DNA of 64,000 nt from Clostridia bacterium (GCA_045643465.1 JAZUKV010000002.1:3085-67084); one strand, 5' to 3'; counted from the first letter of the stretch, positions 1 to 64,000 are shown. Numbers and translations: made by a program. Notes: generated by a model from the sequence alone, not told the origin.

Positions 1-3000
1 AAAACAAGTGGCTGGAGGGGAACGCTTAAATCTATAGATTTAAGCCAATTAAAATCAAAAGGAATAGATCCAGTAGTATATGTAAGTACAATAGATAATT
101 TGGACTTAGAAGAAAATAATGATGTAACAGATGAAACTGTATGGACAAAATTATCAATGTTTGAAGATTATTCAGATGTAAAAGCAATAGCAATTGATAT
201 GACAAAGGATATATTTGGAAATGAGTATGTTTTAAGTGCAGGTGATTCTATATCAGCAATAGTACATATGGAAGCACCAGAAAATATTACAGATGAAATT
301 GAAGAAAATCCATACACATATAACAATATTTATATAAAAGATACACTAATTGATGATTTAGGAGGCTCAGAAGAATATTTCATCCACCAAGATTATACTA
401 CAGTCAAATATCATGTTGTAGCTAATGTTCCAATTACAAAAGTAAATGCAAACGATGAAAATGAACCAATAAAGGGCATAACGTTTAGATTATATGGAAC
501 ATCTGATTATGATAAAAAAGTAGATGAATATGTAACATCAGATAAAGATGGACAAGTAATATTTAAAAAAATTGAAGCAGGAGAATATACACTTCAAGAA
601 TATGAAGCAACACCAGACTGGTTAGAAGACCATACAGAGCATAAAGTAGAAATAACAAACCAAGGAATAGTGCATATAGATGGTCAATTAATCAGCGATA
701 TATCAACTAAGAAAATAACAAATATGCCGAGAATACATGCAGATGTAGCATTTTCAAAAATGGATTTAGTTAACAATAAATTAGTTTCTGGCTCTAAATT
801 TAAATTAAGCGGAACATCTAATTATGGAAATGAAATTTTGATGTTTTCAACTTCAGACGAGCATGGAGAAGTTAAGTTTGAAAATTTGGAATACGGAACC
901 TATGATTTAATAGAAACAGAAGCTCCTGAGGGATACATTATTAATAGAGAAAAATTTAGAGTTATTGTTGATGAGAATGGAAATTACGATATACAAAGAA
1001 TAGAAAAGAGTGACATAGTAAAATATGCACATTCAATAAATATTGATGATACAGGGAATGTAAATTTATCTTCTTCCTTAACTCCAGATTATGATTTTGT
1101 TTTTTATGATACTCAAATAGTTACAATAGAGGGTGCTAAAAAATTACATGTAGATATAAAATATGGATTTTGTTATGGATATGTTGCAGTATATGATGGG
1201 ACTGTAGAGCCTACAAGTGATAATTATGAAGAGTCTGTGTCTGGAATGTTAAATGAATATAGTAGTAGCATGAGAGATTACCATGAGAAAGAATTTGATA
1301 TAGACGGTGACACAGTTGGATTTTTCTATAGAACATGGGATTATGAAGCATATTTGCCATATGGATATTATGCTAAAATAACAGTTCCTGAAGAGGCTAA
1401 ATCAATTTATAATAAGGGAAATTATATTATTTATAACGAACCATTACATAATTTTAGAGTAGTAAAAAAAGATTCATATAGTGACAAAATTATTGAAGGT
1501 GCAAAATTTAAGTTATATGGTATATCAGATTATGGAAATGCATACAATGAAGAAATAGAGTCAAATTCAATTGGATTTGCAGATTTTGGAAATCTAGAAG
1601 CAGGATCATATGTATTACAAGAAACGTATGTACCAAGTGTGCCAACAGAAGATGGAGACGAAATAACATATGTGTTGGATGACAATAAATATCCAGTAAG
1701 AATAGAAAAAGATGGAACTGTTACGATTGATGGAATAAAGAAAAATGAAAATGGAAATTTTGTATTCTATAACAAACGTAATAAGAAAACAATAACAATT
1801 ACAAAAAAATGGGAAGATAATAGTAATAATGATGAAAGACAAGAGCCTATAGTACATTTAAGTACACAAAAACCAGATGAATCAAATTGTGCATATTTGC
1901 GTGAGAATTGTGAAATAGAAAGAAACGTATCAAGATTTGTGAGAGATATTACTTCAACAGAAGAAGAAGTAAAGTCAAAAGACGAAGTTTATAGAATGGA
2001 TAATAAATATTATGATCCTAATGCTGAATATAAAATTTATTTTTGGTATGATACAGATACATGTCATTGGTGGAGCAATGCCGAAGTTATTAAAATGACA
2101 GATAAATCAGCAAGACTTTTTTATCCGAGTATGTATGCAATTGCATCTAACAATGTCCAATATATAGATATGAAAGATATAGATACAAGCGAAGTAACAG
2201 ATATGAGTTATATGTTTTCAAATTGTCAAGAACTTGTGGAAATAGATAATATGGCTAATATGAATACAAGCAATGTAACAAATATGAGTAATATGTTTAG
2301 TGGATCTAACAAATTGGAAGAGTTTGATATAAGTCATTTTGATACAAGTAAAGTAACTGATATGAGTTATATGTTTGGTGGTAGAATATATGGTAACATG
2401 ACAAATCTTGAGCAGGGTGTATCTTTAGAAGATATTAATTTAAAAGGTTTAGATACTAAAAATGTAACAAACATGAAAGGTATGTTTTATGGTTGCAAAG
2501 GAACATTTACAAGTGATTTAATGGACTTAAATACAAGTAATGTAACAGATATGAGTTATATGTTTTACAAGTGCGATGAATTGGAAGAGTTAGATTTAAG
2601 TAAATTTGATACAAGAAAAGTAACAGATATGAGTTATATGTTTTATAAGTGTCAAAAATTACAAAATTTAGATATAACAAACCTTGATACAGGTAATGTA
2701 ACAAATATGTGTCATATGTTTGATGATTGCGAAAAATTACAAGAGTTAGATGTAAGCAATTGGGATACAAGCAAAGTAACAGATATGAGTTTTATGTTTG
2801 AATTTTGTTATAATTTGCAAGAATTAGATGTAAGCAATTGGAATACAAAAAATGTAACAAATATGAAATGGTTGTTTAGATCTTGTAGTAGTTTGCAAGA
2901 GCTAGATGTAAGTAATTGGGATACAAGTAATGTAACAGATATGAGCAGTATGTTTGACTATTGCAGTAGTTTAAATACAATATATGCGTCAAACAAATTT

Positions 3001-5529
3001 GTTACAAGTCAAGAATTATCTATGTTTTATAATTGCAATGCACTTGTTGGCGGAAATGGTACGAAATATAGTGATGCAAAGGTAAACGATATGACCTATG
3101 CTCGTATAGATAAACAAAATCAACCAGGATATTTTACATATAAGGAACCAACAGTTACGAAACTATCAAATGCAAGTATAGACAACGATATAGATAAAAC
3201 ATATCTAAAAGAGGCACTAATTTTATTAGCACAAAATGAAGAAAATTCAACAAGTGAAGTACTTTCATATTCAACAGCAGACACAAATTACGATGATGAA
3301 GGAAATGAAGTACATTGGGTAAAAGATGGAGATACATGGACATATACTTTCTATGTTGATGATCCAAATGCAACTTGGTATGTATGGGAAGATAAGATGG
3401 ATGGATATCAAACTAGTTGCTCTATATATACTCCAGTAAAAGTTGAAAACAAGAAGGCAACTATATACAATTATCTAAAGGAAAAAGAAGATTTTATTGA
3501 AAGAGAATTAATAAAAGGATTTAATGGATTAGAAATAACTAAAGAAGTATACAGAAGGGATAGTGAAGGAGACTATGTATTAAATCCAGAAGACAACACA
3601 GAGTTTACAGTAAAAATACAACTTATGGCAGGTGAAGGTGTTGACTATGATTTAAGTGGAATTAAAGTATTTGGAAATAATGTTTTCTATAATGGTATTG
3701 GAAGAATAAAAATAAAATCTGGAGAAACAGTAAATCTAGAAGGAATTCCATATGGATTAAAATACAGAATGTCAGAAGAAAACCTAACAGATAGATATGT
3801 CCCAGAATCTGAAATGATATCAGGAGAAATATTAAAAGGTGAAATATCTCAAATAACTCTAAAGAATTATAAGCAAGAAGAACCAGAAGAAGAGACCACA
3901 AGTTTCACAGTGTCAAAGGAAGTTACTGGAAATTATGAAATAGAAGACGAATACACCATAGAAATAGCCCTAGATGGATTAAAACCAAATATAACATATA
4001 ACCTATCAGACGGAACAACATATCAATCAGATTCAACAGGCTCAGCAAATATTACAGTAAAATTAAGCAATGGAGAATCAATAACAGTACAAGATATCCC
4101 AGTAGGGGCACGATATAAAGTATATGAGCATGAAGGAAAATATGTATCATCATATGTCATAAAAGATGCAAACAATTTAGGACTAATAAATAACAGTGCA
4201 GCAAAAAATACAAACGAAAATGTTGCAATTTCAACAATGACAGAAATAGCTGATGAAGGGGAAGCAGTAACAATTACATTTACAAATGAAAAACAAGTAA
4301 CACAAGATTTGAAGATTAAAAAAGCAGTAACAGATGAAGAAGATACAGATAGCTATATATTCAATATTGAGTTAACAGGAATGAAGAGCGGATACGCATT
4401 TAATTCAACTGTAGGAAAGATAATAGCAGATGAAAATGGAAAAGCAGAGCTTACAATATATTTAGCAGGTGGAGAAGAGGCAGAGCTTTATGGAATTCCG
4501 GTAGGAACAAAATATAGAATAACAGAGCTAGCATCAAATTCAATAGCATCATATATGATAACAGATGAAAATGGAGTAGATAATATAGTAAAAGCAGAAA
4601 ATGCAAATAGTGTAAATAGAACATCATTAAGCACTGAAGAAGAAACAGTAAATGAAGGAGAAGAAGTAATAATAACATTTATAAATGATACAGTAGATCA
4701 AGAGCCAGATAAAGTAACTACAAGCGTAGGCGTTAAGAAGAGCGTATTAGGTATAAATGGAGAGCAATTAGAAGATTGTGAAGATGTATTTACATTTGAG
4801 ATAAAAGCAGAAGATGAAAATAATCCAATGCCAGAAAATAAAACAGTAACAATAGAGGGAAACGGAGAAGCAAGTTTTGGAGAGCTAACATTTGAAAAAA
4901 CAGGAACATATACATATACAATAGTAGAAAAGGTTGGAGACCTTGAAGAATATGAATATGATGATACTGTTTATACAATAGTGTATGAAGTAACAAATAC
5001 AGAAGGATTGTTAGAGATAACAAAAACTGTAAAGAAAGACGGTTTCCAAGGAGAGGCTATAGAGTTTATAAATAAAATGCATAAAGTAGATGTTAAGATT
5101 TTAAAAGTAGATGAAGATGAAGATCCATTAGAAGGCGTAGTGATGCAAATAGTAGATGAAGATGGAAATGTGGTAAAAGAGTGGACAACTGGGGATGAAA
5201 ACAGCGAAGGAGCAGCAATTGATTTAAGGCTAGAAACAGGAACATACATATTAAGAGAAAAAGAAGGTCCAGAAGGTTACGAATTATCAAAAGATATTGA
5301 ATTTGTAGTAAATGAGGATGGAACAGTAACTGTAGCAGGAGAAGAAGTTGATTTAATAATAAATAAAGGTAAGAGACCTGAAACAAAAGAAGAGCCAGAG
5401 CAAGAATCTGAAAATACTAAAGAAGAAAAATCAGTAATAAATGTAAAAACAGGAGACAACATAGTAATATATGAATATATATTAGTAATATCAATTATAG
5501 CAATAGCTATTGTTATAAAGAAAAAATAA
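1..5529 (+). CDS. Giant cell-wall-anchored surface protein, 5' end truncated by the window edge. It contains Cna-B/SpaA-like prealbumin-fold domains and a DUF285-type repeat array, and ends in a sorting signal.
   Basis: The reading frame is open from position 1; the M at position 100 is internal. It contains repeated G-x-F-x-L...G-x-Y-x-L-x-E motifs typical of Cna-B/SpaA domains. At about 2.15–3.0 kb there are roughly 11 tandem repeats of the NVTDMSYMF...L.ELD.SNWDTS unit that defines DUF285. The C-terminus is NVKTGDN followed by a hydrophobic stretch and KKK, the classic three-part cell-wall sorting signal. Confidence 0.8.
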   Translation, partial: KTSGWRGTLKSIDLSQLKSKGIDPVVYVSTIDNLDLEENNDVTDETVWTKLSMFEDYSDVKAIAIDMTKDIFGNEYVLSAGDSISAIVHMEAPENITDEIEENPYTYNNIYIKDTLIDDLGGSEEYFIHQDYTTVKYHVVANVPITKVNANDENEPIKGITFRLYGTSDYDKKVDEYVTSDKDGQVIFKKIEAGEYTLQEYEATPDWLEDHTEHKVEITNQGIVHIDGQLISDISTKKITNMPRIHADVAFSKMDLVNNKLVSGSKFKLSGTSNYGNEILMFSTSDEHGEVKFENLEYGTYDLIETEAPEGYIINREKFRVIVDENGNYDIQRIEKSDIVKYAHSINIDDTGNVNLSSSLTPDYDFVFYDTQIVTIEGAKKLHVDIKYGFCYGYVAVYDGTVEPTSDNYEESVSGMLNEYSSSMRDYHEKEFDIDGDTVGFFYRTWDYEAYLPYGYYAKITVPEEAKSIYNKGNYIIYNEPLHNFRVVKKDSYSDKIIEGAKFKLYGISDYGNAYNEEIESNSIGFADFGNLEAGSYVLQETYVPSVPTEDGDEITYVLDDNKYPVRIEKDGTVTIDGIKKNENGNFVFYNKRNKKTITITKKWEDNSNNDERQEPIVHLSTQKPDESNCAYLRENCEIERNVSRFVRDITSTEEEVKSKDEVYRMDNKYYDPNAEYKIYFWYDTDTCHWWSNAEVIKMTDKSARLFYPSMYAIASNNVQYIDMKDIDTSEVTDMSYMFSNCQELVEIDNMANMNTSNVTNMSNMFSGSNKLEEFDISHFDTSKVTDMSYMFGGRIYGNMTNLEQGVSLEDINLKGLDTKNVTNMKGMFYGCKGTFTSDLMDLNTSNVTDMSYMFYKCDELEELDLSKFDTRKVTDMSYMFYKCQKLQNLDITNLDTGNVTNMCHMFDDCEKLQELDVSNWDTSKVTDMSFMFEFCYNLQELDVSNWNTKNVTNMKWLFRSCSSLQELDVSNWDTSNVTDMSSMFDYCSSLNTIYASNKFVTSQELSMFYNCNALVGGNGTKYSDAKVNDMTYARIDKQNQPGYFTYKEPTVTKLSNASIDNDIDKTYLKEALILLAQNEENSTSEVLSYSTADTNYDDEGNEVHWVKDGDTWTYTFYVDDPNATWYVWEDKMDGYQTSCSIYTPVKVENKKATIYNYLKEKEDFIERELIKGFNGLEITKEVYRRDSEGDYVLNPEDNTEFTVKIQLMAGEGVDYDLSGIKVFGNNVFYNGIGRIKIKSGETVNLEGIPYGLKYRMSEENLTDRYVPESEMISGEILKGEISQITLKNYKQEEPEEETTSFTVSKEVTGNYEIEDEYTIEIALDGLKPNITYNLSDGTTYQSDSTGSANITVKLSNGESITVQDIPVGARYKVYEHEGKYVSSYVIKDANNLGLINNSAAKNTNENVAISTMTEIADEGEAVTITFTNEKQVTQDLKIKKAVTDEEDTDSYIFNIELTGMKSGYAFNSTVGKIIADENGKAELTIYLAGGEEAELYGIPVGTKYRITELASNSIASYMITDENGVDNIVKAENANSVNRTSLSTEEETVNEGEEVIITFINDTVDQEPDKVTTSVGVKKSVLGINGEQLEDCEDVFTFEIKAEDENNPMPENKTVTIEGNGEASFGELTFEKTGTYTYTIVEKVGDLEEYEYDDTVYTIVYEVTNTEGLLEITKTVKKDGFQGEAIEFINKMHKVDVKILKVDEDEDPLEGVVMQIVDEDGNVVKEWTTGDENSEGAAIDLRLETGTYILREKEGPEGYELSKDIEFVVNEDGTVTVAGEEVDLIINKGKRPETKEEPEQESENTKEEKSVINVKTGDNIVIYEYILVISIIAIAIVIKKK
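2150..3010 (+). repeat. In-frame array of about 11 DUF285-type units of roughly 25–30 aa each (consensus ...C..L..LD.SNWDTSNVTDMSYMF...)
   Basis: The periodicity is directly visible in the translation. The units diverge at the DNA level, so this is old duplication, not a recent tandem expansion. Confidence 0.6.
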
Positions 5530-5532
5530 AAA

Positions 5533-5575
5533 GGATAGGGCTGTGCCAAAGAAATTTGGTATGGCTCTTTTTTTG
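5533..5575 (+). terminator. Weak putative intrinsic terminator after the first adhesin gene
   Basis: A short stem (ccaaa/tttgg) and GC-rich flank are followed by ctcttttttt. The hairpin is imperfect. Confidence 0.3.
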
Positions 5576-5604
5576 ACTTTAAATATAAAGTTAAAAAAAT
5601 CTGT

Positions 5605-5807
5605 GAATAGTTATTTCCCTAAGCAAAATAACAAATGTAATAAAGTTAACAAAAGTGTAATATAAAATTAATAATTCAAAAGAAGAATTAAAAACATTAA
5701 AACCGTAAGAAAACATAAAATAATTAACTTTTATTTCATTTGCTAAAAAAATATAAAAGAAAGAAAATATATATATAATTATTTAAAAATATTTTTGGAG
5801 GGGAAAG
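5605..5807 (+). promoter_or_regulatory. Upstream and leader region of the 2711-aa protein gene (copy 1 of a duplicated roughly 200-bp block)
   Basis: This block recurs nearly identically at 14096–14291, in front of the paralog. It ends in the ribosome-binding site (RBS) ggagggg, 7 nt before the ATG at 5808. Confidence 0.5.
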
Positions 5808-13943
<8,136 letters not shown>

Positions 13944-14013
13944 AAACAACCCTAAATAGCTCAAAGATTACTTTGAAATATTTAGATAAGACATAGATAA
14001 AATATTAAACAAG

Positions 14014-14046
14014 AAATCGTAGAGTTAAAAAACTCTACGATTTCTT
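14014..14046 (+). terminator. Rho-independent terminator of the 2711-aa protein gene
   Basis: A perfect 13-bp stem (aaatcgtagagtt / aactctacgattt) with an aaaa loop is followed by a T-rich tail. Confidence 0.75.
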
Positions 14047-14095
14047 CAATATTGCGTAACAAAGTAATTTTAGTGATAGAAATTTATATTTAATA

Positions 14096-14291
14096 GAATA
14101 GTTATTTCCCTAAGCAAAATAACAAATGTAATAAAGTTAACAAAATTGTAATATAAAATTAATAATTCAAAAGAAGAATTAAAAACATTAAAACCGTAAG
14201 AAAACATAGAATATTTGGATTTCACTTCATTTGCTAAATATATATAAGAAAAAAAATATATAAATATTTAAAAATATTTTCGGAGGGAAAG
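14096..14291 (+). promoter_or_regulatory. Copy 2 of the duplicated upstream and leader block (about 90% identical to 5605–5807)
   Basis: Direct alignment of the two regions, including the RBS ggaggga before the ATG at 14292. Confidence 0.5.
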
Positions 14292-15679
14292 ATGAACCAA
14301 ATAGTAAGTGAGTGTAAAATAGAAAGATTGGGTAGATATGCAATTGTAAAAAAGTAATAGCACTAATATTAGTTGTATTGATGTTATTATTATACATGCC
14401 AATTAATATATTTGCAGAAGAAATTGAAAAAGCTGAAGTAACAGAAGAAGTGGAAGGAAATAATGAAACTGAAGAAACAGCTAAAATTGAAGAAGAAAAT
14501 AACCTAAGCAAAGATGCTGATCAAAATGCAGAAAATGAAGTAAAAGATGATCAGACAGAAGATAATAAAGGGGCTAATGCAAAGCTAGCAAAAGCGCCAT
14601 TATTAACTGCAACACCAAACGGAGGAAATGGTAGTGAAGGTGACTTTAAGGTAGCATTGCGCTGGGGAGGAACTTCAGACACAACATATAATTGGGACGC
14701 AACACAAAGCGAATATTATGTGATACGTGCAATAGTAGATGGAACAAAAAAACAAAACTATATATTGGGATCAAGACTAACCGGTGATGATTTTACATAC
14801 ACAGTGTATTATTCAGGAGGTCAACAAGTTAGAGTAGAATCTAGTTTTTTTGATAGTATAACATTTAACGGAAAAAGCACATATACACAAAATGAAATAG
14901 GTAATTATATGGCGAATGTAGAATTAACATATAAAGGTAAAACATATGAGAATGAAGTTACTACTAAATGGATACTTCCAGAAGATTATTTTAATTATAG
15001 AGTTTTAAGTAATATGGATAAAACAATTGTGATAACAGGAGTAAGTTCTAATTATATTTCACCAGAAGTTTTATATATTCCAAGTGAATATAAAGGATAT
15101 AAGGTTATAGGGATTAGAAGTCCTACTAATGTAGGTATAACTAATATAGCAAATGTAAAAATTATCGAATTAGAAGATGGAATAGAGGAAATAGGCAATT
15201 ATGCATTGAGAGAAAATAAGAATTTAATAGGTATAAGTTTGCCAGATACATTAACAAGTATAGGAGAGATGGCCTTTTATAACTGTAGTGGATTAACAGG
15301 AAATCTGGTAATCCCAGAAGGGGTAACAAGTATAGGAAATTCTGCATTTAATGGATGTAGTGGATTAACAGGAGAATTGGTAATACCAAAAGGGGTAACA
15401 AGTATAAGTGATGGTACATTTTGGGGTTGCAAATTTACAAGTGTAAAAATTCCAGAAGGAGTAACAAGCATAGAATCTAGTGCATTTAATAGATGTAGTT
15501 TATTGAAAAGTATAGATTTACCAGATACAGTAACAAGCATAGGAATGTCGGCATTTTATGGCTGTAACATTTTAAAAACAATAAATTATCACGGTACACC
15601 AGAACAGTTTGCTGCAATTTCAGTAGAATCTAGCAACGAATATTTTACCCGTGCAACAGTAAATTATATAACAGATTAA
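14292..15679 (+). pseudogene. Frameshifted deletion paralog of the 5808–13943 gene. It joins the N-terminal roughly 135 codons (including the signal peptide) directly to the C-terminal BspA-LRR module.
   Basis: The ATG at 14292 runs into a TAA at 14355 after 21 codons. Relative to copy 1 there is a 1-nt difference in an A-run (copy 1 gtagaaaaagtaatag, copy 2 gtaaaaaagtaatag). The long ORF resumes in another frame at 14378 from a TTG, without an intact signal peptide. The junction TQSE|YYVI matches copy 1 at two sites, 6222–6233 and 11974–11986, which share the microhomology acacaaag[tc]ga. Confidence 0.65.
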
Positions 15680-15698
15680 AAATATAAATTAATGCTAA

Positions 15699-15728
15699 AA
15701 ACACCAGTTAATTAACTGGTGTTTTTTG
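15699..15728 (+). terminator. Rho-independent terminator
   Basis: The stem acaccagtta / taactggtgt is followed by tttttt. Confidence 0.8.
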
Positions 15729-15860
15729 ACGATAAAATTTAAAATCTAACAAATAATTTGAAAAAAGATATATCAATAATTAAAAATTTAAACAATGCTA
15801 TTGAAAATTTTTATAAACTAGTCTAGAATAAATTGGTAATAAACAAAAAAGGAGAAAAAT

Positions 15861-17957
15861 ATGGCAAATAAATTGATAATTGTGGAGTCACCTGCAAAGG
15901 CTAGCACAATCACAAAGTTTATAGGTGGAAGCGTTAAAGTAATGGCTTCAATGGGGCATATAAGAGATTTACCAAAGTCAAAATTGGCGGTAGATATTGA
16001 AAATAATTTTGAGCCAGAATATATAAATATAAGAGGAAAAGCAGCATTAATAAAAAGCTTAAAAAAAGAAGCAAATTCAGCCAAAACTGTATACCTTGCA
16101 ACTGACCCTGACCGTGAAGGAGAAGCAATAGCTTGGCATTTAGCATATATTTTAAATATTTCACCAGAAAGTTTATGTAGGGTAACTTTTAACGAAATAA
16201 CAAAAAATGCAGTACAAGAGTCAATAAAACACCCAAGGGCAATTGATAAAAATTTATTTGATGCACAACAAGCTAGAAGAGTAATGGATAGAATTGTTGG
16301 ATACAAAATGAGTCCTCTTCTATGGAAAAAAGTAAAAAGAGGGCTATCTGCGGGAAGAGTTCAATCTGTAGTAGTTAAATTAATAGCTGATAGAGAAGAA
16401 GAAATCGAAAATTTTGTTCCAGAAGAGTATTGGAATATTTATGCTAATTTATTAGCAGATGGCGCTAAGAAAAGCTTTGAAGCAAAGTTTTTTGGTAAAA
16501 ATGATAAAAAAATGGAGCTAAACAGCAAAGCTCAGGTGGATGAGATATTAGAAAATATAAAAAATGCAGATTTTATAATTACAGATATAAAAAAGGGTGA
16601 GAAGAAGAGAAATCCTGCACCACCATTTACAACTAGTACTATGGGTCAAGAGTCTTCAAGAAAATTGGGATTTACATTGAAAAAAACAATGTCTGTAGCG
16701 CAAGGACTATATGAAGGTGTTAAAGTTCCAGAAAAAGGTGTAGTAGGTTTGATTACTTACATGAGAACCGATTCTACAAGAATTTCTGAAGAAGCTAGAG
16801 CTGCATCAAAGATATATATTGAAAACACATATGGAACTGCCTATTATGAAAATAGATATTATAAAACAAAAGATGGTGCACAAGATGCGCATGAAGCTAT
16901 TAGACCAACATATATTGATTTAACACCAGAAAAAGTAAAAGATTCATTAACACCAGATCAATATAAGTTATACAATTTAATATATAATAGATTTATAGCA
17001 AGCCAAATGTCTGCGGCACAATATGATACTATAGCAGTAGGAATAAAGGCAAATGACTATAATTTTAAAGCTAATGGTCAAAGTATTAAATTTAAAGGTT
17101 TCATGAAGTTATATGTTGAAACTAAAGATGAGGAAAATAGTGAAGATGACGAATTGATATTACCAAATTTAGAAGTAAATCAAAAATTAAAAAATGAAAA
17201 GATTGAAACTAAACAAAGCTTTACAGAGCCTCCTGCAAGATATACTGAAGCAAGTATAATCAAGGTTTTGGAAGAAAATGGAATTGGTAGACCAAGTACA
17301 TATGCGCCTACAATTTCAACAATATTAGATAGAAGATATGTAGAAAAACAACAAAAACAATTAGTTCCGACAGAGCTTGGAAAAATAGTTAATAAATTGT
17401 TAGTTGAAAATTTTGGTGATATTGTAAATGAAGAATTTACAGCTAAAGTTGAAGAGCAATTTGATGCTATAGCAGAAGGAAAAGCAGATTGGAAAAATAC
17501 AATAGAAGAATTCTATGAGCCTTTTGAAAAAGAGCTTGAGAAAGTAGAAAAAGAGCTTGAACATGTTACTTTAGTTGATGAAGTTTCAGATGTTCCATGT
17601 GACAAGTGTGGAAGAATGATGGTATATAAATATGGAAGATATGGAAAATTTTTGGCTTGTCCTGGATTTCCAGAGTGCAAAAATGCAAAACCTATTATTG
17701 AAACTATTGATGTTCCTTGCCCAGTTTGTGGAGGAGTTGTTCAAGTAAAAAAATCAAAAAGAGGAAGAAAATTTTTTGTATGCGAAAATAATCCTAATAC
17801 ATGTGAATATATTTCTTGGAATAAACCTCAAATAGGGGAAAAATGGGAACCACAAGCTGATATTGTAAATGAGAAGAAAACTAAGACTACAAGAAAATCA
17901 AAATCTACTAAAACTAAGAAAAAAAGTACAACAAAGAAATCTTCAACAAAAAAATAA
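15861..17957 (+). CDS. topA: DNA topoisomerase I
   Basis: It has a Toprim N-terminus (IIVESPAKA) and active-site Tyr region. The C-terminus carries zinc-ribbon repeats with C-x2-C motifs and a Lys-rich tail. The RBS is aaggag. Confidence 0.95.
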   Translation: MANKLIIVESPAKASTITKFIGGSVKVMASMGHIRDLPKSKLAVDIENNFEPEYINIRGKAALIKSLKKEANSAKTVYLATDPDREGEAIAWHLAYILNISPESLCRVTFNEITKNAVQESIKHPRAIDKNLFDAQQARRVMDRIVGYKMSPLLWKKVKRGLSAGRVQSVVVKLIADREEEIENFVPEEYWNIYANLLADGAKKSFEAKFFGKNDKKMELNSKAQVDEILENIKNADFIITDIKKGEKKRNPAPPFTTSTMGQESSRKLGFTLKKTMSVAQGLYEGVKVPEKGVVGLITYMRTDSTRISEEARAASKIYIENTYGTAYYENRYYKTKDGAQDAHEAIRPTYIDLTPEKVKDSLTPDQYKLYNLIYNRFIASQMSAAQYDTIAVGIKANDYNFKANGQSIKFKGFMKLYVETKDEENSEDDELILPNLEVNQKLKNEKIETKQSFTEPPARYTEASIIKVLEENGIGRPSTYAPTISTILDRRYVEKQQKQLVPTELGKIVNKLLVENFGDIVNEEFTAKVEEQFDAIAEGKADWKNTIEEFYEPFEKELEKVEKELEHVTLVDEVSDVPCDKCGRMMVYKYGRYGKFLACPGFPECKNAKPIIETIDVPCPVCGGVVQVKKSKRGRKFFVCENNPNTCEYISWNKPQIGEKWEPQADIVNEKKTKTTRKSKSTKTKKKSTTKKSSTKK

Positions 17958-17967
17958 TAATAAAGGG

Positions 17968-18003
17968 AGACTAAAATTATGTGTAAAGTTTTAGTCTTTT
18001 TTT
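17968..18003 (+). terminator. Rho-independent terminator after topA
   Basis: The stem agactaaaa / ttttagtct is followed by tttttt. Confidence 0.75.
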
Positions 18004-18055
18004 GGCATTAATAAAATATAATATAAGTACAATGAAGTATATTTAGGAGGAATTT

Positions 18056-18610
18056 GTGGGTTTAGTTGAAATATTTTCTATAGGAATAGGATTAGCAATG
18101 GATGCTTTTGCTGTATCAGTATGTAAGGGATTATCAATGAGTAAAATAGATTGGAAAAAGGCGATGATAATAGCTCTTTACTTTGGAATATTTCAAGCAA
18201 TAATGCCAGCTATTGGATATAGTCTAGGTGCAACTTTTAAAAATGTAGTTTCAAGTGTAGACCATTGGATGGCATTTGGTCTGTTGACGGTTATAGGCGG
18301 AAATATGATTAAAGAATCATTTGATAAAGAAAGCGATAAGGCAAATGATAGTGTAGATTTTAAGACTATGATAGTTCTAGCAGTTGCTACAAGCATTGAT
18401 GCATTAGCGGTTGGGGTAACATTTGCATTTACAGAAACAAATATATTATTATCCATAATAAGTATAGGAATAATTACATTTATATTATCTATAATAGGTG
18501 TAAAAGTTGGTAATAAATTCGGAGACAAATTTCAAAATAAGGCAGAGGTTGTGGGTGGAATTATATTAATAGCAATAGGAATAAAAATTTTAATAGAAGG
18601 CTTACTTTAA
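18056..18610 (+). CDS. mntP: Putative manganese efflux pump of the MntP (DUF204) family. It starts with GTG.
   Basis: There are two homologous halves, each with LAMDAFAVS / SIDALAVG motifs, and six predicted transmembrane segments. The RBS aggagg lies 6 nt upstream. Confidence 0.8.
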   Translation: MGLVEIFSIGIGLAMDAFAVSVCKGLSMSKIDWKKAMIIALYFGIFQAIMPAIGYSLGATFKNVVSSVDHWMAFGLLTVIGGNMIKESFDKESDKANDSVDFKTMIVLAVATSIDALAVGVTFAFTETNILLSIISIGIITFILSIIGVKVGNKFGDKFQNKAEVVGGIILIAIGIKILIEGLL

Positions 18611-18619
18611 TTTTAGTGT

Positions 18620-18651
18620 AGGGTTAAATTTAAAAACCCTGCTCTTTTTTT
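18620..18651 (+). terminator. Rho-independent terminator
   Basis: The stem gtagggtt / aaccctgc is followed by a T-run. Confidence 0.6.
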
Positions 18652-18713
18652 GGGTTTTGATTGACCAAATTCATAGAATTTGATACTATATGTACAGCAA
18701 AAAGGAGATAGAA

Positions 18714-20963
18714 ATGATTGCAGAAATTATAATGAATAGTAATGTTAGGAATTTAGATAGAACATTTGATTATAATATTCCATACGAAATGGAAGAAAAA
18801 GTAAAAATCGGAAGTAGAGTTCTTGTAAAATTCGGAAATATTAAAGAGCTAAAAGAAGGATTTGTTATTAATATAAAAGAGAAATCACCATTTGAAGTAA
18901 AAGATATTTCTAAAATTGAGGAAAGAGATTTTATAGATGAGCCTAAAATAAATTTAGCACAATGGATGGCAAAACGTTATTTTTGCAATGTTTCAGATTG
19001 TATAAAATTAATGCTACCTCCAGGGACAGGAACAAATAATTTAGAAAATAGAGCAAAAGAAAAATTAGTAAGATTTGTTAAATGTTTGAAAACAATTGAA
19101 GAGCTAGAAGTAGATATAGAAACAAAAAAATTGAAGTCTGAAAAACAAATAAGAGCATTGAAATTTTTGATAAAAAATAATGAAATACCTTCAAAATATT
19201 TAGAAGATATTGTAGATGTTACAAATTCTATTTTAAAAACCCTAGAAAAGAATGGATATATAGAGCTTTTTGAGCAACCAATAGAGCGAAATCCATTTAT
19301 GCATAAGGTTATAGCTAATAATGAAAAATTGGTATTAACAGATGAGCAGCAAATTGCTTATGAAGCTGTAGAAGAATCAATAGATGATTTAATGAATTCA
19401 GAATTTTTATTATATGGAGTTACTGGATCTGGAAAAACGGAAGTATATTTACAATTAATAGAAAAGGTATTAAATGAGGGAAAAACAAGTATAATGCTTG
19501 TACCTGAAATTTCTTTAACTCCTCAAACTGTAGATAGATTTATTGCAAGATTTGGGCAAGAGCAAATTGCAATATTGCATAGCAAATTATCTGTAGGGGA
19601 AAGATATGACCAGTGGTATAAAATTAAAAACGGAAATGCCAAAATAGTAATAGGTGCACGTTCAGCAATTTTTGCACCAATAGAAGATTTAGGATTAATA
19701 ATAATAGATGAAGAGCATGATGGTTCGTATAAGTCAGAAATGACTCCAAGATATAATGCAAAAGATGTTGCAAGATATTTAGCAAAAGAATATAGTGTAC
19801 CAATTGTGTATGGAAGTGCAACACCAGATATGGATACATTTTATAGGGCTTCAATAGGAGAAGTTGAATTATTAGAATTAACCAAAAGAGCAAATCAAGC
19901 AAGTTTACCAGAAATTAATATTGTAGACATGAGAAGGGAGCTTGCAAATTTAAATAAAAGTCCAATTAGTATGAAATTATGTGAAGCAATAAAGAAAAAT
20001 TTACAAAATAAAAAACAAACAATATTATTTTTAAATAGAAGAGGATATTCAACGTTTATATTGTGCAAAGATTGTGGATATGTTGCAAAATGCAAGAGCT
20101 GTAATATTGCATTAACATATCATAGCAAAGAAAACAAGCTAAAGTGCCATTATTGTGGATATGAAACATTGCCATTAGAATATTGTCCAGAATGTAAAAG
20201 TAAAAATATAAAATATTCAGGAAGTGGAACTCAAAAACTGGAAGAAGAGATAAATAAAATTTTTCCAGAAGCTAAAACTATAAGAATGGATGTAGATACA
20301 GTAGGCAAAAAAAATTCGCATGAAGATATATTAAATAAATTTAAAAATGAGAATATTGATATTTTAATAGGAACACAAATGGTTGTAAAAGGGCACCATT
20401 TTCCAAATGTAACACTAGTAGGAGTAGTTTTTGCAGATGGCAGTCTAAATATAGATGATTACAGAGCAAATGAGAGAACATTCCAAATATTAACACAAGT
20501 AGCAGGAAGAGCAGGTAGAGAAAAAGAGAATAAGGGAAATGTTATAATCCAAACATACAATCCAGATAGTTTAAGTATAGAGTATTCAAAAAAACAAAAT
20601 TATAGATTATTTTATGAAACAGAGATAATGATAAGGAAACAATTGAAATATCCGCCTTTTTGTGATATAATACAAATCGGTTTTAGTTCAGAAAACGAAA
20701 AAAGTGTAATTGAATCAGCTAAATATGCATATATGAGTTTAAAAGAAAAAATAATATCAGAAAAGCTGAAAATAATATTATATAAACCAGTCCCAGCGCC
20801 AATAGACAAAATAAAAAATAAGATACGCTGGAGAATAATAATAAAATGTAAGCTAGATGACGAAATAATAAAAGCACTAAATAAAACCTTAAAAGAAATA
20901 GAAAATAAAAATATAAAAGACCTAAAAATTGTAATAGATGTAAATCCAACTAACATGATGTAG
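18714..20963 (+). CDS. priA: Primosomal protein N' (PriA helicase)
   Basis: It has a Walker A motif (GVTGSGKTEVYL), a DEEH box and a C-terminal Cys-rich zinc-binding region. I prefer the ATG at 18714 with RBS aaggag, which gives the PriA-like N-terminus MIAEII...FDYNIP. The ORF-track start at 18690 is less likely. Confidence 0.9.
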   Translation: MIAEIIMNSNVRNLDRTFDYNIPYEMEEKVKIGSRVLVKFGNIKELKEGFVINIKEKSPFEVKDISKIEERDFIDEPKINLAQWMAKRYFCNVSDCIKLMLPPGTGTNNLENRAKEKLVRFVKCLKTIEELEVDIETKKLKSEKQIRALKFLIKNNEIPSKYLEDIVDVTNSILKTLEKNGYIELFEQPIERNPFMHKVIANNEKLVLTDEQQIAYEAVEESIDDLMNSEFLLYGVTGSGKTEVYLQLIEKVLNEGKTSIMLVPEISLTPQTVDRFIARFGQEQIAILHSKLSVGERYDQWYKIKNGNAKIVIGARSAIFAPIEDLGLIIIDEEHDGSYKSEMTPRYNAKDVARYLAKEYSVPIVYGSATPDMDTFYRASIGEVELLELTKRANQASLPEINIVDMRRELANLNKSPISMKLCEAIKKNLQNKKQTILFLNRRGYSTFILCKDCGYVAKCKSCNIALTYHSKENKLKCHYCGYETLPLEYCPECKSKNIKYSGSGTQKLEEEINKIFPEAKTIRMDVDTVGKKNSHEDILNKFKNENIDILIGTQMVVKGHHFPNVTLVGVVFADGSLNIDDYRANERTFQILTQVAGRAGREKENKGNVIIQTYNPDSLSIEYSKKQNYRLFYETEIMIRKQLKYPPFCDIIQIGFSSENEKSVIESAKYAYMSLKEKIISEKLKIILYKPVPAPIDKIKNKIRWRIIIKCKLDDEIIKALNKTLKEIENKNIKDLKIVIDVNPTNMM

Positions 20964-21108
20964 TGGAAAGCAGAAGCAAAGGAGAGAAAAAAAGGAAAAG
21001 AAAAAGAAAAAAAGAAAAAGAAAAAAAGAAAAAAGAGGGAATTGGGGACGGTTCTAAATTCCACTTTTTGAGAATTGGTGACACATATATGAAAGGGGTT
21101 ATTAAAAT

Positions 21109-21576
21109 ATGGCAATAAGAAATGTAAGATTAGAAAATGATGAAGTATTAAGAAAAAAATCAAGAGCTGTAGAAAATATTGATGATAAATTAAGAGAGCT
21201 TATTGATGACATGATTGAAACAATGCACCAAAAAGATGGTGTAGGTCTTGCTGCACCACAGGTAGGCGTACTAAAGAGAGTTGTTGTAATTGATTTATAT
21301 GATGATAAGGGTCCTTATGTTTTAATAAACCCAGAGATTATAAAAGAAAAAGGGGAGCAAGAAGTTGATGAAGGTTGCCTAAGTTTTCCTAATAAATTTG
21401 CAAAAGTTATAAGACCAGCTGAAGTTACTGTTAAAGCTTTAGATAGAGATGGAAAAGAGTATAAATTAAAAGGTAAAGGTCTATTAGCACAGGCTATATC
21501 TCATGAGTTAGACCACTTAGAAGGTATATTGTTTGTTGATAAAATAATACCAGGTACAATGGAAATTGTTAAATAA
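21109..21576 (+). CDS. def: Peptide deformylase
   Basis: All three signature motifs are present: [15 protein letters not shown] and HELDH. Confidence 0.95.
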
Positions 21577-21583
21577 AGGAGAG

Positions 21584-22573
21584 ATGGATTTGAAGATTTT
21601 ATTTATGGGAACACCTGATTTCGCAGAGGAATCGTTAAAATGCATATATGAGGCAGGTCATGAAATATTAGCAGTTGTAACTAATCCAGATAAACCAAAA
21701 GGAAGAGGAATGAAAATGATTGCTTCTCCTGTTAAAGAATTTGCTTTAGAAAAGAATATAAAAATTTATCAACCTGAAAAAGTAAGAAAAAATGAAGAGC
21801 TAATCGATGAAATAAAAAAATTAGCACCTGATCTTATTTGTGTTGTGGCATATGGAAAAATTTTGCCAAAGGAAATATTGGATATTCCAAAATATGGCTC
21901 TATAAATGTTCATGGTTCACTTCTTCCAAAATATAGAGGGGCTGCACCTATACAATGGGCAGTATTAAATGGAGATAAAGTAACAGGAATTACAACTATG
22001 TATATGGATATAGGCATGGATGAAGGCGACATGATTCTGAAAGAAGAAGTTGAAATAGGAGATAATGAAACAACAGGTGAACTTTGGAATAGATTATCAA
22101 AAATAGGAGGAAAACTTCTTGTAGAAACTATTGCTAAAATAGAGGATGGAACAGCACCAAGAATAAAGCAAGGTGAGAATTTTTCATTAGCTCCAATGTT
22201 AAACAAAGAAATGGCAAAAATTGATTGGGAAAATAAAACTGCAATTCAAATAAAAAACCTAGTTAGAGGGCTAAATCCAATAATGGGTGCATATTCTTTC
22301 TATGAAGGCAAAAAAATAAAATTTTGGAAAGTAGAAACTTATACAGATGATGAATTAATTAAATTATTTCCAGAGCTTGAAGAATTCAAAGATAGATTTT
22401 TAGATTTACCAGAAGGAACAATTTTATTTTCAGACAGTAAAACAGGCTTATATATAAAAGCAAAAGAAGGTAATATTAAAGTAATAGAAATTCAAGGTGA
22501 AAATGCAAAACGAATGAGTGCTGAAGATTTTCTAAGAGGAAATTCATTAGCAGCAGGATTGTGTTTTGAATAG
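21584..22573 (+). CDS. fmt: Methionyl-tRNA formyltransferase
   Basis: The N-terminus is ILFMGTPDFA, and a formyltransferase core with HGSLLPKYRGAAPI follows. The start is ambiguous: TTG at 21566, ATG at 21584 and TTG at 21590 (giving MKILFMGTPDF) are all candidates, and the aggag RBS sits 7 nt before 21590. Confidence 0.9.
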   Translation: MDLKILFMGTPDFAEESLKCIYEAGHEILAVVTNPDKPKGRGMKMIASPVKEFALEKNIKIYQPEKVRKNEELIDEIKKLAPDLICVVAYGKILPKEILDIPKYGSINVHGSLLPKYRGAAPIQWAVLNGDKVTGITTMYMDIGMDEGDMILKEEVEIGDNETTGELWNRLSKIGGKLLVETIAKIEDGTAPRIKQGENFSLAPMLNKEMAKIDWENKTAIQIKNLVRGLNPIMGAYSFYEGKKIKFWKVETYTDDELIKLFPELEEFKDRFLDLPEGTILFSDSKTGLYIKAKEGNIKVIEIQGENAKRMSAEDFLRGNSLAAGLCFE

Positions 22574-22762
22574 TTAATAATAGAAGCTAAGTCTTTAAAG
22601 TGAAAATATGTATTCATTTTATGCACTTGGCTTTTTATTTATATAAGAAAGTTTGCATGATTGACATGAATAAAGTTATATGATTTAATTTTTAGTATAA
22701 ATGGTTCTTTGATAAGAATCATATTTGTAATTCAATATATGATTTATGAAAGGAGGATTTTT

Positions 22763-23470
22763 ATGAAAATATTACTTCCATGCAAAGATTATGATTTTGG
22801 AGATGAAGGTTATGAAATACGTGATTGGATATTATATATCCATCGGCCAACAGTTTTCAAAAGCGCAATGTATAAAATAACATATATGTGCTATGGAAAA
22901 GACGAATGTTATTTCTGTCATAGGAAGTTAAAACCAAACATGAATAATAGTGAAAGCAAGGATTATTTTAGAAAAATCACCCTAGACCATTTAATTCCAC
23001 AAGAATTTGGTGGCCTAACAATTCCCAATAATATGAGACCAGCATGTGAAAATTGCAATAGTTCGAAAGGAAATTATTTTCCAGATGAGTTTGAAATGTT
23101 GAGAAAGCTATCTGAGATGCGGACAAAAGAAGGCTTGAAGAAAAAGAAAGCCTTTAAAGAAGAAGTTAAAAAGATTCAAGAAAAGCGAAGGGAAGGGACT
23201 ATAGAATCTATTCCTGAAGAATGGCTTGATAATACGGATATTTCTAAAGTTATTTCTACAATATGGGTAGGTGAAGGTTTCGGTTCTGAATACAAGAAAC
23301 AAAGAAGAGCTATGAGCGAGCATAAGTATAATCCAAAAATTATTATAGTAAGTAAAAATAACTATGTACTTGATGGATTTTACACTTTAATAATTTCAAA
23401 AATGGAGAAGCGAAAACCATTAATAGCAAAAGCTGAAAACATTATTTATGATGGATTTGAATTAGAATAA
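22763..23470 (+). CDS. HNH endonuclease-domain protein of 235 aa, a single gene with no obvious partner
   Basis: The HNH core is C-Y-F-C-H...LDHLIP...N...C-E-N-C-N, that is two C-x2-C pairs, the DH and a conserved N. The C-terminal roughly 120 aa are Lys/Glu-rich with no recognisable domain. The RBS aggagg lies 6 nt upstream. Confidence 0.75.
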   Translation: MKILLPCKDYDFGDEGYEIRDWILYIHRPTVFKSAMYKITYMCYGKDECYFCHRKLKPNMNNSESKDYFRKITLDHLIPQEFGGLTIPNNMRPACENCNSSKGNYFPDEFEMLRKLSEMRTKEGLKKKKAFKEEVKKIQEKRREGTIESIPEEWLDNTDISKVISTIWVGEGFGSEYKKQRRAMSEHKYNPKIIIVSKNNYVLDGFYTLIISKMEKRKPLIAKAENIIYDGFELE

Positions 23471-23553
23471 AAATCTGAATTAGAAGCGTATCTACAATTT
23501 GTAGGTACGCTTTACCATATAAATTAAAATTTACAAAATTAGAAAAATAAGTA

Positions 23554-23580
23554 TTGACAATATGAAGTTTTGGATATAAT
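23554..23580 (+). promoter_or_regulatory. Sigma-A type promoter of the hrcA operon (-35 TTGACA at 23554–23559, -10 TATAAT at 23575–23580)
   Basis: Both hexamers match consensus. The spacer is only about 15 nt, so the exact -10 assignment is uncertain. Confidence 0.5.
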
Positions 23581-23591
23581 ATATACACAGT

Positions 23592-23618
23592 TTAGCACTC
23601 AAACAAAAAGACTGCTAA
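23592..23618 (+). promoter_or_regulatory. CIRCE operator (the HrcA binding site)
   Basis: TTAGCACTC-N9-GACTGCTAA. This differs by one mismatch from the consensus TTAGCACTC-N9-GAGTGCTAA and lies between the promoter and hrcA. Confidence 0.9.
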
Positions 23619-23634
23619 AAAGAAGGTGAAAAAG

Positions 23635-24639
23635 TTGTTAGATGATAGAAAAAAACGTATTTTGCAAGCTATAGTAGATGAATATGTAAATACAGCAGAA
23701 CCTGTAAGCTCTGGAAGTATTTCACAAAAAAAAGGTCTAGAATATAGTAGTGCAACAATCAGAAATGAAATGTCTGAATTAGAAAGAGATGGATACTTAG
23801 AAAAAACACATACTTCAAGCGGAAGAGTTCCATCTGTAAAAGGTTATAGATTATATGTGGATGAATTGCTTAAAGAAGATAATATAAGTTTAGAAGAAAT
23901 AAAATATATAAAAGATAAATTGCAAATTAAGGTTAATCAAATAGAAGAGCTAACTCAAATAGCAACCAATACGTTGTCTGAAGTAACTCATTATACAACT
24001 GTAGCAATAGGACCAAAAGTTACTAAGCAAATCATTCAAGAAATTAAATTTATACTATTAGGAAGTAGAATGCTAATGGCAGTAATACTTACTAATACAG
24101 GCATGATAAAGGAAACGATAATAAATTTTCAAGAAGATATATATGAAGATCAAATAGAAACAATTAATTTACTATTTAATAGTAAATTACAAGGAAAGCC
24201 ACTTGATAAAATAAATGAACCTTTAGAAGAATATATTTTTAGCGAAATGCAATCAAGTGCTAATATGATAAAAACCATTATAGATCAATTAAATAGAGTA
24301 ATTTATGAAGAAGCAAAATTATATTTAGAAGGAACAAATAAATCATTTGATTTGCCGGAACTTAAAAAGGCTGAAACTGCTAGAAATTTCATTAATATTT
24401 TAGAAAATAAAAATGAGGTAGTAGATTTACTTGATAATGAACTTTCAAAAGATATAAATGTGTATTTTGGAGAAGAGCTAGGTGATGAAAATTTAAAAGA
24501 TTTTAGCATCGTAACTTTAAAAAGTGATGATAAAGATATGGGAACTATAGGAATAATAGGTCCTAAAAGAATGAATTATTCTAAAGTAATATCAGTAATG
24601 AGATATATTCAAAAGTTAATAGAAAAGGGAGGATTATAA
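23635..24639 (+). CDS. hrcA: Heat-inducible transcription repressor HrcA
   Basis: It is the first gene of the hrcA-grpE-dnaK-dnaJ operon. The N-terminus is RKKRILQAIVDEYV...PVSS. A TTG start at 23635 with RBS aaggtg is likely; the GTG at 23626 is an alternative. Confidence 0.9.
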   Translation: MLDDRKKRILQAIVDEYVNTAEPVSSGSISQKKGLEYSSATIRNEMSELERDGYLEKTHTSSGRVPSVKGYRLYVDELLKEDNISLEEIKYIKDKLQIKVNQIEELTQIATNTLSEVTHYTTVAIGPKVTKQIIQEIKFILLGSRMLMAVILTNTGMIKETIINFQEDIYEDQIETINLLFNSKLQGKPLDKINEPLEEYIFSEMQSSANMIKTIIDQLNRVIYEEAKLYLEGTNKSFDLPELKKAETARNFINILENKNEVVDLLDNELSKDINVYFGEELGDENLKDFSIVTLKSDDKDMGTIGIIGPKRMNYSKVISVMRYIQKLIEKGGL

Positions 24640-25154
24640 TGGATGAAATAATAAATGATGAAAATCAAGAAGAGCTAACAAATGAAATAAGTCAAAAAGA
24701 TTTACAAAAAATTAAAGATCTTTTAGAAATACAAAAAAAAGATATTGAAGAAAAAGATGATAGATTAAAAAGATTGATGGCTGAGTTTGAAAATTTCAAA
24801 AAAAGAAGCAGTAAAGAAAGAGAAAATTTATATAATTCATTAATGGGGGATATAATTTCTTCTTTATTGCCAATAATTGACAATTTAGAAAAAGCAGTTG
24901 AAGTAAAAACTGAAGATGAAAATTATAAACAAGGAATTGAGCTTGTTTTAAAACAATTTAAAGATGTTTTAAAGCAAAATGGAGTAATGGAAATTGAATC
25001 TATAGGAAAAACGTTTAATCCAGAATTTCATGAAGCAATAACTTCTGTAATAGATGAAAATCTTGGAATTCAAGAAATAAAAGAAGAATATAGAAAAGGC
25101 TATATGATTGGTGATAAAGTAATAAGACATTCATTAGTTGTTGTAGCAAATTAA
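24639..25154 (+). CDS. grpE: Nucleotide exchange factor GrpE
   Basis: The GrpE core is LKRLMAEFENFKKR...GYMIGDKVIRHSLVVV. Its start overlaps the hrcA stop (TAATG). Confidence 0.92.
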   Translation: MDEIINDENQEELTNEISQKDLQKIKDLLEIQKKDIEEKDDRLKRLMAEFENFKKRSSKERENLYNSLMGDIISSLLPIIDNLEKAVEVKTEDENYKQGIELVLKQFKDVLKQNGVMEIESIGKTFNPEFHEAITSVIDENLGIQEIKEEYRKGYMIGDKVIRHSLVVVAN

Positions 25155-25280
25155 TGTTAATATTCTAATAGAAAAGCTATTAGTATATATAAATTACCAA
25201 AGATTAAGAATTTAAATAAATTAAGAAATATTATGTCCCAAATGTAATATTTCGATTAGACATTAAAGGAGGATTTTTAA

Positions 25281-27122
<1,842 letters not shown>

Positions 27123-27180
27123 TTTTTAACTTGGGGACGGGGTTAATCTCGTTCCCATTTAAAAGAGAAAGGGAAATTTG

Positions 27181-28326
27181 ATGTCAGAAAAAAGAGATTA
27201 TTATGAAGTATTAGGTGTAGGTAAAAGTGCAACTGATGATGAGCTTAAAAAAGCTTATAGAAAGCTTGCAAAGCAATATCATCCTGATGCAAATTTAGAT
27301 AATAAAGAAGAAGCTGAAAAGAAATTTAAAGAAATAAATGAAGCTTATGAGACTTTATCAGATCCACAAAAAAGAAAAATGTATGATCAATTTGGTCCCG
27401 ATGGCCCAGCAGGTTTTGGTGGCGGAGCCGGAGGAAGCTATTATTCATCAGGATTTGATGGATTTTCTGATTTTGGAGATATTGGAGATATATTTTCTTC
27501 ATTTTTCGGAGGTGGTTTTGGTGGTCGCAGTAGCAGAAAAAATACAAATGGGCCAGTGCAAGGTGCAGATTTAAAGACTACTATTGATATTACTTTTGAA
27601 GAAGCATTTTCTGGAGTTGAAAAAGAAATTGTGGTTAATAGAAACGAAACTTGTACAACATGTGGAGGAAATGGTGCAAAACCAGGAACAGTAATAGATA
27701 AATGTACTGTTTGTAACGGAACAGGGCAAGTTAGACAAATTCAAAATACTATATTAGGACAGATGCAAACTACAAGAACATGCGGAACTTGTGGAGGAAC
27801 TGGAAAAATCATTAAACAACCTTGTGAAGTTTGTAAAGGAAAAGGTAAGATTAGAAAACAAGCTAAAATTAAAGTTAAAATTCCAGCAGGTATTGATGAC
27901 AACCAAACTATAGTATTAAGAGGTGAAGGTGAATCAGGATCTAGAGGTGGAGCAAAAGGAGATTTGTACATAGTAATAAGAGTTAAGAAACATAGCATTT
28001 TTACTAGAGATGGTTTAGATGTATTTTGTACAGTTCCAATAACGTTTACACAAGCAACATTAGGTGCAGATTTAGAAATACCGCTAGTTAATGGCACTAA
28101 GGAAGTTTTTAAAATTCCAGAAGGAACTCAAACAGGAACCAGATTTACAATGAGAGGAAAAGGATTTAAAAATGTGAATAATTCAAATTTAGGAAGTCTT
28201 ATATTTACAGTTCAAGTTCAAGTTCCAAAACGTTTGACCAAGGAGCAACGTGATTTATTAACGGAATTAGCAAAAACTATGAATGAACAGCCACCTATAA
28301 AAAAGAAAAATATATTTGGATTTTAA
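27181..28326 (+). CDS. dnaJ: Molecular chaperone DnaJ
   Basis: It has a J-domain with HPD, a Gly/Phe-rich region and four C-x2-C-x-G-x-G zinc-finger repeats. The ATG at 27181 is preferred over the in-frame TTG at 27178. Confidence 0.95.
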
Positions 28327-28333
28327 CAAATTG

Positions 28334-28382
28334 AAAAAATAAATTTAGAATGCTAATAAATGCATTTTAAATTTATTTTTTT
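28334..28382 (+). terminator. Rho-independent terminator after dnaJ
   Basis: An AT-rich imperfect hairpin (aaataaatttagaatgc...gcattttaaatttattt) is followed by ttttttt. Confidence 0.55.
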
Positions 28383-28505
28383 GGGAAATTTTATTAAAGC
28401 TAATGAGAATAATTATTTATAAAAAGTTTATATTAAATATGGACTTTTTATGGTTAATAGAATAAAATTAACCTGATAAATTTAAAATACAGAGGAGGAA
28501 TTTTT

Positions 28506-29036
28506 ATGAATATTTGGCATGATATTAATGGAGAAAGAATTAAAAAAGAAAAATTTGTTTCAGTTATAGAAATACCTAAGAATGGTAGAAACAAATATGA
28601 ATTAGACAAAGAAACTGGTATGTTAAGATTAGATAGGGTTTTGTATACAGCAACACATTATCCTGCAAACTATGGTTTTATACCAAGAACATATGCAGGA
28701 GATGGTGATCCACTTGATGTTGTAGTAATTTCACATGAAGAATTTGTACCATTAACTTTAGTTGAAACATATCCTATAGGTGTATTAAGAATGATTGATA
28801 ATGGAGATGCAGATGAAAAAATAATTTGTATTCCTTGTAATGATCCATATTTAAATGGATACAAAGATATAACAGAATTGCCAACACAATTATTGGATGA
28901 GATTATGCATTTCTTTGAAGTATATAAGCAATTAGAAGGAAAAGAAACAACAATTGACAAAATGTTAGGAAGAGCTGAAGCAGAAAAAGTTGTAGAAGAA
29001 TGTATAAATAATTATAAAGAAAAATTCGAAAGATAG
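28506..29036 (+). CDS. ppa: Inorganic pyrophosphatase (family I)
   Basis: The DGDPLDVVV motif and YP.NYGFIP motif are present. The protein is 176 aa. Confidence 0.92.
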   Translation: MNIWHDINGERIKKEKFVSVIEIPKNGRNKYELDKETGMLRLDRVLYTATHYPANYGFIPRTYAGDGDPLDVVVISHEEFVPLTLVETYPIGVLRMIDNGDADEKIICIPCNDPYLNGYKDITELPTQLLDEIMHFFEVYKQLEGKETTIDKMLGRAEAEKVVEECINNYKEKFER

Positions 29037-29053
29037 GAGTGCTGTTATAAATT

Positions 29054-30241
29054 ATGGAGAAAGCAATATTTTTTATATTAGCTTTTATAATGTTTATTGT
29101 TATTTTTACCAAATTTATAAAACGCAATGATTCAGTATATTTATATATTGTGTTTCTAGAGTTTATAGGCTTAGCTGTTAGGTTTATAGGAGTGTTGAAT
29201 AATATTGAATATAACAATTTAATAATTATTTTAATGTACGTAATATCAATTATAATTCCAATTGCTGTAATTTTTTTAGAGCAAAATAGTGTATTTGCTT
29301 CTGAATCAATTTGTATTATGCAGGTTAGAATTCTTCTTAAACTAAAAAGAAATGATGTTGCAAGAAGAAAATTGATTAATTTAATTTCTAAACATCAAAA
29401 TAGTTATTATGCGCATAAATTATTGGCAGAGATATATGAAAAAGAAGGAAAGTTAGAAGAATCTATAGATGAATATGTAAGAGCAGTGGATATAAATGGT
29501 AAAGATTATGATTCATATTATCAAATAGCATTTTTGTTACATCGAACAGAAAAGAATATAGAATCTGAAAAAATGTTAAAAGAGCTATTAAATAAAAATC
29601 CTGAATATTATCAAGCTGCCGAATTACTTGGAACAGTATTATATGATCAAGAAAAATTTAGCGAAGCGGTAAGTGTATATCAAGAAGCTCTTAAGAATAA
29701 TCCTGAAAGATATGAATTATATTATGGACTTGGAATGGCATATACAAGATTAAATGATTTCCAAACAGCTAAAGAGTATTATGAAAAAGCTGCTATGATT
29801 AATTCAATGTTATTTCATGCAAAAATAAGTATTGCGCAAATTGCATTGATAGCAGGAGAATTGGAAGAAGCAGAAAATAGATTCATAGAATGCTTAGGAA
29901 ATAAAGAAACAGAGCCAGATGCATATTATTATTTAGCAATTGTTTGTATGCTTAAAGGTGAGCAAGATAAAGCTGTTGGATATATAAATATTGCAATAGA
30001 ATTAGATAAAAGAATATATAAAAGGGCAAGTGCTCAAGATGTTTTTAAACCTGTAATGGACCAAGTAAGGAATGTTCAAAATAGAATACATAGATATCAT
30101 TTAAATGCACAGGAGATTAAAACGAAGAAACACCTTGAAGATACTTTTAATCTAATTCAAAAAATGAAGAAAAATGACAATAATGCAGTTGAAAGCGATG
30201 AGAAAAAAATTGAATTAGATGGTAATGAAAGAGAATTTTAA
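29054..30241 (+). CDS. TPR-repeat membrane protein
   Basis: Three predicted N-terminal transmembrane segments are followed by about 6 TPR units (for example A..LLAEIYEKEGKLEESIDEY.RAV). Confidence 0.7.
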   Translation: MEKAIFFILAFIMFIVIFTKFIKRNDSVYLYIVFLEFIGLAVRFIGVLNNIEYNNLIIILMYVISIIIPIAVIFLEQNSVFASESICIMQVRILLKLKRNDVARRKLINLISKHQNSYYAHKLLAEIYEKEGKLEESIDEYVRAVDINGKDYDSYYQIAFLLHRTEKNIESEKMLKELLNKNPEYYQAAELLGTVLYDQEKFSEAVSVYQEALKNNPERYELYYGLGMAYTRLNDFQTAKEYYEKAAMINSMLFHAKISIAQIALIAGELEEAENRFIECLGNKETEPDAYYYLAIVCMLKGEQDKAVGYINIAIELDKRIYKRASAQDVFKPVMDQVRNVQNRIHRYHLNAQEIKTKKHLEDTFNLIQKMKKNDNNAVESDEKKIELDGNEREF

Positions 30242-30248
30242 TATCATA

Positions 30249-30290
30249 TAACATGTATTGATAAAATAGACTATAGTATATATAGTCTAT
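30249..30290 (+). terminator. Rho-independent terminator
   Basis: The stem atagactat / atagtctat is followed by tttttgtttt. Confidence 0.75.
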
Positions 30291-30339
30291 TTTTGTTTTG
30301 ATAAGTACTATATAAGAAATATAATGATGAGAGGTTATT

Positions 30340-31170
30340 ATGTCAGATATTTGTTTTATTGGTGGAGATGCTAGAAATTGCTTATTAGCAAAAATGTTTG
30401 AGGAAGATGGAAAAAGTGTAATTAGGTGTGGATTAAAAGGACAAAATGTTTCTTTTGAAGAGATAAAATTATTAAGTTATGATATTATAATTACAGCAAT
30501 TCCTTTTTCAAATGATAAGGTTACAGTAAATTCAAGCTTAGAAGAAAAAATTCTAATTGAAGATTTTATTGCGAATATTAAATGCAAAACTATATATGGT
30601 GGAAAATTTGCACCAGATATTTTGAAAAGATTAGAGGAAAATGGAAATAAAGTAATAGATGTTATGAAAATAAATGAATTAGCTATAAAGAATGCAATTC
30701 CTACTGCTGAAGGTGTTATAAAGATTATTATAGAAAACACAGATATCACAATAAATGATAGCAATATTGCAATATTAGGATTTGGAAAAGTTGGTAAGAA
30801 GGTATCAGAGCTATTAAAGAAATTAGGAGCTAATATATTTGTGTATGATATAAATCAAGAAGAGGTTGCAAATATTAAAATGTACGGTTATAATGTATTA
30901 AAAGATATTAGCGATGGTTTAACTGGAAAAGATGTAATTGTAAATACGGTACCAGAAGTTATTATAAATCAAACGAATTTTGATAAAATAATGAAAGAAA
31001 CTCTAATAATTGATATTGCATCAAAACCTGGAGGAATTGATTATAGCTATCAAAACATTAATGATTATAAATGTATTCAGGCATTAGGGTTACCAGGTAA
31101 AATTGCTCCAAAAACAGCAGCTAAATATATAAAAGATATTATAGAAAGTTATAGTAATATGAGGTGTTAA
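30340..31170 (+). CDS. dpaA: Dipicolinate synthase subunit A (DpaA/SpoVFA) family NAD(P)-binding protein, with no dpaB partner nearby
   Basis: The DpaA signature motifs are present: IGGDAR, IPTAEG, GFGKVGKK, ASKPGGID and LPGKIAPKTA. Confidence 0.8.
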   Translation: MSDICFIGGDARNCLLAKMFEEDGKSVIRCGLKGQNVSFEEIKLLSYDIIITAIPFSNDKVTVNSSLEEKILIEDFIANIKCKTIYGGKFAPDILKRLEENGNKVIDVMKINELAIKNAIPTAEGVIKIIIENTDITINDSNIAILGFGKVGKKVSELLKKLGANIFVYDINQEEVANIKMYGYNVLKDISDGLTGKDVIVNTVPEVIINQTNFDKIMKETLIIDIASKPGGIDYSYQNINDYKCIQALGLPGKIAPKTAAKYIKDIIESYSNMRC

Positions 31171-31364
31171 TTATGATGAAGAATGAAAAGGGTAATGCAT
31201 ATATTAATTGGGTTATTGCAATATTAGTTATTTTAATATTAGCAGCTATAACAATTAAAGTATTATGCGGCGAGACAGGGCTTATTCAACAATGGAAAGA
31301 AGAAAAAGCTAGAAATTCATTAGAAAATAATATAGTTATTGAATTAAAAGATTCTAATAATTAA
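31164..31364 (+). CDS. Small membrane protein of 66 aa, hypothetical
   Basis: There is a single transmembrane segment (WVIAILVILILAAITI). It overlaps the end of dpaA, and the start is uncertain. Confidence 0.4.
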   Translation: MLIMMKNEKGNAYINWVIAILVILILAAITIKVLCGETGLIQQWKEEKARNSLENNIVIELKDSNN

Positions 31365-31380
31365 TTAGAAGGAGTTACAA

Positions 31381-32283
31381 ATGAAAGTTGGAATTGACTT
31401 AGGTGGGAGCCATATTGGAATTGGCTTAATTAATGAAGATAATATTATAATTAGCAAGAATGAAACATTTATAAAATCATCAAATATAGAAAATTTAGAA
31501 GAATATATAGAAAATTTTATAGTGGAAACTTTAAGTAATTGGATTTATAAAGAAAATTATGAAATTACAAAAGTTGGAATAGGTATTCCAGGGATGGTAA
31601 TTGACAATGTACTAAAGTATAGTGTTAATTTAGGCATATCAGATTTTGATTTAGTATCTAAATTAAAAAATCATTTTCCTAATATTAATTTTTGTATAAA
31701 AAATGATGCAAAATGTGCAGCATTAGCAGAAAAAAATGTAGGAGCATTGAAGTCATTTGATGATTGTATTTTTCTTTGTTTAGGAACTGGAATAGGTGGT
31801 GCCGCTTTTTATAATGGGAAGATGGTGGAACCTAAAAGGTGCGCTGGATTTGAATATGGGCATATAATTATTCAGAAAGATGGAGATGTATGTAGATGTG
31901 GAAGTAAAGGGTGTTTTGAGCAATATGCATCTATGAGAAAATTCAAAAATTTAATGAAATACAATCTTAATTTAGATGATGAAATAGAAGGTCAGGAGCT
32001 AAAAAGAATTATTTTAGAGAATAAAGAGAATCCGATTGTAAAAAATGTTATAGATGAATTTATAAATAATTTATGTATTGGTATTTCTAATATAGTAAAT
32101 ATATTAGAGCCACAAGCTATTTGTATTGGTGGGGGTTTTTCAGAATATAAAGATCTTTTATTAGAAGATTTAAGAAAAGAATTTTATAGTAAAAAATATT
32201 TATTTTATAAAGATAATATGCCTGAGATACTTATTGCAGAATTGGAAAACGATGCTGGAATAATTGGTAGCACATTTATATAA
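31381..32283 (+). CDS. ROK-family sugar kinase (glucokinase-like)
   Basis: The N-terminus is VGIDLGGSHIG and the zinc motif is C-R-C-G-S-K-G-C-x-E. The RBS is aggag. Confidence 0.85.
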   Translation: MKVGIDLGGSHIGIGLINEDNIIISKNETFIKSSNIENLEEYIENFIVETLSNWIYKENYEITKVGIGIPGMVIDNVLKYSVNLGISDFDLVSKLKNHFPNINFCIKNDAKCAALAEKNVGALKSFDDCIFLCLGTGIGGAAFYNGKMVEPKRCAGFEYGHIIIQKDGDVCRCGSKGCFEQYASMRKFKNLMKYNLNLDDEIEGQELKRIILENKENPIVKNVIDEFINNLCIGISNIVNILEPQAICIGGGFSEYKDLLLEDLRKEFYSKKYLFYKDNMPEILIAELENDAGIIGSTFI

Positions 32284-32289
32284 AATTAA

Positions 32290-32322
32290 AAAAGATAGAA
32301 ACTGAAGTTTCTATCTTTTTTT
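32290..32322 (+). terminator. Rho-independent terminator, probably bidirectional
   Basis: The stem agatagaaac / gtttctatct is followed by tttttttt. Confidence 0.8.
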
Positions 32323-32414
<92 letters not shown>

Positions 32415-32791
32415 GTTTGGAACATTATTATATTAGCATAGAGTTATTGGAATGTCAAGCAAAAAATCTAAAAAAATTTTCAAATTTTTTATGAATTTGA
32501 TTAATAATTGATTGCATAATTCTATATTATAATTTGCCAGTAAAATGTATATATAATTTAACTAACAATAATTATTGTGAAGTGCTATATTCCGTAAGTT
32601 CCACATGAATTTTTAAAGAGCTATTTGTCCATATATTGGTAATATGTATTATAAATGTAACATAAATGAAACAATCCATGTAAAGCATAAATCCGTAATA
32701 AAATTTAAAAGCAAACAGAAAAATGAAATTTGCATCTAATAATTTTAATGTATAAAATTTTATAAATTAAAAAGTTAGGAAGGTTATATTA

Positions 32792-35700
32792 ATGAAAAGA
32801 TTAAGTTTTTTGAAATGGGTAGTATTCATATGCATTTTTATAATAATTGGCTTATTCTTTAATGAAAGACAGTCAAATGCAGAAGGTACAAGGGATATGT
32901 ATGATTATACAATAGGAGGTTCAAGTACTTCATCAAATGTAAATGATAGATGGTTTTTTGATAATTATCTAGAATCTTTTACTGGTGATTCCGTTTACTA
33001 TAATGGAGACATTAAAAATAATACAGTTATAAATGTGTACGCAAATGAAGGTGAAAAGATAAAGTTTGCATCTTCTGGATCAGAATTGGAAATAACATAT
33101 CCAAGTGGCAGTAAAGAAAATGTGTCTATCGAGCAAATTAATGGGAGTGACGGATTTATTTATAGTTCTGTTGAAGAGAAAAGTAAATCATATAAATATT
33201 TAGAAATAGTTGCAACTGAAACTGGAGTGTATACATTTTATTTAAAAAATCAAAACTATTGTTCATCTGATACTAATGCAATGATAGATATTTATAATGT
33301 TAATAGTACACTTCCATTTTCATCTCAAGATAAGGATAGATATATTTCAGCGTGGGATATTCAAGTTGAAGGTTTAGATGGTAATGATATAAATGGTAGA
33401 GTTTGGATGGATTACGTTTCTGTGTATAGAGGATATAGTAAAACAAATAATAATTCGCATGGTAATGTTAAGCTACACATTCTTACAAGTGATGGATATA
33501 CTTATTTAATGAAATGCGATGGTATGGATCCTGGAGGAATGAATTTCTTTATAGGAACAAGAGGTTTAATTAATGCACAAACAAATGAAATTTTATACAA
33601 GTCTGTTCCAGATTATACGATAGGTAATTCTGTGTATATGCCAGTGCCAACGAATGGAGAAACTAAGGAAGATAAATATGGAAAAATTTTCTTTAATATT
33701 CCTTCAGATGATTTACCTGATTATATAAAGCCAGAAATAAAAGAAAGTCAAATTACAAAAAAAATAGAATTTAATGGAAGTGAACATAAAGGAGAAGAAA
33801 AAAGTTCTGGAATCTTTACTTTTTCTGTAGACCATAGTGCTTTGTATACTATTAGAATAAAAAATCAAAATACAAATGCAGTTGTAAGAGAGATAAGCAA
33901 TGTTGCATATGAAGGTGAAAATACAGTAATATGGGATGGAAAAGATTCTAGTGGTAATTATGCAATTCCAGGTACATATGTTGCTGAACTTGAAGTTAGA
34001 AATGGTGAATATCATTTTATACTAAATGATGTTGAAACTATCCATACAGGTATAACGATTACTTCAGAAGAAAATGAAAGTTCTACTATTTATTACGATA
34101 ACTCAGATATTGGTGGATATTCAAATTTAAGTGGTACAGATTCTAAAGAAACACCATTTAATTATTCGACGGATTTTGGAGATCATAAATTTATTAATAT
34201 ATGGGCATATACGAATGTAAAAAATTCAACTGAGTTTTTTATACTTGAAAATCAAACTATACAAAAATATATACTTAAAGGATTAGTTTTTAAGGATAAC
34301 GATAAAAATAGAGCATATAGTACATTAGTCGATGATCCTATAAGTGAAGTTAAAATAAAAATTATAAATGAAACAACTAGTGAGGAATTTGAAGCGTATA
34401 CTACATCAAATGGTGGGTTTAGTATAAATGTTCCTGTTGGAAGATATACTGTAAAAGTTGCAGATGAAAGTAAGCAGGATGTATTAGCTGGCTATACTGT
34501 AGTTACTAATAATGATGTTCAAACGGCTATTAATGTATCAAGTGATGTTACAATACAAGATATTGGATATGCAATGAATTACAAAAATATAAAGATAGTA
34601 AAAAAATGGGATGATGAAAATAATGCATTTGGTGCTAGACCAGATAAAATTCACATTAAATTGATGAATGGTGATGTCGTAGCTAGAGAAGCAGATGTTA
34701 CAGATGAAAATTGGGAATATATTTTTGAAAAAGTTCCAATATATGATGAGAATGAAGATATTATTAAGTACACTATTGTTGAAGATGATATTCAAAATTA
34801 TGAATTAGTTGAAACGACAAAAGTTCAGTCAGATGATATTGAGACATATATTTTAAAAAACAGAAGAGAAAAGACTAAGATTATTGTAAGAAAAGTATGG
34901 GATGACTTTAATAATAGAGATGGTTTAAGACCGGATTCTATAAATATTAATGTATTGTGTGGATTAAAATTAATTAAAGTGCAAGAGCTAAATGCAAAAA
35001 ATAATTGGCAATGTGAGATATTAGTAGATAAATACGATGCTTTAAATGAGGAACAACAATATATTGTTGTTGAAGATGAAATTGAAAATTATTCTTCAGA
35101 AAAAGAGATTTTAGAGGTTAAAGATAATACTCAAACAATACAGTTTACTAACACTCAAAAAACTATAGCAATTGAAGTGTTAAAAACTTGGATAGACAAT
35201 AACAATGCAGATAATACTAGACCAGATTCAATTACAGTACAAATTTTGAACAATAATAACATGGTAGCTGAACATGAGATTACAAAAGATGAAATGTGGA
35301 AATATACTTTTGTTGGATTACCAAAATATGATGATGATGGTAATGTAATTACATATGAGATAAAAGAAAATGCAATTGATGGGTACAGATTAAATAATAT
35401 AGATACAAATGTTTTAGTAACATCAGAAAATAATTTAGATACATTTGAGCTTATAAATGAATATGATAAAACGAATATTAAAGTTAATAAGATATGGGAT
35501 GATTTTGATAATGCTGAGAACACGAGACCCGAATTTATTACTGTTCAGATTTTGAATGGTGAATCAGTTGTAGTAGAGCGTGAAATTACAGCTGATGATA
35601 ATTGGGCATATACATTTAGAAATCTTAATAAATTTGATGAAGAAGGAAAGGAAATTAATTATTTTGTAAGGGAAACGGATTTAGCAGATTACGAAATGAC

Positions 35701-38700
35701 TAGTCTTAAAAATAATGGAAAGCTAATGAACGTTGATGAAGAAATAGAAATTGAAACATCAGATTATTGGAAAAAAAATGAAGATGGTACATGGCAAAGT
35801 ACAAATACTGCATATAGTGGTATTTCAGGGAAATTAAAATCAGAAATATTTGAAGTTACTCGTCCTACAACATTAAATTTTGAAATGTCTGTATCTTGCT
35901 ATCAAGCAAGTGGAAATGGGTTATATTATACACTTAAAAATATAGATACAGATACAACTATAGTATCAACAAACAATGCAAAAATAAGTGGAACATCAAG
36001 AGGAATAGTATATAATTATTTACAATATGATAAAGTAAGTATACCTCTCGAAAATCCTGGAAGATACCAAATTGAGTTTGTTATTAATAAATATCAAGAT
36101 GGAAGCGGAACATTATATGGGCTGAATTCAGGATTTGTTAGAAATCTTTCAGTTAAAAAAGAAGGAACAACTGAAGAAGTAGAAATTACAAACAAATATA
36201 CAAAGAAAAATATTACTGTTAAGAAAAATTGGGATGATTTTAATAATTATGATAATTCTAGACCAGAAACTATAACGGTACAATTAAAAAATGGGGAAAA
36301 TGTAGTTAGAGAGCATGAAATTAAGGAAGAAGATAACTGGGAATATACATTTAAAAATCTTGATGTTTATAATCAAGATGGAAGTGTAATTGAATATACA
36401 GTTTCTGAAAATAATGTTGAAGGTTATACACTTGTAGATCAAAATAATATTGGTAAAAGATATACAGTAAATGTACCAGTAACATTTGAGGAATCATCCA
36501 CTTGGATACAAAATGATGATGAAACATGGAAAAGTACAAACTCTGGGGATTATACTAGGGCAACTATAAAGTCCAATAAGTTTATTGTAAGAGATCCAAC
36601 GACTTTAAATTTTGATATGTCAGTATCTTCATATAATAGCTCTGCATATGGTTTATATTATATAGTTAAAAATGCAGATACAAACGTAACAATTGCAGAT
36701 ACAAGTAATAAGATGATATATGGAACATCAAGAGGATCTGTATATGAAAGTTTAAGTTATGATCATATTGAAATACCTATATCTGAAACTGGTGAATATA
36801 TAATTGAATTTTATTTTTATAAATATGGAAATGTAGGATTAAACGCAGGATTTTTTAAAAACATATATTTTAAACAAACAGGATATACTGAAGAAATAGA
36901 TATTACAAATAAATATAACCAAATAAATATTGAAGTTGAAAAAAAATGGGAAGATTTTAATAATATTAATAATGTAAGACCAGAGTCAATTAATGTTCAA
37001 TTAATGAATGGAGATACTGTTGTTAGAACAGGGGAGATTTTGGCAAGTAATGATTGGAAATTAAAATTTAACAACTTAGATAAGTATGATTCTAATGGAA
37101 ATAAAATAAATTATGTTATTAAAGAAGATAAACTTGAGAACTATGTACTTACAAAACAAGAAGAAACAGGATTGAAATTTGATGATATAAAAGAAATAGA
37201 TTTTGATACATCATATTATTGGAGTAAAAATGCAGATAATGTGTGGACAACTACTAATTCTAGTAAATTAAATTCAAAAGAAATAGTATTAACTGGTCCT
37301 TCTATTATTAGTTTTGATATGTCTGTATCATGTTATTCATCAAGTTCATGTGGTGCATATTATACATTGACTAATGTTGATACCAATCAGGTTGTAGTAA
37401 CAACTTCTAATAATAAATTAAATGGTACGTCTTTAGGAACTGTATATTCAAATTTAAAATATAATCATATAGAGATTCCTATTGAAACTGCAGGTAAATA
37501 TGTACTAGAATTAGGATATGAAAAATACGGATCAAATACAGGTGGAAGTTATGGATTAAATGCTCCTTACTTTAAAAATGTAAACTGTATTTCGCCTAGA
37601 AATACAGTGCAAATGGAGATTACTAACGAATTAAATACAACAAATTTGAAGATTAACAAAAAGTGGAATGATTTTGACAATAATTATAATGTAAGACCTG
37701 ATTCAGTTATGGTAGAAGTTTTTGATGGAGAAAATATAGTGGCAGAGCATGAAATTAAACAAGATGAAGATTGGACTTATACATTCAAAAATTTAAAGAA
37801 ATGCAACGAAAATGGAGAGCAAATAAAATATACTGTTAGAGAGAAAAATTTGGAAAACTATAAATTAGGTTTACAAGAAAACAAAGGATTTTTGTACGAT
37901 ATAGGACGAGATGTAGAAATAGATAGTTATAATTATTGGACAAAAAATACTGATGATGATACATGGAAATCAAATAATACATCTAGTGGTTCAACAGCAA
38001 CATTGACATCAAAGATAATAAATATAGATAAAGAATGTATTTTAAGTTTTGATATTTCAGTTTCTTCATATGATGTTTCAAGTAATTATGGATTAGGATA
38101 TACTTTAAAAAATGCAGATACAAATACTACTATTGTAACTACAACAAATGCCAGAATTAAAGGAACTTCAAGAGGAACATCATATGATAGCTTAAAATAT
38201 GATAGAGTGGAAATTCCAATACAAACACCAGGTAATTATATAATTGAATTTAACTATTATAGGTATTCATCATCTAGTGGTGGAAACTATGGCTTAAATT
38301 CGGGATTTGTTAAAAATATTAAAGTATTTGAAAAAGGTATTACTCAGGATATTGATATAACAAACGAATTAAATATTATAAATTTAAAAGTTGATAAAAA
38401 TTGGTTGGATGCTAAAAATGTTGAGGGCAAAAGACCAGAAAAAATTCATGTAAGTGTTATGAATGGGGAAAATCAAGTTGCAGAGCATGACATTACAGCA
38501 GCAGATGATTGGACATATACTTTTACAAATCTAAAAAAATATGATGAAAATGAAAATGATATAGAATATGTAATAAACGAAGATCCTATTGATAATTACG
38601 TTAAAACAAACCAAAAAGATAAAGGTTTTGCAATTGATAAAAGAGCTGACGTTTCTTTAGAATCTGTTAATGATTGGACATTAAGAGCTGATGGAACATG

Positions 38701-41700
38701 GGAAACTGTAATAACAAGTAACAAAACAGATATATTAAGAGGAAACTTTACTATTGAAGATCCTACTACATTAGAATTTGATATATCAGTTTCAACATAT
38801 AACAGCAAATCATATGGATTATATTATATATTGAAAAATATAGATACAAATGAAACAATAATAACAACAAATAATAATAAGCTGTATGGTACAAGTAGAG
38901 GAACAGTATACGAAAATTTACAATTTGAACATGTAGCTATTCCAATTGAGAAGGCAGGTAATTATCAACTTGAATTTAATTATTATAGATATCAAAATTC
39001 TACTGGTGGTTCAAATGGATTAAATACAGCTTATGTTAAAAATGTTTTTTATAAAGAAAAGGCAAATACAAAAAATATTGAAATTACCAACGAGTATGAC
39101 AAGGTTGATTTAATGGTTAGAAAAAATTGGAATGATTATTTTAATTATTATGAAAGTCAACCAGATGCAATACATGTTAAATTGATGAATGGAGATTCAC
39201 TTGTTGATGAACATGACATTACAAAAGAAAATGAATGGGAATATACTTTTACAAATATTGATAAATTCGATGAAAATGGAAATAAAATAAATTACACTAT
39301 TGTTGAGGATGCAGTTAATAATTATGATTTTGTTGATACAAAGAAAATTGAAAATCTTAAGGGGGCTAGTTCAAAAATTAATATGCAAAGTTCAGCACAG
39401 TGGAATGAAATTGATGATGGAACATGGCAAAGCAAAGGTGTAAGTAATGATAATATTGACAGAATAGTTTCAGAAAGTTTTACAGTTGAAAAAGCAGGTG
39501 AAATAGATTTTGATGTTTCAGTTTCAGCTTATAATGTAAATTCATATGGATTGTATTATGAAGTAAAAAATGTTGAAACTGGTGAAACAGTAGTTACAAC
39601 TGTTAACAATAAATTGGTAGGTATAGATAGAGGAATTGAATATGCTAGTCTAAAATATGACCATATAAATATTCCAATAGAGCAACCAGGAGTATATCAA
39701 ATAGAGTTTTGCTATAGAAGATATACTGGAAGCACAGGTGGAAGTTATGGATTAAATGCAGGATTTTTTAAAAACCTTAGATATACAGAATATAAAAATA
39801 TAGAAATTATAGAAATAACAAATCAATATAATAAAGTAAATGTAGAAGTAACTAAAATTTGGAGAGATGCAGATAATAAATATGGGGTTAGACCAGAGTC
39901 AATTCATGTTAAACTATTTAATGGACAAAATGTTGTAGCTGAGCATGATATAACAGCTGAAAATAATTGGTCATATGTATTTAGAGATATTGATAAAAAC
40001 GATGAAAATGGGAATAAAATTAATTATAGTGTTTTGGAAGATTCAGTAGATGAATATATGTACGTTGGACAAAAAAATAATGGATTATTACGTAATACGC
40101 AAATTGATTTAAAATTCGAAGAATCTGATCAATGGAAACAAAATGATGATGGAACTTGGCAATCTTTAGATTTCATGTATGAAAATGTGGCTAAATCGGA
40201 GCCTTTTAAAATTACAGAGCCAGTAACATTAAGTTTTGATGCTTCTGTGTCAACTTATTCAAGAACGGGTTATGGCTTATATTATGTATTAACTAATTTA
40301 GATACAAATACTGAAATTGTAAATACTAATAGTAATAGGATAAACGGAACTGATAGAGGTACTGTTTATGAAGATTTACAATATGACAATATAAAAATCG
40401 AAATTAATGAGCCTGGAAGATATCAATTAAAATTCATACATCAAAGATATGGATATACAGGTGGTAGTTATGGATTAGATGCAGGTTTCTTTAAAAATGC
40501 TAAATATTTTATTTCAACAAATACAGAAGGTATTGAAATCACAAATGAGTTAAATTCAAAAAATATATGTGTAACAAAAACATGGGATGATGATAATAAT
40601 CTTACTGGCAACAGACCAAGCTCAATTAATGTAAGTCTATATGGAAATGGAAGTTTGGTAGATAGCAAGGAAATAACTTCGGATAATGATTGGAATGTAA
40701 AATTTGAAAATGTAAAAAAATATGATACAAATGGGGAAATTATTAAATATGATGTTACTGAAGAAGATGTTGACAAATACATTTGTACAAACATTGAAAA
40801 AACAGGTAATATTGATAAATATAGTCTTGAAGGAAAAACGATTGATCAATGGAGCAAAAATGATGATGGAGTATGGGAAAGCACAAGTTCGAATAATTAT
40901 AATCCCGCAAATATAACATTTAAAGATATAGATGTTATTGAAAAAGGTATATTGAGTTTTGATATGTCAGTTTCATCTTTTGAATATGAAGGATATGGAT
41001 TATCATATTCTGTTAAAAATGTAAATACGAATTCTGTAATTGCAGATACAACATGGAATAAAATTAATGGTATATCAAGAGGAAATGAATATTCAAACTT
41101 AAAATATGAGCATGTTGATATTCCTATAGATGAACCAGGTAAATATGAAATATCATTTATTTTTAATGGATATTACAATTATGTTGGTGGTAATTATGGA
41201 TTAAACAAAGGTTTTATCAAAAATATATCATTTGAAGAATCTATAGCAGCTGAAAAATTTAATTTAACAAATAAATGTAATGTTAAAAATGTATACTTAA
41301 AAAAGGTTTGGGATGATAATAATAACGAGAAGAATGCAAGACCAAGTTCTATAACAGTAAATGTTAAAAATGGTACAGAAATTGCTGCAACTACAACTGT
41401 TTCGGAAAGTGATAACTGGGAAGCTGTTATAAATAACTTACCTATATGTGATACAAATGGTGAGATTAATTATACTTTTGAAGAGGCACCAATAGAAAAT
41501 TACAAATTAGAATCTATTGAGTTAAAAGACGATGAAAATTATGTAACAATGAATGAAAATGAAGAAGAGTATCCATGGATTTATGAAAACGGAATATGGC
41601 AAAGTGGTAACAAAGGTATAGATTATACTTCATCAAGAGCAACAACAAATAATTTTGAGATAACGGATGGACAATCTCTACATTTTGAATATGCTATTTC

Positions 41701-44700
41701 ATCAGAGAATACATATGATAAAGGGTTGTATTATATATATAATGCTAATACGGGAGAATGTGTAAAATCAAGTGGATACATAAGTGGTGTAACAAGTGGA
41801 TCTACTATTGATACGTTAGTTTTTTCAGAAGAGAATATATATTTGGAAACAGGAACATATTATATTGAATTAAGATATGACAAAGATTCAAGTAATTCTG
41901 ATGGTGCTGATGTATTTTGCATAAAAAATATTTACGTTAAAGATGATCAGCCAACTAAACGACTAGTATTAACTAATAAATATGAAAAATCTAAGGATGA
42001 GCCTGAATTAGTAACTATTTCTGGAACAAAAACTTGGGTAAATGACCATGATAATGCAGATAATACGAGACCAGAAAAAATTACGATCAATTTAATGAAT
42101 GGAAATGATGTTATTGAAAGTAAAGATGTAACACCTGATAATGATGGTAACTGGACATATTCTTTTGAAGCATATAAATATGATGGAGATGGTAATGAAA
42201 TTGCATACACTATCAACGAAGAAAGTATAAATGATTATAGTGCAGAAGTTTCTGGAAGTATTGTTGATGGATTTGAAATCACAAATACATACACAGGTAG
42301 AATAATGAAAACATTTATAATAAACAAGGTGTGGGATGATGAAAATAATAAAGCAAATAAACGTCCAGCATCTGTAAATGTTTCTGTATATAGAGATATT
42401 GAAGGAGTAAAAACTTTAGTAAAAACATATACAATAACAAGTGAAGATATATCAGCAAATACATGGAGTTATGATGTAACTGATTTAGATAAATATGATG
42501 AAAATGGAAATGAAATAGTTTATACATTTGAAGAAGAAGAAATGGGAAGTATATTCTATCAATTCGCTGAATCAAATATTGAAGATAATAAAGTTACTAT
42601 AACGAATAAATTTGAAGTTCCAGATACAAAGGTAAATGCAAAAGTTATAAAAGTTTGGAACGATGAAGAAAACAAGGCAGGTAAGAGATCAAAAGATGTA
42701 ACAGTTACGTTATATGCAAATGGAGAGATTACAGATAAAACATATGTATTAAATGCAGAAAATGTTGTAAACACCGAAAATAGTTGGGAGTATACATTTG
42801 AAGGTTTGAATAAATATGATAATAATGGAGATTCAATTTCATATTCAGTGCAAGAAGTTCTTGACAACAATAATTACGAAATGTCATCAAAGACAGAGTT
42901 TGTTCATGAAATGGGATTTGTATCAACAATTATAAATACATTTAAGAAAAATACGGAGCTAAGAGATATCGTAGTTAAAAAAGTATGGGATGATGAAGGT
43001 AATAAAGCAGGAAAAAGACCAAATGAAATAACTGTTAATCTATTAAATGGGGAAATAATTAAAACTGCGGTTTTGAATGCCGAAAATAACTGGACAGTTA
43101 CATTTGAAGGAATACCAAAATATAATGACCTAAATAATGAAATAGAATATACTGCCGAAGAAACTAATATTACATCAATTTTTTATAAACAAACAAATAA
43201 TACTGGAATTGCAAATGAAAGTGGTGAGATAACAATAACAAATAAATTTGAAGTTCCAGATACTAAAGTGACATTAGATGTTGAAAAAGTATGGGACGAT
43301 AATGACTCAGAAAAAAGACCTGAATATATAAGTGTTCAGTTATTGGCAAATGGAACTGCTGAAGGAACAACAATTACATTAGACAGTACTAAACAATGGG
43401 CTTATACATATAGTGATTTAATTAAATATGATGAAAATGGTAATGAAATTAACTATACAGTAAAAGAGCTTGCAACAAATAATATTTATTATAAAGCTGA
43501 AAATGCTAAATATGATAAAGTTGGAAATAAAGTTACTATAACAAATAAATTTGTAGTACCAGATGAAAAGGTTAAAGTTAAAGTTAACAAGATATGGGAT
43601 GATAATGCTGATAATGCAGAAAAAAGACCTGAGACTTTGGAAATTGAATTATCAAATGGCCAAAAATATATTATGTCTGCAAGTGATGCTGATGTAGTAG
43701 ATAAAAATATTTGGACATATACATTTGAAAACTTAGAAAAATACAATGCACAGAACGGTGACGAAATTGTGTATACTGCAGTTGAAAATTTTGATAATGA
43801 AAATTATACTTCTACAGTGGAAAATAAAGTTGAGAATGGTGTAAAGGTAATTACATTTACAAATAAATATGCTCCAAATACTGAAAAAAGAGATATATTA
43901 GTTGAAAAAATTTGGGAAGACAGTAACAATGTAAATAACAAGAGACCAACATCAATAATTGTAAAATTATCAGATGGTATAACACAAGTTGGTGAAAAAA
44001 CAATGTATGCTGACCAAAATGGTAACTGGACATGCACGTTCAAGGATTTACCAAAATATGATAGTAAAAACAATGAAATTAAATATATAGCAACTGAAAT
44101 ATGCGATTCAATATTCTATGTAGAAAAAACTCATGAAAACGTAATGAACTCAGATGGTAAAATAACAATAACAAATAAATTTGATGTACCAGATGATACT
44201 ATAGATATAGCCGTGAATAAAGTTTGGGATGATGAAAACAACAGAGATGGTAGAAGACCTGAAATTCTAACAATTGTAATTAAAAATGATGCAGATGAAG
44301 AGCTAAAGAGAATAAGTATTTCTGGTAATGAAAAGACTAATGAAGGCTGGAATGGAACATTCAAGGACATGAGAAAATATGATGAAACAACAGGAGATGA
44401 AGCTAAATATAATATAGATGAAGTTGACGAAAATAATAATCTTGAATTATATATTAAGAGCGTTAATGGAACAACTATTACTAATACATATAAATTAAAT
44501 AATCCAAGAATAGAAGATCCAGTAACATCAAAGAATGGCCCAGAGTTTATTTATAGTAGTGATGAAATATTAGAATATACTGTTACTTATACCGCAACGA
44601 TAGTTGATTTCTATGGTGATGCTAATATTAAAATCGTTGACCAATTACCATATGAAATTGACGAAAATTTATCTGATTTAAATGATGGTACTTATGATAA

Positions 44701-45337
44701 AGCTACAAAACAAATTGTTTGGGAAGAATCAATAAACGGAATTGATACGTATACAAATGGAAATAAAGATATAAAGATCGTTAAAAAATTTAAAGTTAAA
44801 TATTTAAATCTTAATTATAACAAAATTAAAATTGATAACATTGCAAAAACTGAGACTATACTTAAAGAGACTGAAATTAAAAGCGAAAGTGAAGATAAAC
44901 ATACTACTGAACAGTCAATTTTTGGTAAGGTTATTGTTACATATATTGACATTGACACAGACGAACAGATTGGTGATAAAATAGTTCTTACTGGAAAACC
45001 AGGCGAAGAGTATGAGGACATAAGAGAAGATCCTCAAGATTATATATTTGTAAAAGATACAAATAATAGTAAAGGAAATTTTATTGAGGGAACTATAGAT
45101 GTCAAATATATGTATAAAAAGATAAAACACGATAAAACAGATGACAAAGATGAAGAAGATGATGAAGAAAAAGATGAGAAAATAAATGTAAAAGAAGTTC
45201 TAGAAGAAAATGTAACAGAAAATACAACGGAATATACTTTAGAGAGTGTAAAAACTGGAGATAATATAGTAATATATGTTGCTCTATGTAGTGTATCTAT
45301 AATCGTGATTGCATGCAGAAAAAGAAAAATTTACTAA
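32792..45337 (+). CDS. Giant 4181-aa cell-wall-anchored adhesin-like protein. Its modules run, from N- to C-terminus:
- signal peptide
- FlgD-Ig-like and SdrD-B-like N-terminal modules
- about 21 Cna-B-type domains
- nine copies of an unrecognised roughly 150-aa domain, interleaved with the Cna-B domains
- a DUF11-like domain
- a MucBP domain
- the SVKTGDN sorting signal
   Basis: The N-terminus is MKRLSFLKWVVFICIFIIIG. Cna-B units have the form KVWDD.NN..G.RP.SI.V.L.NG......W.Y.F..L.KYD..G..I.YTV.E and are joined by ITNKF/ITNEL linkers carrying the Asn expected for isopeptide bonds. The MucBP motif is IVTYIDIDTDEQIGDKIVLTGKPGEEY...GTIDVKYMY. The C-terminus is SVKTGDN followed by a hydrophobic stretch and RKRK. 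Confidence 0.9.
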   Translation: MKRLSFLKWVVFICIFIIIGLFFNERQSNAEGTRDMYDYTIGGSSTSSNVNDRWFFDNYLESFTGDSVYYNGDIKNNTVINVYANEGEKIKFASSGSELEITYPSGSKENVSIEQINGSDGFIYSSVEEKSKSYKYLEIVATETGVYTFYLKNQNYCSSDTNAMIDIYNVNSTLPFSSQDKDRYISAWDIQVEGLDGNDINGRVWMDYVSVYRGYSKTNNNSHGNVKLHILTSDGYTYLMKCDGMDPGGMNFFIGTRGLINAQTNEILYKSVPDYTIGNSVYMPVPTNGETKEDKYGKIFFNIPSDDLPDYIKPEIKESQITKKIEFNGSEHKGEEKSSGIFTFSVDHSALYTIRIKNQNTNAVVREISNVAYEGENTVIWDGKDSSGNYAIPGTYVAELEVRNGEYHFILNDVETIHTGITITSEENESSTIYYDNSDIGGYSNLSGTDSKETPFNYSTDFGDHKFINIWAYTNVKNSTEFFILENQTIQKYILKGLVFKDNDKNRAYSTLVDDPISEVKIKIINETTSEEFEAYTTSNGGFSINVPVGRYTVKVADESKQDVLAGYTVVTNNDVQTAINVSSDVTIQDIGYAMNYKNIKIVKKWDDENNAFGARPDKIHIKLMNGDVVAREADVTDENWEYIFEKVPIYDENEDIIKYTIVEDDIQNYELVETTKVQSDDIETYILKNRREKTKIIVRKVWDDFNNRDGLRPDSININVLCGLKLIKVQELNAKNNWQCEILVDKYDALNEEQQYIVVEDEIENYSSEKEILEVKDNTQTIQFTNTQKTIAIEVLKTWIDNNNADNTRPDSITVQILNNNNMVAEHEITKDEMWKYTFVGLPKYDDDGNVITYEIKENAIDGYRLNNIDTNVLVTSENNLDTFELINEYDKTNIKVNKIWDDFDNAENTRPEFITVQILNGESVVVEREITADDNWAYTFRNLNKFDEEGKEINYFVRETDLADYEMTSLKNNGKLMNVDEEIEIETSDYWKKNEDGTWQSTNTAYSGISGKLKSEIFEVTRPTTLNFEMSVSCYQASGNGLYYTLKNIDTDTTIVSTNNAKISGTSRGIVYNYLQYDKVSIPLENPGRYQIEFVINKYQDGSGTLYGLNSGFVRNLSVKKEGTTEEVEITNKYTKKNITVKKNWDDFNNYDNSRPETITVQLKNGENVVREHEIKEEDNWEYTFKNLDVYNQDGSVIEYTVSENNVEGYTLVDQNNIGKRYTVNVPVTFEESSTWIQNDDETWKSTNSGDYTRATIKSNKFIVRDPTTLNFDMSVSSYNSSAYGLYYIVKNADTNVTIADTSNKMIYGTSRGSVYESLSYDHIEIPISETGEYIIEFYFYKYGNVGLNAGFFKNIYFKQTGYTEEIDITNKYNQINIEVEKKWEDFNNINNVRPESINVQLMNGDTVVRTGEILASNDWKLKFNNLDKYDSNGNKINYVIKEDKLENYVLTKQEETGLKFDDIKEIDFDTSYYWSKNADNVWTTTNSSKLNSKEIVLTGPSIISFDMSVSCYSSSSCGAYYTLTNVDTNQVVVTTSNNKLNGTSLGTVYSNLKYNHIEIPIETAGKYVLELGYEKYGSNTGGSYGLNAPYFKNVNCISPRNTVQMEITNELNTTNLKINKKWNDFDNNYNVRPDSVMVEVFDGENIVAEHEIKQDEDWTYTFKNLKKCNENGEQIKYTVREKNLENYKLGLQENKGFLYDIGRDVEIDSYNYWTKNTDDDTWKSNNTSSGSTATLTSKIINIDKECILSFDISVSSYDVSSNYGLGYTLKNADTNTTIVTTTNARIKGTSRGTSYDSLKYDRVEIPIQTPGNYIIEFNYYRYSSSSGGNYGLNSGFVKNIKVFEKGITQDIDITNELNIINLKVDKNWLDAKNVEGKRPEKIHVSVMNGENQVAEHDITAADDWTYTFTNLKKYDENENDIEYVINEDPIDNYVKTNQKDKGFAIDKRADVSLESVNDWTLRADGTWETVITSNKTDILRGNFTIEDPTTLEFDISVSTYNSKSYGLYYILKNIDTNETIITTNNNKLYGTSRGTVYENLQFEHVAIPIEKAGNYQLEFNYYRYQNSTGGSNGLNTAYVKNVFYKEKANTKNIEITNEYDKVDLMVRKNWNDYFNYYESQPDAIHVKLMNGDSLVDEHDITKENEWEYTFTNIDKFDENGNKINYTIVEDAVNNYDFVDTKKIENLKGASSKINMQSSAQWNEIDDGTWQSKGVSNDNIDRIVSESFTVEKAGEIDFDVSVSAYNVNSYGLYYEVKNVETGETVVTTVNNKLVGIDRGIEYASLKYDHINIPIEQPGVYQIEFCYRRYTGSTGGSYGLNAGFFKNLRYTEYKNIEIIEITNQYNKVNVEVTKIWRDADNKYGVRPESIHVKLFNGQNVVAEHDITAENNWSYVFRDIDKNDENGNKINYSVLEDSVDEYMYVGQKNNGLLRNTQIDLKFEESDQWKQNDDGTWQSLDFMYENVAKSEPFKITEPVTLSFDASVSTYSRTGYGLYYVLTNLDTNTEIVNTNSNRINGTDRGTVYEDLQYDNIKIEINEPGRYQLKFIHQRYGYTGGSYGLDAGFFKNAKYFISTNTEGIEITNELNSKNICVTKTWDDDNNLTGNRPSSINVSLYGNGSLVDSKEITSDNDWNVKFENVKKYDTNGEIIKYDVTEEDVDKYICTNIEKTGNIDKYSLEGKTIDQWSKNDDGVWESTSSNNYNPANITFKDIDVIEKGILSFDMSVSSFEYEGYGLSYSVKNVNTNSVIADTTWNKINGISRGNEYSNLKYEHVDIPIDEPGKYEISFIFNGYYNYVGGNYGLNKGFIKNISFEESIAAEKFNLTNKCNVKNVYLKKVWDDNNNEKNARPSSITVNVKNGTEIAATTTVSESDNWEAVINNLPICDTNGEINYTFEEAPIENYKLESIELKDDENYVTMNENEEEYPWIYENGIWQSGNKGIDYTSSRATTNNFEITDGQSLHFEYAISSENTYDKGLYYIYNANTGECVKSSGYISGVTSGSTIDTLVFSEENIYLETGTYYIELRYDKDSSNSDGADVFCIKNIYVKDDQPTKRLVLTNKYEKSKDEPELVTISGTKTWVNDHDNADNTRPEKITINLMNGNDVIESKDVTPDNDGNWTYSFEAYKYDGDGNEIAYTINEESINDYSAEVSGSIVDGFEITNTYTGRIMKTFIINKVWDDENNKANKRPASVNVSVYRDIEGVKTLVKTYTITSEDISANTWSYDVTDLDKYDENGNEIVYTFEEEEMGSIFYQFAESNIEDNKVTITNKFEVPDTKVNAKVIKVWNDEENKAGKRSKDVTVTLYANGEITDKTYVLNAENVVNTENSWEYTFEGLNKYDNNGDSISYSVQEVLDNNNYEMSSKTEFVHEMGFVSTIINTFKKNTELRDIVVKKVWDDEGNKAGKRPNEITVNLLNGEIIKTAVLNAENNWTVTFEGIPKYNDLNNEIEYTAEETNITSIFYKQTNNTGIANESGEITITNKFEVPDTKVTLDVEKVWDDNDSEKRPEYISVQLLANGTAEGTTITLDSTKQWAYTYSDLIKYDENGNEINYTVKELATNNIYYKAENAKYDKVGNKVTITNKFVVPDEKVKVKVNKIWDDNADNAEKRPETLEIELSNGQKYIMSASDADVVDKNIWTYTFENLEKYNAQNGDEIVYTAVENFDNENYTSTVENKVENGVKVITFTNKYAPNTEKRDILVEKIWEDSNNVNNKRPTSIIVKLSDGITQVGEKTMYADQNGNWTCTFKDLPKYDSKNNEIKYIATEICDSIFYVEKTHENVMNSDGKITITNKFDVPDDTIDIAVNKVWDDENNRDGRRPEILTIVIKNDADEELKRISISGNEKTNEGWNGTFKDMRKYDETTGDEAKYNIDEVDENNNLELYIKSVNGTTITNTYKLNNPRIEDPVTSKNGPEFIYSSDEILEYTVTYTATIVDFYGDANIKIVDQLPYEIDENLSDLNDGTYDKATKQIVWEESINGIDTYTNGNKDIKIVKKFKVKYLNLNYNKIKIDNIAKTETILKETEIKSESEDKHTTEQSIFGKVIVTYIDIDTDEQIGDKIVLTGKPGEEYEDIREDPQDYIFVKDTNNSKGNFIEGTIDVKYMYKKIKHDKTDDKDEEDDEEKDEKINVKEVLEENVTENTTEYTLESVKTGDNIVIYVALCSVSIIVIACRKRKIY
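35730..41950 (+). repeat. Nine-fold array with a roughly 725-bp period. Each unit is one Cna-B domain plus one unrecognised domain with consensus W.KN.DGTWQS...L.FD.SVS.Y....GL.Y.LKN.DTN..I..T.N.K..GTSRG..Y..L.Y....IPI...G.Y..EF.Y.RY...GG.YGLN.GF.KN.
   Basis: The periodic motifs DGTWQS / DDTWKS / DGVWES and so on occur at about 35.79, 36.52, 37.24, 37.96, 38.69, 39.42, 40.15, 40.87 and 41.59 kb. The copies are only about 35–50% identical, so this is ancient duplication. Confidence 0.8.
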
Positions 45338-45370
45338 ACTGAAACAATTAAATAATTAGAATATGCATAA

Positions 45371-45397
45371 AGGCGGGGTTTTTTAATGAAAAACCTC
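45371..45397 (+). terminator. Terminator-like hairpin after the giant gene
   Basis: The stem gcggggttttt / aaaaacctcgc has one mismatch. The T-run is inside the stem and not after it, so terminator function is uncertain. Confidence 0.4.
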
Positions 45398-45500
45398 GCT
45401 TAAATTATATATATTGGGTAAAACAATCTACAATTATTGTTTTTTTTATTTTTTTACTTGACTTTTTAGATATCTTTTGATATTATAATTTTGTTGTTAT

Positions 45501-45576
45501 GCGGGAATAGCTCAGTTGATAGAGCGCTGCCTTGCCAAGGCAGAGGTCGCGGGTTTGAGCCCCGTTTCCCGCTCCA
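45501..45576 (+). tRNA. tRNA-Gly (anticodon GCC)
   Basis: I folded it manually. The acceptor stem is gcgggaa / ttcccgc, the anticodon loop is ttGCCaa, the T-loop is tttgagc, and the CCA is encoded. Confidence 0.9.
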
Positions 45577-45633
45577 ATAAATTTTATTACATTTTGTAAT
45601 AAAATTTATTTTTTAGAATATATATTAATATCT

Positions 45634-45707
45634 GGCGCCTTAGCCAAGCGGTAAGGCACGAGTCTGCAAAACTCTGATGATCGGTCCGACTCCGATAGGC
45701 GCCTCCA
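45634..45707 (+). tRNA. tRNA-Cys (anticodon GCA)
   Basis: The acceptor stem is ggcgcct / aggcgcc, the anticodon loop is ctGCAaa, and the T stem is atcgg / ccgat. The CCA is encoded. The T-loop is slightly non-canonical. Confidence 0.8.
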
Positions 45708-45712
45708 TAATA

Positions 45713-45757
45713 AAAAAGAGAAAATGTTGATATATCAATGTTTTCTCTTTTTTTGTT
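45713..45757 (+). terminator. Rho-independent terminator after the tRNA pair
   Basis: A long hairpin (agagaaaatgttgatat / atatcaatgttttctct) is followed by tttttttg. Confidence 0.8.
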
Positions 45758-45915
45758 GCATTTTTTATTCTTACAGTCTTCTATTATTTTATCAAAGTCT
45801 GACATATACAATTTATCTTGTATAATTCTGAAATTTTGTATTCTACTATTGACTTTTAAATAGTTTTTTATAATAATACAAATAGTAAAAATTCTTAGAA
45901 GAAAGGGAATATATA

Positions 45916-46380
45916 ATGAAAGAAATTTATAAAATAGATATGTTGTGTAAGCATTTTAAAGGGAAAACCTTGCTAGAAAAAAATATTTATAAAATTATAG
46001 CATTGCATGTCAAGGGAAAAGATGTAGATCAATCCAAAATCACATATTCTGGTGATAGAGATTTACAAAGTGCAACTAATTTAGTTATATATGCTAATAT
46101 TTTTCAAGATAATCGCTTATTTGCAAGAGAATATGAAGATATAAGTTCAGAGCTTAGTATAGAAAAGAAAAATGAGTTTAATCAAGATATTAGAGTGCAA
46201 CCATTAAATTTTGAAGAAATCAAACTAGTATCAACACACGAATTTCGTGAAGAAAAGATAAAATATACACAGGATAAATTTAAAAAAAGATATACAAAAG
46301 GAAAGGTAAAATTCACAAAAAAATATTATTTTTTTTGTGAATTTTTTGTGAAGAAAAACGCAAAATATCGTAAACATTGA
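45916..46380 (+). CDS. Hypothetical 154-aa protein with a strongly basic Lys-rich C-terminus and no recognisable domain
   Basis: This is a clean ORF with RBS gaaaggga. It sits between the tRNA pair and mraZ. Confidence 0.5.
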   Translation: MKEIYKIDMLCKHFKGKTLLEKNIYKIIALHVKGKDVDQSKITYSGDRDLQSATNLVIYANIFQDNRLFAREYEDISSELSIEKKNEFNQDIRVQPLNFEEIKLVSTHEFREEKIKYTQDKFKKRYTKGKVKFTKKYYFFCEFFVKKNAKYRKH

Positions 46381-46502
46381 AAAAACGTAAACAACTAGAA
46401 AATAGTTGAATGTAAAGGTTAAAGAAGATAACATAAAAACCAAACAAAAGTTTGAAAACACCAAAAAAACAACGTTATTTCAAAAAAAATTCAAAAAAAG
46501 TG

Positions 46503-46531
46503 TTGCAATTTCAAAAACGTTGTATTACAAT
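46503..46531 (+). promoter_or_regulatory. Sigma-A promoter of the dcw operon (-35 TTGCAA, 17-bp spacer, -10 TACAAT)
   Basis: A near-consensus promoter 60 nt upstream of mraZ. Confidence 0.65.
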
Positions 46532-46536
46532 TTACT

Positions 46537-46565
46537 TAAGTGGTAGAAAGTGGTAAAAAGTGGAG
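46537..46565 (+). promoter_or_regulatory. MraZ operator: three direct GTGG boxes (AAGTGGTAG / AAAGTGGTAA / AAAGTGGAGC) with 10-bp spacing
   Basis: The repeats were seen directly, immediately downstream of the -10 element. They match the published MraZ binding-repeat arrangement found upstream of mraZ in Firmicutes and Mollicutes. Confidence 0.65.
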
Positions 46566-46590
46566 CTACTTAGTAAGTGAGGTGAGACCA

Positions 46591-47022
46591 ATGTTAATTG
46601 GAGAATACGAACATTCACTAGATGATAAAGGCAGAGTTATAATGCCAGTTAAGTTAAGATTAGACATAGGAGAACGTTTTATTATAACTAAAGGCTTAGA
46701 CGGGTGTTTATTTGTGTTTTCACAATCAGAATGGTCTAATTTTGAAGAAAAGCTTAAATCTTTACCATTAACTAACAAAAATGCAAGAGATTTTGTTAGA
46801 TTCTTTCTATCAGGAGCAACAGAGTGTGAACTAGATAAACAAGGCAGATTCTTAATAGTTAATAATTTGCGTGAATATGCAGAAATAACTAAAGAAGTTG
46901 TTATTATTGGGGTTGGCACAAGACTTGAAATTTGGAACAAAGATAAATGGAAAAATTACAATAGTGATGAAAATATTTCACCAGATGATATAGCAGAAAA
47001 CATGACAATGTTAGGTATATAA
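46591..47022 (+). CDS. mraZ: Transcriptional regulator MraZ
   Basis: It has the duplicated SpoVT/AbrB-like halves, each with the DxxGR motif (DDKGRV and DKQGRF). The ATG at 46591 with RBS ggtgag is preferred over the upstream in-frame ORF-track start at 46540. Confidence 0.9.
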
Positions 47023-47045
47023 CTTGCAAAAGTTTATATAAAAAA

Positions 47046-47111
47046 ACAAAAGATAAAATATTAGGATACAAAAGATAAAATAATTAAGATACAAAAGATA
47101 AAGCTAAGCAT
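47046..47111 (+). repeat. Three tandem units of about 22 bp (acaaaagataaaatattaggat, acaaaagataaaataattaagat, acaaaagataaagctaagcat) in the unusually long mraZ–rsmH spacer
   Basis: Seen directly in the sequence. Confidence 0.8.
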
Positions 47112-47279
47112 ATATACGAATGTTGGCTTAACTAAAGATGAATTAATTTAATGTACGAAAGTATTTTTAGGTACTAAAGAGCAAAGATTTAATGATTTTA
47201 AGCTACATAACAGGTTGGTATTTTTATAATACCAACTGTTGTGCTATATGATAAAAATATAAAAGTAGAGGGTGAATAT

Positions 47280-48231
47280 TTGGAATTTAAGCATAAACCG
47301 GTATTATTAGATGAATGTATTGAAGGATTGAATATTAAGCCGGATGGAATATATGTAGATGGTACTTTGCGGAGGTGCAGGACACAGTAAAGTCATTTTA
47401 GAGCATCTTTCTAATAAAGGATTATTGATTGGAATAGATAGAGATGATGATGCTTTAAATGCTGCAAAGGAAAATTTAAAAGATTATAAAAATGTGAAAT
47501 ATATTCACGGAAATCATGATGATATTAGTAGAATCCTAAAAGAAATTGGCATTGAAAGTGTGGATGGAATTTTATTAGACCTAGGTGTTTCATCATATCA
47601 GTTAGATGAAAAATCTAGGGGATTTAGCTACATTGGAAATAATGAATTAGATATGAGAATGGATAAAACTCAAAGTTTGACAGCAAAAGAAGTTGTTAAC
47701 ACATATTCAGAAGAGCATTTAGCAGAAATTATTTTCGAATATGGTGAAGAGCGTTTTTCAAAAAATATAGCAAGAAATATTTGTAAAGAGCGTGTAAATA
47801 AAGAAATACAAACAACTGCAGAGCTAGTTGATATTATTGAAAGATCTATTCCAAAGTCTAAACAAAAAGATGGACATCCAGCTAAAAGAACTTTTCAAGC
47901 AATAAGAATAGAAGTAAATGATGAATTAAAACCATTATATAATACTGTTATAAACAGTATTAAAGCATTAAAGCATAACGGAAGACTTTGTATTATTACT
48001 TTTCATTCATTAGAAGATAGGGCTGTTAAACAAGCATATACAGATGCTGAAGGAAAATGTACATGTCCTAAGGATCTTCCTTATTGTGTTTGTAATTATA
48101 AATCATTTGGAAAAATTATTAATAAAAAACCAATAGTTTCAACAAAAGAAGAGCTAAAATTAAATAGTAGAGCACAGAGTGCAAAACTAAGAATTTTTGA
48201 AAGAAAAGAGGTGAAAACTTATGGCGAATAG
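47280..48231 (+). CDS. rsmH: 16S rRNA (cytosine1402-N4)-methyltransferase RsmH (MraW), with an apparent frameshift near 47367–47372
   Basis: The conserved N-terminus [25 protein letters not shown] is read from a TTG at 47280 (RBS agaggg) and hits a TAA at 47388. The rest of the protein, [10 protein letters not shown]...SAKLRIFE, is in the +1 frame starting at 47359. One G appears to be missing in actttg(g)cggagg inside the SAM-binding motif. Confidence 0.7.
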
Positions 48232-48787
48232 GGCGTATGGATATCAAGGGTACAATAATAAAGGGTACCAATTTGAAACGAGCCCCAAAAAGTTGCAGCC
48301 AGAATACGATACTGAAGATATTGAGCAAAAAAAGAAAACAAAAAAAGCAGCTAATAAAAAAGTTGATAGCAAAAAAATTATTAGGGAAAATGCTATAAAA
48401 GGTATAACTAAAACAGAGCTTAATAAAAAAGCAAAATTAGTTTGCTATATAGTATTCGGTTTTACTGTACTATTTACCATAAGTTATAGAAATTCTATAA
48501 TAAATGAGAAATTTAACCAGAAAGAGTCATTAAAAATGGAGCTTGCTGAAATTCAAAAAGTAAATGAGCAGCTTCAAGTTAGTGTTGAAAATGAGTTAAA
48601 TTTAACGAGTGTAGAAAAATTAGCAAAAGAAAAATTGGGAATGAGTAAACTAAACAATACTCAAAAAATATATGTAAGTTTACCTAAAAAGGAATATGTG
48701 GAGACAAAAGCAGAAAGCCTTTTAGAGGAGGAGAAGGAAGATATATTTAAAACAATAATTAATAAATTTACAAAGCTTATAAAATAG
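48221..48787 (+). CDS. ftsL: Cell division protein FtsL (bitopic membrane coiled-coil protein)
   Basis: It lies directly after rsmH in the dcw cluster. It has a single transmembrane segment (LVCYIVFGFTVLFTI), then a coiled coil, then VEKLAKEKLGMSK. Its start overlaps the end of rsmH. Confidence 0.75.
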   Translation: MANRAYGYQGYNNKGYQFETSPKKLQPEYDTEDIEQKKKTKKAANKKVDSKKIIRENAIKGITKTELNKKAKLVCYIVFGFTVLFTISYRNSIINEKFNQKESLKMELAEIQKVNEQLQVSVENELNLTSVEKLAKEKLGMSKLNNTQKIYVSLPKKEYVETKAESLLEEEKEDIFKTIINKFTKLIK

Positions 48788-48830
48788 GGGGACTAAATTT
48801 AAATCAAAATTTAGTCTTTTTTTTGTCTTT
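48788..48830 (+). terminator. Rho-independent terminator
   Basis: The stem gactaaattt / aaatttagtc is followed by ttttttttg. Confidence 0.75.
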
Positions 48831-48873
48831 TCTAATATTATATAATAGTAAAATTTAAACTCTTGGAGGCATA

Positions 48874-50919
48874 ATGAGCAATATTAGAAAAATGAAAAAG
48901 AAACTTAATAAAAAGGATAATTTTAAGTATATAAAGAAAACAGGTTATATAACACAGCGAAAACGTATGAGATTTATAATATTTTGTTTTCTAATAATGC
49001 TTTTTAGTTTAATAGGTAGAATCGGATGGCTTCAATTTAAAACTGGTGATTGGTTACAAAGTATGGCATACTTGCAACAAACTTCAGAGCGTAGTTTTAA
49101 TCCTAAAAGAGGAACTATATATGATGCAACGGGAAAAAAAATATTAGCAGTAAGTGCATCTGTTGAAAGTATAACGGTTAATCCTGTTAATATTAAAAAG
49201 GAAGATAAAGAGCGAGTTGCAAAAAAGTTATCAGATTTATTTGAATTAAACTATGATACAGTTTTAAAAAAAGTAAATAAGAAAAGTGCTATAGAAACTA
49301 TTGCCAAGAAGGTTAATCCAGATAAAGCAAATGAATTAAGGCTTTGGATAAAAGAAAATAATATAAAAACAGGAATAAATATTGATGTTGATACGAAGAG
49401 ATATTATCCTTATAACACACTGGCTTCACAGATAATTGGATTTTGTGGTAGTGATAATCAAGGATTAATGGGGATTGAAGCAAAGTATGAAGAAATGTTA
49501 AAAGGTACTAAAGGAAGTATTGTAAAATTGACAGATGCAAAGGGAGGAAACCTCGATGATGAGGGCGAGTCCTATATTGGAGCCATTGACGGAAATGATT
49601 TAATTTTAACAATAGATGCAACTATACAGGGAATAGCGGAAAAATATTTGGAAGAAGCATGTATTGATAATGTGTGCACAGATGGTGGAAATATTATAGT
49701 AATGAATCCTAATAATGGAGATATTTTGGCGATGGCTGGATATCCCAATTATAATTTAAATGAACCATATACGCCAATAGATGAAAAAGTATTATCAAAT
49801 TGGGAAAGTATGTCAAAGGAAGAAAAAACAGCAGAAATGCAAAAAATGTGGAGAAATAAGGCAATATCAGATGCATATGAGCCAGGTTCAACTTTTAAAT
49901 TAATAACAGCTTCTGCAGCATTAGAAGAAGGAATTACAGATACAGATAATAGTGGTGAATTTTGTTGTAGTGGTGGAATTACTATAGCAGGAGTTAGAAT
50001 AAAATGTTGGAGATATTATAGACCACATGGGTCAGAAAGTTTAAGAGATGCATTGATGAATTCTTGTAATCCTGTTTTTATAGGTCTAGGCCAAAAATTA
50101 GGTGTTTCAACATATTATTCATATTTAAGGAAATTTGGATTTTTGCAAAAAACAGGAGTTGATTTATCAGGTGAGGGAAGTAGTATTTTTTTAGCAGAAG
50201 AAAAAGTAGGTCCTGTGGAACTTGCAACAATTTCTTTTGGTCAAAGATTTGAAATCACACCATTACAAATGGTTACAGCTGTATCTAGTATTGCTAATGG
50301 GGGAAATTATGTAGTACCAAGAGTTGTAAAGTCTATTGTAAATAGTGAAAGTGGAGAAGTGAAAAACATAGAGCCTATAGTTAGGGATAAGGTAATTTCT
50401 AAAGAAACATCTGCTAAAGTTTTAAGTATGATGGAAACGGTTGTGGCACAAGGAACTGGAAAAAATGCACAGGTTCAGGGATATTCTGTTGGTGGAAAAA
50501 CAGGTACTTCGGAAGATGGTGTAAACACTGGAAAATATGTCACTTCATTTGTTGGTGTTGCGCCGATAAGCAATCCACAAGTAGTGGTATTAATTACGTT
50601 ATATAATCCAACAGGAGAAGGTGGCCACCAGGGTGGTGGTGTGGCAGCACCAATCGGCTCTCAAATTTTAGGAGAAGTTTTGCCATATTTGGAAATTGAG
50701 CAAGATAATTTGAAAGAAGAGGATATAAAGAAAAAAGTTTTGGTGCCCAATATCGAAGGTAAAACATTTAAAGAGGCAAAAAACATGTTAGAGGAGCTTA
50801 AATTAAATATTGAGTATGGAAATGAAAATTGTGAAAATATTGATGAATATATAATAAAAGAGCAGATTCCTATAAATGGAGTTAATGTGGTTGAAGGAAG
50901 TACGATACTTGTTAAGTAA
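48874..50919 (+). CDS. Class B penicillin-binding protein (FtsI/SpoVD family) with one C-terminal PASTA domain
   Basis: It has an N-terminal transmembrane segment and the transpeptidase motifs STFK (GSTFKL), SxN (NSCN) and KTG (GGKTGTS). The PASTA domain is at the C-terminus. Confidence 0.9.
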   Translation: MSNIRKMKKKLNKKDNFKYIKKTGYITQRKRMRFIIFCFLIMLFSLIGRIGWLQFKTGDWLQSMAYLQQTSERSFNPKRGTIYDATGKKILAVSASVESITVNPVNIKKEDKERVAKKLSDLFELNYDTVLKKVNKKSAIETIAKKVNPDKANELRLWIKENNIKTGINIDVDTKRYYPYNTLASQIIGFCGSDNQGLMGIEAKYEEMLKGTKGSIVKLTDAKGGNLDDEGESYIGAIDGNDLILTIDATIQGIAEKYLEEACIDNVCTDGGNIIVMNPNNGDILAMAGYPNYNLNEPYTPIDEKVLSNWESMSKEEKTAEMQKMWRNKAISDAYEPGSTFKLITASAALEEGITDTDNSGEFCCSGGITIAGVRIKCWRYYRPHGSESLRDALMNSCNPVFIGLGQKLGVSTYYSYLRKFGFLQKTGVDLSGEGSSIFLAEEKVGPVELATISFGQRFEITPLQMVTAVSSIANGGNYVVPRVVKSIVNSESGEVKNIEPIVRDKVISKETSAKVLSMMETVVAQGTGKNAQVQGYSVGGKTGTSEDGVNTGKYVTSFVGVAPISNPQVVVLITLYNPTGEGGHQGGGVAAPIGSQILGEVLPYLEIEQDNLKEEDIKKKVLVPNIEGKTFKEAKNMLEELKLNIEYGNENCENIDEYIIKEQIPINGVNVVEGSTILVK

Positions 50920-51009
50920 ATTTTTAAAATTCAAAAAAAATCAGAAGATTTCTATACAAAAAAAGATTTTAGTTATATAATAGAGGCAAATTACTATAGG
51001 AGGTAAATT

Positions 51010-52491
51010 ATGGAGCTAAAAAAGGTTTTAGTTGGTATTGATGGATTAAAAGCTAAAGGTGATTTAGATATAGATATAACAAGTATTGAAAGTGATTCAA
51101 GAAAAGTAAAAAAAGGTGGACTATTTGTTGCAATAAAAGGCTTTGAAGCAGATGGTAATGATTATATAAAAGCAGCTATAAAAAAGGGCGCAATTGCTAT
51201 TATGGCTGAACCAGATATTGATAAAGATTTATTAAAATTAATTGTTAAATATGCAACAATAATAATTGTTCCAGATACAAGATTAGCATTGGCATTGGCT
51301 GCTTGCAATTTTTATGATAATCCTTCAAAGAAATTTAAATTAATCGGTATTACAGGTACAAAAGGAAAAACAACAACATCTTTTATGGTTAAAAAAATAT
51401 TAGAAAAACAAGGATTAAAAGTTGGTTTAATTGGAACAATAGCAACATATATTGGTACTAAAAAAGTTGAAGATAGTGATAGAACAACACCTGAAAGCAA
51501 TAAATTACAATTTTTGTTTTCAAAAATGGTAGAGCATGGTTGTGATGCTGTTATAATGGAGGTTTCATCACAAAGTTTAAAACTTAACAGAGTTGCAGGA
51601 TGTGATTTTGATATAGCAGTATTTACTAATTTTTCAGAAGATCATATCAGTCCAAAAGAGCATCCTGATATGAAAGATTACTTTGAATCAAAATTAAAAT
51701 TATTAAAGATGAGTAAAGTATGTTATTCAAATGCTGATGATTTAATGGTAGCAAAAGTACCAAAATTATTACCAGATTCTAAAGTTACAACATATGGAAT
51801 AGATAATTTTTGCAATTTATTAGCAAAAGATATTACTATAACAAATGCTTATGTTGATTTTAAAGTTAAAATAGAAAATAAAAACGAAAGAGTTAAAGTA
51901 TGCATACCAGGTAGATTTAGTGTATATAATGCGTTAGCAGCAATTGCAATTGCTAAAGAAATGAAATGCTCTTCTGAAAATATTAAGGAAGCATTGGCTG
52001 AAGTAAAAGTTCCTGGAAGAAGTGAACTTGTAGAAAACCCAAAAGGATTGACAATTATGATTGACTATGCACATTCACCAGAAAGTTTAGAAAATATTTT
52101 AAATGCTGTAAAATCATATACAAAAGGAAGAGTTATTTCTGTGTTTGGTTGTGGAGGAGATAGAGATTCTGGAAAAAGACCAATAATGGGAGAAATTTCT
52201 GGAAGAATAGCAGATTATACAATTATAACTTCAGATAATCCAAGAACTGAAGACCCAGAGAAAATTGTATTACAAATAGAGGAAGGTATGAAGAAAACTA
52301 ATGGAAAATATGAGGTTATTGTTGATAGAAAAGATGCGATAAAAGCAGCAATTAAAATGGCCAATAAATTAGATATTATATTACTTGCTGGCAAAGGGCA
52401 TGAACCATACCAAGAAATTAATGGAGAAAAATTCCCATTTGATGAAAGAATAATAGTAAAAGACATTATGAGTGAATTAGGTAAAAAATAA
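51010..52491 (+). CDS. murE: UDP-N-acetylmuramoyl-L-alanyl-D-glutamate--2,6-diaminopimelate ligase
   Basis: The Mur ligase P-loop is GITGTKGKTTT. The DNPR motif (SDNPRTEDP) indicates meso-DAP specificity. Confidence 0.93.
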   Translation: MELKKVLVGIDGLKAKGDLDIDITSIESDSRKVKKGGLFVAIKGFEADGNDYIKAAIKKGAIAIMAEPDIDKDLLKLIVKYATIIIVPDTRLALALAACNFYDNPSKKFKLIGITGTKGKTTTSFMVKKILEKQGLKVGLIGTIATYIGTKKVEDSDRTTPESNKLQFLFSKMVEHGCDAVIMEVSSQSLKLNRVAGCDFDIAVFTNFSEDHISPKEHPDMKDYFESKLKLLKMSKVCYSNADDLMVAKVPKLLPDSKVTTYGIDNFCNLLAKDITITNAYVDFKVKIENKNERVKVCIPGRFSVYNALAAIAIAKEMKCSSENIKEALAEVKVPGRSELVENPKGLTIMIDYAHSPESLENILNAVKSYTKGRVISVFGCGGDRDSGKRPIMGEISGRIADYTIITSDNPRTEDPEKIVLQIEEGMKKTNGKYEVIVDRKDAIKAAIKMANKLDIILLAGKGHEPYQEINGEKFPFDERIIVKDIMSELGKK

Positions 52492-52560
52492 ATATGAGTT
52501 GTGAATTTATTAAATGAAAAAATAATTAGTTTATTTGAAGAAGAAAGGAATGAATTATAA

Positions 52561-53538
52561 ATGAGTTTTCAATTAAAAATATTACTACTATCATTTATGT
52601 TTAGTGTAATATTTGCATTAATTATTATACCAATATTAAAAAGATTAAAAGTAGGGCAGATAGAGCGTGATGATGGACCAGAATCACATTTAAAGAAACA
52701 AGGGACTCCTACTATGGGAGGAATAATAATGGCACTTGTAATGTTACTATTAACAGTGCTAATGTATTTTGAATATAAAGGTTCAGAGCCACAAGTTGCA
52801 AATCGTATGATTCCACTTGCAATATTAATAATCGGGTTTGGTGTTGTAGGATTTGTAGATGATTTTAAAAAATTAGTATTAAAAAATACAAAAGGTTTAA
52901 AACCATTGTTTAAGATGCTAGGATTATTAATTATAGCAGTAGGATTTACTTTATATTTGACAAATATATTAAACAATGGAACAGATATATATATACCAAT
53001 TGTTAAACAATCAATAACATTACCGATTTGGTTATATATCCCATTTTCAATTTTTGTTTTATTAGGAACAACAAATGCTATAAATTTAACTGATGGAATA
53101 GATGGTTTATCAACAAGTGTTACTACAATTATATTAACTTGTTTAGTAGCAATAAGTATTATTTTCGGAGTAAAAGAAATTACAATTTTAGGAACAATAT
53201 TAATAGGTGCTTGTTTAGGATTTTTATTATTTAATTTAAATCCAGCTAAAGTATTTATGGGGGATACAGGTTCACTACTTTTAGGTGGTGCAATTGCAGG
53301 AATTGCGTTATATTTAAAATTACCATTATTATTATTAATTATTGCGTTAGTTCCAATTATAGAAACACTTTCTGTTATGATACAAGTAGCATATTTTAAG
53401 AAAACAGGGAAAAGAATTTTTAAAATGGCACCAATTCATCATCATTTTGAATTATGTGGATGGAAAGAAGGAAAAATTGTTTCTATATTCAGTTTAGTAA
53501 CATTAATTTTATGTATAATAGGAATAAAAGTAATTTAA
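52561..53538 (+). CDS. mraY: Phospho-N-acetylmuramoyl-pentapeptide transferase
   Basis: It is a polytopic membrane protein with the MraY motifs GLDGL and HHHFE (PIHHHFEL). Confidence 0.93.
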   Translation: MSFQLKILLLSFMFSVIFALIIIPILKRLKVGQIERDDGPESHLKKQGTPTMGGIIMALVMLLLTVLMYFEYKGSEPQVANRMIPLAILIIGFGVVGFVDDFKKLVLKNTKGLKPLFKMLGLLIIAVGFTLYLTNILNNGTDIYIPIVKQSITLPIWLYIPFSIFVLLGTTNAINLTDGIDGLSTSVTTIILTCLVAISIIFGVKEITILGTILIGACLGFLLFNLNPAKVFMGDTGSLLLGGAIAGIALYLKLPLLLLIIALVPIIETLSVMIQVAYFKKTGKRIFKMAPIHHHFELCGWKEGKIVSIFSLVTLILCIIGIKVI

Positions 53539-53557
53539 ATTGATAAGGAGATAATGT

Positions 53558-54709
53558 ATGCAAAAGAAATCAAAAAAAAGCTCAAATTTTGCTAATAATC
53601 AATTTGATTTTATACTGTGTATTACAGTTTTATTATTACTTGCGTTAGGTATTATTATGGTTCTATCTGCAAGTGCACCATCTGCGTTATCAACTACAGG
53701 AAATAGTTATACATATGTAAAAAAACAATTGCTTTTCGGTATTGGTGGATTAGTTGTAATGTTTTTTGTATCAAAAGTTGATTATAGATTTTATAAAAAA
53801 TATTATTGGTATATTTACTTTGCATCATGGCTAATCTTATTATTAGTACTTGTACCAGGACTGGGAAATTCTGCAAAGGGAGCAAACAGATGGATAAAAA
53901 TAGGAGTTCAGTTTCAACCATCTGAGCTTACAAAAATAGGAATGATTATATTTTTTGCAGGATATTTAACAGATCATAAAGATAAATTACATGATTTAGT
54001 TGAAGGTTTTTTAAAACCAATAGGATTTTTAATACCACCAATAGGAATATTATATTTTGTACAAAATCACCTTAGTGTATCTCTTATAATAGGTATCGTA
54101 GTTGTCGTAATTATGTTCATTGCAGGTTGCAGAATTAAATATTTTGCAATATCTGGAATAATATTAGTATCTCTGGTTGTAGGGGTACTAGGATTTATGC
54201 AAGTTTCAGGTTCAGGGGAAGAAAGCTTTAGATTGGATAGAATTTCAACTTATTTTGACCCTTGGTCAGATGCGCAAGGAACGGGATATCAAACTGTACA
54301 AAGTTTGTATGCGATTGGTTCAGGAGGAATGTTTGGATTAGGATTAGGAAATAGTAAACAAAAATATTTATATATTCCAGAGCCTCACAATGATTTTATT
54401 TTTTCAATATTAGCCGAAGAAATAGGATTTTTTGGATGTGTTCTAGTAATAGGCTTATTTGCAATATTTATTTGGAGAGGTATTTTAATTGCGATGAAAT
54501 CAAAAGATATGTTTGGATCTTTGATTGCAATTGGAATAACGACCCAAATTGCTGTGCAAGCTATAATTAATATTGCAGTTGTTACAGGAACAGTACCTAC
54601 AACAGGTATATCACTTCCGTTCTTTAGTTATGGTGGAACAGCTTTGTTATTATTGTTAGCAAATGTTGGAATATTATTAAATATATCAAGATCAAATTCA
54701 AAAGTATAA
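53558..54709 (+). CDS. SEDS-family peptidoglycan glycosyltransferase (FtsW / SpoVE / RodA family)
   Basis: It has about 10 transmembrane segments and conserved SEDS motifs. It follows mraY directly, and no murD lies between them. Confidence 0.88.
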   Translation: MQKKSKKSSNFANNQFDFILCITVLLLLALGIIMVLSASAPSALSTTGNSYTYVKKQLLFGIGGLVVMFFVSKVDYRFYKKYYWYIYFASWLILLLVLVPGLGNSAKGANRWIKIGVQFQPSELTKIGMIIFFAGYLTDHKDKLHDLVEGFLKPIGFLIPPIGILYFVQNHLSVSLIIGIVVVVIMFIAGCRIKYFAISGIILVSLVVGVLGFMQVSGSGEESFRLDRISTYFDPWSDAQGTGYQTVQSLYAIGSGGMFGLGLGNSKQKYLYIPEPHNDFIFSILAEEIGFFGCVLVIGLFAIFIWRGILIAMKSKDMFGSLIAIGITTQIAVQAIINIAVVTGTVPTTGISLPFFSYGGTALLLLLANVGILLNISRSNSKV

Positions 54710-54746
54710 TAAATTAGTAGTTTAAGATTAAGAAAAGAGGAAAGAT

Positions 54747-55880
54747 ATGAAAGTTATAATATCTGCAGCAGGCACAGGTGGGCATATTAACCCAGGAATT
54801 GCTATAGCAAACAAAATTAAAGAATATGAGCCTGATTCAGAAATAGTATTTTTTGGAACAAATAGGGGGCTAGAAAATGATTTAGTTCCAAGAGCAGGAT
54901 ATAAATTGAAAACAATTGAGGCATATGGTATTCAGCCTAAAAAATTATTGAAAAATATTAAGCAAATAACTAAAACTATGAGAAGTAAAAAAGATGTTCT
55001 TAAATTTATTGATGAATTTAAGCCAGATATAGTTTTAGGAACTGGTGGATATATTTGTGGACCTGTATTTGCAGCTGCAAATACAAGAAAAGTACCAACG
55101 TTTTTACATGAAAGCAATGCATACCCAGGAAGAGCGGTAAAGATGTTTGCTAAAAAAGCTGATAAGGTATTTGTTGGTTTCGAAAAAGCAAAAGATAATT
55201 TCAAAAATACAAATAATGTAATAGTAACTGGTACTCCAACTAAAATAAAAAAATTAGAATTTTCACAACAAAATAAAGAAAAATTATTTAAAGAGCTAAA
55301 CCTTAATGATAAATTACCTACCGTACTAATTTTTGGTGGTAGTCAAGGTGCACAAAAAATAAATGAAAATGTAACTGAAATTATAATTAATAAATCAAAT
55401 CAGGATTATCAAATTATATGGGCAACAGGTCCGAAACAATTTGATATTGTGAAAGAAAAATTAGCTAATAGTAATATTGATATTGAAAATGTTAATAATG
55501 CTAAAATAATGCCATATATTTATAATATGGAGGAGCTAATGAATTATAGTGACTTACTTGTTTGCAGAAGTGGAGCAATGACAATAACAGAAATTGCTAT
55601 TGTAGAAAAACCAGCAATTTTTATTCCATTGCCAAGTGTAGGTGCAAATAGGCAAGAAGATAATGCAAGAGTATTAGAAAATCTAAATGCTGCCAAAGTT
55701 ATATTAAATGCAGACTTAAACAAAGATATTTTAAATAAATATATTGTAGAGATTATATCAAATGAAAACAAAATGATAGAAATGGGAAAAAATGCTGCTA
55801 GTATTGCAAAATATGAAGTGGAAGAAACAATATATAAAGAGATTAAGGAAACATTAAAAAAGAAGAGCACGATTAATTAA
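54747..55880 (+). CDS. murG: UDP-N-acetylglucosamine--N-acetylmuramyl-(pentapeptide) pyrophosphoryl-undecaprenol N-acetylglucosamine transferase
   Basis: The N-terminus is GTGGHINPG and a GT-B fold C-terminal half (GGSQGA) follows. Confidence 0.93.
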   Translation: MKVIISAAGTGGHINPGIAIANKIKEYEPDSEIVFFGTNRGLENDLVPRAGYKLKTIEAYGIQPKKLLKNIKQITKTMRSKKDVLKFIDEFKPDIVLGTGGYICGPVFAAANTRKVPTFLHESNAYPGRAVKMFAKKADKVFVGFEKAKDNFKNTNNVIVTGTPTKIKKLEFSQQNKEKLFKELNLNDKLPTVLIFGGSQGAQKINENVTEIIINKSNQDYQIIWATGPKQFDIVKEKLANSNIDIENVNNAKIMPYIYNMEELMNYSDLLVCRSGAMTITEIAIVEKPAIFIPLPSVGANRQEDNARVLENLNAAKVILNADLNKDILNKYIVEIISNENKMIEMGKNAASIAKYEVEETIYKEIKETLKKKSTIN

Positions 55881-55899
55881 AATCGTGTTCTTCTTTTTT
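55858..55899. terminator. Bidirectional rho-independent terminator between the convergent murG and PBP genes
   Basis: The stem aagaagagcacgatt / aatcgtgttcttctt has A/T runs on both sides. Confidence 0.7.
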
Positions 55900-55900
55900 A

Positions 55901-58138
55901 TTAGTGTGAAGAAGATCCAATATCTTCTTGAAGAGTTATTGTTATTACAGTTCCTTCATTAACTTCGGTTCCAGCGATAGGGTCTTGACTTATTACTTTT
56001 CCAGATCCTACAACATTTATATTTAAATTATGTGATGATAATGCTATTTTAGCAGAATTGTAAGATTGTCCTTTTAAATCAGGTACTGCTGTTTTTGTTT
56101 TTTCATTTCTTGTTTCATCAGAATATAGCTCTATTATTGCTCCTTCAACTAATGAAGTTCCAGCTTTAGGAATTTGTTCAGTAATAATTGATGTTGCACT
56201 ACATGTGAAATTGCATTTGAATCCTTGCTTTTCTAAGGCTGCTTTAGCATCTGAAGCAGTTTTATTAGTAACATCATGTAATGTTGTTTTTGTAATTTTT
56301 GTTGTTGAACCAGTTGTAGTTTGATTTATAGTATTATTTGAAGGTATATCTAAATAAGGTAATACTTCTGATAATATCTGACTAACCACAGGGGCTGCAA
56401 TGTGTCCTCCAAAGTGATCTTTACCTTTAGGATTATATAGTGTCAATAGAACAACTAGTTGTGGATCATCAGCAGGGGCTACTCCAACGAAAGATGATAC
56501 ATATCCTGCGGTAGATCCTTCTGTTGCTTCAGATGTTCCTGTTTTTCCTGCAACTCTATAGCCAGAAACTTGACCATATTTTCCACCACCAACAGTAACA
56601 ACAGATTCCATCATATCTAACATTGTTTTTGATGTTTCTGAAGAAATGACTTGTCTAACTTCTTTTGGTTCAATAGTTGTTACTGATCCAGTATCTGAAT
56701 CTTTTATTTCTTTTACAATTCTAGGTTGCATTAGGGTACCATCATTTGCTACAGCTGAAACTGCAGTAATCATTTGAAGGGGGGTAATAGTAAATCTTTG
56801 TCCAAAAGAAATTGTGGCCAATTCTACAGGTCCTACTGAATTAATATTATGGAATATTCCTGTAGCTTCCCCAGATGTTGCAATACCAGTTTTATTAAAT
56901 AATCCAAATGCTTCAAAATATTTATAAAGAGTATTAACTCCTATTTTTTGTCCCAATTGGATAAATGCAGGGTTACAAGAATTTTGAAGTGCTTGTCTTA
57001 AAGATTGATATCCATGACCAGCTGTGTTAGCACAACTTATATGTCTATCTGCAACGTCTTGGGCTCCGGTACAACGGAAAAGTCCAGGAGTATCCGGGTC
57101 TACAATATGCTCTTCTAAGGCAGTTGAAGCCATAACGACTTTAAAAACTGATCCGGGTTCATATGTATTAGAAATAGCTGTGTTTCTCCACATTTTTTGA
57201 AGTGCATCACTTTGGGCAGATGATGATAAATCATTCCATGTTGCGGATAAATTTTCATTAGGTTGGAAAGGTGTATTTAAATCATAATCTGGATATGTTG
57301 CCATAGCTAAAATATCTCCAGTTTTTGGATTCATAATAATGACATTTCCACCATTTAAACATTGATTTGTTATACATGCCTGCTCTAAGTATTTTTCAGC
57401 AATTGATTGAATGTTTATATCAATTGTTAATGTTAAATTACTTCCATTTTGAGGTGCGTAATATTGTGCATCTTCATTTGAGATTAAATCTTGAGTAGCA
57501 TCTTGGGCTGTTGTTATTTTTCCAGGTGTTCCAGCTAATGTATTATCCCAATAATATTCTAATCCAGTTAATCCTTGATTATCACTACCACAAAAGCCTA
57601 TTAAGTTTGAGGCTAAATTATAATAAGGATAGTATCTTTTTGTATCTTTATCTATATTTATACCAGAAGAAATTTTATTTTCTTTCATCCAAGATTCTAG
57701 CTCTGCTACTTTATTTTTTTCAACTTTTTGTATTATTGTTTCAACAGAATTTTGGCTTTTAACTTTTTCTAATGTTTCATCATAATTTAATTCAAAGATT
57801 GTAGAAAGTCCTCTGGCTATTTTTTCTTGCAATACTTTAGTATCATCATCAGATTTTTTTATAAATTTTGAAGGATTTATTGTGATAGTATCAACATCAG
57901 CACTTATTGCTAAGGCTGTACCTGTAGAATCATAAATCGTACCTCTTTTTGCACTAATAATTCTACTAGTTGTTTGTTGCTTGGTTGCTGATTCTTTTAA
58001 TGAATTTCCTTCTACAAATTGTATAATAGCTATTTTTACTATAAGAAATAAAAATACTATAAATAAAATAACTGATAATGAAAAAAATCTTTTAGGTTTT
58101 GAAAATTTATAATTTTCTTCATCTTTTGATTTTTCCAT
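55901..58138 (-). CDS. Class B penicillin-binding protein with two C-terminal PASTA domains (PBP2B-like)
   Basis: It has an N-terminal transmembrane segment and the motifs STFK (GSVFKV), SCN and KTGT, followed by two PASTA repeats. Confidence 0.9.
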   Translation of the reverse strand: MEKSKDEENYKFSKPKRFFSLSVILFIVFLFLIVKIAIIQFVEGNSLKESATKQQTTSRIISAKRGTIYDSTGTALAISADVDTITINPSKFIKKSDDDTKVLQEKIARGLSTIFELNYDETLEKVKSQNSVETIIQKVEKNKVAELESWMKENKISSGINIDKDTKRYYPYYNLASNLIGFCGSDNQGLTGLEYYWDNTLAGTPGKITTAQDATQDLISNEDAQYYAPQNGSNLTLTIDINIQSIAEKYLEQACITNQCLNGGNVIIMNPKTGDILAMATYPDYDLNTPFQPNENLSATWNDLSSSAQSDALQKMWRNTAISNTYEPGSVFKVVMASTALEEHIVDPDTPGLFRCTGAQDVADRHISCANTAGHGYQSLRQALQNSCNPAFIQLGQKIGVNTLYKYFEAFGLFNKTGIATSGEATGIFHNINSVGPVELATISFGQRFTITPLQMITAVSAVANDGTLMQPRIVKEIKDSDTGSVTTIEPKEVRQVISSETSKTMLDMMESVVTVGGGKYGQVSGYRVAGKTGTSEATEGSTAGYVSSFVGVAPADDPQLVVLLTLYNPKGKDHFGGHIAAPVVSQILSEVLPYLDIPSNNTINQTTTGSTTKITKTTLHDVTNKTASDAKAALEKQGFKCNFTCSATSIITEQIPKAGTSLVEGAIIELYSDETRNEKTKTAVPDLKGQSYNSAKIALSSHNLNINVVGSGKVISQDPIAGTEVNEGTVITITLQEDIGSSSH

Positions 58139-58259
58139 TTTAAATAATCACCAACTTTTTTTATATTAATATAATTATTTTATATTAAGGATATTAAAAA
58201 ATCAAGATAAAATTGAATTAAAGAAAAGCAAAAGCAGTTTTTTGATTTTAAATTTGTAC

Positions 58260-58288
58260 TTGACAATCGGAATATAATTTGCTATTAT
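58260..58288 (+). promoter_or_regulatory. Sigma-A promoter upstream of comM (-35 TTGACA, 17-bp spacer, -10 TATTAT)
   Basis: Seen in the sequence. It lies in the intergenic region between the two divergent genes. Confidence 0.55.
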
Positions 58289-58341
58289 AATAAAAATTTT
58301 TTCAAAAAGTTTTAATTCTTTAAATTTCCAAAGGAGTATAA

Positions 58342-59880
58342 ATGTTATCAATAATTAAAAGTATAGCCCTACAAGGTTTAGAAGGGTTTATTGTCGATGT
58401 TCAAGTTGATGTGTCATCTGGAATACCATGTTGGGAGATTGTGGGGTTACCGGATGTGAGTATTAGAGAATCAAAAGAAAGGGTAAAAACAGCAATAAGA
58501 AATTCAGGGTTTCAATTTCCAAGTAAAAGAATAGTAATAAATTTGGCACCAACTACAATAAAAAAAGAAGGGTCAATATTTGATATAGCAATTGCAATAG
58601 CTATATTAAAATCTTGCAAATATATAGGAGATTTTAATAATAAAGAAACAGTTTTTTTAGGAGAGCTATCTTTAGATGGAAAAATAAATCCAATAAAAGG
58701 AATTTTACCAATGTGTATAGAAGCAAAAAAGTTGAATATTAAAAGAATTATAGTGTCTAAGCAAAATTCAAAAGAAGCAAGTATTATTTCAGGAATAGAA
58801 ATTGTTCCGATAGAAAGTTTATATCAATTAACATTATATCTTAATAACCAATTAAAAATTAAATCAGAAAACTTTAATCTAAATTATCTCAATAATAAAC
58901 TAATTAAATATAAAGAAAATTTTTCAGATGTTAAAGGTCAAGAAAATATTAAAAGAGCTTTAGAAGTAGCTGCAAGTGGTGGACACAATTGCCTAATGAT
59001 TGGAAGTCCTGGAACAGGAAAAACAATGATGGCAAGAAGGATTACTACAATTTTACCAAGTATGAGTTTTGAAGAATCTTTAGAAGTAACGAAGATACAT
59101 AGTATTGCTGGGAAGTTATCTGCAAATAGTCCATTAGTGACAGTAAGACCATTTATAGATCCACATCATACAATTACAAAAACAGCTTTAGTAGGAGGGG
59201 GAAGAATTCCAAAACCAGGGGCGATAAGTTTAGCACATTTAGGAGTTTTATTTTTAGATGAATTGCCTGAATTTGAAAAAGGAACAATTGAAAGTTTAAG
59301 AGGTCCTATTGAAGATAGAATGATTACAATAAATAGAATGAATGTAACATTAGCATATCCATCAAATTTTATGCTTGTTGCTAGTATGAATCCATGCCCA
59401 TGTGGTTTTTTTGGCTCAAATAAGAAATGCACTTGTACTGAAAAAACTATACAGAAATATATGGAGAAAATAAGTGGACCATTATTAGATAGAATAGATA
59501 TTCAGATAGAAGTTGGAAATGTAAAATTTGAAAGTTTAAAATCATGTAAAAAAGCAGAGCCTTCTGAAGTAATACAAAAGCGTGTTGAGCAAGCTAGAAA
59601 AATTCAATTACAAAGATATGAAAAGGATGGGATTTATTCTAATTCAGAGCTTACACAAGATTTGATTGAAAAATATTGCAAATTAAATGAAGATTGTAAT
59701 TTAATTTTGGAAAAAGCTTTTAAAAAAATGGGTTTTAGTGCAAGGGTGTATTGCAAAATTTTGAAAGTTGCTAGAACAATAGCTGATATGGATAATTCTA
59801 AAAATATAGAATCAAGACATTTGCTAGAAGCTATTAAATATAGAAATTTGGATAAAAATCATATATATGAAAAAAATTAA
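58342..59880 (+). CDS. comM: YifB/ComM-family Mg-chelatase-like AAA+ ATPase
   Basis: It has an N-terminal Lon-protease-like domain, a Walker A motif (GSPGTGKTM), a Walker B motif (LFLDELPEF) and a C-terminal Mg-chelatase subunit ChlI-like region. Confidence 0.9.
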   Translation: MLSIIKSIALQGLEGFIVDVQVDVSSGIPCWEIVGLPDVSIRESKERVKTAIRNSGFQFPSKRIVINLAPTTIKKEGSIFDIAIAIAILKSCKYIGDFNNKETVFLGELSLDGKINPIKGILPMCIEAKKLNIKRIIVSKQNSKEASIISGIEIVPIESLYQLTLYLNNQLKIKSENFNLNYLNNKLIKYKENFSDVKGQENIKRALEVAASGGHNCLMIGSPGTGKTMMARRITTILPSMSFEESLEVTKIHSIAGKLSANSPLVTVRPFIDPHHTITKTALVGGGRIPKPGAISLAHLGVLFLDELPEFEKGTIESLRGPIEDRMITINRMNVTLAYPSNFMLVASMNPCPCGFFGSNKKCTCTEKTIQKYMEKISGPLLDRIDIQIEVGNVKFESLKSCKKAEPSEVIQKRVEQARKIQLQRYEKDGIYSNSELTQDLIEKYCKLNEDCNLILEKAFKKMGFSARVYCKILKVARTIADMDNSKNIESRHLLEAIKYRNLDKNHIYEKN

Positions 59881-59948
59881 AAGGGGATGGTAAAATTATA
59901 AATAAAGTATATGAAATTTTTTATGGAACAAAGGGATTTCCAGAATCA

Positions 59949-60797
59949 TTGAAAAAAATAAATCCAAAAGTAAATAGAATTTACGCAATTGGAAATTTAG
60001 AATTGTTAAATAAAGATTCTATAGCAATTATAGGATCTAGAAATTATAGTGAATATGGGAAAAAAATAACTATAGAGCTAACTAAAGATTTAGTAAAAAA
60101 TAATATAGTAATTATAAGTGGAATGGCAAATGGAATAGATAGTATAGCACATAATGCTTGTATCGATAATGGAGGAAAAACAATAGCTGTATTAGGAAGT
60201 GGATTCAAAAATATTTACCCTAAAGAAAATGAAAAGTTGTTTTATAAGATATTAGATAACGGGGGATTAGTAATTTCAGAATATCCAATTAATGTTCCTG
60301 TGCAAAAGAAGAATTTTCCTTTAAGAAATAGAATTATTAGTGGTTTAGCAGATGCAGTTTTAGTAATAGAAGCTACATATAGAAGCGGTACAAGTATAAC
60401 CGCAAGATATGCAAAAGAGCAGAATAAAAATGTATTTTGTATACCTAATTCTATAGGAAACAAGAATAGCAGAGGGGGTATTGAACTATTAAAAAAGGGG
60501 GCTATTTTAATAACTAATGCTTATGAGATAATGAAACAAATGAATTTTGAAGTAATATCTAAGGGAAATAATAGGCAGGATTTCGAAAAGTCAATATATA
60601 AAAAATTATCTAACAATCAGAAAGAAATTTTTGTTCAATTAAAAAAGTATGATGCTATGAATATAGAGGAACTAAAAAGTAAAATTAATTTAAATATTTG
60701 TGAGATTAATCAAAATATAACTATAATGGAATTGGAGGATATTATTGAAGATATAGGTATGGGAAAATATAGGCTAAAAAAGGAATTTTATGAATAA
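59949..60797 (+). CDS. dprA: DNA processing protein DprA (Smf). The start is uncertain.
   Basis: It has the DprA Rossmann core (IGSRNYSEYGKKIT...GMANGIDSIAHNAC...AVLGSG). The frame stays open upstream to 59880 with no ATG, so the true start may be the TTG at 59949 or a non-canonical codon near 59895, after the RBS aaggggatgg. Confidence 0.8.
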   Translation: MKKINPKVNRIYAIGNLELLNKDSIAIIGSRNYSEYGKKITIELTKDLVKNNIVIISGMANGIDSIAHNACIDNGGKTIAVLGSGFKNIYPKENEKLFYKILDNGGLVISEYPINVPVQKKNFPLRNRIISGLADAVLVIEATYRSGTSITARYAKEQNKNVFCIPNSIGNKNSRGGIELLKKGAILITNAYEIMKQMNFEVISKGNNRQDFEKSIYKKLSNNQKEIFVQLKKYDAMNIEELKSKINLNICEINQNITIMELEDIIEDIGMGKYRLKKEFYE

Positions 60798-61146
60798 AGT
60801 TAATTTAGGTAGATTTGGTGAATTTATTGCATGCAAATATTTACAACAAAATAATTATAAGATAATAAAACAAAATTTTTTTTATTATGGAGGGGAAATA
60901 GATATAATAGCATTTGATAATGAAACAAAAGAGCTAGTATTTTTTGAGATAAAAACTAGATCAAGTAAAGCTTATGGCTTTCCGTCTGATGCCATTGACA
61001 AAAATAAAGTTAAAAGGATTCGTAAAGGAATAGAATATTATATACATAAAAATAAAATTAATAAATTGGGGATAAGAGCTGATGCAATTGAGATATTTAA
61101 GTATAATGGAAAAAACTATTTGAATCATATAAAACAGATAATTTAG
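60790..61146 (+). CDS. yraN: YraN / UPF0102-family endonuclease
   Basis: The motif is GE..A..YL.......I...N.....GEIDIIA....ELVFFEIKTR. It overlaps the end of dprA. Confidence 0.85.
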   Translation: MNKVNLGRFGEFIACKYLQQNNYKIIKQNFFYYGGEIDIIAFDNETKELVFFEIKTRSSKAYGFPSDAIDKNKVKRIRKGIEYYIHKNKINKLGIRADAIEIFKYNGKNYLNHIKQII

Positions 61147-61200
61147 TATTGTATACTAAAGGGTTTTATAGTATAATAAAAGAGTATAAAAGGTGGTATT

Positions 61201-62073
61201 ATGGAAAATTTATATGATAAAACAAAATTTTTACTTAACAAGTATAAATTAACGGCAAATAAAAATCTAGGACAAAACTTTTTAATAAATGATGATGTAG
61301 TAAATAAAATTGTTGAATCAGCTGATTTATCTGATGAAGATTTAGTAATTGAAATTGGTCCTGGATTAGGAAATTTAACAGAATATTTATTAGAAAAAGC
61401 AGGTAAAGTAATAGCTATAGAGCTAGATGATAGAATGCTAGAAATATTATCAGATAGATTTACTTTATATAATAATTTTGAAGTAATTCATGAAGATGTA
61501 TTAAAGGTAGATTTAAATAAAATAATTGAAGAGAGCAAAAACAAAGGTCTAAAAAGAGCTAAGATTGTAGCTAATTTACCATATTATATAACAACTCCAA
61601 TTATTATGAAATTATTGGAAGAAAAGTTAGATATAGAAAGTATTACTGTTATGGTTCAAAAGGAAGTGGCAGATAGACTAATTGCAACACCTGGTGATAA
61701 ATTATCTGGAGCAATTACTTATTGTGTATACTATTATGCAACTTCACAAAATGTAACTATTGTAGAAAATAATTCATTTATACCAGAGCCATCAGTAGAT
61801 TCAGAGGTAATAAAATTAACAATACGTAAATCAAGCCCGGTAAATTTAGTAAATGAAGAACATTTTTTTAAATTAATAAAAGCTAGTTTTATGCAAAGAC
61901 GAAAAACTTTAATAAATGCATTAGTTAACGGAAATATAGTTAGAGATAAAAATGAAGCCAAAGATCTTTTTGATAAGTTGGAACTAGATTATAATACGAG
62001 AGGAGAAACTTTAACAATAGAAGAATTTGCAAGTATTTCTAATTATTTAATGTCGCAAAAAAATAAGAATTAG
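61201..62073 (+). CDS. rsmA: 16S rRNA (adenine1518-N6/adenine1519-N6)-dimethyltransferase
   Basis: The motifs LGQNFLIND, the SAM-binding EIGPGLGNLT and NLPYYITTPI are all present. Confidence 0.93.
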   Translation: MENLYDKTKFLLNKYKLTANKNLGQNFLINDDVVNKIVESADLSDEDLVIEIGPGLGNLTEYLLEKAGKVIAIELDDRMLEILSDRFTLYNNFEVIHEDVLKVDLNKIIEESKNKGLKRAKIVANLPYYITTPIIMKLLEEKLDIESITVMVQKEVADRLIATPGDKLSGAITYCVYYYATSQNVTIVENNSFIPEPSVDSEVIKLTIRKSSPVNLVNEEHFFKLIKASFMQRRKTLINALVNGNIVRDKNEAKDLFDKLELDYNTRGETLTIEEFASISNYLMSQKNKN

Positions 62074-62085
62074 AAGGGAGTATAT

Positions 62086-62802
62086 ATGAATCAGATATTA
62101 GCAACAGATAAATTATATGTTACACAGAAATTGAAAAATAAAAAAAATAGATATAAAATTCAATTTTTTGCATCTTTAATTTTAGTAGTTATTTTTTCAG
62201 GTTGGTATATTCATACAGAAATAGATAAAAATTCTTCTGAAGCTGTATCTCAAGATATATTAGATGATATAAGAATAGATGAAAATAACAGTTTTGATAA
62301 AACAACTGCAAGTTCACAACCATTAATCGTAGCTATGGAAGATGATGATGTGCCACAACAAAATGTAAATATTGAATCAAGTGCTACATATACAGATAAT
62401 AAAACAGGTATAACATATACATATGAATCAATATTAAGTATTCCATCTTTAAAAATTGAATATCCAGTTTTAACAGAAACATCAGATGAATTATTAAAAA
62501 TTTCTTTGAATAAATTCTGGGGAGGTAGTCCAAATACTGTAGGAAATTATGTTATAGTAGGTCATAATTATAAAAGCGGAAAAATGTTTGGAAAATTATC
62601 TCAAATTAATATAGGTGATAAGGTTAATTTAAAAGATATGTCTGGCAAAAGTTTAACTTATGAAGTATATAATAAATATGTTGTTTATCCTGATAATGTT
62701 GCTTGTACAAGTCAGATGACTCAAGGATTAAAAGAAATGACATTAATTACTTGTACAAATGGGGGAAAACAAAGATTAGTAGTAAAATGTAGAGAAGTAT
62801 AA
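62086..62802 (+). CDS. Sortase (238 aa) with an N-terminal signal-anchor; candidate class B-like enzyme
   Basis: The catalytic motif is TLITCT, followed by the conserved Arg (VVKCREV). The conserved His is in VGHNYKSGKMFGKL. The N-terminal transmembrane segment is FFASLILVVIFSGWYI. Confidence 0.85.
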   Translation: MNQILATDKLYVTQKLKNKKNRYKIQFFASLILVVIFSGWYIHTEIDKNSSEAVSQDILDDIRIDENNSFDKTTASSQPLIVAMEDDDVPQQNVNIESSATYTDNKTGITYTYESILSIPSLKIEYPVLTETSDELLKISLNKFWGGSPNTVGNYVIVGHNYKSGKMFGKLSQINIGDKVNLKDMSGKSLTYEVYNKYVVYPDNVACTSQMTQGLKEMTLITCTNGGKQRLVVKCREV

Positions 62803-62805
62803 AAT

Positions 62806-62845
62806 AAAACTACACAAATTTATTTGTGTAGTTTTATTTATTTTT
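62806..62845. terminator. Bidirectional terminator between the convergent sortase and XRE genes
   Basis: A perfect stem (aaactacacaaat / atttgtgtagttt) is flanked by A/T runs. Confidence 0.75.
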
Positions 62846-63160
62846 AATAATTAATTTTGCAATATCATAAATAAGTTTTTGATTTTCTTTTGAAGAATTT
62901 TTTAATAATTCATTAAATTCATCTGATAAATAGTTTGTTGAATCAGTACTTGTTCCATTTAATATAGTTCCTTCATCAATATTTAGGATTGAGCATATTT
63001 CACTTAATCTTGTTAAATTTATGTGAGTAGAACCTCGCTCGATTCTACTAATAAATGCAACAGAAACATTTAATTTTTCTGCTAAGTTTTCTTGTGTTAA
63101 ATTTTTTTCTATTCTAGATTTACGTATTCGCTCTCCAATGATTCTATAATCTAATGCCAT
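62834..63160 (-). CDS. XRE-family helix-turn-helix transcriptional regulator
   Basis: The HTH is LTQENLAEKLNVSVAFISRIERG. The ATG at 63160 with RBS gagaggtg is preferred over the upstream ATG at 63175. Confidence 0.8.
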   Translation of the reverse strand: MALDYRIIGERIRKSRIEKNLTQENLAEKLNVSVAFISRIERGSTHINLTRLSEICSILNIDEGTILNGTSTDSTNYLSDEFNELLKNSSKENQKLIYDIAKLIIKNK

Positions 63161-63269
63161 ATAATCACCTCTCATAAATAAAAAGATATAGCAATTAAAT
63201 TTTAAAGTACAGAAATCTATAAGTTAATATATACTTGAAAATTAAAAATATACGTAAATACTTAAATTT

Positions 63270-63303
63270 AACAAAAATAAAAAAGGATATGACGTCATAT
63301 CCT
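63270..63303 (-). terminator. Rho-independent terminator of the SPFH gene
   Basis: A perfect 20-bp palindrome (aggatatgacgtcatatcct) is followed, on the minus strand, by a T-run. Confidence 0.75.
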
Positions 63304-63319
63304 TTTCTATATGGTAAAA

Positions 63320-64000
63320 CTATTCTTTTGGTTGAACTGGTTTTTTAATTATTGTTTTTTCTTTTTTATCAGATATAGCTTCTTTGATAGCTCCAATGCT
63401 TCCTAATGCAGATGTTGCATCGAAAGGTATAAATACTTTATTTGCATCTCCATCAGCAATTTCTTTTAATGCTTCTAAAGATTTTAATTGTACTAATTTA
63501 TCATTTGGATGTGAATCCATAACAGCACCATAAACTAATCTTATTTCTTCAGCTTTGGCATCAGCAACTTGTTTTATAGCTTCAGCTTCACCGGCAGCTC
63601 TTCTTATAGCAGCTTCTCTATCAGCTTCAGCTTCTAATATAGCAGCTTCTTTTTTACCTTCTGCTAAAGTAATTGCAGATTGTCTTTCACCTTCTGCTTG
63701 AAGAATTAAAGCTCTTTTATTTCTTTCTGCATTCATTTGTTTTTCCATTGCATCTCTAATGTCTGCAGGTGGAGTTATATCTTTTATTTCAACTCTATCA
63801 ACTTTACATCCCCATTGGTCTGTAGCTTCATCTAATACAACTCTTAATTGATCATTAATGCTATCACGTGAGCTAAAAGTTGCATCTAAATCCATTTTAC
63901 CAACTATATCACGTATTGTTGTGATTGCTAAATATTCAATACCTTTTTTCAAAGATTGAATTTCGTATACAGCCTTTGCAGGATCTGTAATTTTGTAGAA
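63320..64000 (-). CDS. SPFH / band-7 (stomatin-prohibitin-flotillin-like) protein; its 5' end lies beyond the window edge
   Basis: The band-7 core is ...ITDPAKAVYEIQSLKKGIEYLAITTIRDIVGKMDLD...QWGCKVDRVEIKDITPP, with an Ala/Glu-rich coiled coil at the C-terminus. The frame is open to position 64000. Confidence 0.85.
   Translation of the reverse strand, partial: FYKITDPAKAVYEIQSLKKGIEYLAITTIRDIVGKMDLDATFSSRDSINDQLRVVLDEATDQWGCKVDRVEIKDITPPADIRDAMEKQMNAERNKRALILQAEGERQSAITLAEGKKEAAILEAEADREAAIRRAAGEAEAIKQVADAKAEEIRLVYGAVMDSHPNDKLVQLKSLEALKEIADGDANKVFIPFDATSALGSIGAIKEAISDKKEKTIIKKPVQPKE

Follow-up and report, generated by a model that had tools for sequence, protein, structure and literature searches.

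The 64-kb stretch of Clostridia DNA analyzed here (64,000 nucleotides; hereafter the window) encodes two giant proteins whose C-termini resemble those of sortase substrates, with valine in place of the proline of the usual pentapeptides. This raises two questions: whether the tails are genuine cell-wall sorting signals and, if so, which sortase reads them. A preliminary description of the locus proposed that both tails are non-canonical sorting signals and named a sortase gene of the window as the obvious candidate enzyme.

The larger protein (4181 aa; 32792..45337, plus strand) starts with a signal-peptide-like N-terminus, MKRLSFLKWVVFICIFIIIGLFFNERQSNAEG, as a sortase substrate precursor should, and carries Cna_B in about 20 repeats, with a MucBP domain close to its C-terminus. 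Translation of 45101-45400 gave the C-terminus TLESVKTGDNIVIYVALCSVSIIVIACRKRKIY, followed by a stop codon. The motif S-V-K-T-G-D occupies 45245..45262, with cleavage predicted between T (45254-45256) and G (45257-45259). After SVKTGDN, the tail (45266..45337) consists of 17 hydrophobic residues, IVIYVALCSVSIIVIAC (45266-45316), the basic RKRKIY (45317-45334) and the stop codon. The Ser codon of the motif, at 45245-45247, lies 3 bases ahead of the start given in the preliminary description, a trivial offset. The second protein (1..5529, plus strand) is read in a frame that is open from window base 1, so its gene is cut at the 5' end; the window holds 1842 aa of a protein of at least that length. 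Its domains include four SpaA, a DUF285/PARCEL region with BspA-type LRR, three DUF7601 and FctA, an isopeptide domain, and strep_pil_rpt and pilus_ancill_1 were also among the domain matches. Translation of 5230-5529 ended in KSVINVKTGDNIVIYEYILVISIIAIAIVIKKK and a stop codon. Here the motif N-V-K-T-G-D lies at 5440..5457, with predicted cleavage between T (5449-5451) and G (5452-5454); NVKTGDN is followed by a tail (5461..5529) of 19 hydrophobic residues, IVIYEYILVISIIAIAIVI (5461-5517), KKK (5518-5526) and the stop codon. Translation thus bore out the description of both ends. The full layout of a sorting signal is present in each, namely x-x-x-T-G located 20-45 residues from the C-terminus, a hydrophobic segment and at least two basic residues, and the adhesin domains that precede it are cargo typical of sortase-anchored proteins.

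The two tails stand alone in the window. Of all ORFs of 80 aa or more in the six frames, four have a hydrophobic stretch with at least two basic residues at the C-terminus: the two adhesins, an FtsW/RodA protein and one antisense ORF. The two adhesins have the sole adhesin-type tails. Across all frames, VKTGD is confined to these two tails and LPxTG is absent. Although another giant protein of the window (5808-13943, 2711 aa) starts with a signal peptide, it ends without such a tail. Both tails share VKTGDNIVIY, and their DNA differs at synonymous sites (ACT/ACA, GAT/GAC, AAT/AAC). Because the two copies differ in this way, the conservation points to selection on the peptide, not to recent DNA copying.

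The same layout of motif, hydrophobic segment and basic residues was found in 23 related tails, whose consensus, [S/N/T/G]-[V/T/A/I/L]-[K/Q/R]-T-G-(D), lacks proline. Homologous gut-metagenome adhesins from other samples end in, for example, NVKTGD, STKTGD, GVKTGD and NAQTGD. T and G were invariant (23/23), and K and the P2' D each occurred in 19 of 23. At P4, S was found in 14 tails, N in 6, T in 2 and G in 1; the N and S of the window tails fall within the N/S/P of class B signals. We searched a tail-only profile against 1.84 billion representative proteins and obtained 17 matches at E<=0.001. The motif was C-terminal in 16 of them (STKTGD in six, SVKTGD in three, NPKTGD in three, and NVKTGD, SLKTGD, NIKTGD and SPKTGD in one each); the remaining match was N-terminal and was not counted as a tail. 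The LPXTG anchor models (TIGR01167 and PF00746) matched neither the window tails nor the whole adhesins, and even at E<=10 no anchor model matched the two window tails or three close homologue tails. An LPXTG-anchor identity was therefore rejected, with S or N at P4, V at P3 and no HMM match. The class B target model TIGR03063 (srtB_target) did not match the tails either, P3 being Val where Pro is expected. By comparison, three of four NPKTGD tails passed TIGR01167 (16.5-19.3 vs a cutoff of 15.9). The motif is thus non-canonical as first described, with Val for Pro, homologues that do likewise and no LPXTG model match; it is less unprecedented than it had seemed, since NVQTG, LAXTG and NAKTN signals have been published.

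Could it be that no sortase acts on the tails, and that they only anchor the C-terminus in the membrane or are sorting signals that have decayed? The lack of any anchor HMM match would fit this, as would the precedent of C. difficile CbpA, whose NVQTG was not cleaved by SrtB in vitro and which is now seen as no true substrate. Class A, B and D sortases are also reported to be unable to take Ala at P3 (PMC5148588). Decay, however, would not preserve precisely the residues of the scissile bond, and T-G is kept in every one of the 23 tails and K-T-G-D in 19. In unrelated cargo proteins from many samples, the motif is always followed at once by the hydrophobic segment, the two DNA copies of the window have diverged synonymously, and the lineage has conserved sortases. 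The preliminary description had held that plain anchoring would gain ground if the other substrates of the genome all used LPXTG and the sortase belonged to a strictly LPXTG-specific class; instead, the tails of relatives are proline-less and the sortase lies outside the classes known for such strictness. We consider the absence of processing improbable. Given the architecture, the uniqueness within the window, the synonymous differences, the adhesin domains, the signal peptide and the recurrence in homologues, we read the (S/N)VKTGD tails as genuine cell-wall sorting signals, a variant of the [N/S]PKTGD type in which proline is replaced (consensus [S/N/T/G]-[V/T/A/I/L]-K-T-G-D). Their anatomy and conservation make it very probable that they are processed by T|G cleavage and joined to peptidoglycan. 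The precursor would be exported through Sec and retained in the membrane by the hydrophobic segment and basic tail; a sortase would then cut between Thr and Gly of the motif and link the Thr carboxyl to peptidoglycan.

The gene proposed for this step encodes a 238-aa sortase (62086..62802, plus strand) and lies 16.7 kb beyond the 4181-aa gene, measured from that gene's stop codon to its own start. Its size, its TLITC...R signature, the distance of about 17 kb and the adjacent XRE gene were all correctly described, and Pfam Sortase (PF04203) matched at 90.2 bits against a cutoff of 26.6. A conserved cytoplasmic peptide (MNQIL...) forms the N-terminus and is followed by a single transmembrane helix, an acidic linker and the catalytic domain, which is about 135 aa long; the protein ends two residues past a conserved KCRE. 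Its predicted structure is a sortase beta-barrel, with the triad, TLxTC and membrane anchor of the superfamily. The gene is intact, and H160, C223 (in TLITC), R230 and R236 are invariant among 41 homologues. Homologues occur in at least 263 species genomes. The upstream neighbor rsmA (ksgA; 61201..62073, plus strand) is conserved in 59 of 80 related loci. On the other side, an XRE-family HTH gene (XRE/HTH_3; 62834..63175, minus strand) is convergent with the sortase and syntenic in the closest relatives, which is simply conserved synteny.

We then compared the enzyme with the sortase classes. Besides the PF04203 domain, the generic TIGR01076 was the sole sortase model passed (54.6 vs 39.35), and no class A model was among the matches listed. 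Class B was rejected, with no TIGR03064 match at E<=0.01 and a catalytic domain of merely about 135 aa; class B structures were absent among the 50 Foldseek PDB matches listed and from a PDB sequence search. Class C was rejected on score (NF033745, 65 vs 160), the lack of a C-terminal helix and the housekeeping neighbors. Class D (NF033746, 34.2 vs 165; NF058671, 37.2 vs 140) and class F (23.1 vs 166) were rejected on score. Class E was rejected on score (NF033747, 44.5 vs 160), and Phe144 aligns at the position of the specificity Tyr in the b3/b4 loop. The choice between class B and class D that had been suggested as a check therefore came out as neither. In predicted fold, the enzyme resembled classes A, C, D and E to much the same degree, and a homologue is listed by NCBI under the bare name 'sortase'. 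Eleven sortases come closest to the window enzyme (66-72% identity), and these have in common a b6/b7-loop signature, [DN]V[AE]CTSQxT[NQ]G[LQ] (GL in 10 of the 11), and FWGGSPN in the b3/b4 loop; more distant relatives have D[TV]xCTSQLTNG[RK] and YWGxxPN.

These features leave room for the reading that the rsmA-linked sortase is the housekeeping enzyme of the lineage, evolved to read [S/N/T]-[V/T/I/A]-[K/R/Q]-T-G and anchoring both giant adhesins. The window encodes no other sortase; this one is a core gene with invariant catalytic residues, broad occurrence and conserved local synteny, and its closest relatives have distinct signatures in both loops. In addition, rsmA and a window-type sortase are immediately preceded in locus L008 by three proteins with SVKTG, TVRTG and SIKTG ends, and contig L205 carries both NAQTGD and TVRTG tails; both arrangements speak against a class B enzyme. 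Since L205 shows proline loss in two unrelated tail families of one lineage, a single altered housekeeping enzyme is the more economical explanation there. A second sortase of 206 aa adjoins an LPRTG protein in L222 and might handle LPXTG-type proteins in this lineage. Against this assignment, proximity is weak evidence, the adhesin genes occupying about 40% of the window, and substrates were found within 10 kb in just 1 of the 10 closest GTDB sortase loci. An LPATG protein lies 4.3 kb from the sortase in L215, a species with the same loop signature, and more distant relatives lie near LPQTG (L032) and IPQTG (L060) proteins. C. perfringens SrtD (4d70), which by sequence is the nearest homologue with a solved structure, has a preference for LPQTGS and does not accept Ala at P3 (PMC5148588). 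N or S at P4 is a class B hallmark, and the sortase-motif pairs are known from just about six genomes. We regard the assignment to the window sortase as a realistic possibility that falls short of an even chance. The enzyme is one of two serious candidates; 'obvious' was too strong for an rsmA-side housekeeping gene that passes no class threshold, the more so as the proline-containing counterparts of the tails are operon-linked to class B sortases, none of which is encoded in the window.

Those counterparts are the main evidence for the other candidate. An unconstrained DNA scan for KTGDx[IV][IVM]IY returned at least 120 matches. Among the matches listed, 13 loci had true tails, and N-P preceded K in all 13, never L-P. 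NPKTGD substrates lie directly upstream of TIGR03064 class B sortases in three loci (L128, L171 and L192; 179-210 bits vs 153.75), and tails of the form NPKTGDNIVIY..., near-identical otherwise to those of the window, adjoin class B sortases on low-GC metagenome contigs. Within the same broad clade, pairs of a class B sortase and a TPKTG substrate occur 6-9 kb from the rsmA-linked sortase (L058, L077 and a partial copy, L064). The P2' Asp shared by the tails also has a precedent, as B. anthracis SrtB requires that of DNPKTGDE (PMC11987632). Class B signals have been summarized as (N/S/P)PXTG, and Listeria SrtB reads the proline-less NAKTN (PMC8225981).

Several observations count against a class B enzyme. 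No class B sortase was found in the 64-kb window or in the fetched sequence of the lineages with proline-less tails (L002-L011, L082, L083, L204-L208 and L213-L224). Ordinary LPXTG signals, too, commonly have Lys at P2 and an acidic residue at P2'. With 376-517 aa, the NPKTGD proteins linked to class B sortases are small, and giant Cna_B/SpaA adhesins are usually the cargo of housekeeping sortases. Finally, C. difficile SrtB, a class B enzyme, failed to cleave NVQTG in two laboratories.

Because N or S at P4 together with K-T-G-D is the class B signature, and because the proline-containing counterparts sit in class B operons, we think that a class B sortase outside the window is more likely to be the enzyme than the 62086-62802 sortase. 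The enzyme for these tails would then be a class B-type sortase encoded beyond the 64-kb window. For the statement as a whole, that these are genuine proline-less signals read by such a sortase, we put the probability at roughly 45%; within it, the identity of the enzyme is purely an inference. Another non-class-B sortase outside the window, such as a relative of the 206-aa enzyme of L222 or a pilus-type sortase, seems very unlikely. A closely related species does have this second unclassified sortase (L222, 5420-6040), and the truncated adhesin has pilin-like domains (FctA, strep_pil_rpt and pilus_ancill_1); the substrate beside the L222 sortase, however, ends in LPRTG and not xVKTG, and neither adhesin gene of the window has a pilus operon or class C features nearby.

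Sortase anchoring is very well known as a system, and the finding is a variation within it. Pro occupies P3 in about 90% of known sorting signals, and enzymes of classes A, B and D are reported to need it (PMC5148588). A natural enzyme that takes Val, Thr or Ile at this position would extend the specificity rules of sortases and supply an orthogonal ligation tag. These tails escape the standard anchor models, and the biggest surface adhesins of a widespread, uncultured group of gut Clostridia therefore go unrecognized as wall-anchored. It is possible, though less likely than not, that an uncultured gut Clostridia lineage (relatives including Clostridium sp. CAG:492) re-coded its general sorting signal to [S/N/T]-[V/T/I/A]-K-T-G, read by an rsmA-linked sortase family outside classes A-F. 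If so, this would be a natural sortase/signal pair with new P4/P3 specificity, orthogonal to LPXTG for protein ligation, and orphan motifs such as the NVQTG of CbpA would be explained.

How do the tails compare with known systems? With the generic LPXTG anchor (TIGR01167, Pfam Gram_pos_anchor) they share the tripartite layout, but they lack its Leu and Pro. They are closer to class B signals such as DNPKTGDE of B. anthracis IsdC and SPKTG/PPKTG of C. difficile (PMC11987632, PMC4155245), having N or S at P4, Lys at P2, T-G, Asp at P2', the hydrophobic segment and the basic tail. They differ in P3, which is Val, Thr, Ile, Ala or Leu rather than Pro, in the cargo, which consists of giant adhesins with many domains where class B signals have small proteins linked in operons, and in that no class B sortase is seen nearby. 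The Listeria monocytogenes SrtB signals NAKTN and NPKSS likewise have N at P4, with Ala at P3 and Lys at P2 in NAKTN, and a class B reader (PMC8225981), and the NAQTGD tails of homologues parallel NAKTN; NAKTN, however, ends in T-N and not T-G-D, and the Listeria signals are on two small operon-encoded proteins. The class E LAXTG signal of Actinobacteria offers a non-proline P3 to which a housekeeping sortase has adapted (PMC5148588), unlike the present motif in its Leu at P4 and Ala-only P3, and class E enzymes carry the specificity Tyr in the b3/b4 loop. As to the window sortase, C. perfringens SrtD (PDB 4d70) is its best PDB sequence match (39 bits) and resembles it in the small catalytic domain and the Phe at the S3 position of the b3/b4 loop; the LPQTGS preference of that enzyme also matches the LPQTG and IPQTG proteins near distant members of the window sortase family. 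The similarity is remote, and the conserved MNQIL cytoplasmic N-terminus and the rsmA linkage set the window enzyme apart. The nearest likeness in motif is C. difficile CbpA (CD3145), the only published xVxTG candidate signal found in the literature; this adhesin of the collagen-binding type, likewise from the Clostridia, carries Asn-Val-x-Thr-Gly. The present tails bear on why CbpA has an NVQTG that its own sortase does not cut. Unlike that single orphan, the motif described here has Lys at P2 and is recurrent, conserved over many proteins and samples.

The preliminary description had noted matching sorting-type tails on two giant adhesins, and both open reading frames do translate to matching C-terminal signals. 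The 4181-aa protein (32792-45337), which has a clear signal peptide at its N-terminus, ends ...TLESVKTGDNIVIYVALCSVSIIVIACRKRKIY*. The frame that is open from window base 1 through 5529, encoding at least 1842 aa, ends ...KSVINVKTGDNIVIYEYILVISIIAIAIVIKKK*. According to Pfam, the 4181-aa protein contains about 20 Cna_B repeats and MucBP, and the truncated adhesin contains SpaA, DUF285/BspA-LRR, DUF7601 and FctA. Such domains are the usual cargo of Gram-positive sortases. A six-frame scan of the window (ORFs of at least 80 aa) found a hydrophobic stretch with a basic C-terminus in four ORFs, namely the two adhesins, an FtsW/RodA protein and one antisense ORF. VKTGD occurred in the two adhesin tails only, and LPxTG was absent from every frame of the window. 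Ten residues, VKTGDNIVIY, are common to both tails, but their DNA differs synonymously in the Thr, Asp and Asn codons. These synonymous differences rule out recent gene conversion as the origin of the common peptide and point to a tail that is probably under selection, not a fresh DNA copy. A third giant protein (5808-13943, 2711 aa) has a signal peptide, BspA-type LRR_5, SpaA and a PARP-like acidic repeat; neither this protein nor a 433-aa LRR_5 protein (14378-15679) carries a sorting tail.

Three concordant lines of sequence evidence indicate that the motif is real and recurrent. First, the truncated adhesin has close homologues in other gut metagenomes whose terminal motif is NVKTGD (P0122), STKTGD (P0124 and P0128), GVKTGD (P0133) or NAQTGD (P0121 and P0123), in each case followed by [IV][IVM]IY, a hydrophobic segment and basic residues. 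The search with the C-terminal 1000 aa of this adhesin returned mostly BspA/DUF285 repeat proteins, from Bacteroidales among others, and about 10 of the 120 listed matches were informative. Among the contigs of these homologues, L082 encodes a second adhesin with an NVKTGD terminus, and in L205 a DUF11-type adhesin ending TVRTGE lies beside the NAQTGD protein. Second, a 42-position profile of the tails alone, searched against 1.84 billion representative proteins with no word index, matched 17 proteins at E<=0.001. The motif was C-terminal in 16 of them (STKTGD in six, SVKTGD and NPKTGD in three each, and NVKTGD, SLKTGD, NIKTGD and SPKTGD once each); in the other it was N-terminal and not a tail. 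Third, we counted the composition of 23 compiled proline-less tails around the predicted T|G cleavage site. P4 was S (14), N (6), T (2) or G (1), P3 was V (10), T (8), A (2), I (2) or L (1), and P2 was K (19), Q (2) or R (2). P1 and P1' were T and G in all 23, and P2' was D in 19. A T-G scissile pair that is invariant on unrelated cargo from many samples fits a sortase signal, not a plain membrane anchor. We infer that the adhesins are cleaved between T and G and anchored to the wall; that the tails function without any sortase processing is unlikely.

The standard anchor models fail on these tails. The LPXTG model TIGR01167 did not match the two window tails or three close homologue tails even at E<=10, and Pfam Gram_pos_anchor did not match the whole adhesin proteins. 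Three of four NPKTGD tails, otherwise very similar, passed TIGR01167 (16.5-19.3 vs. a cutoff of 15.9). A second proline-less family, ...GEDDIDDAPV[MI]L[ST][VI][KR]TG[SAE]..., was observed on DUF11/SpaA adhesins (L205, 4732-8049 and 8854-13245; L008, 3-8756). It has no Asp at P2' and occurs on one contig together with the KTGD family.

An unconstrained DNA scan of metagenomes for KTGDx[IV][IVM]IY gave true tails in at least 13 loci among the matches listed, and in all 13 the K was preceded by N-P and never by L-P. With Val in front, the scan gave non-tail matches only, in viral contigs. The VKTGDRVIIYMP motif, which we take to be an acetyl-CoA synthetase motif, predominated among the listed matches. 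VKTGDR[VI][VI]IYMP was conserved in metagenome ORFs (L086, L087, L090 and others) that are presumably acetyl-CoA synthetase-type adenylate-forming enzymes. This sequence swamps DNA and peptide searches for VKTGD tails and is a practical trap for motif screens.

The window is ordinary chromosome with a G+C content of 26-31%. Its gene order begins with adhesin genes, topA, priA, def, fmt, hrcA-grpE-dnaK-dnaJ, ppa, dpaA and a ROK-family gene, and continues with the 4181-aa adhesin gene and a division and cell-wall cluster (mraZ, rsmH, DivIC-like, PBP, Mur ligase, mraY, ftsW, murG). Then come another PBP gene, on the minus strand, and yifB, dprA, yraN, rsmA and the sortase gene; the order ends with XRE and SPFH genes, also on the minus strand. 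The 17 kb noted previously between the adhesin and sortase genes is therefore simply the intervening division and cell-wall cluster. A 253-aa HNH endonuclease ORF (22709-23470) separates fmt from hrcA and is perhaps a mobile insertion, since the stretch is otherwise one of housekeeping genes. Spore formation by the source organism is suggested by a gene similar to that for dipicolinate synthase subunit A (30340-31170, DpaA_N domain) and by a SpoVD-like PBP (55901-58138).

The 238-aa protein encoded at 62086-62802 is a bona fide sortase. It scores 90 bits against PF04203, and His160, Cys223 (in TLITC), Arg230 and Arg236 are invariant in 41 homologues. In the AlphaFold model (mean pLDDT 73), an N-terminal helix and an acidic linker lead into a sortase barrel. 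The preliminary description had left the choice between class B and class D to an HMM or a phylogeny; the enzyme fits neither, nor any other class. In the NCBIfam search it scored 65 with the class C model and 44.5 with class E (cutoff 160 for both), 34 and 37 with the class D models (cutoffs 165 and 140) and 23 with class F (cutoff 166). The class B model did not match, and the generic TIGR01076 was the sole sortase model passed. The top PDB sequence match was C. perfringens SrtD (4d70, 39 bits), and in Foldseek the structures of classes A, C, D and E matched with similar strength (E ~1e-10). A class C or pilus assignment was ruled out by the lack of a lid, a C-terminal helix and a pilus operon. 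The cytoplasmic N-terminus, MNQIL[VA]T[DE]KLY[VI]T.KLKKKK.YK (62086-62160), is almost invariant across the 41 aligned homologues, which are 54-100% identical overall; M1, N2, Q3, I4, L5 and Y11 are invariant, and the extracellular linker is not conserved. This pattern suggests that the N-terminus may bind a conserved cytoplasmic partner or act as a localisation signal.

The family comprises 3169 database proteins at E<=1e-5. By the MNQIL pattern it occurs in 263 or more GTDB species genomes; almost all are MAGs from gut or rumen that carry the label Clostridia or Clostridium, among them Clostridium sp. CAG:492, CAG:245 and CAG:780. The window sortase gene is a core gene of the housekeeping type. 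In 59 of 80 loci the gene immediately upstream is rsmA, and the surroundings of the homologues P0067 and P0002 keep mostly the same housekeeping synteny. In the closest relatives the yifB-dprA-yraN-rsmA-sortase-XRE-SPFH block is syntenic throughout, and the adjacent XRE gene, mentioned in the preliminary description, belongs to this synteny and does not point to regulation.

Other sortases and surface proteins were seen at related loci. In L222 (5420-7348), a contig that carries P0067 and comes from a close relative of the window organism, the gene for a second, 206-aa sortase precedes that of a 430-aa protein with TED (thioester) and SpaA domains, which ends ...KKLPRTGF* at the stop codon. 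Beyond the stop, none of the frames encodes a hydrophobic segment or a basic tail; it is odd to find LPXTG at the very end of a protein that has no membrane anchor and whose gene adjoins one for a dedicated sortase. Near the rsmA-linked sortase, papain-family (Peptidase_C1) surface proteins with canonical anchors are encoded in two distant clade members, with LPATG in L215 (3537-5654) and LPQTG in L032 (17317-20400); the L215 gene has been inserted between yifB and the PBP gene in a strain-specific manner. Two IMG/VR contigs labelled viral (L210, 227 kb; L211, 203 kb) carry a fragment of a class B-like sortase (tblastn with the L192 enzyme, E ~1e-10).

The evidence on which enzyme reads the tails is divided. 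We favour, with a probability of about 0.45, a class B sortase encoded elsewhere in the genome. The window tails, with N or S at P4 and with K, T, G and D, would be class B-type signals in which proline is replaced, because the true tails of all 13 metagenome loci start with N-P, because NPKTGD and TPKTG tails are linked to class B sortases and because of the published class B signals. This linkage is by operon. In L128, L171 and L192, the gene for the NPKTGD protein immediately precedes that of a sortase passing TIGR03064, the class B model (179-210 bits vs. a cutoff of 153.75). In the same broad clade, L058 and L077 pair a class B sortase with a TPKTG substrate a few kb from the rsmA-linked sortase, and L064 has a partial copy. 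Since the window is a few percent of the genome, its lack of a class B gene says little.

The preliminary description regarded the window sortase as the obvious candidate enzyme. We consider this a serious but tentative possibility. At L008, whose sortase is 67% identical to that of the window, the genes just upstream of rsmA and the sortase encode three adhesins with the termini SVKTG, TVRTG and SIKTG. The 11 closest sortases share the b3/b4 loop FWGGSPN and the b6/b7 loop [DN]V[AE]CTSQ..G[LQ] (GL in 10 of 11), whereas YWGxxPN and D[TV]xCTSQLTNG[RK] occupy these loops in relatives of about 50% identity, whose neighbouring proteins terminate in LPQTG (L032) or, right next to the sortase, in IPQTG (L060). 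Proline has been lost in two unrelated tail families on one contig (L205), and no class B sortase was present in any fetched locus of lineages with proline-less tails. However, the LPATG papain-family protein of L215, with a hydrophobic segment and basic residues, is encoded 4.3 kb from the sortase, and L215 is a strain-level contig of the species whose sortase, P0067, has the window-type loop signature. L222, another strain of this species, has the TED-SpaA protein ending LPRTG, indicating with the L215 protein that LPXTG-type signals coexist with the window-type subfamily. The LPRTG protein adjoins the 206-aa enzyme, a second unclassified sortase. Processing of the window tails by a sortase other than the window enzyme or one of class B is very improbable. 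In addition, the closest characterised relative of the window sortase prefers LPQTGS and rejects Ala at P3 (PMC5148588). Adhesin-type genes fill about 40% of the window, and arguments from proximity are therefore weak.

Our literature search found no paper on sortases with SVKTG, NVKTG or related strings. The closest precedent comes from C. difficile CbpA, whose NVQTG was proposed as a sorting signal; SrtB did not cleave it in two laboratories, and CbpA is now doubted as a substrate (PMC4155245, PMC4371152, PMC5569036). Signals without proline are established for class E (LAXTG; PMC5148588) and for Listeria SrtB (NAKTN; PMC8225981). Class B signals are published as (N/S/P)PXTG (PMC8225981), and B. 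anthracis SrtB needs the P2' Asp of DNPKTGDE (PMC11987632). The novelty lies in the recurrence, on giant adhesins, of a signal whose P3 is Val, Thr or Ile, and in a very widespread sortase family outside classes A-F, although neither of the two is new in kind.
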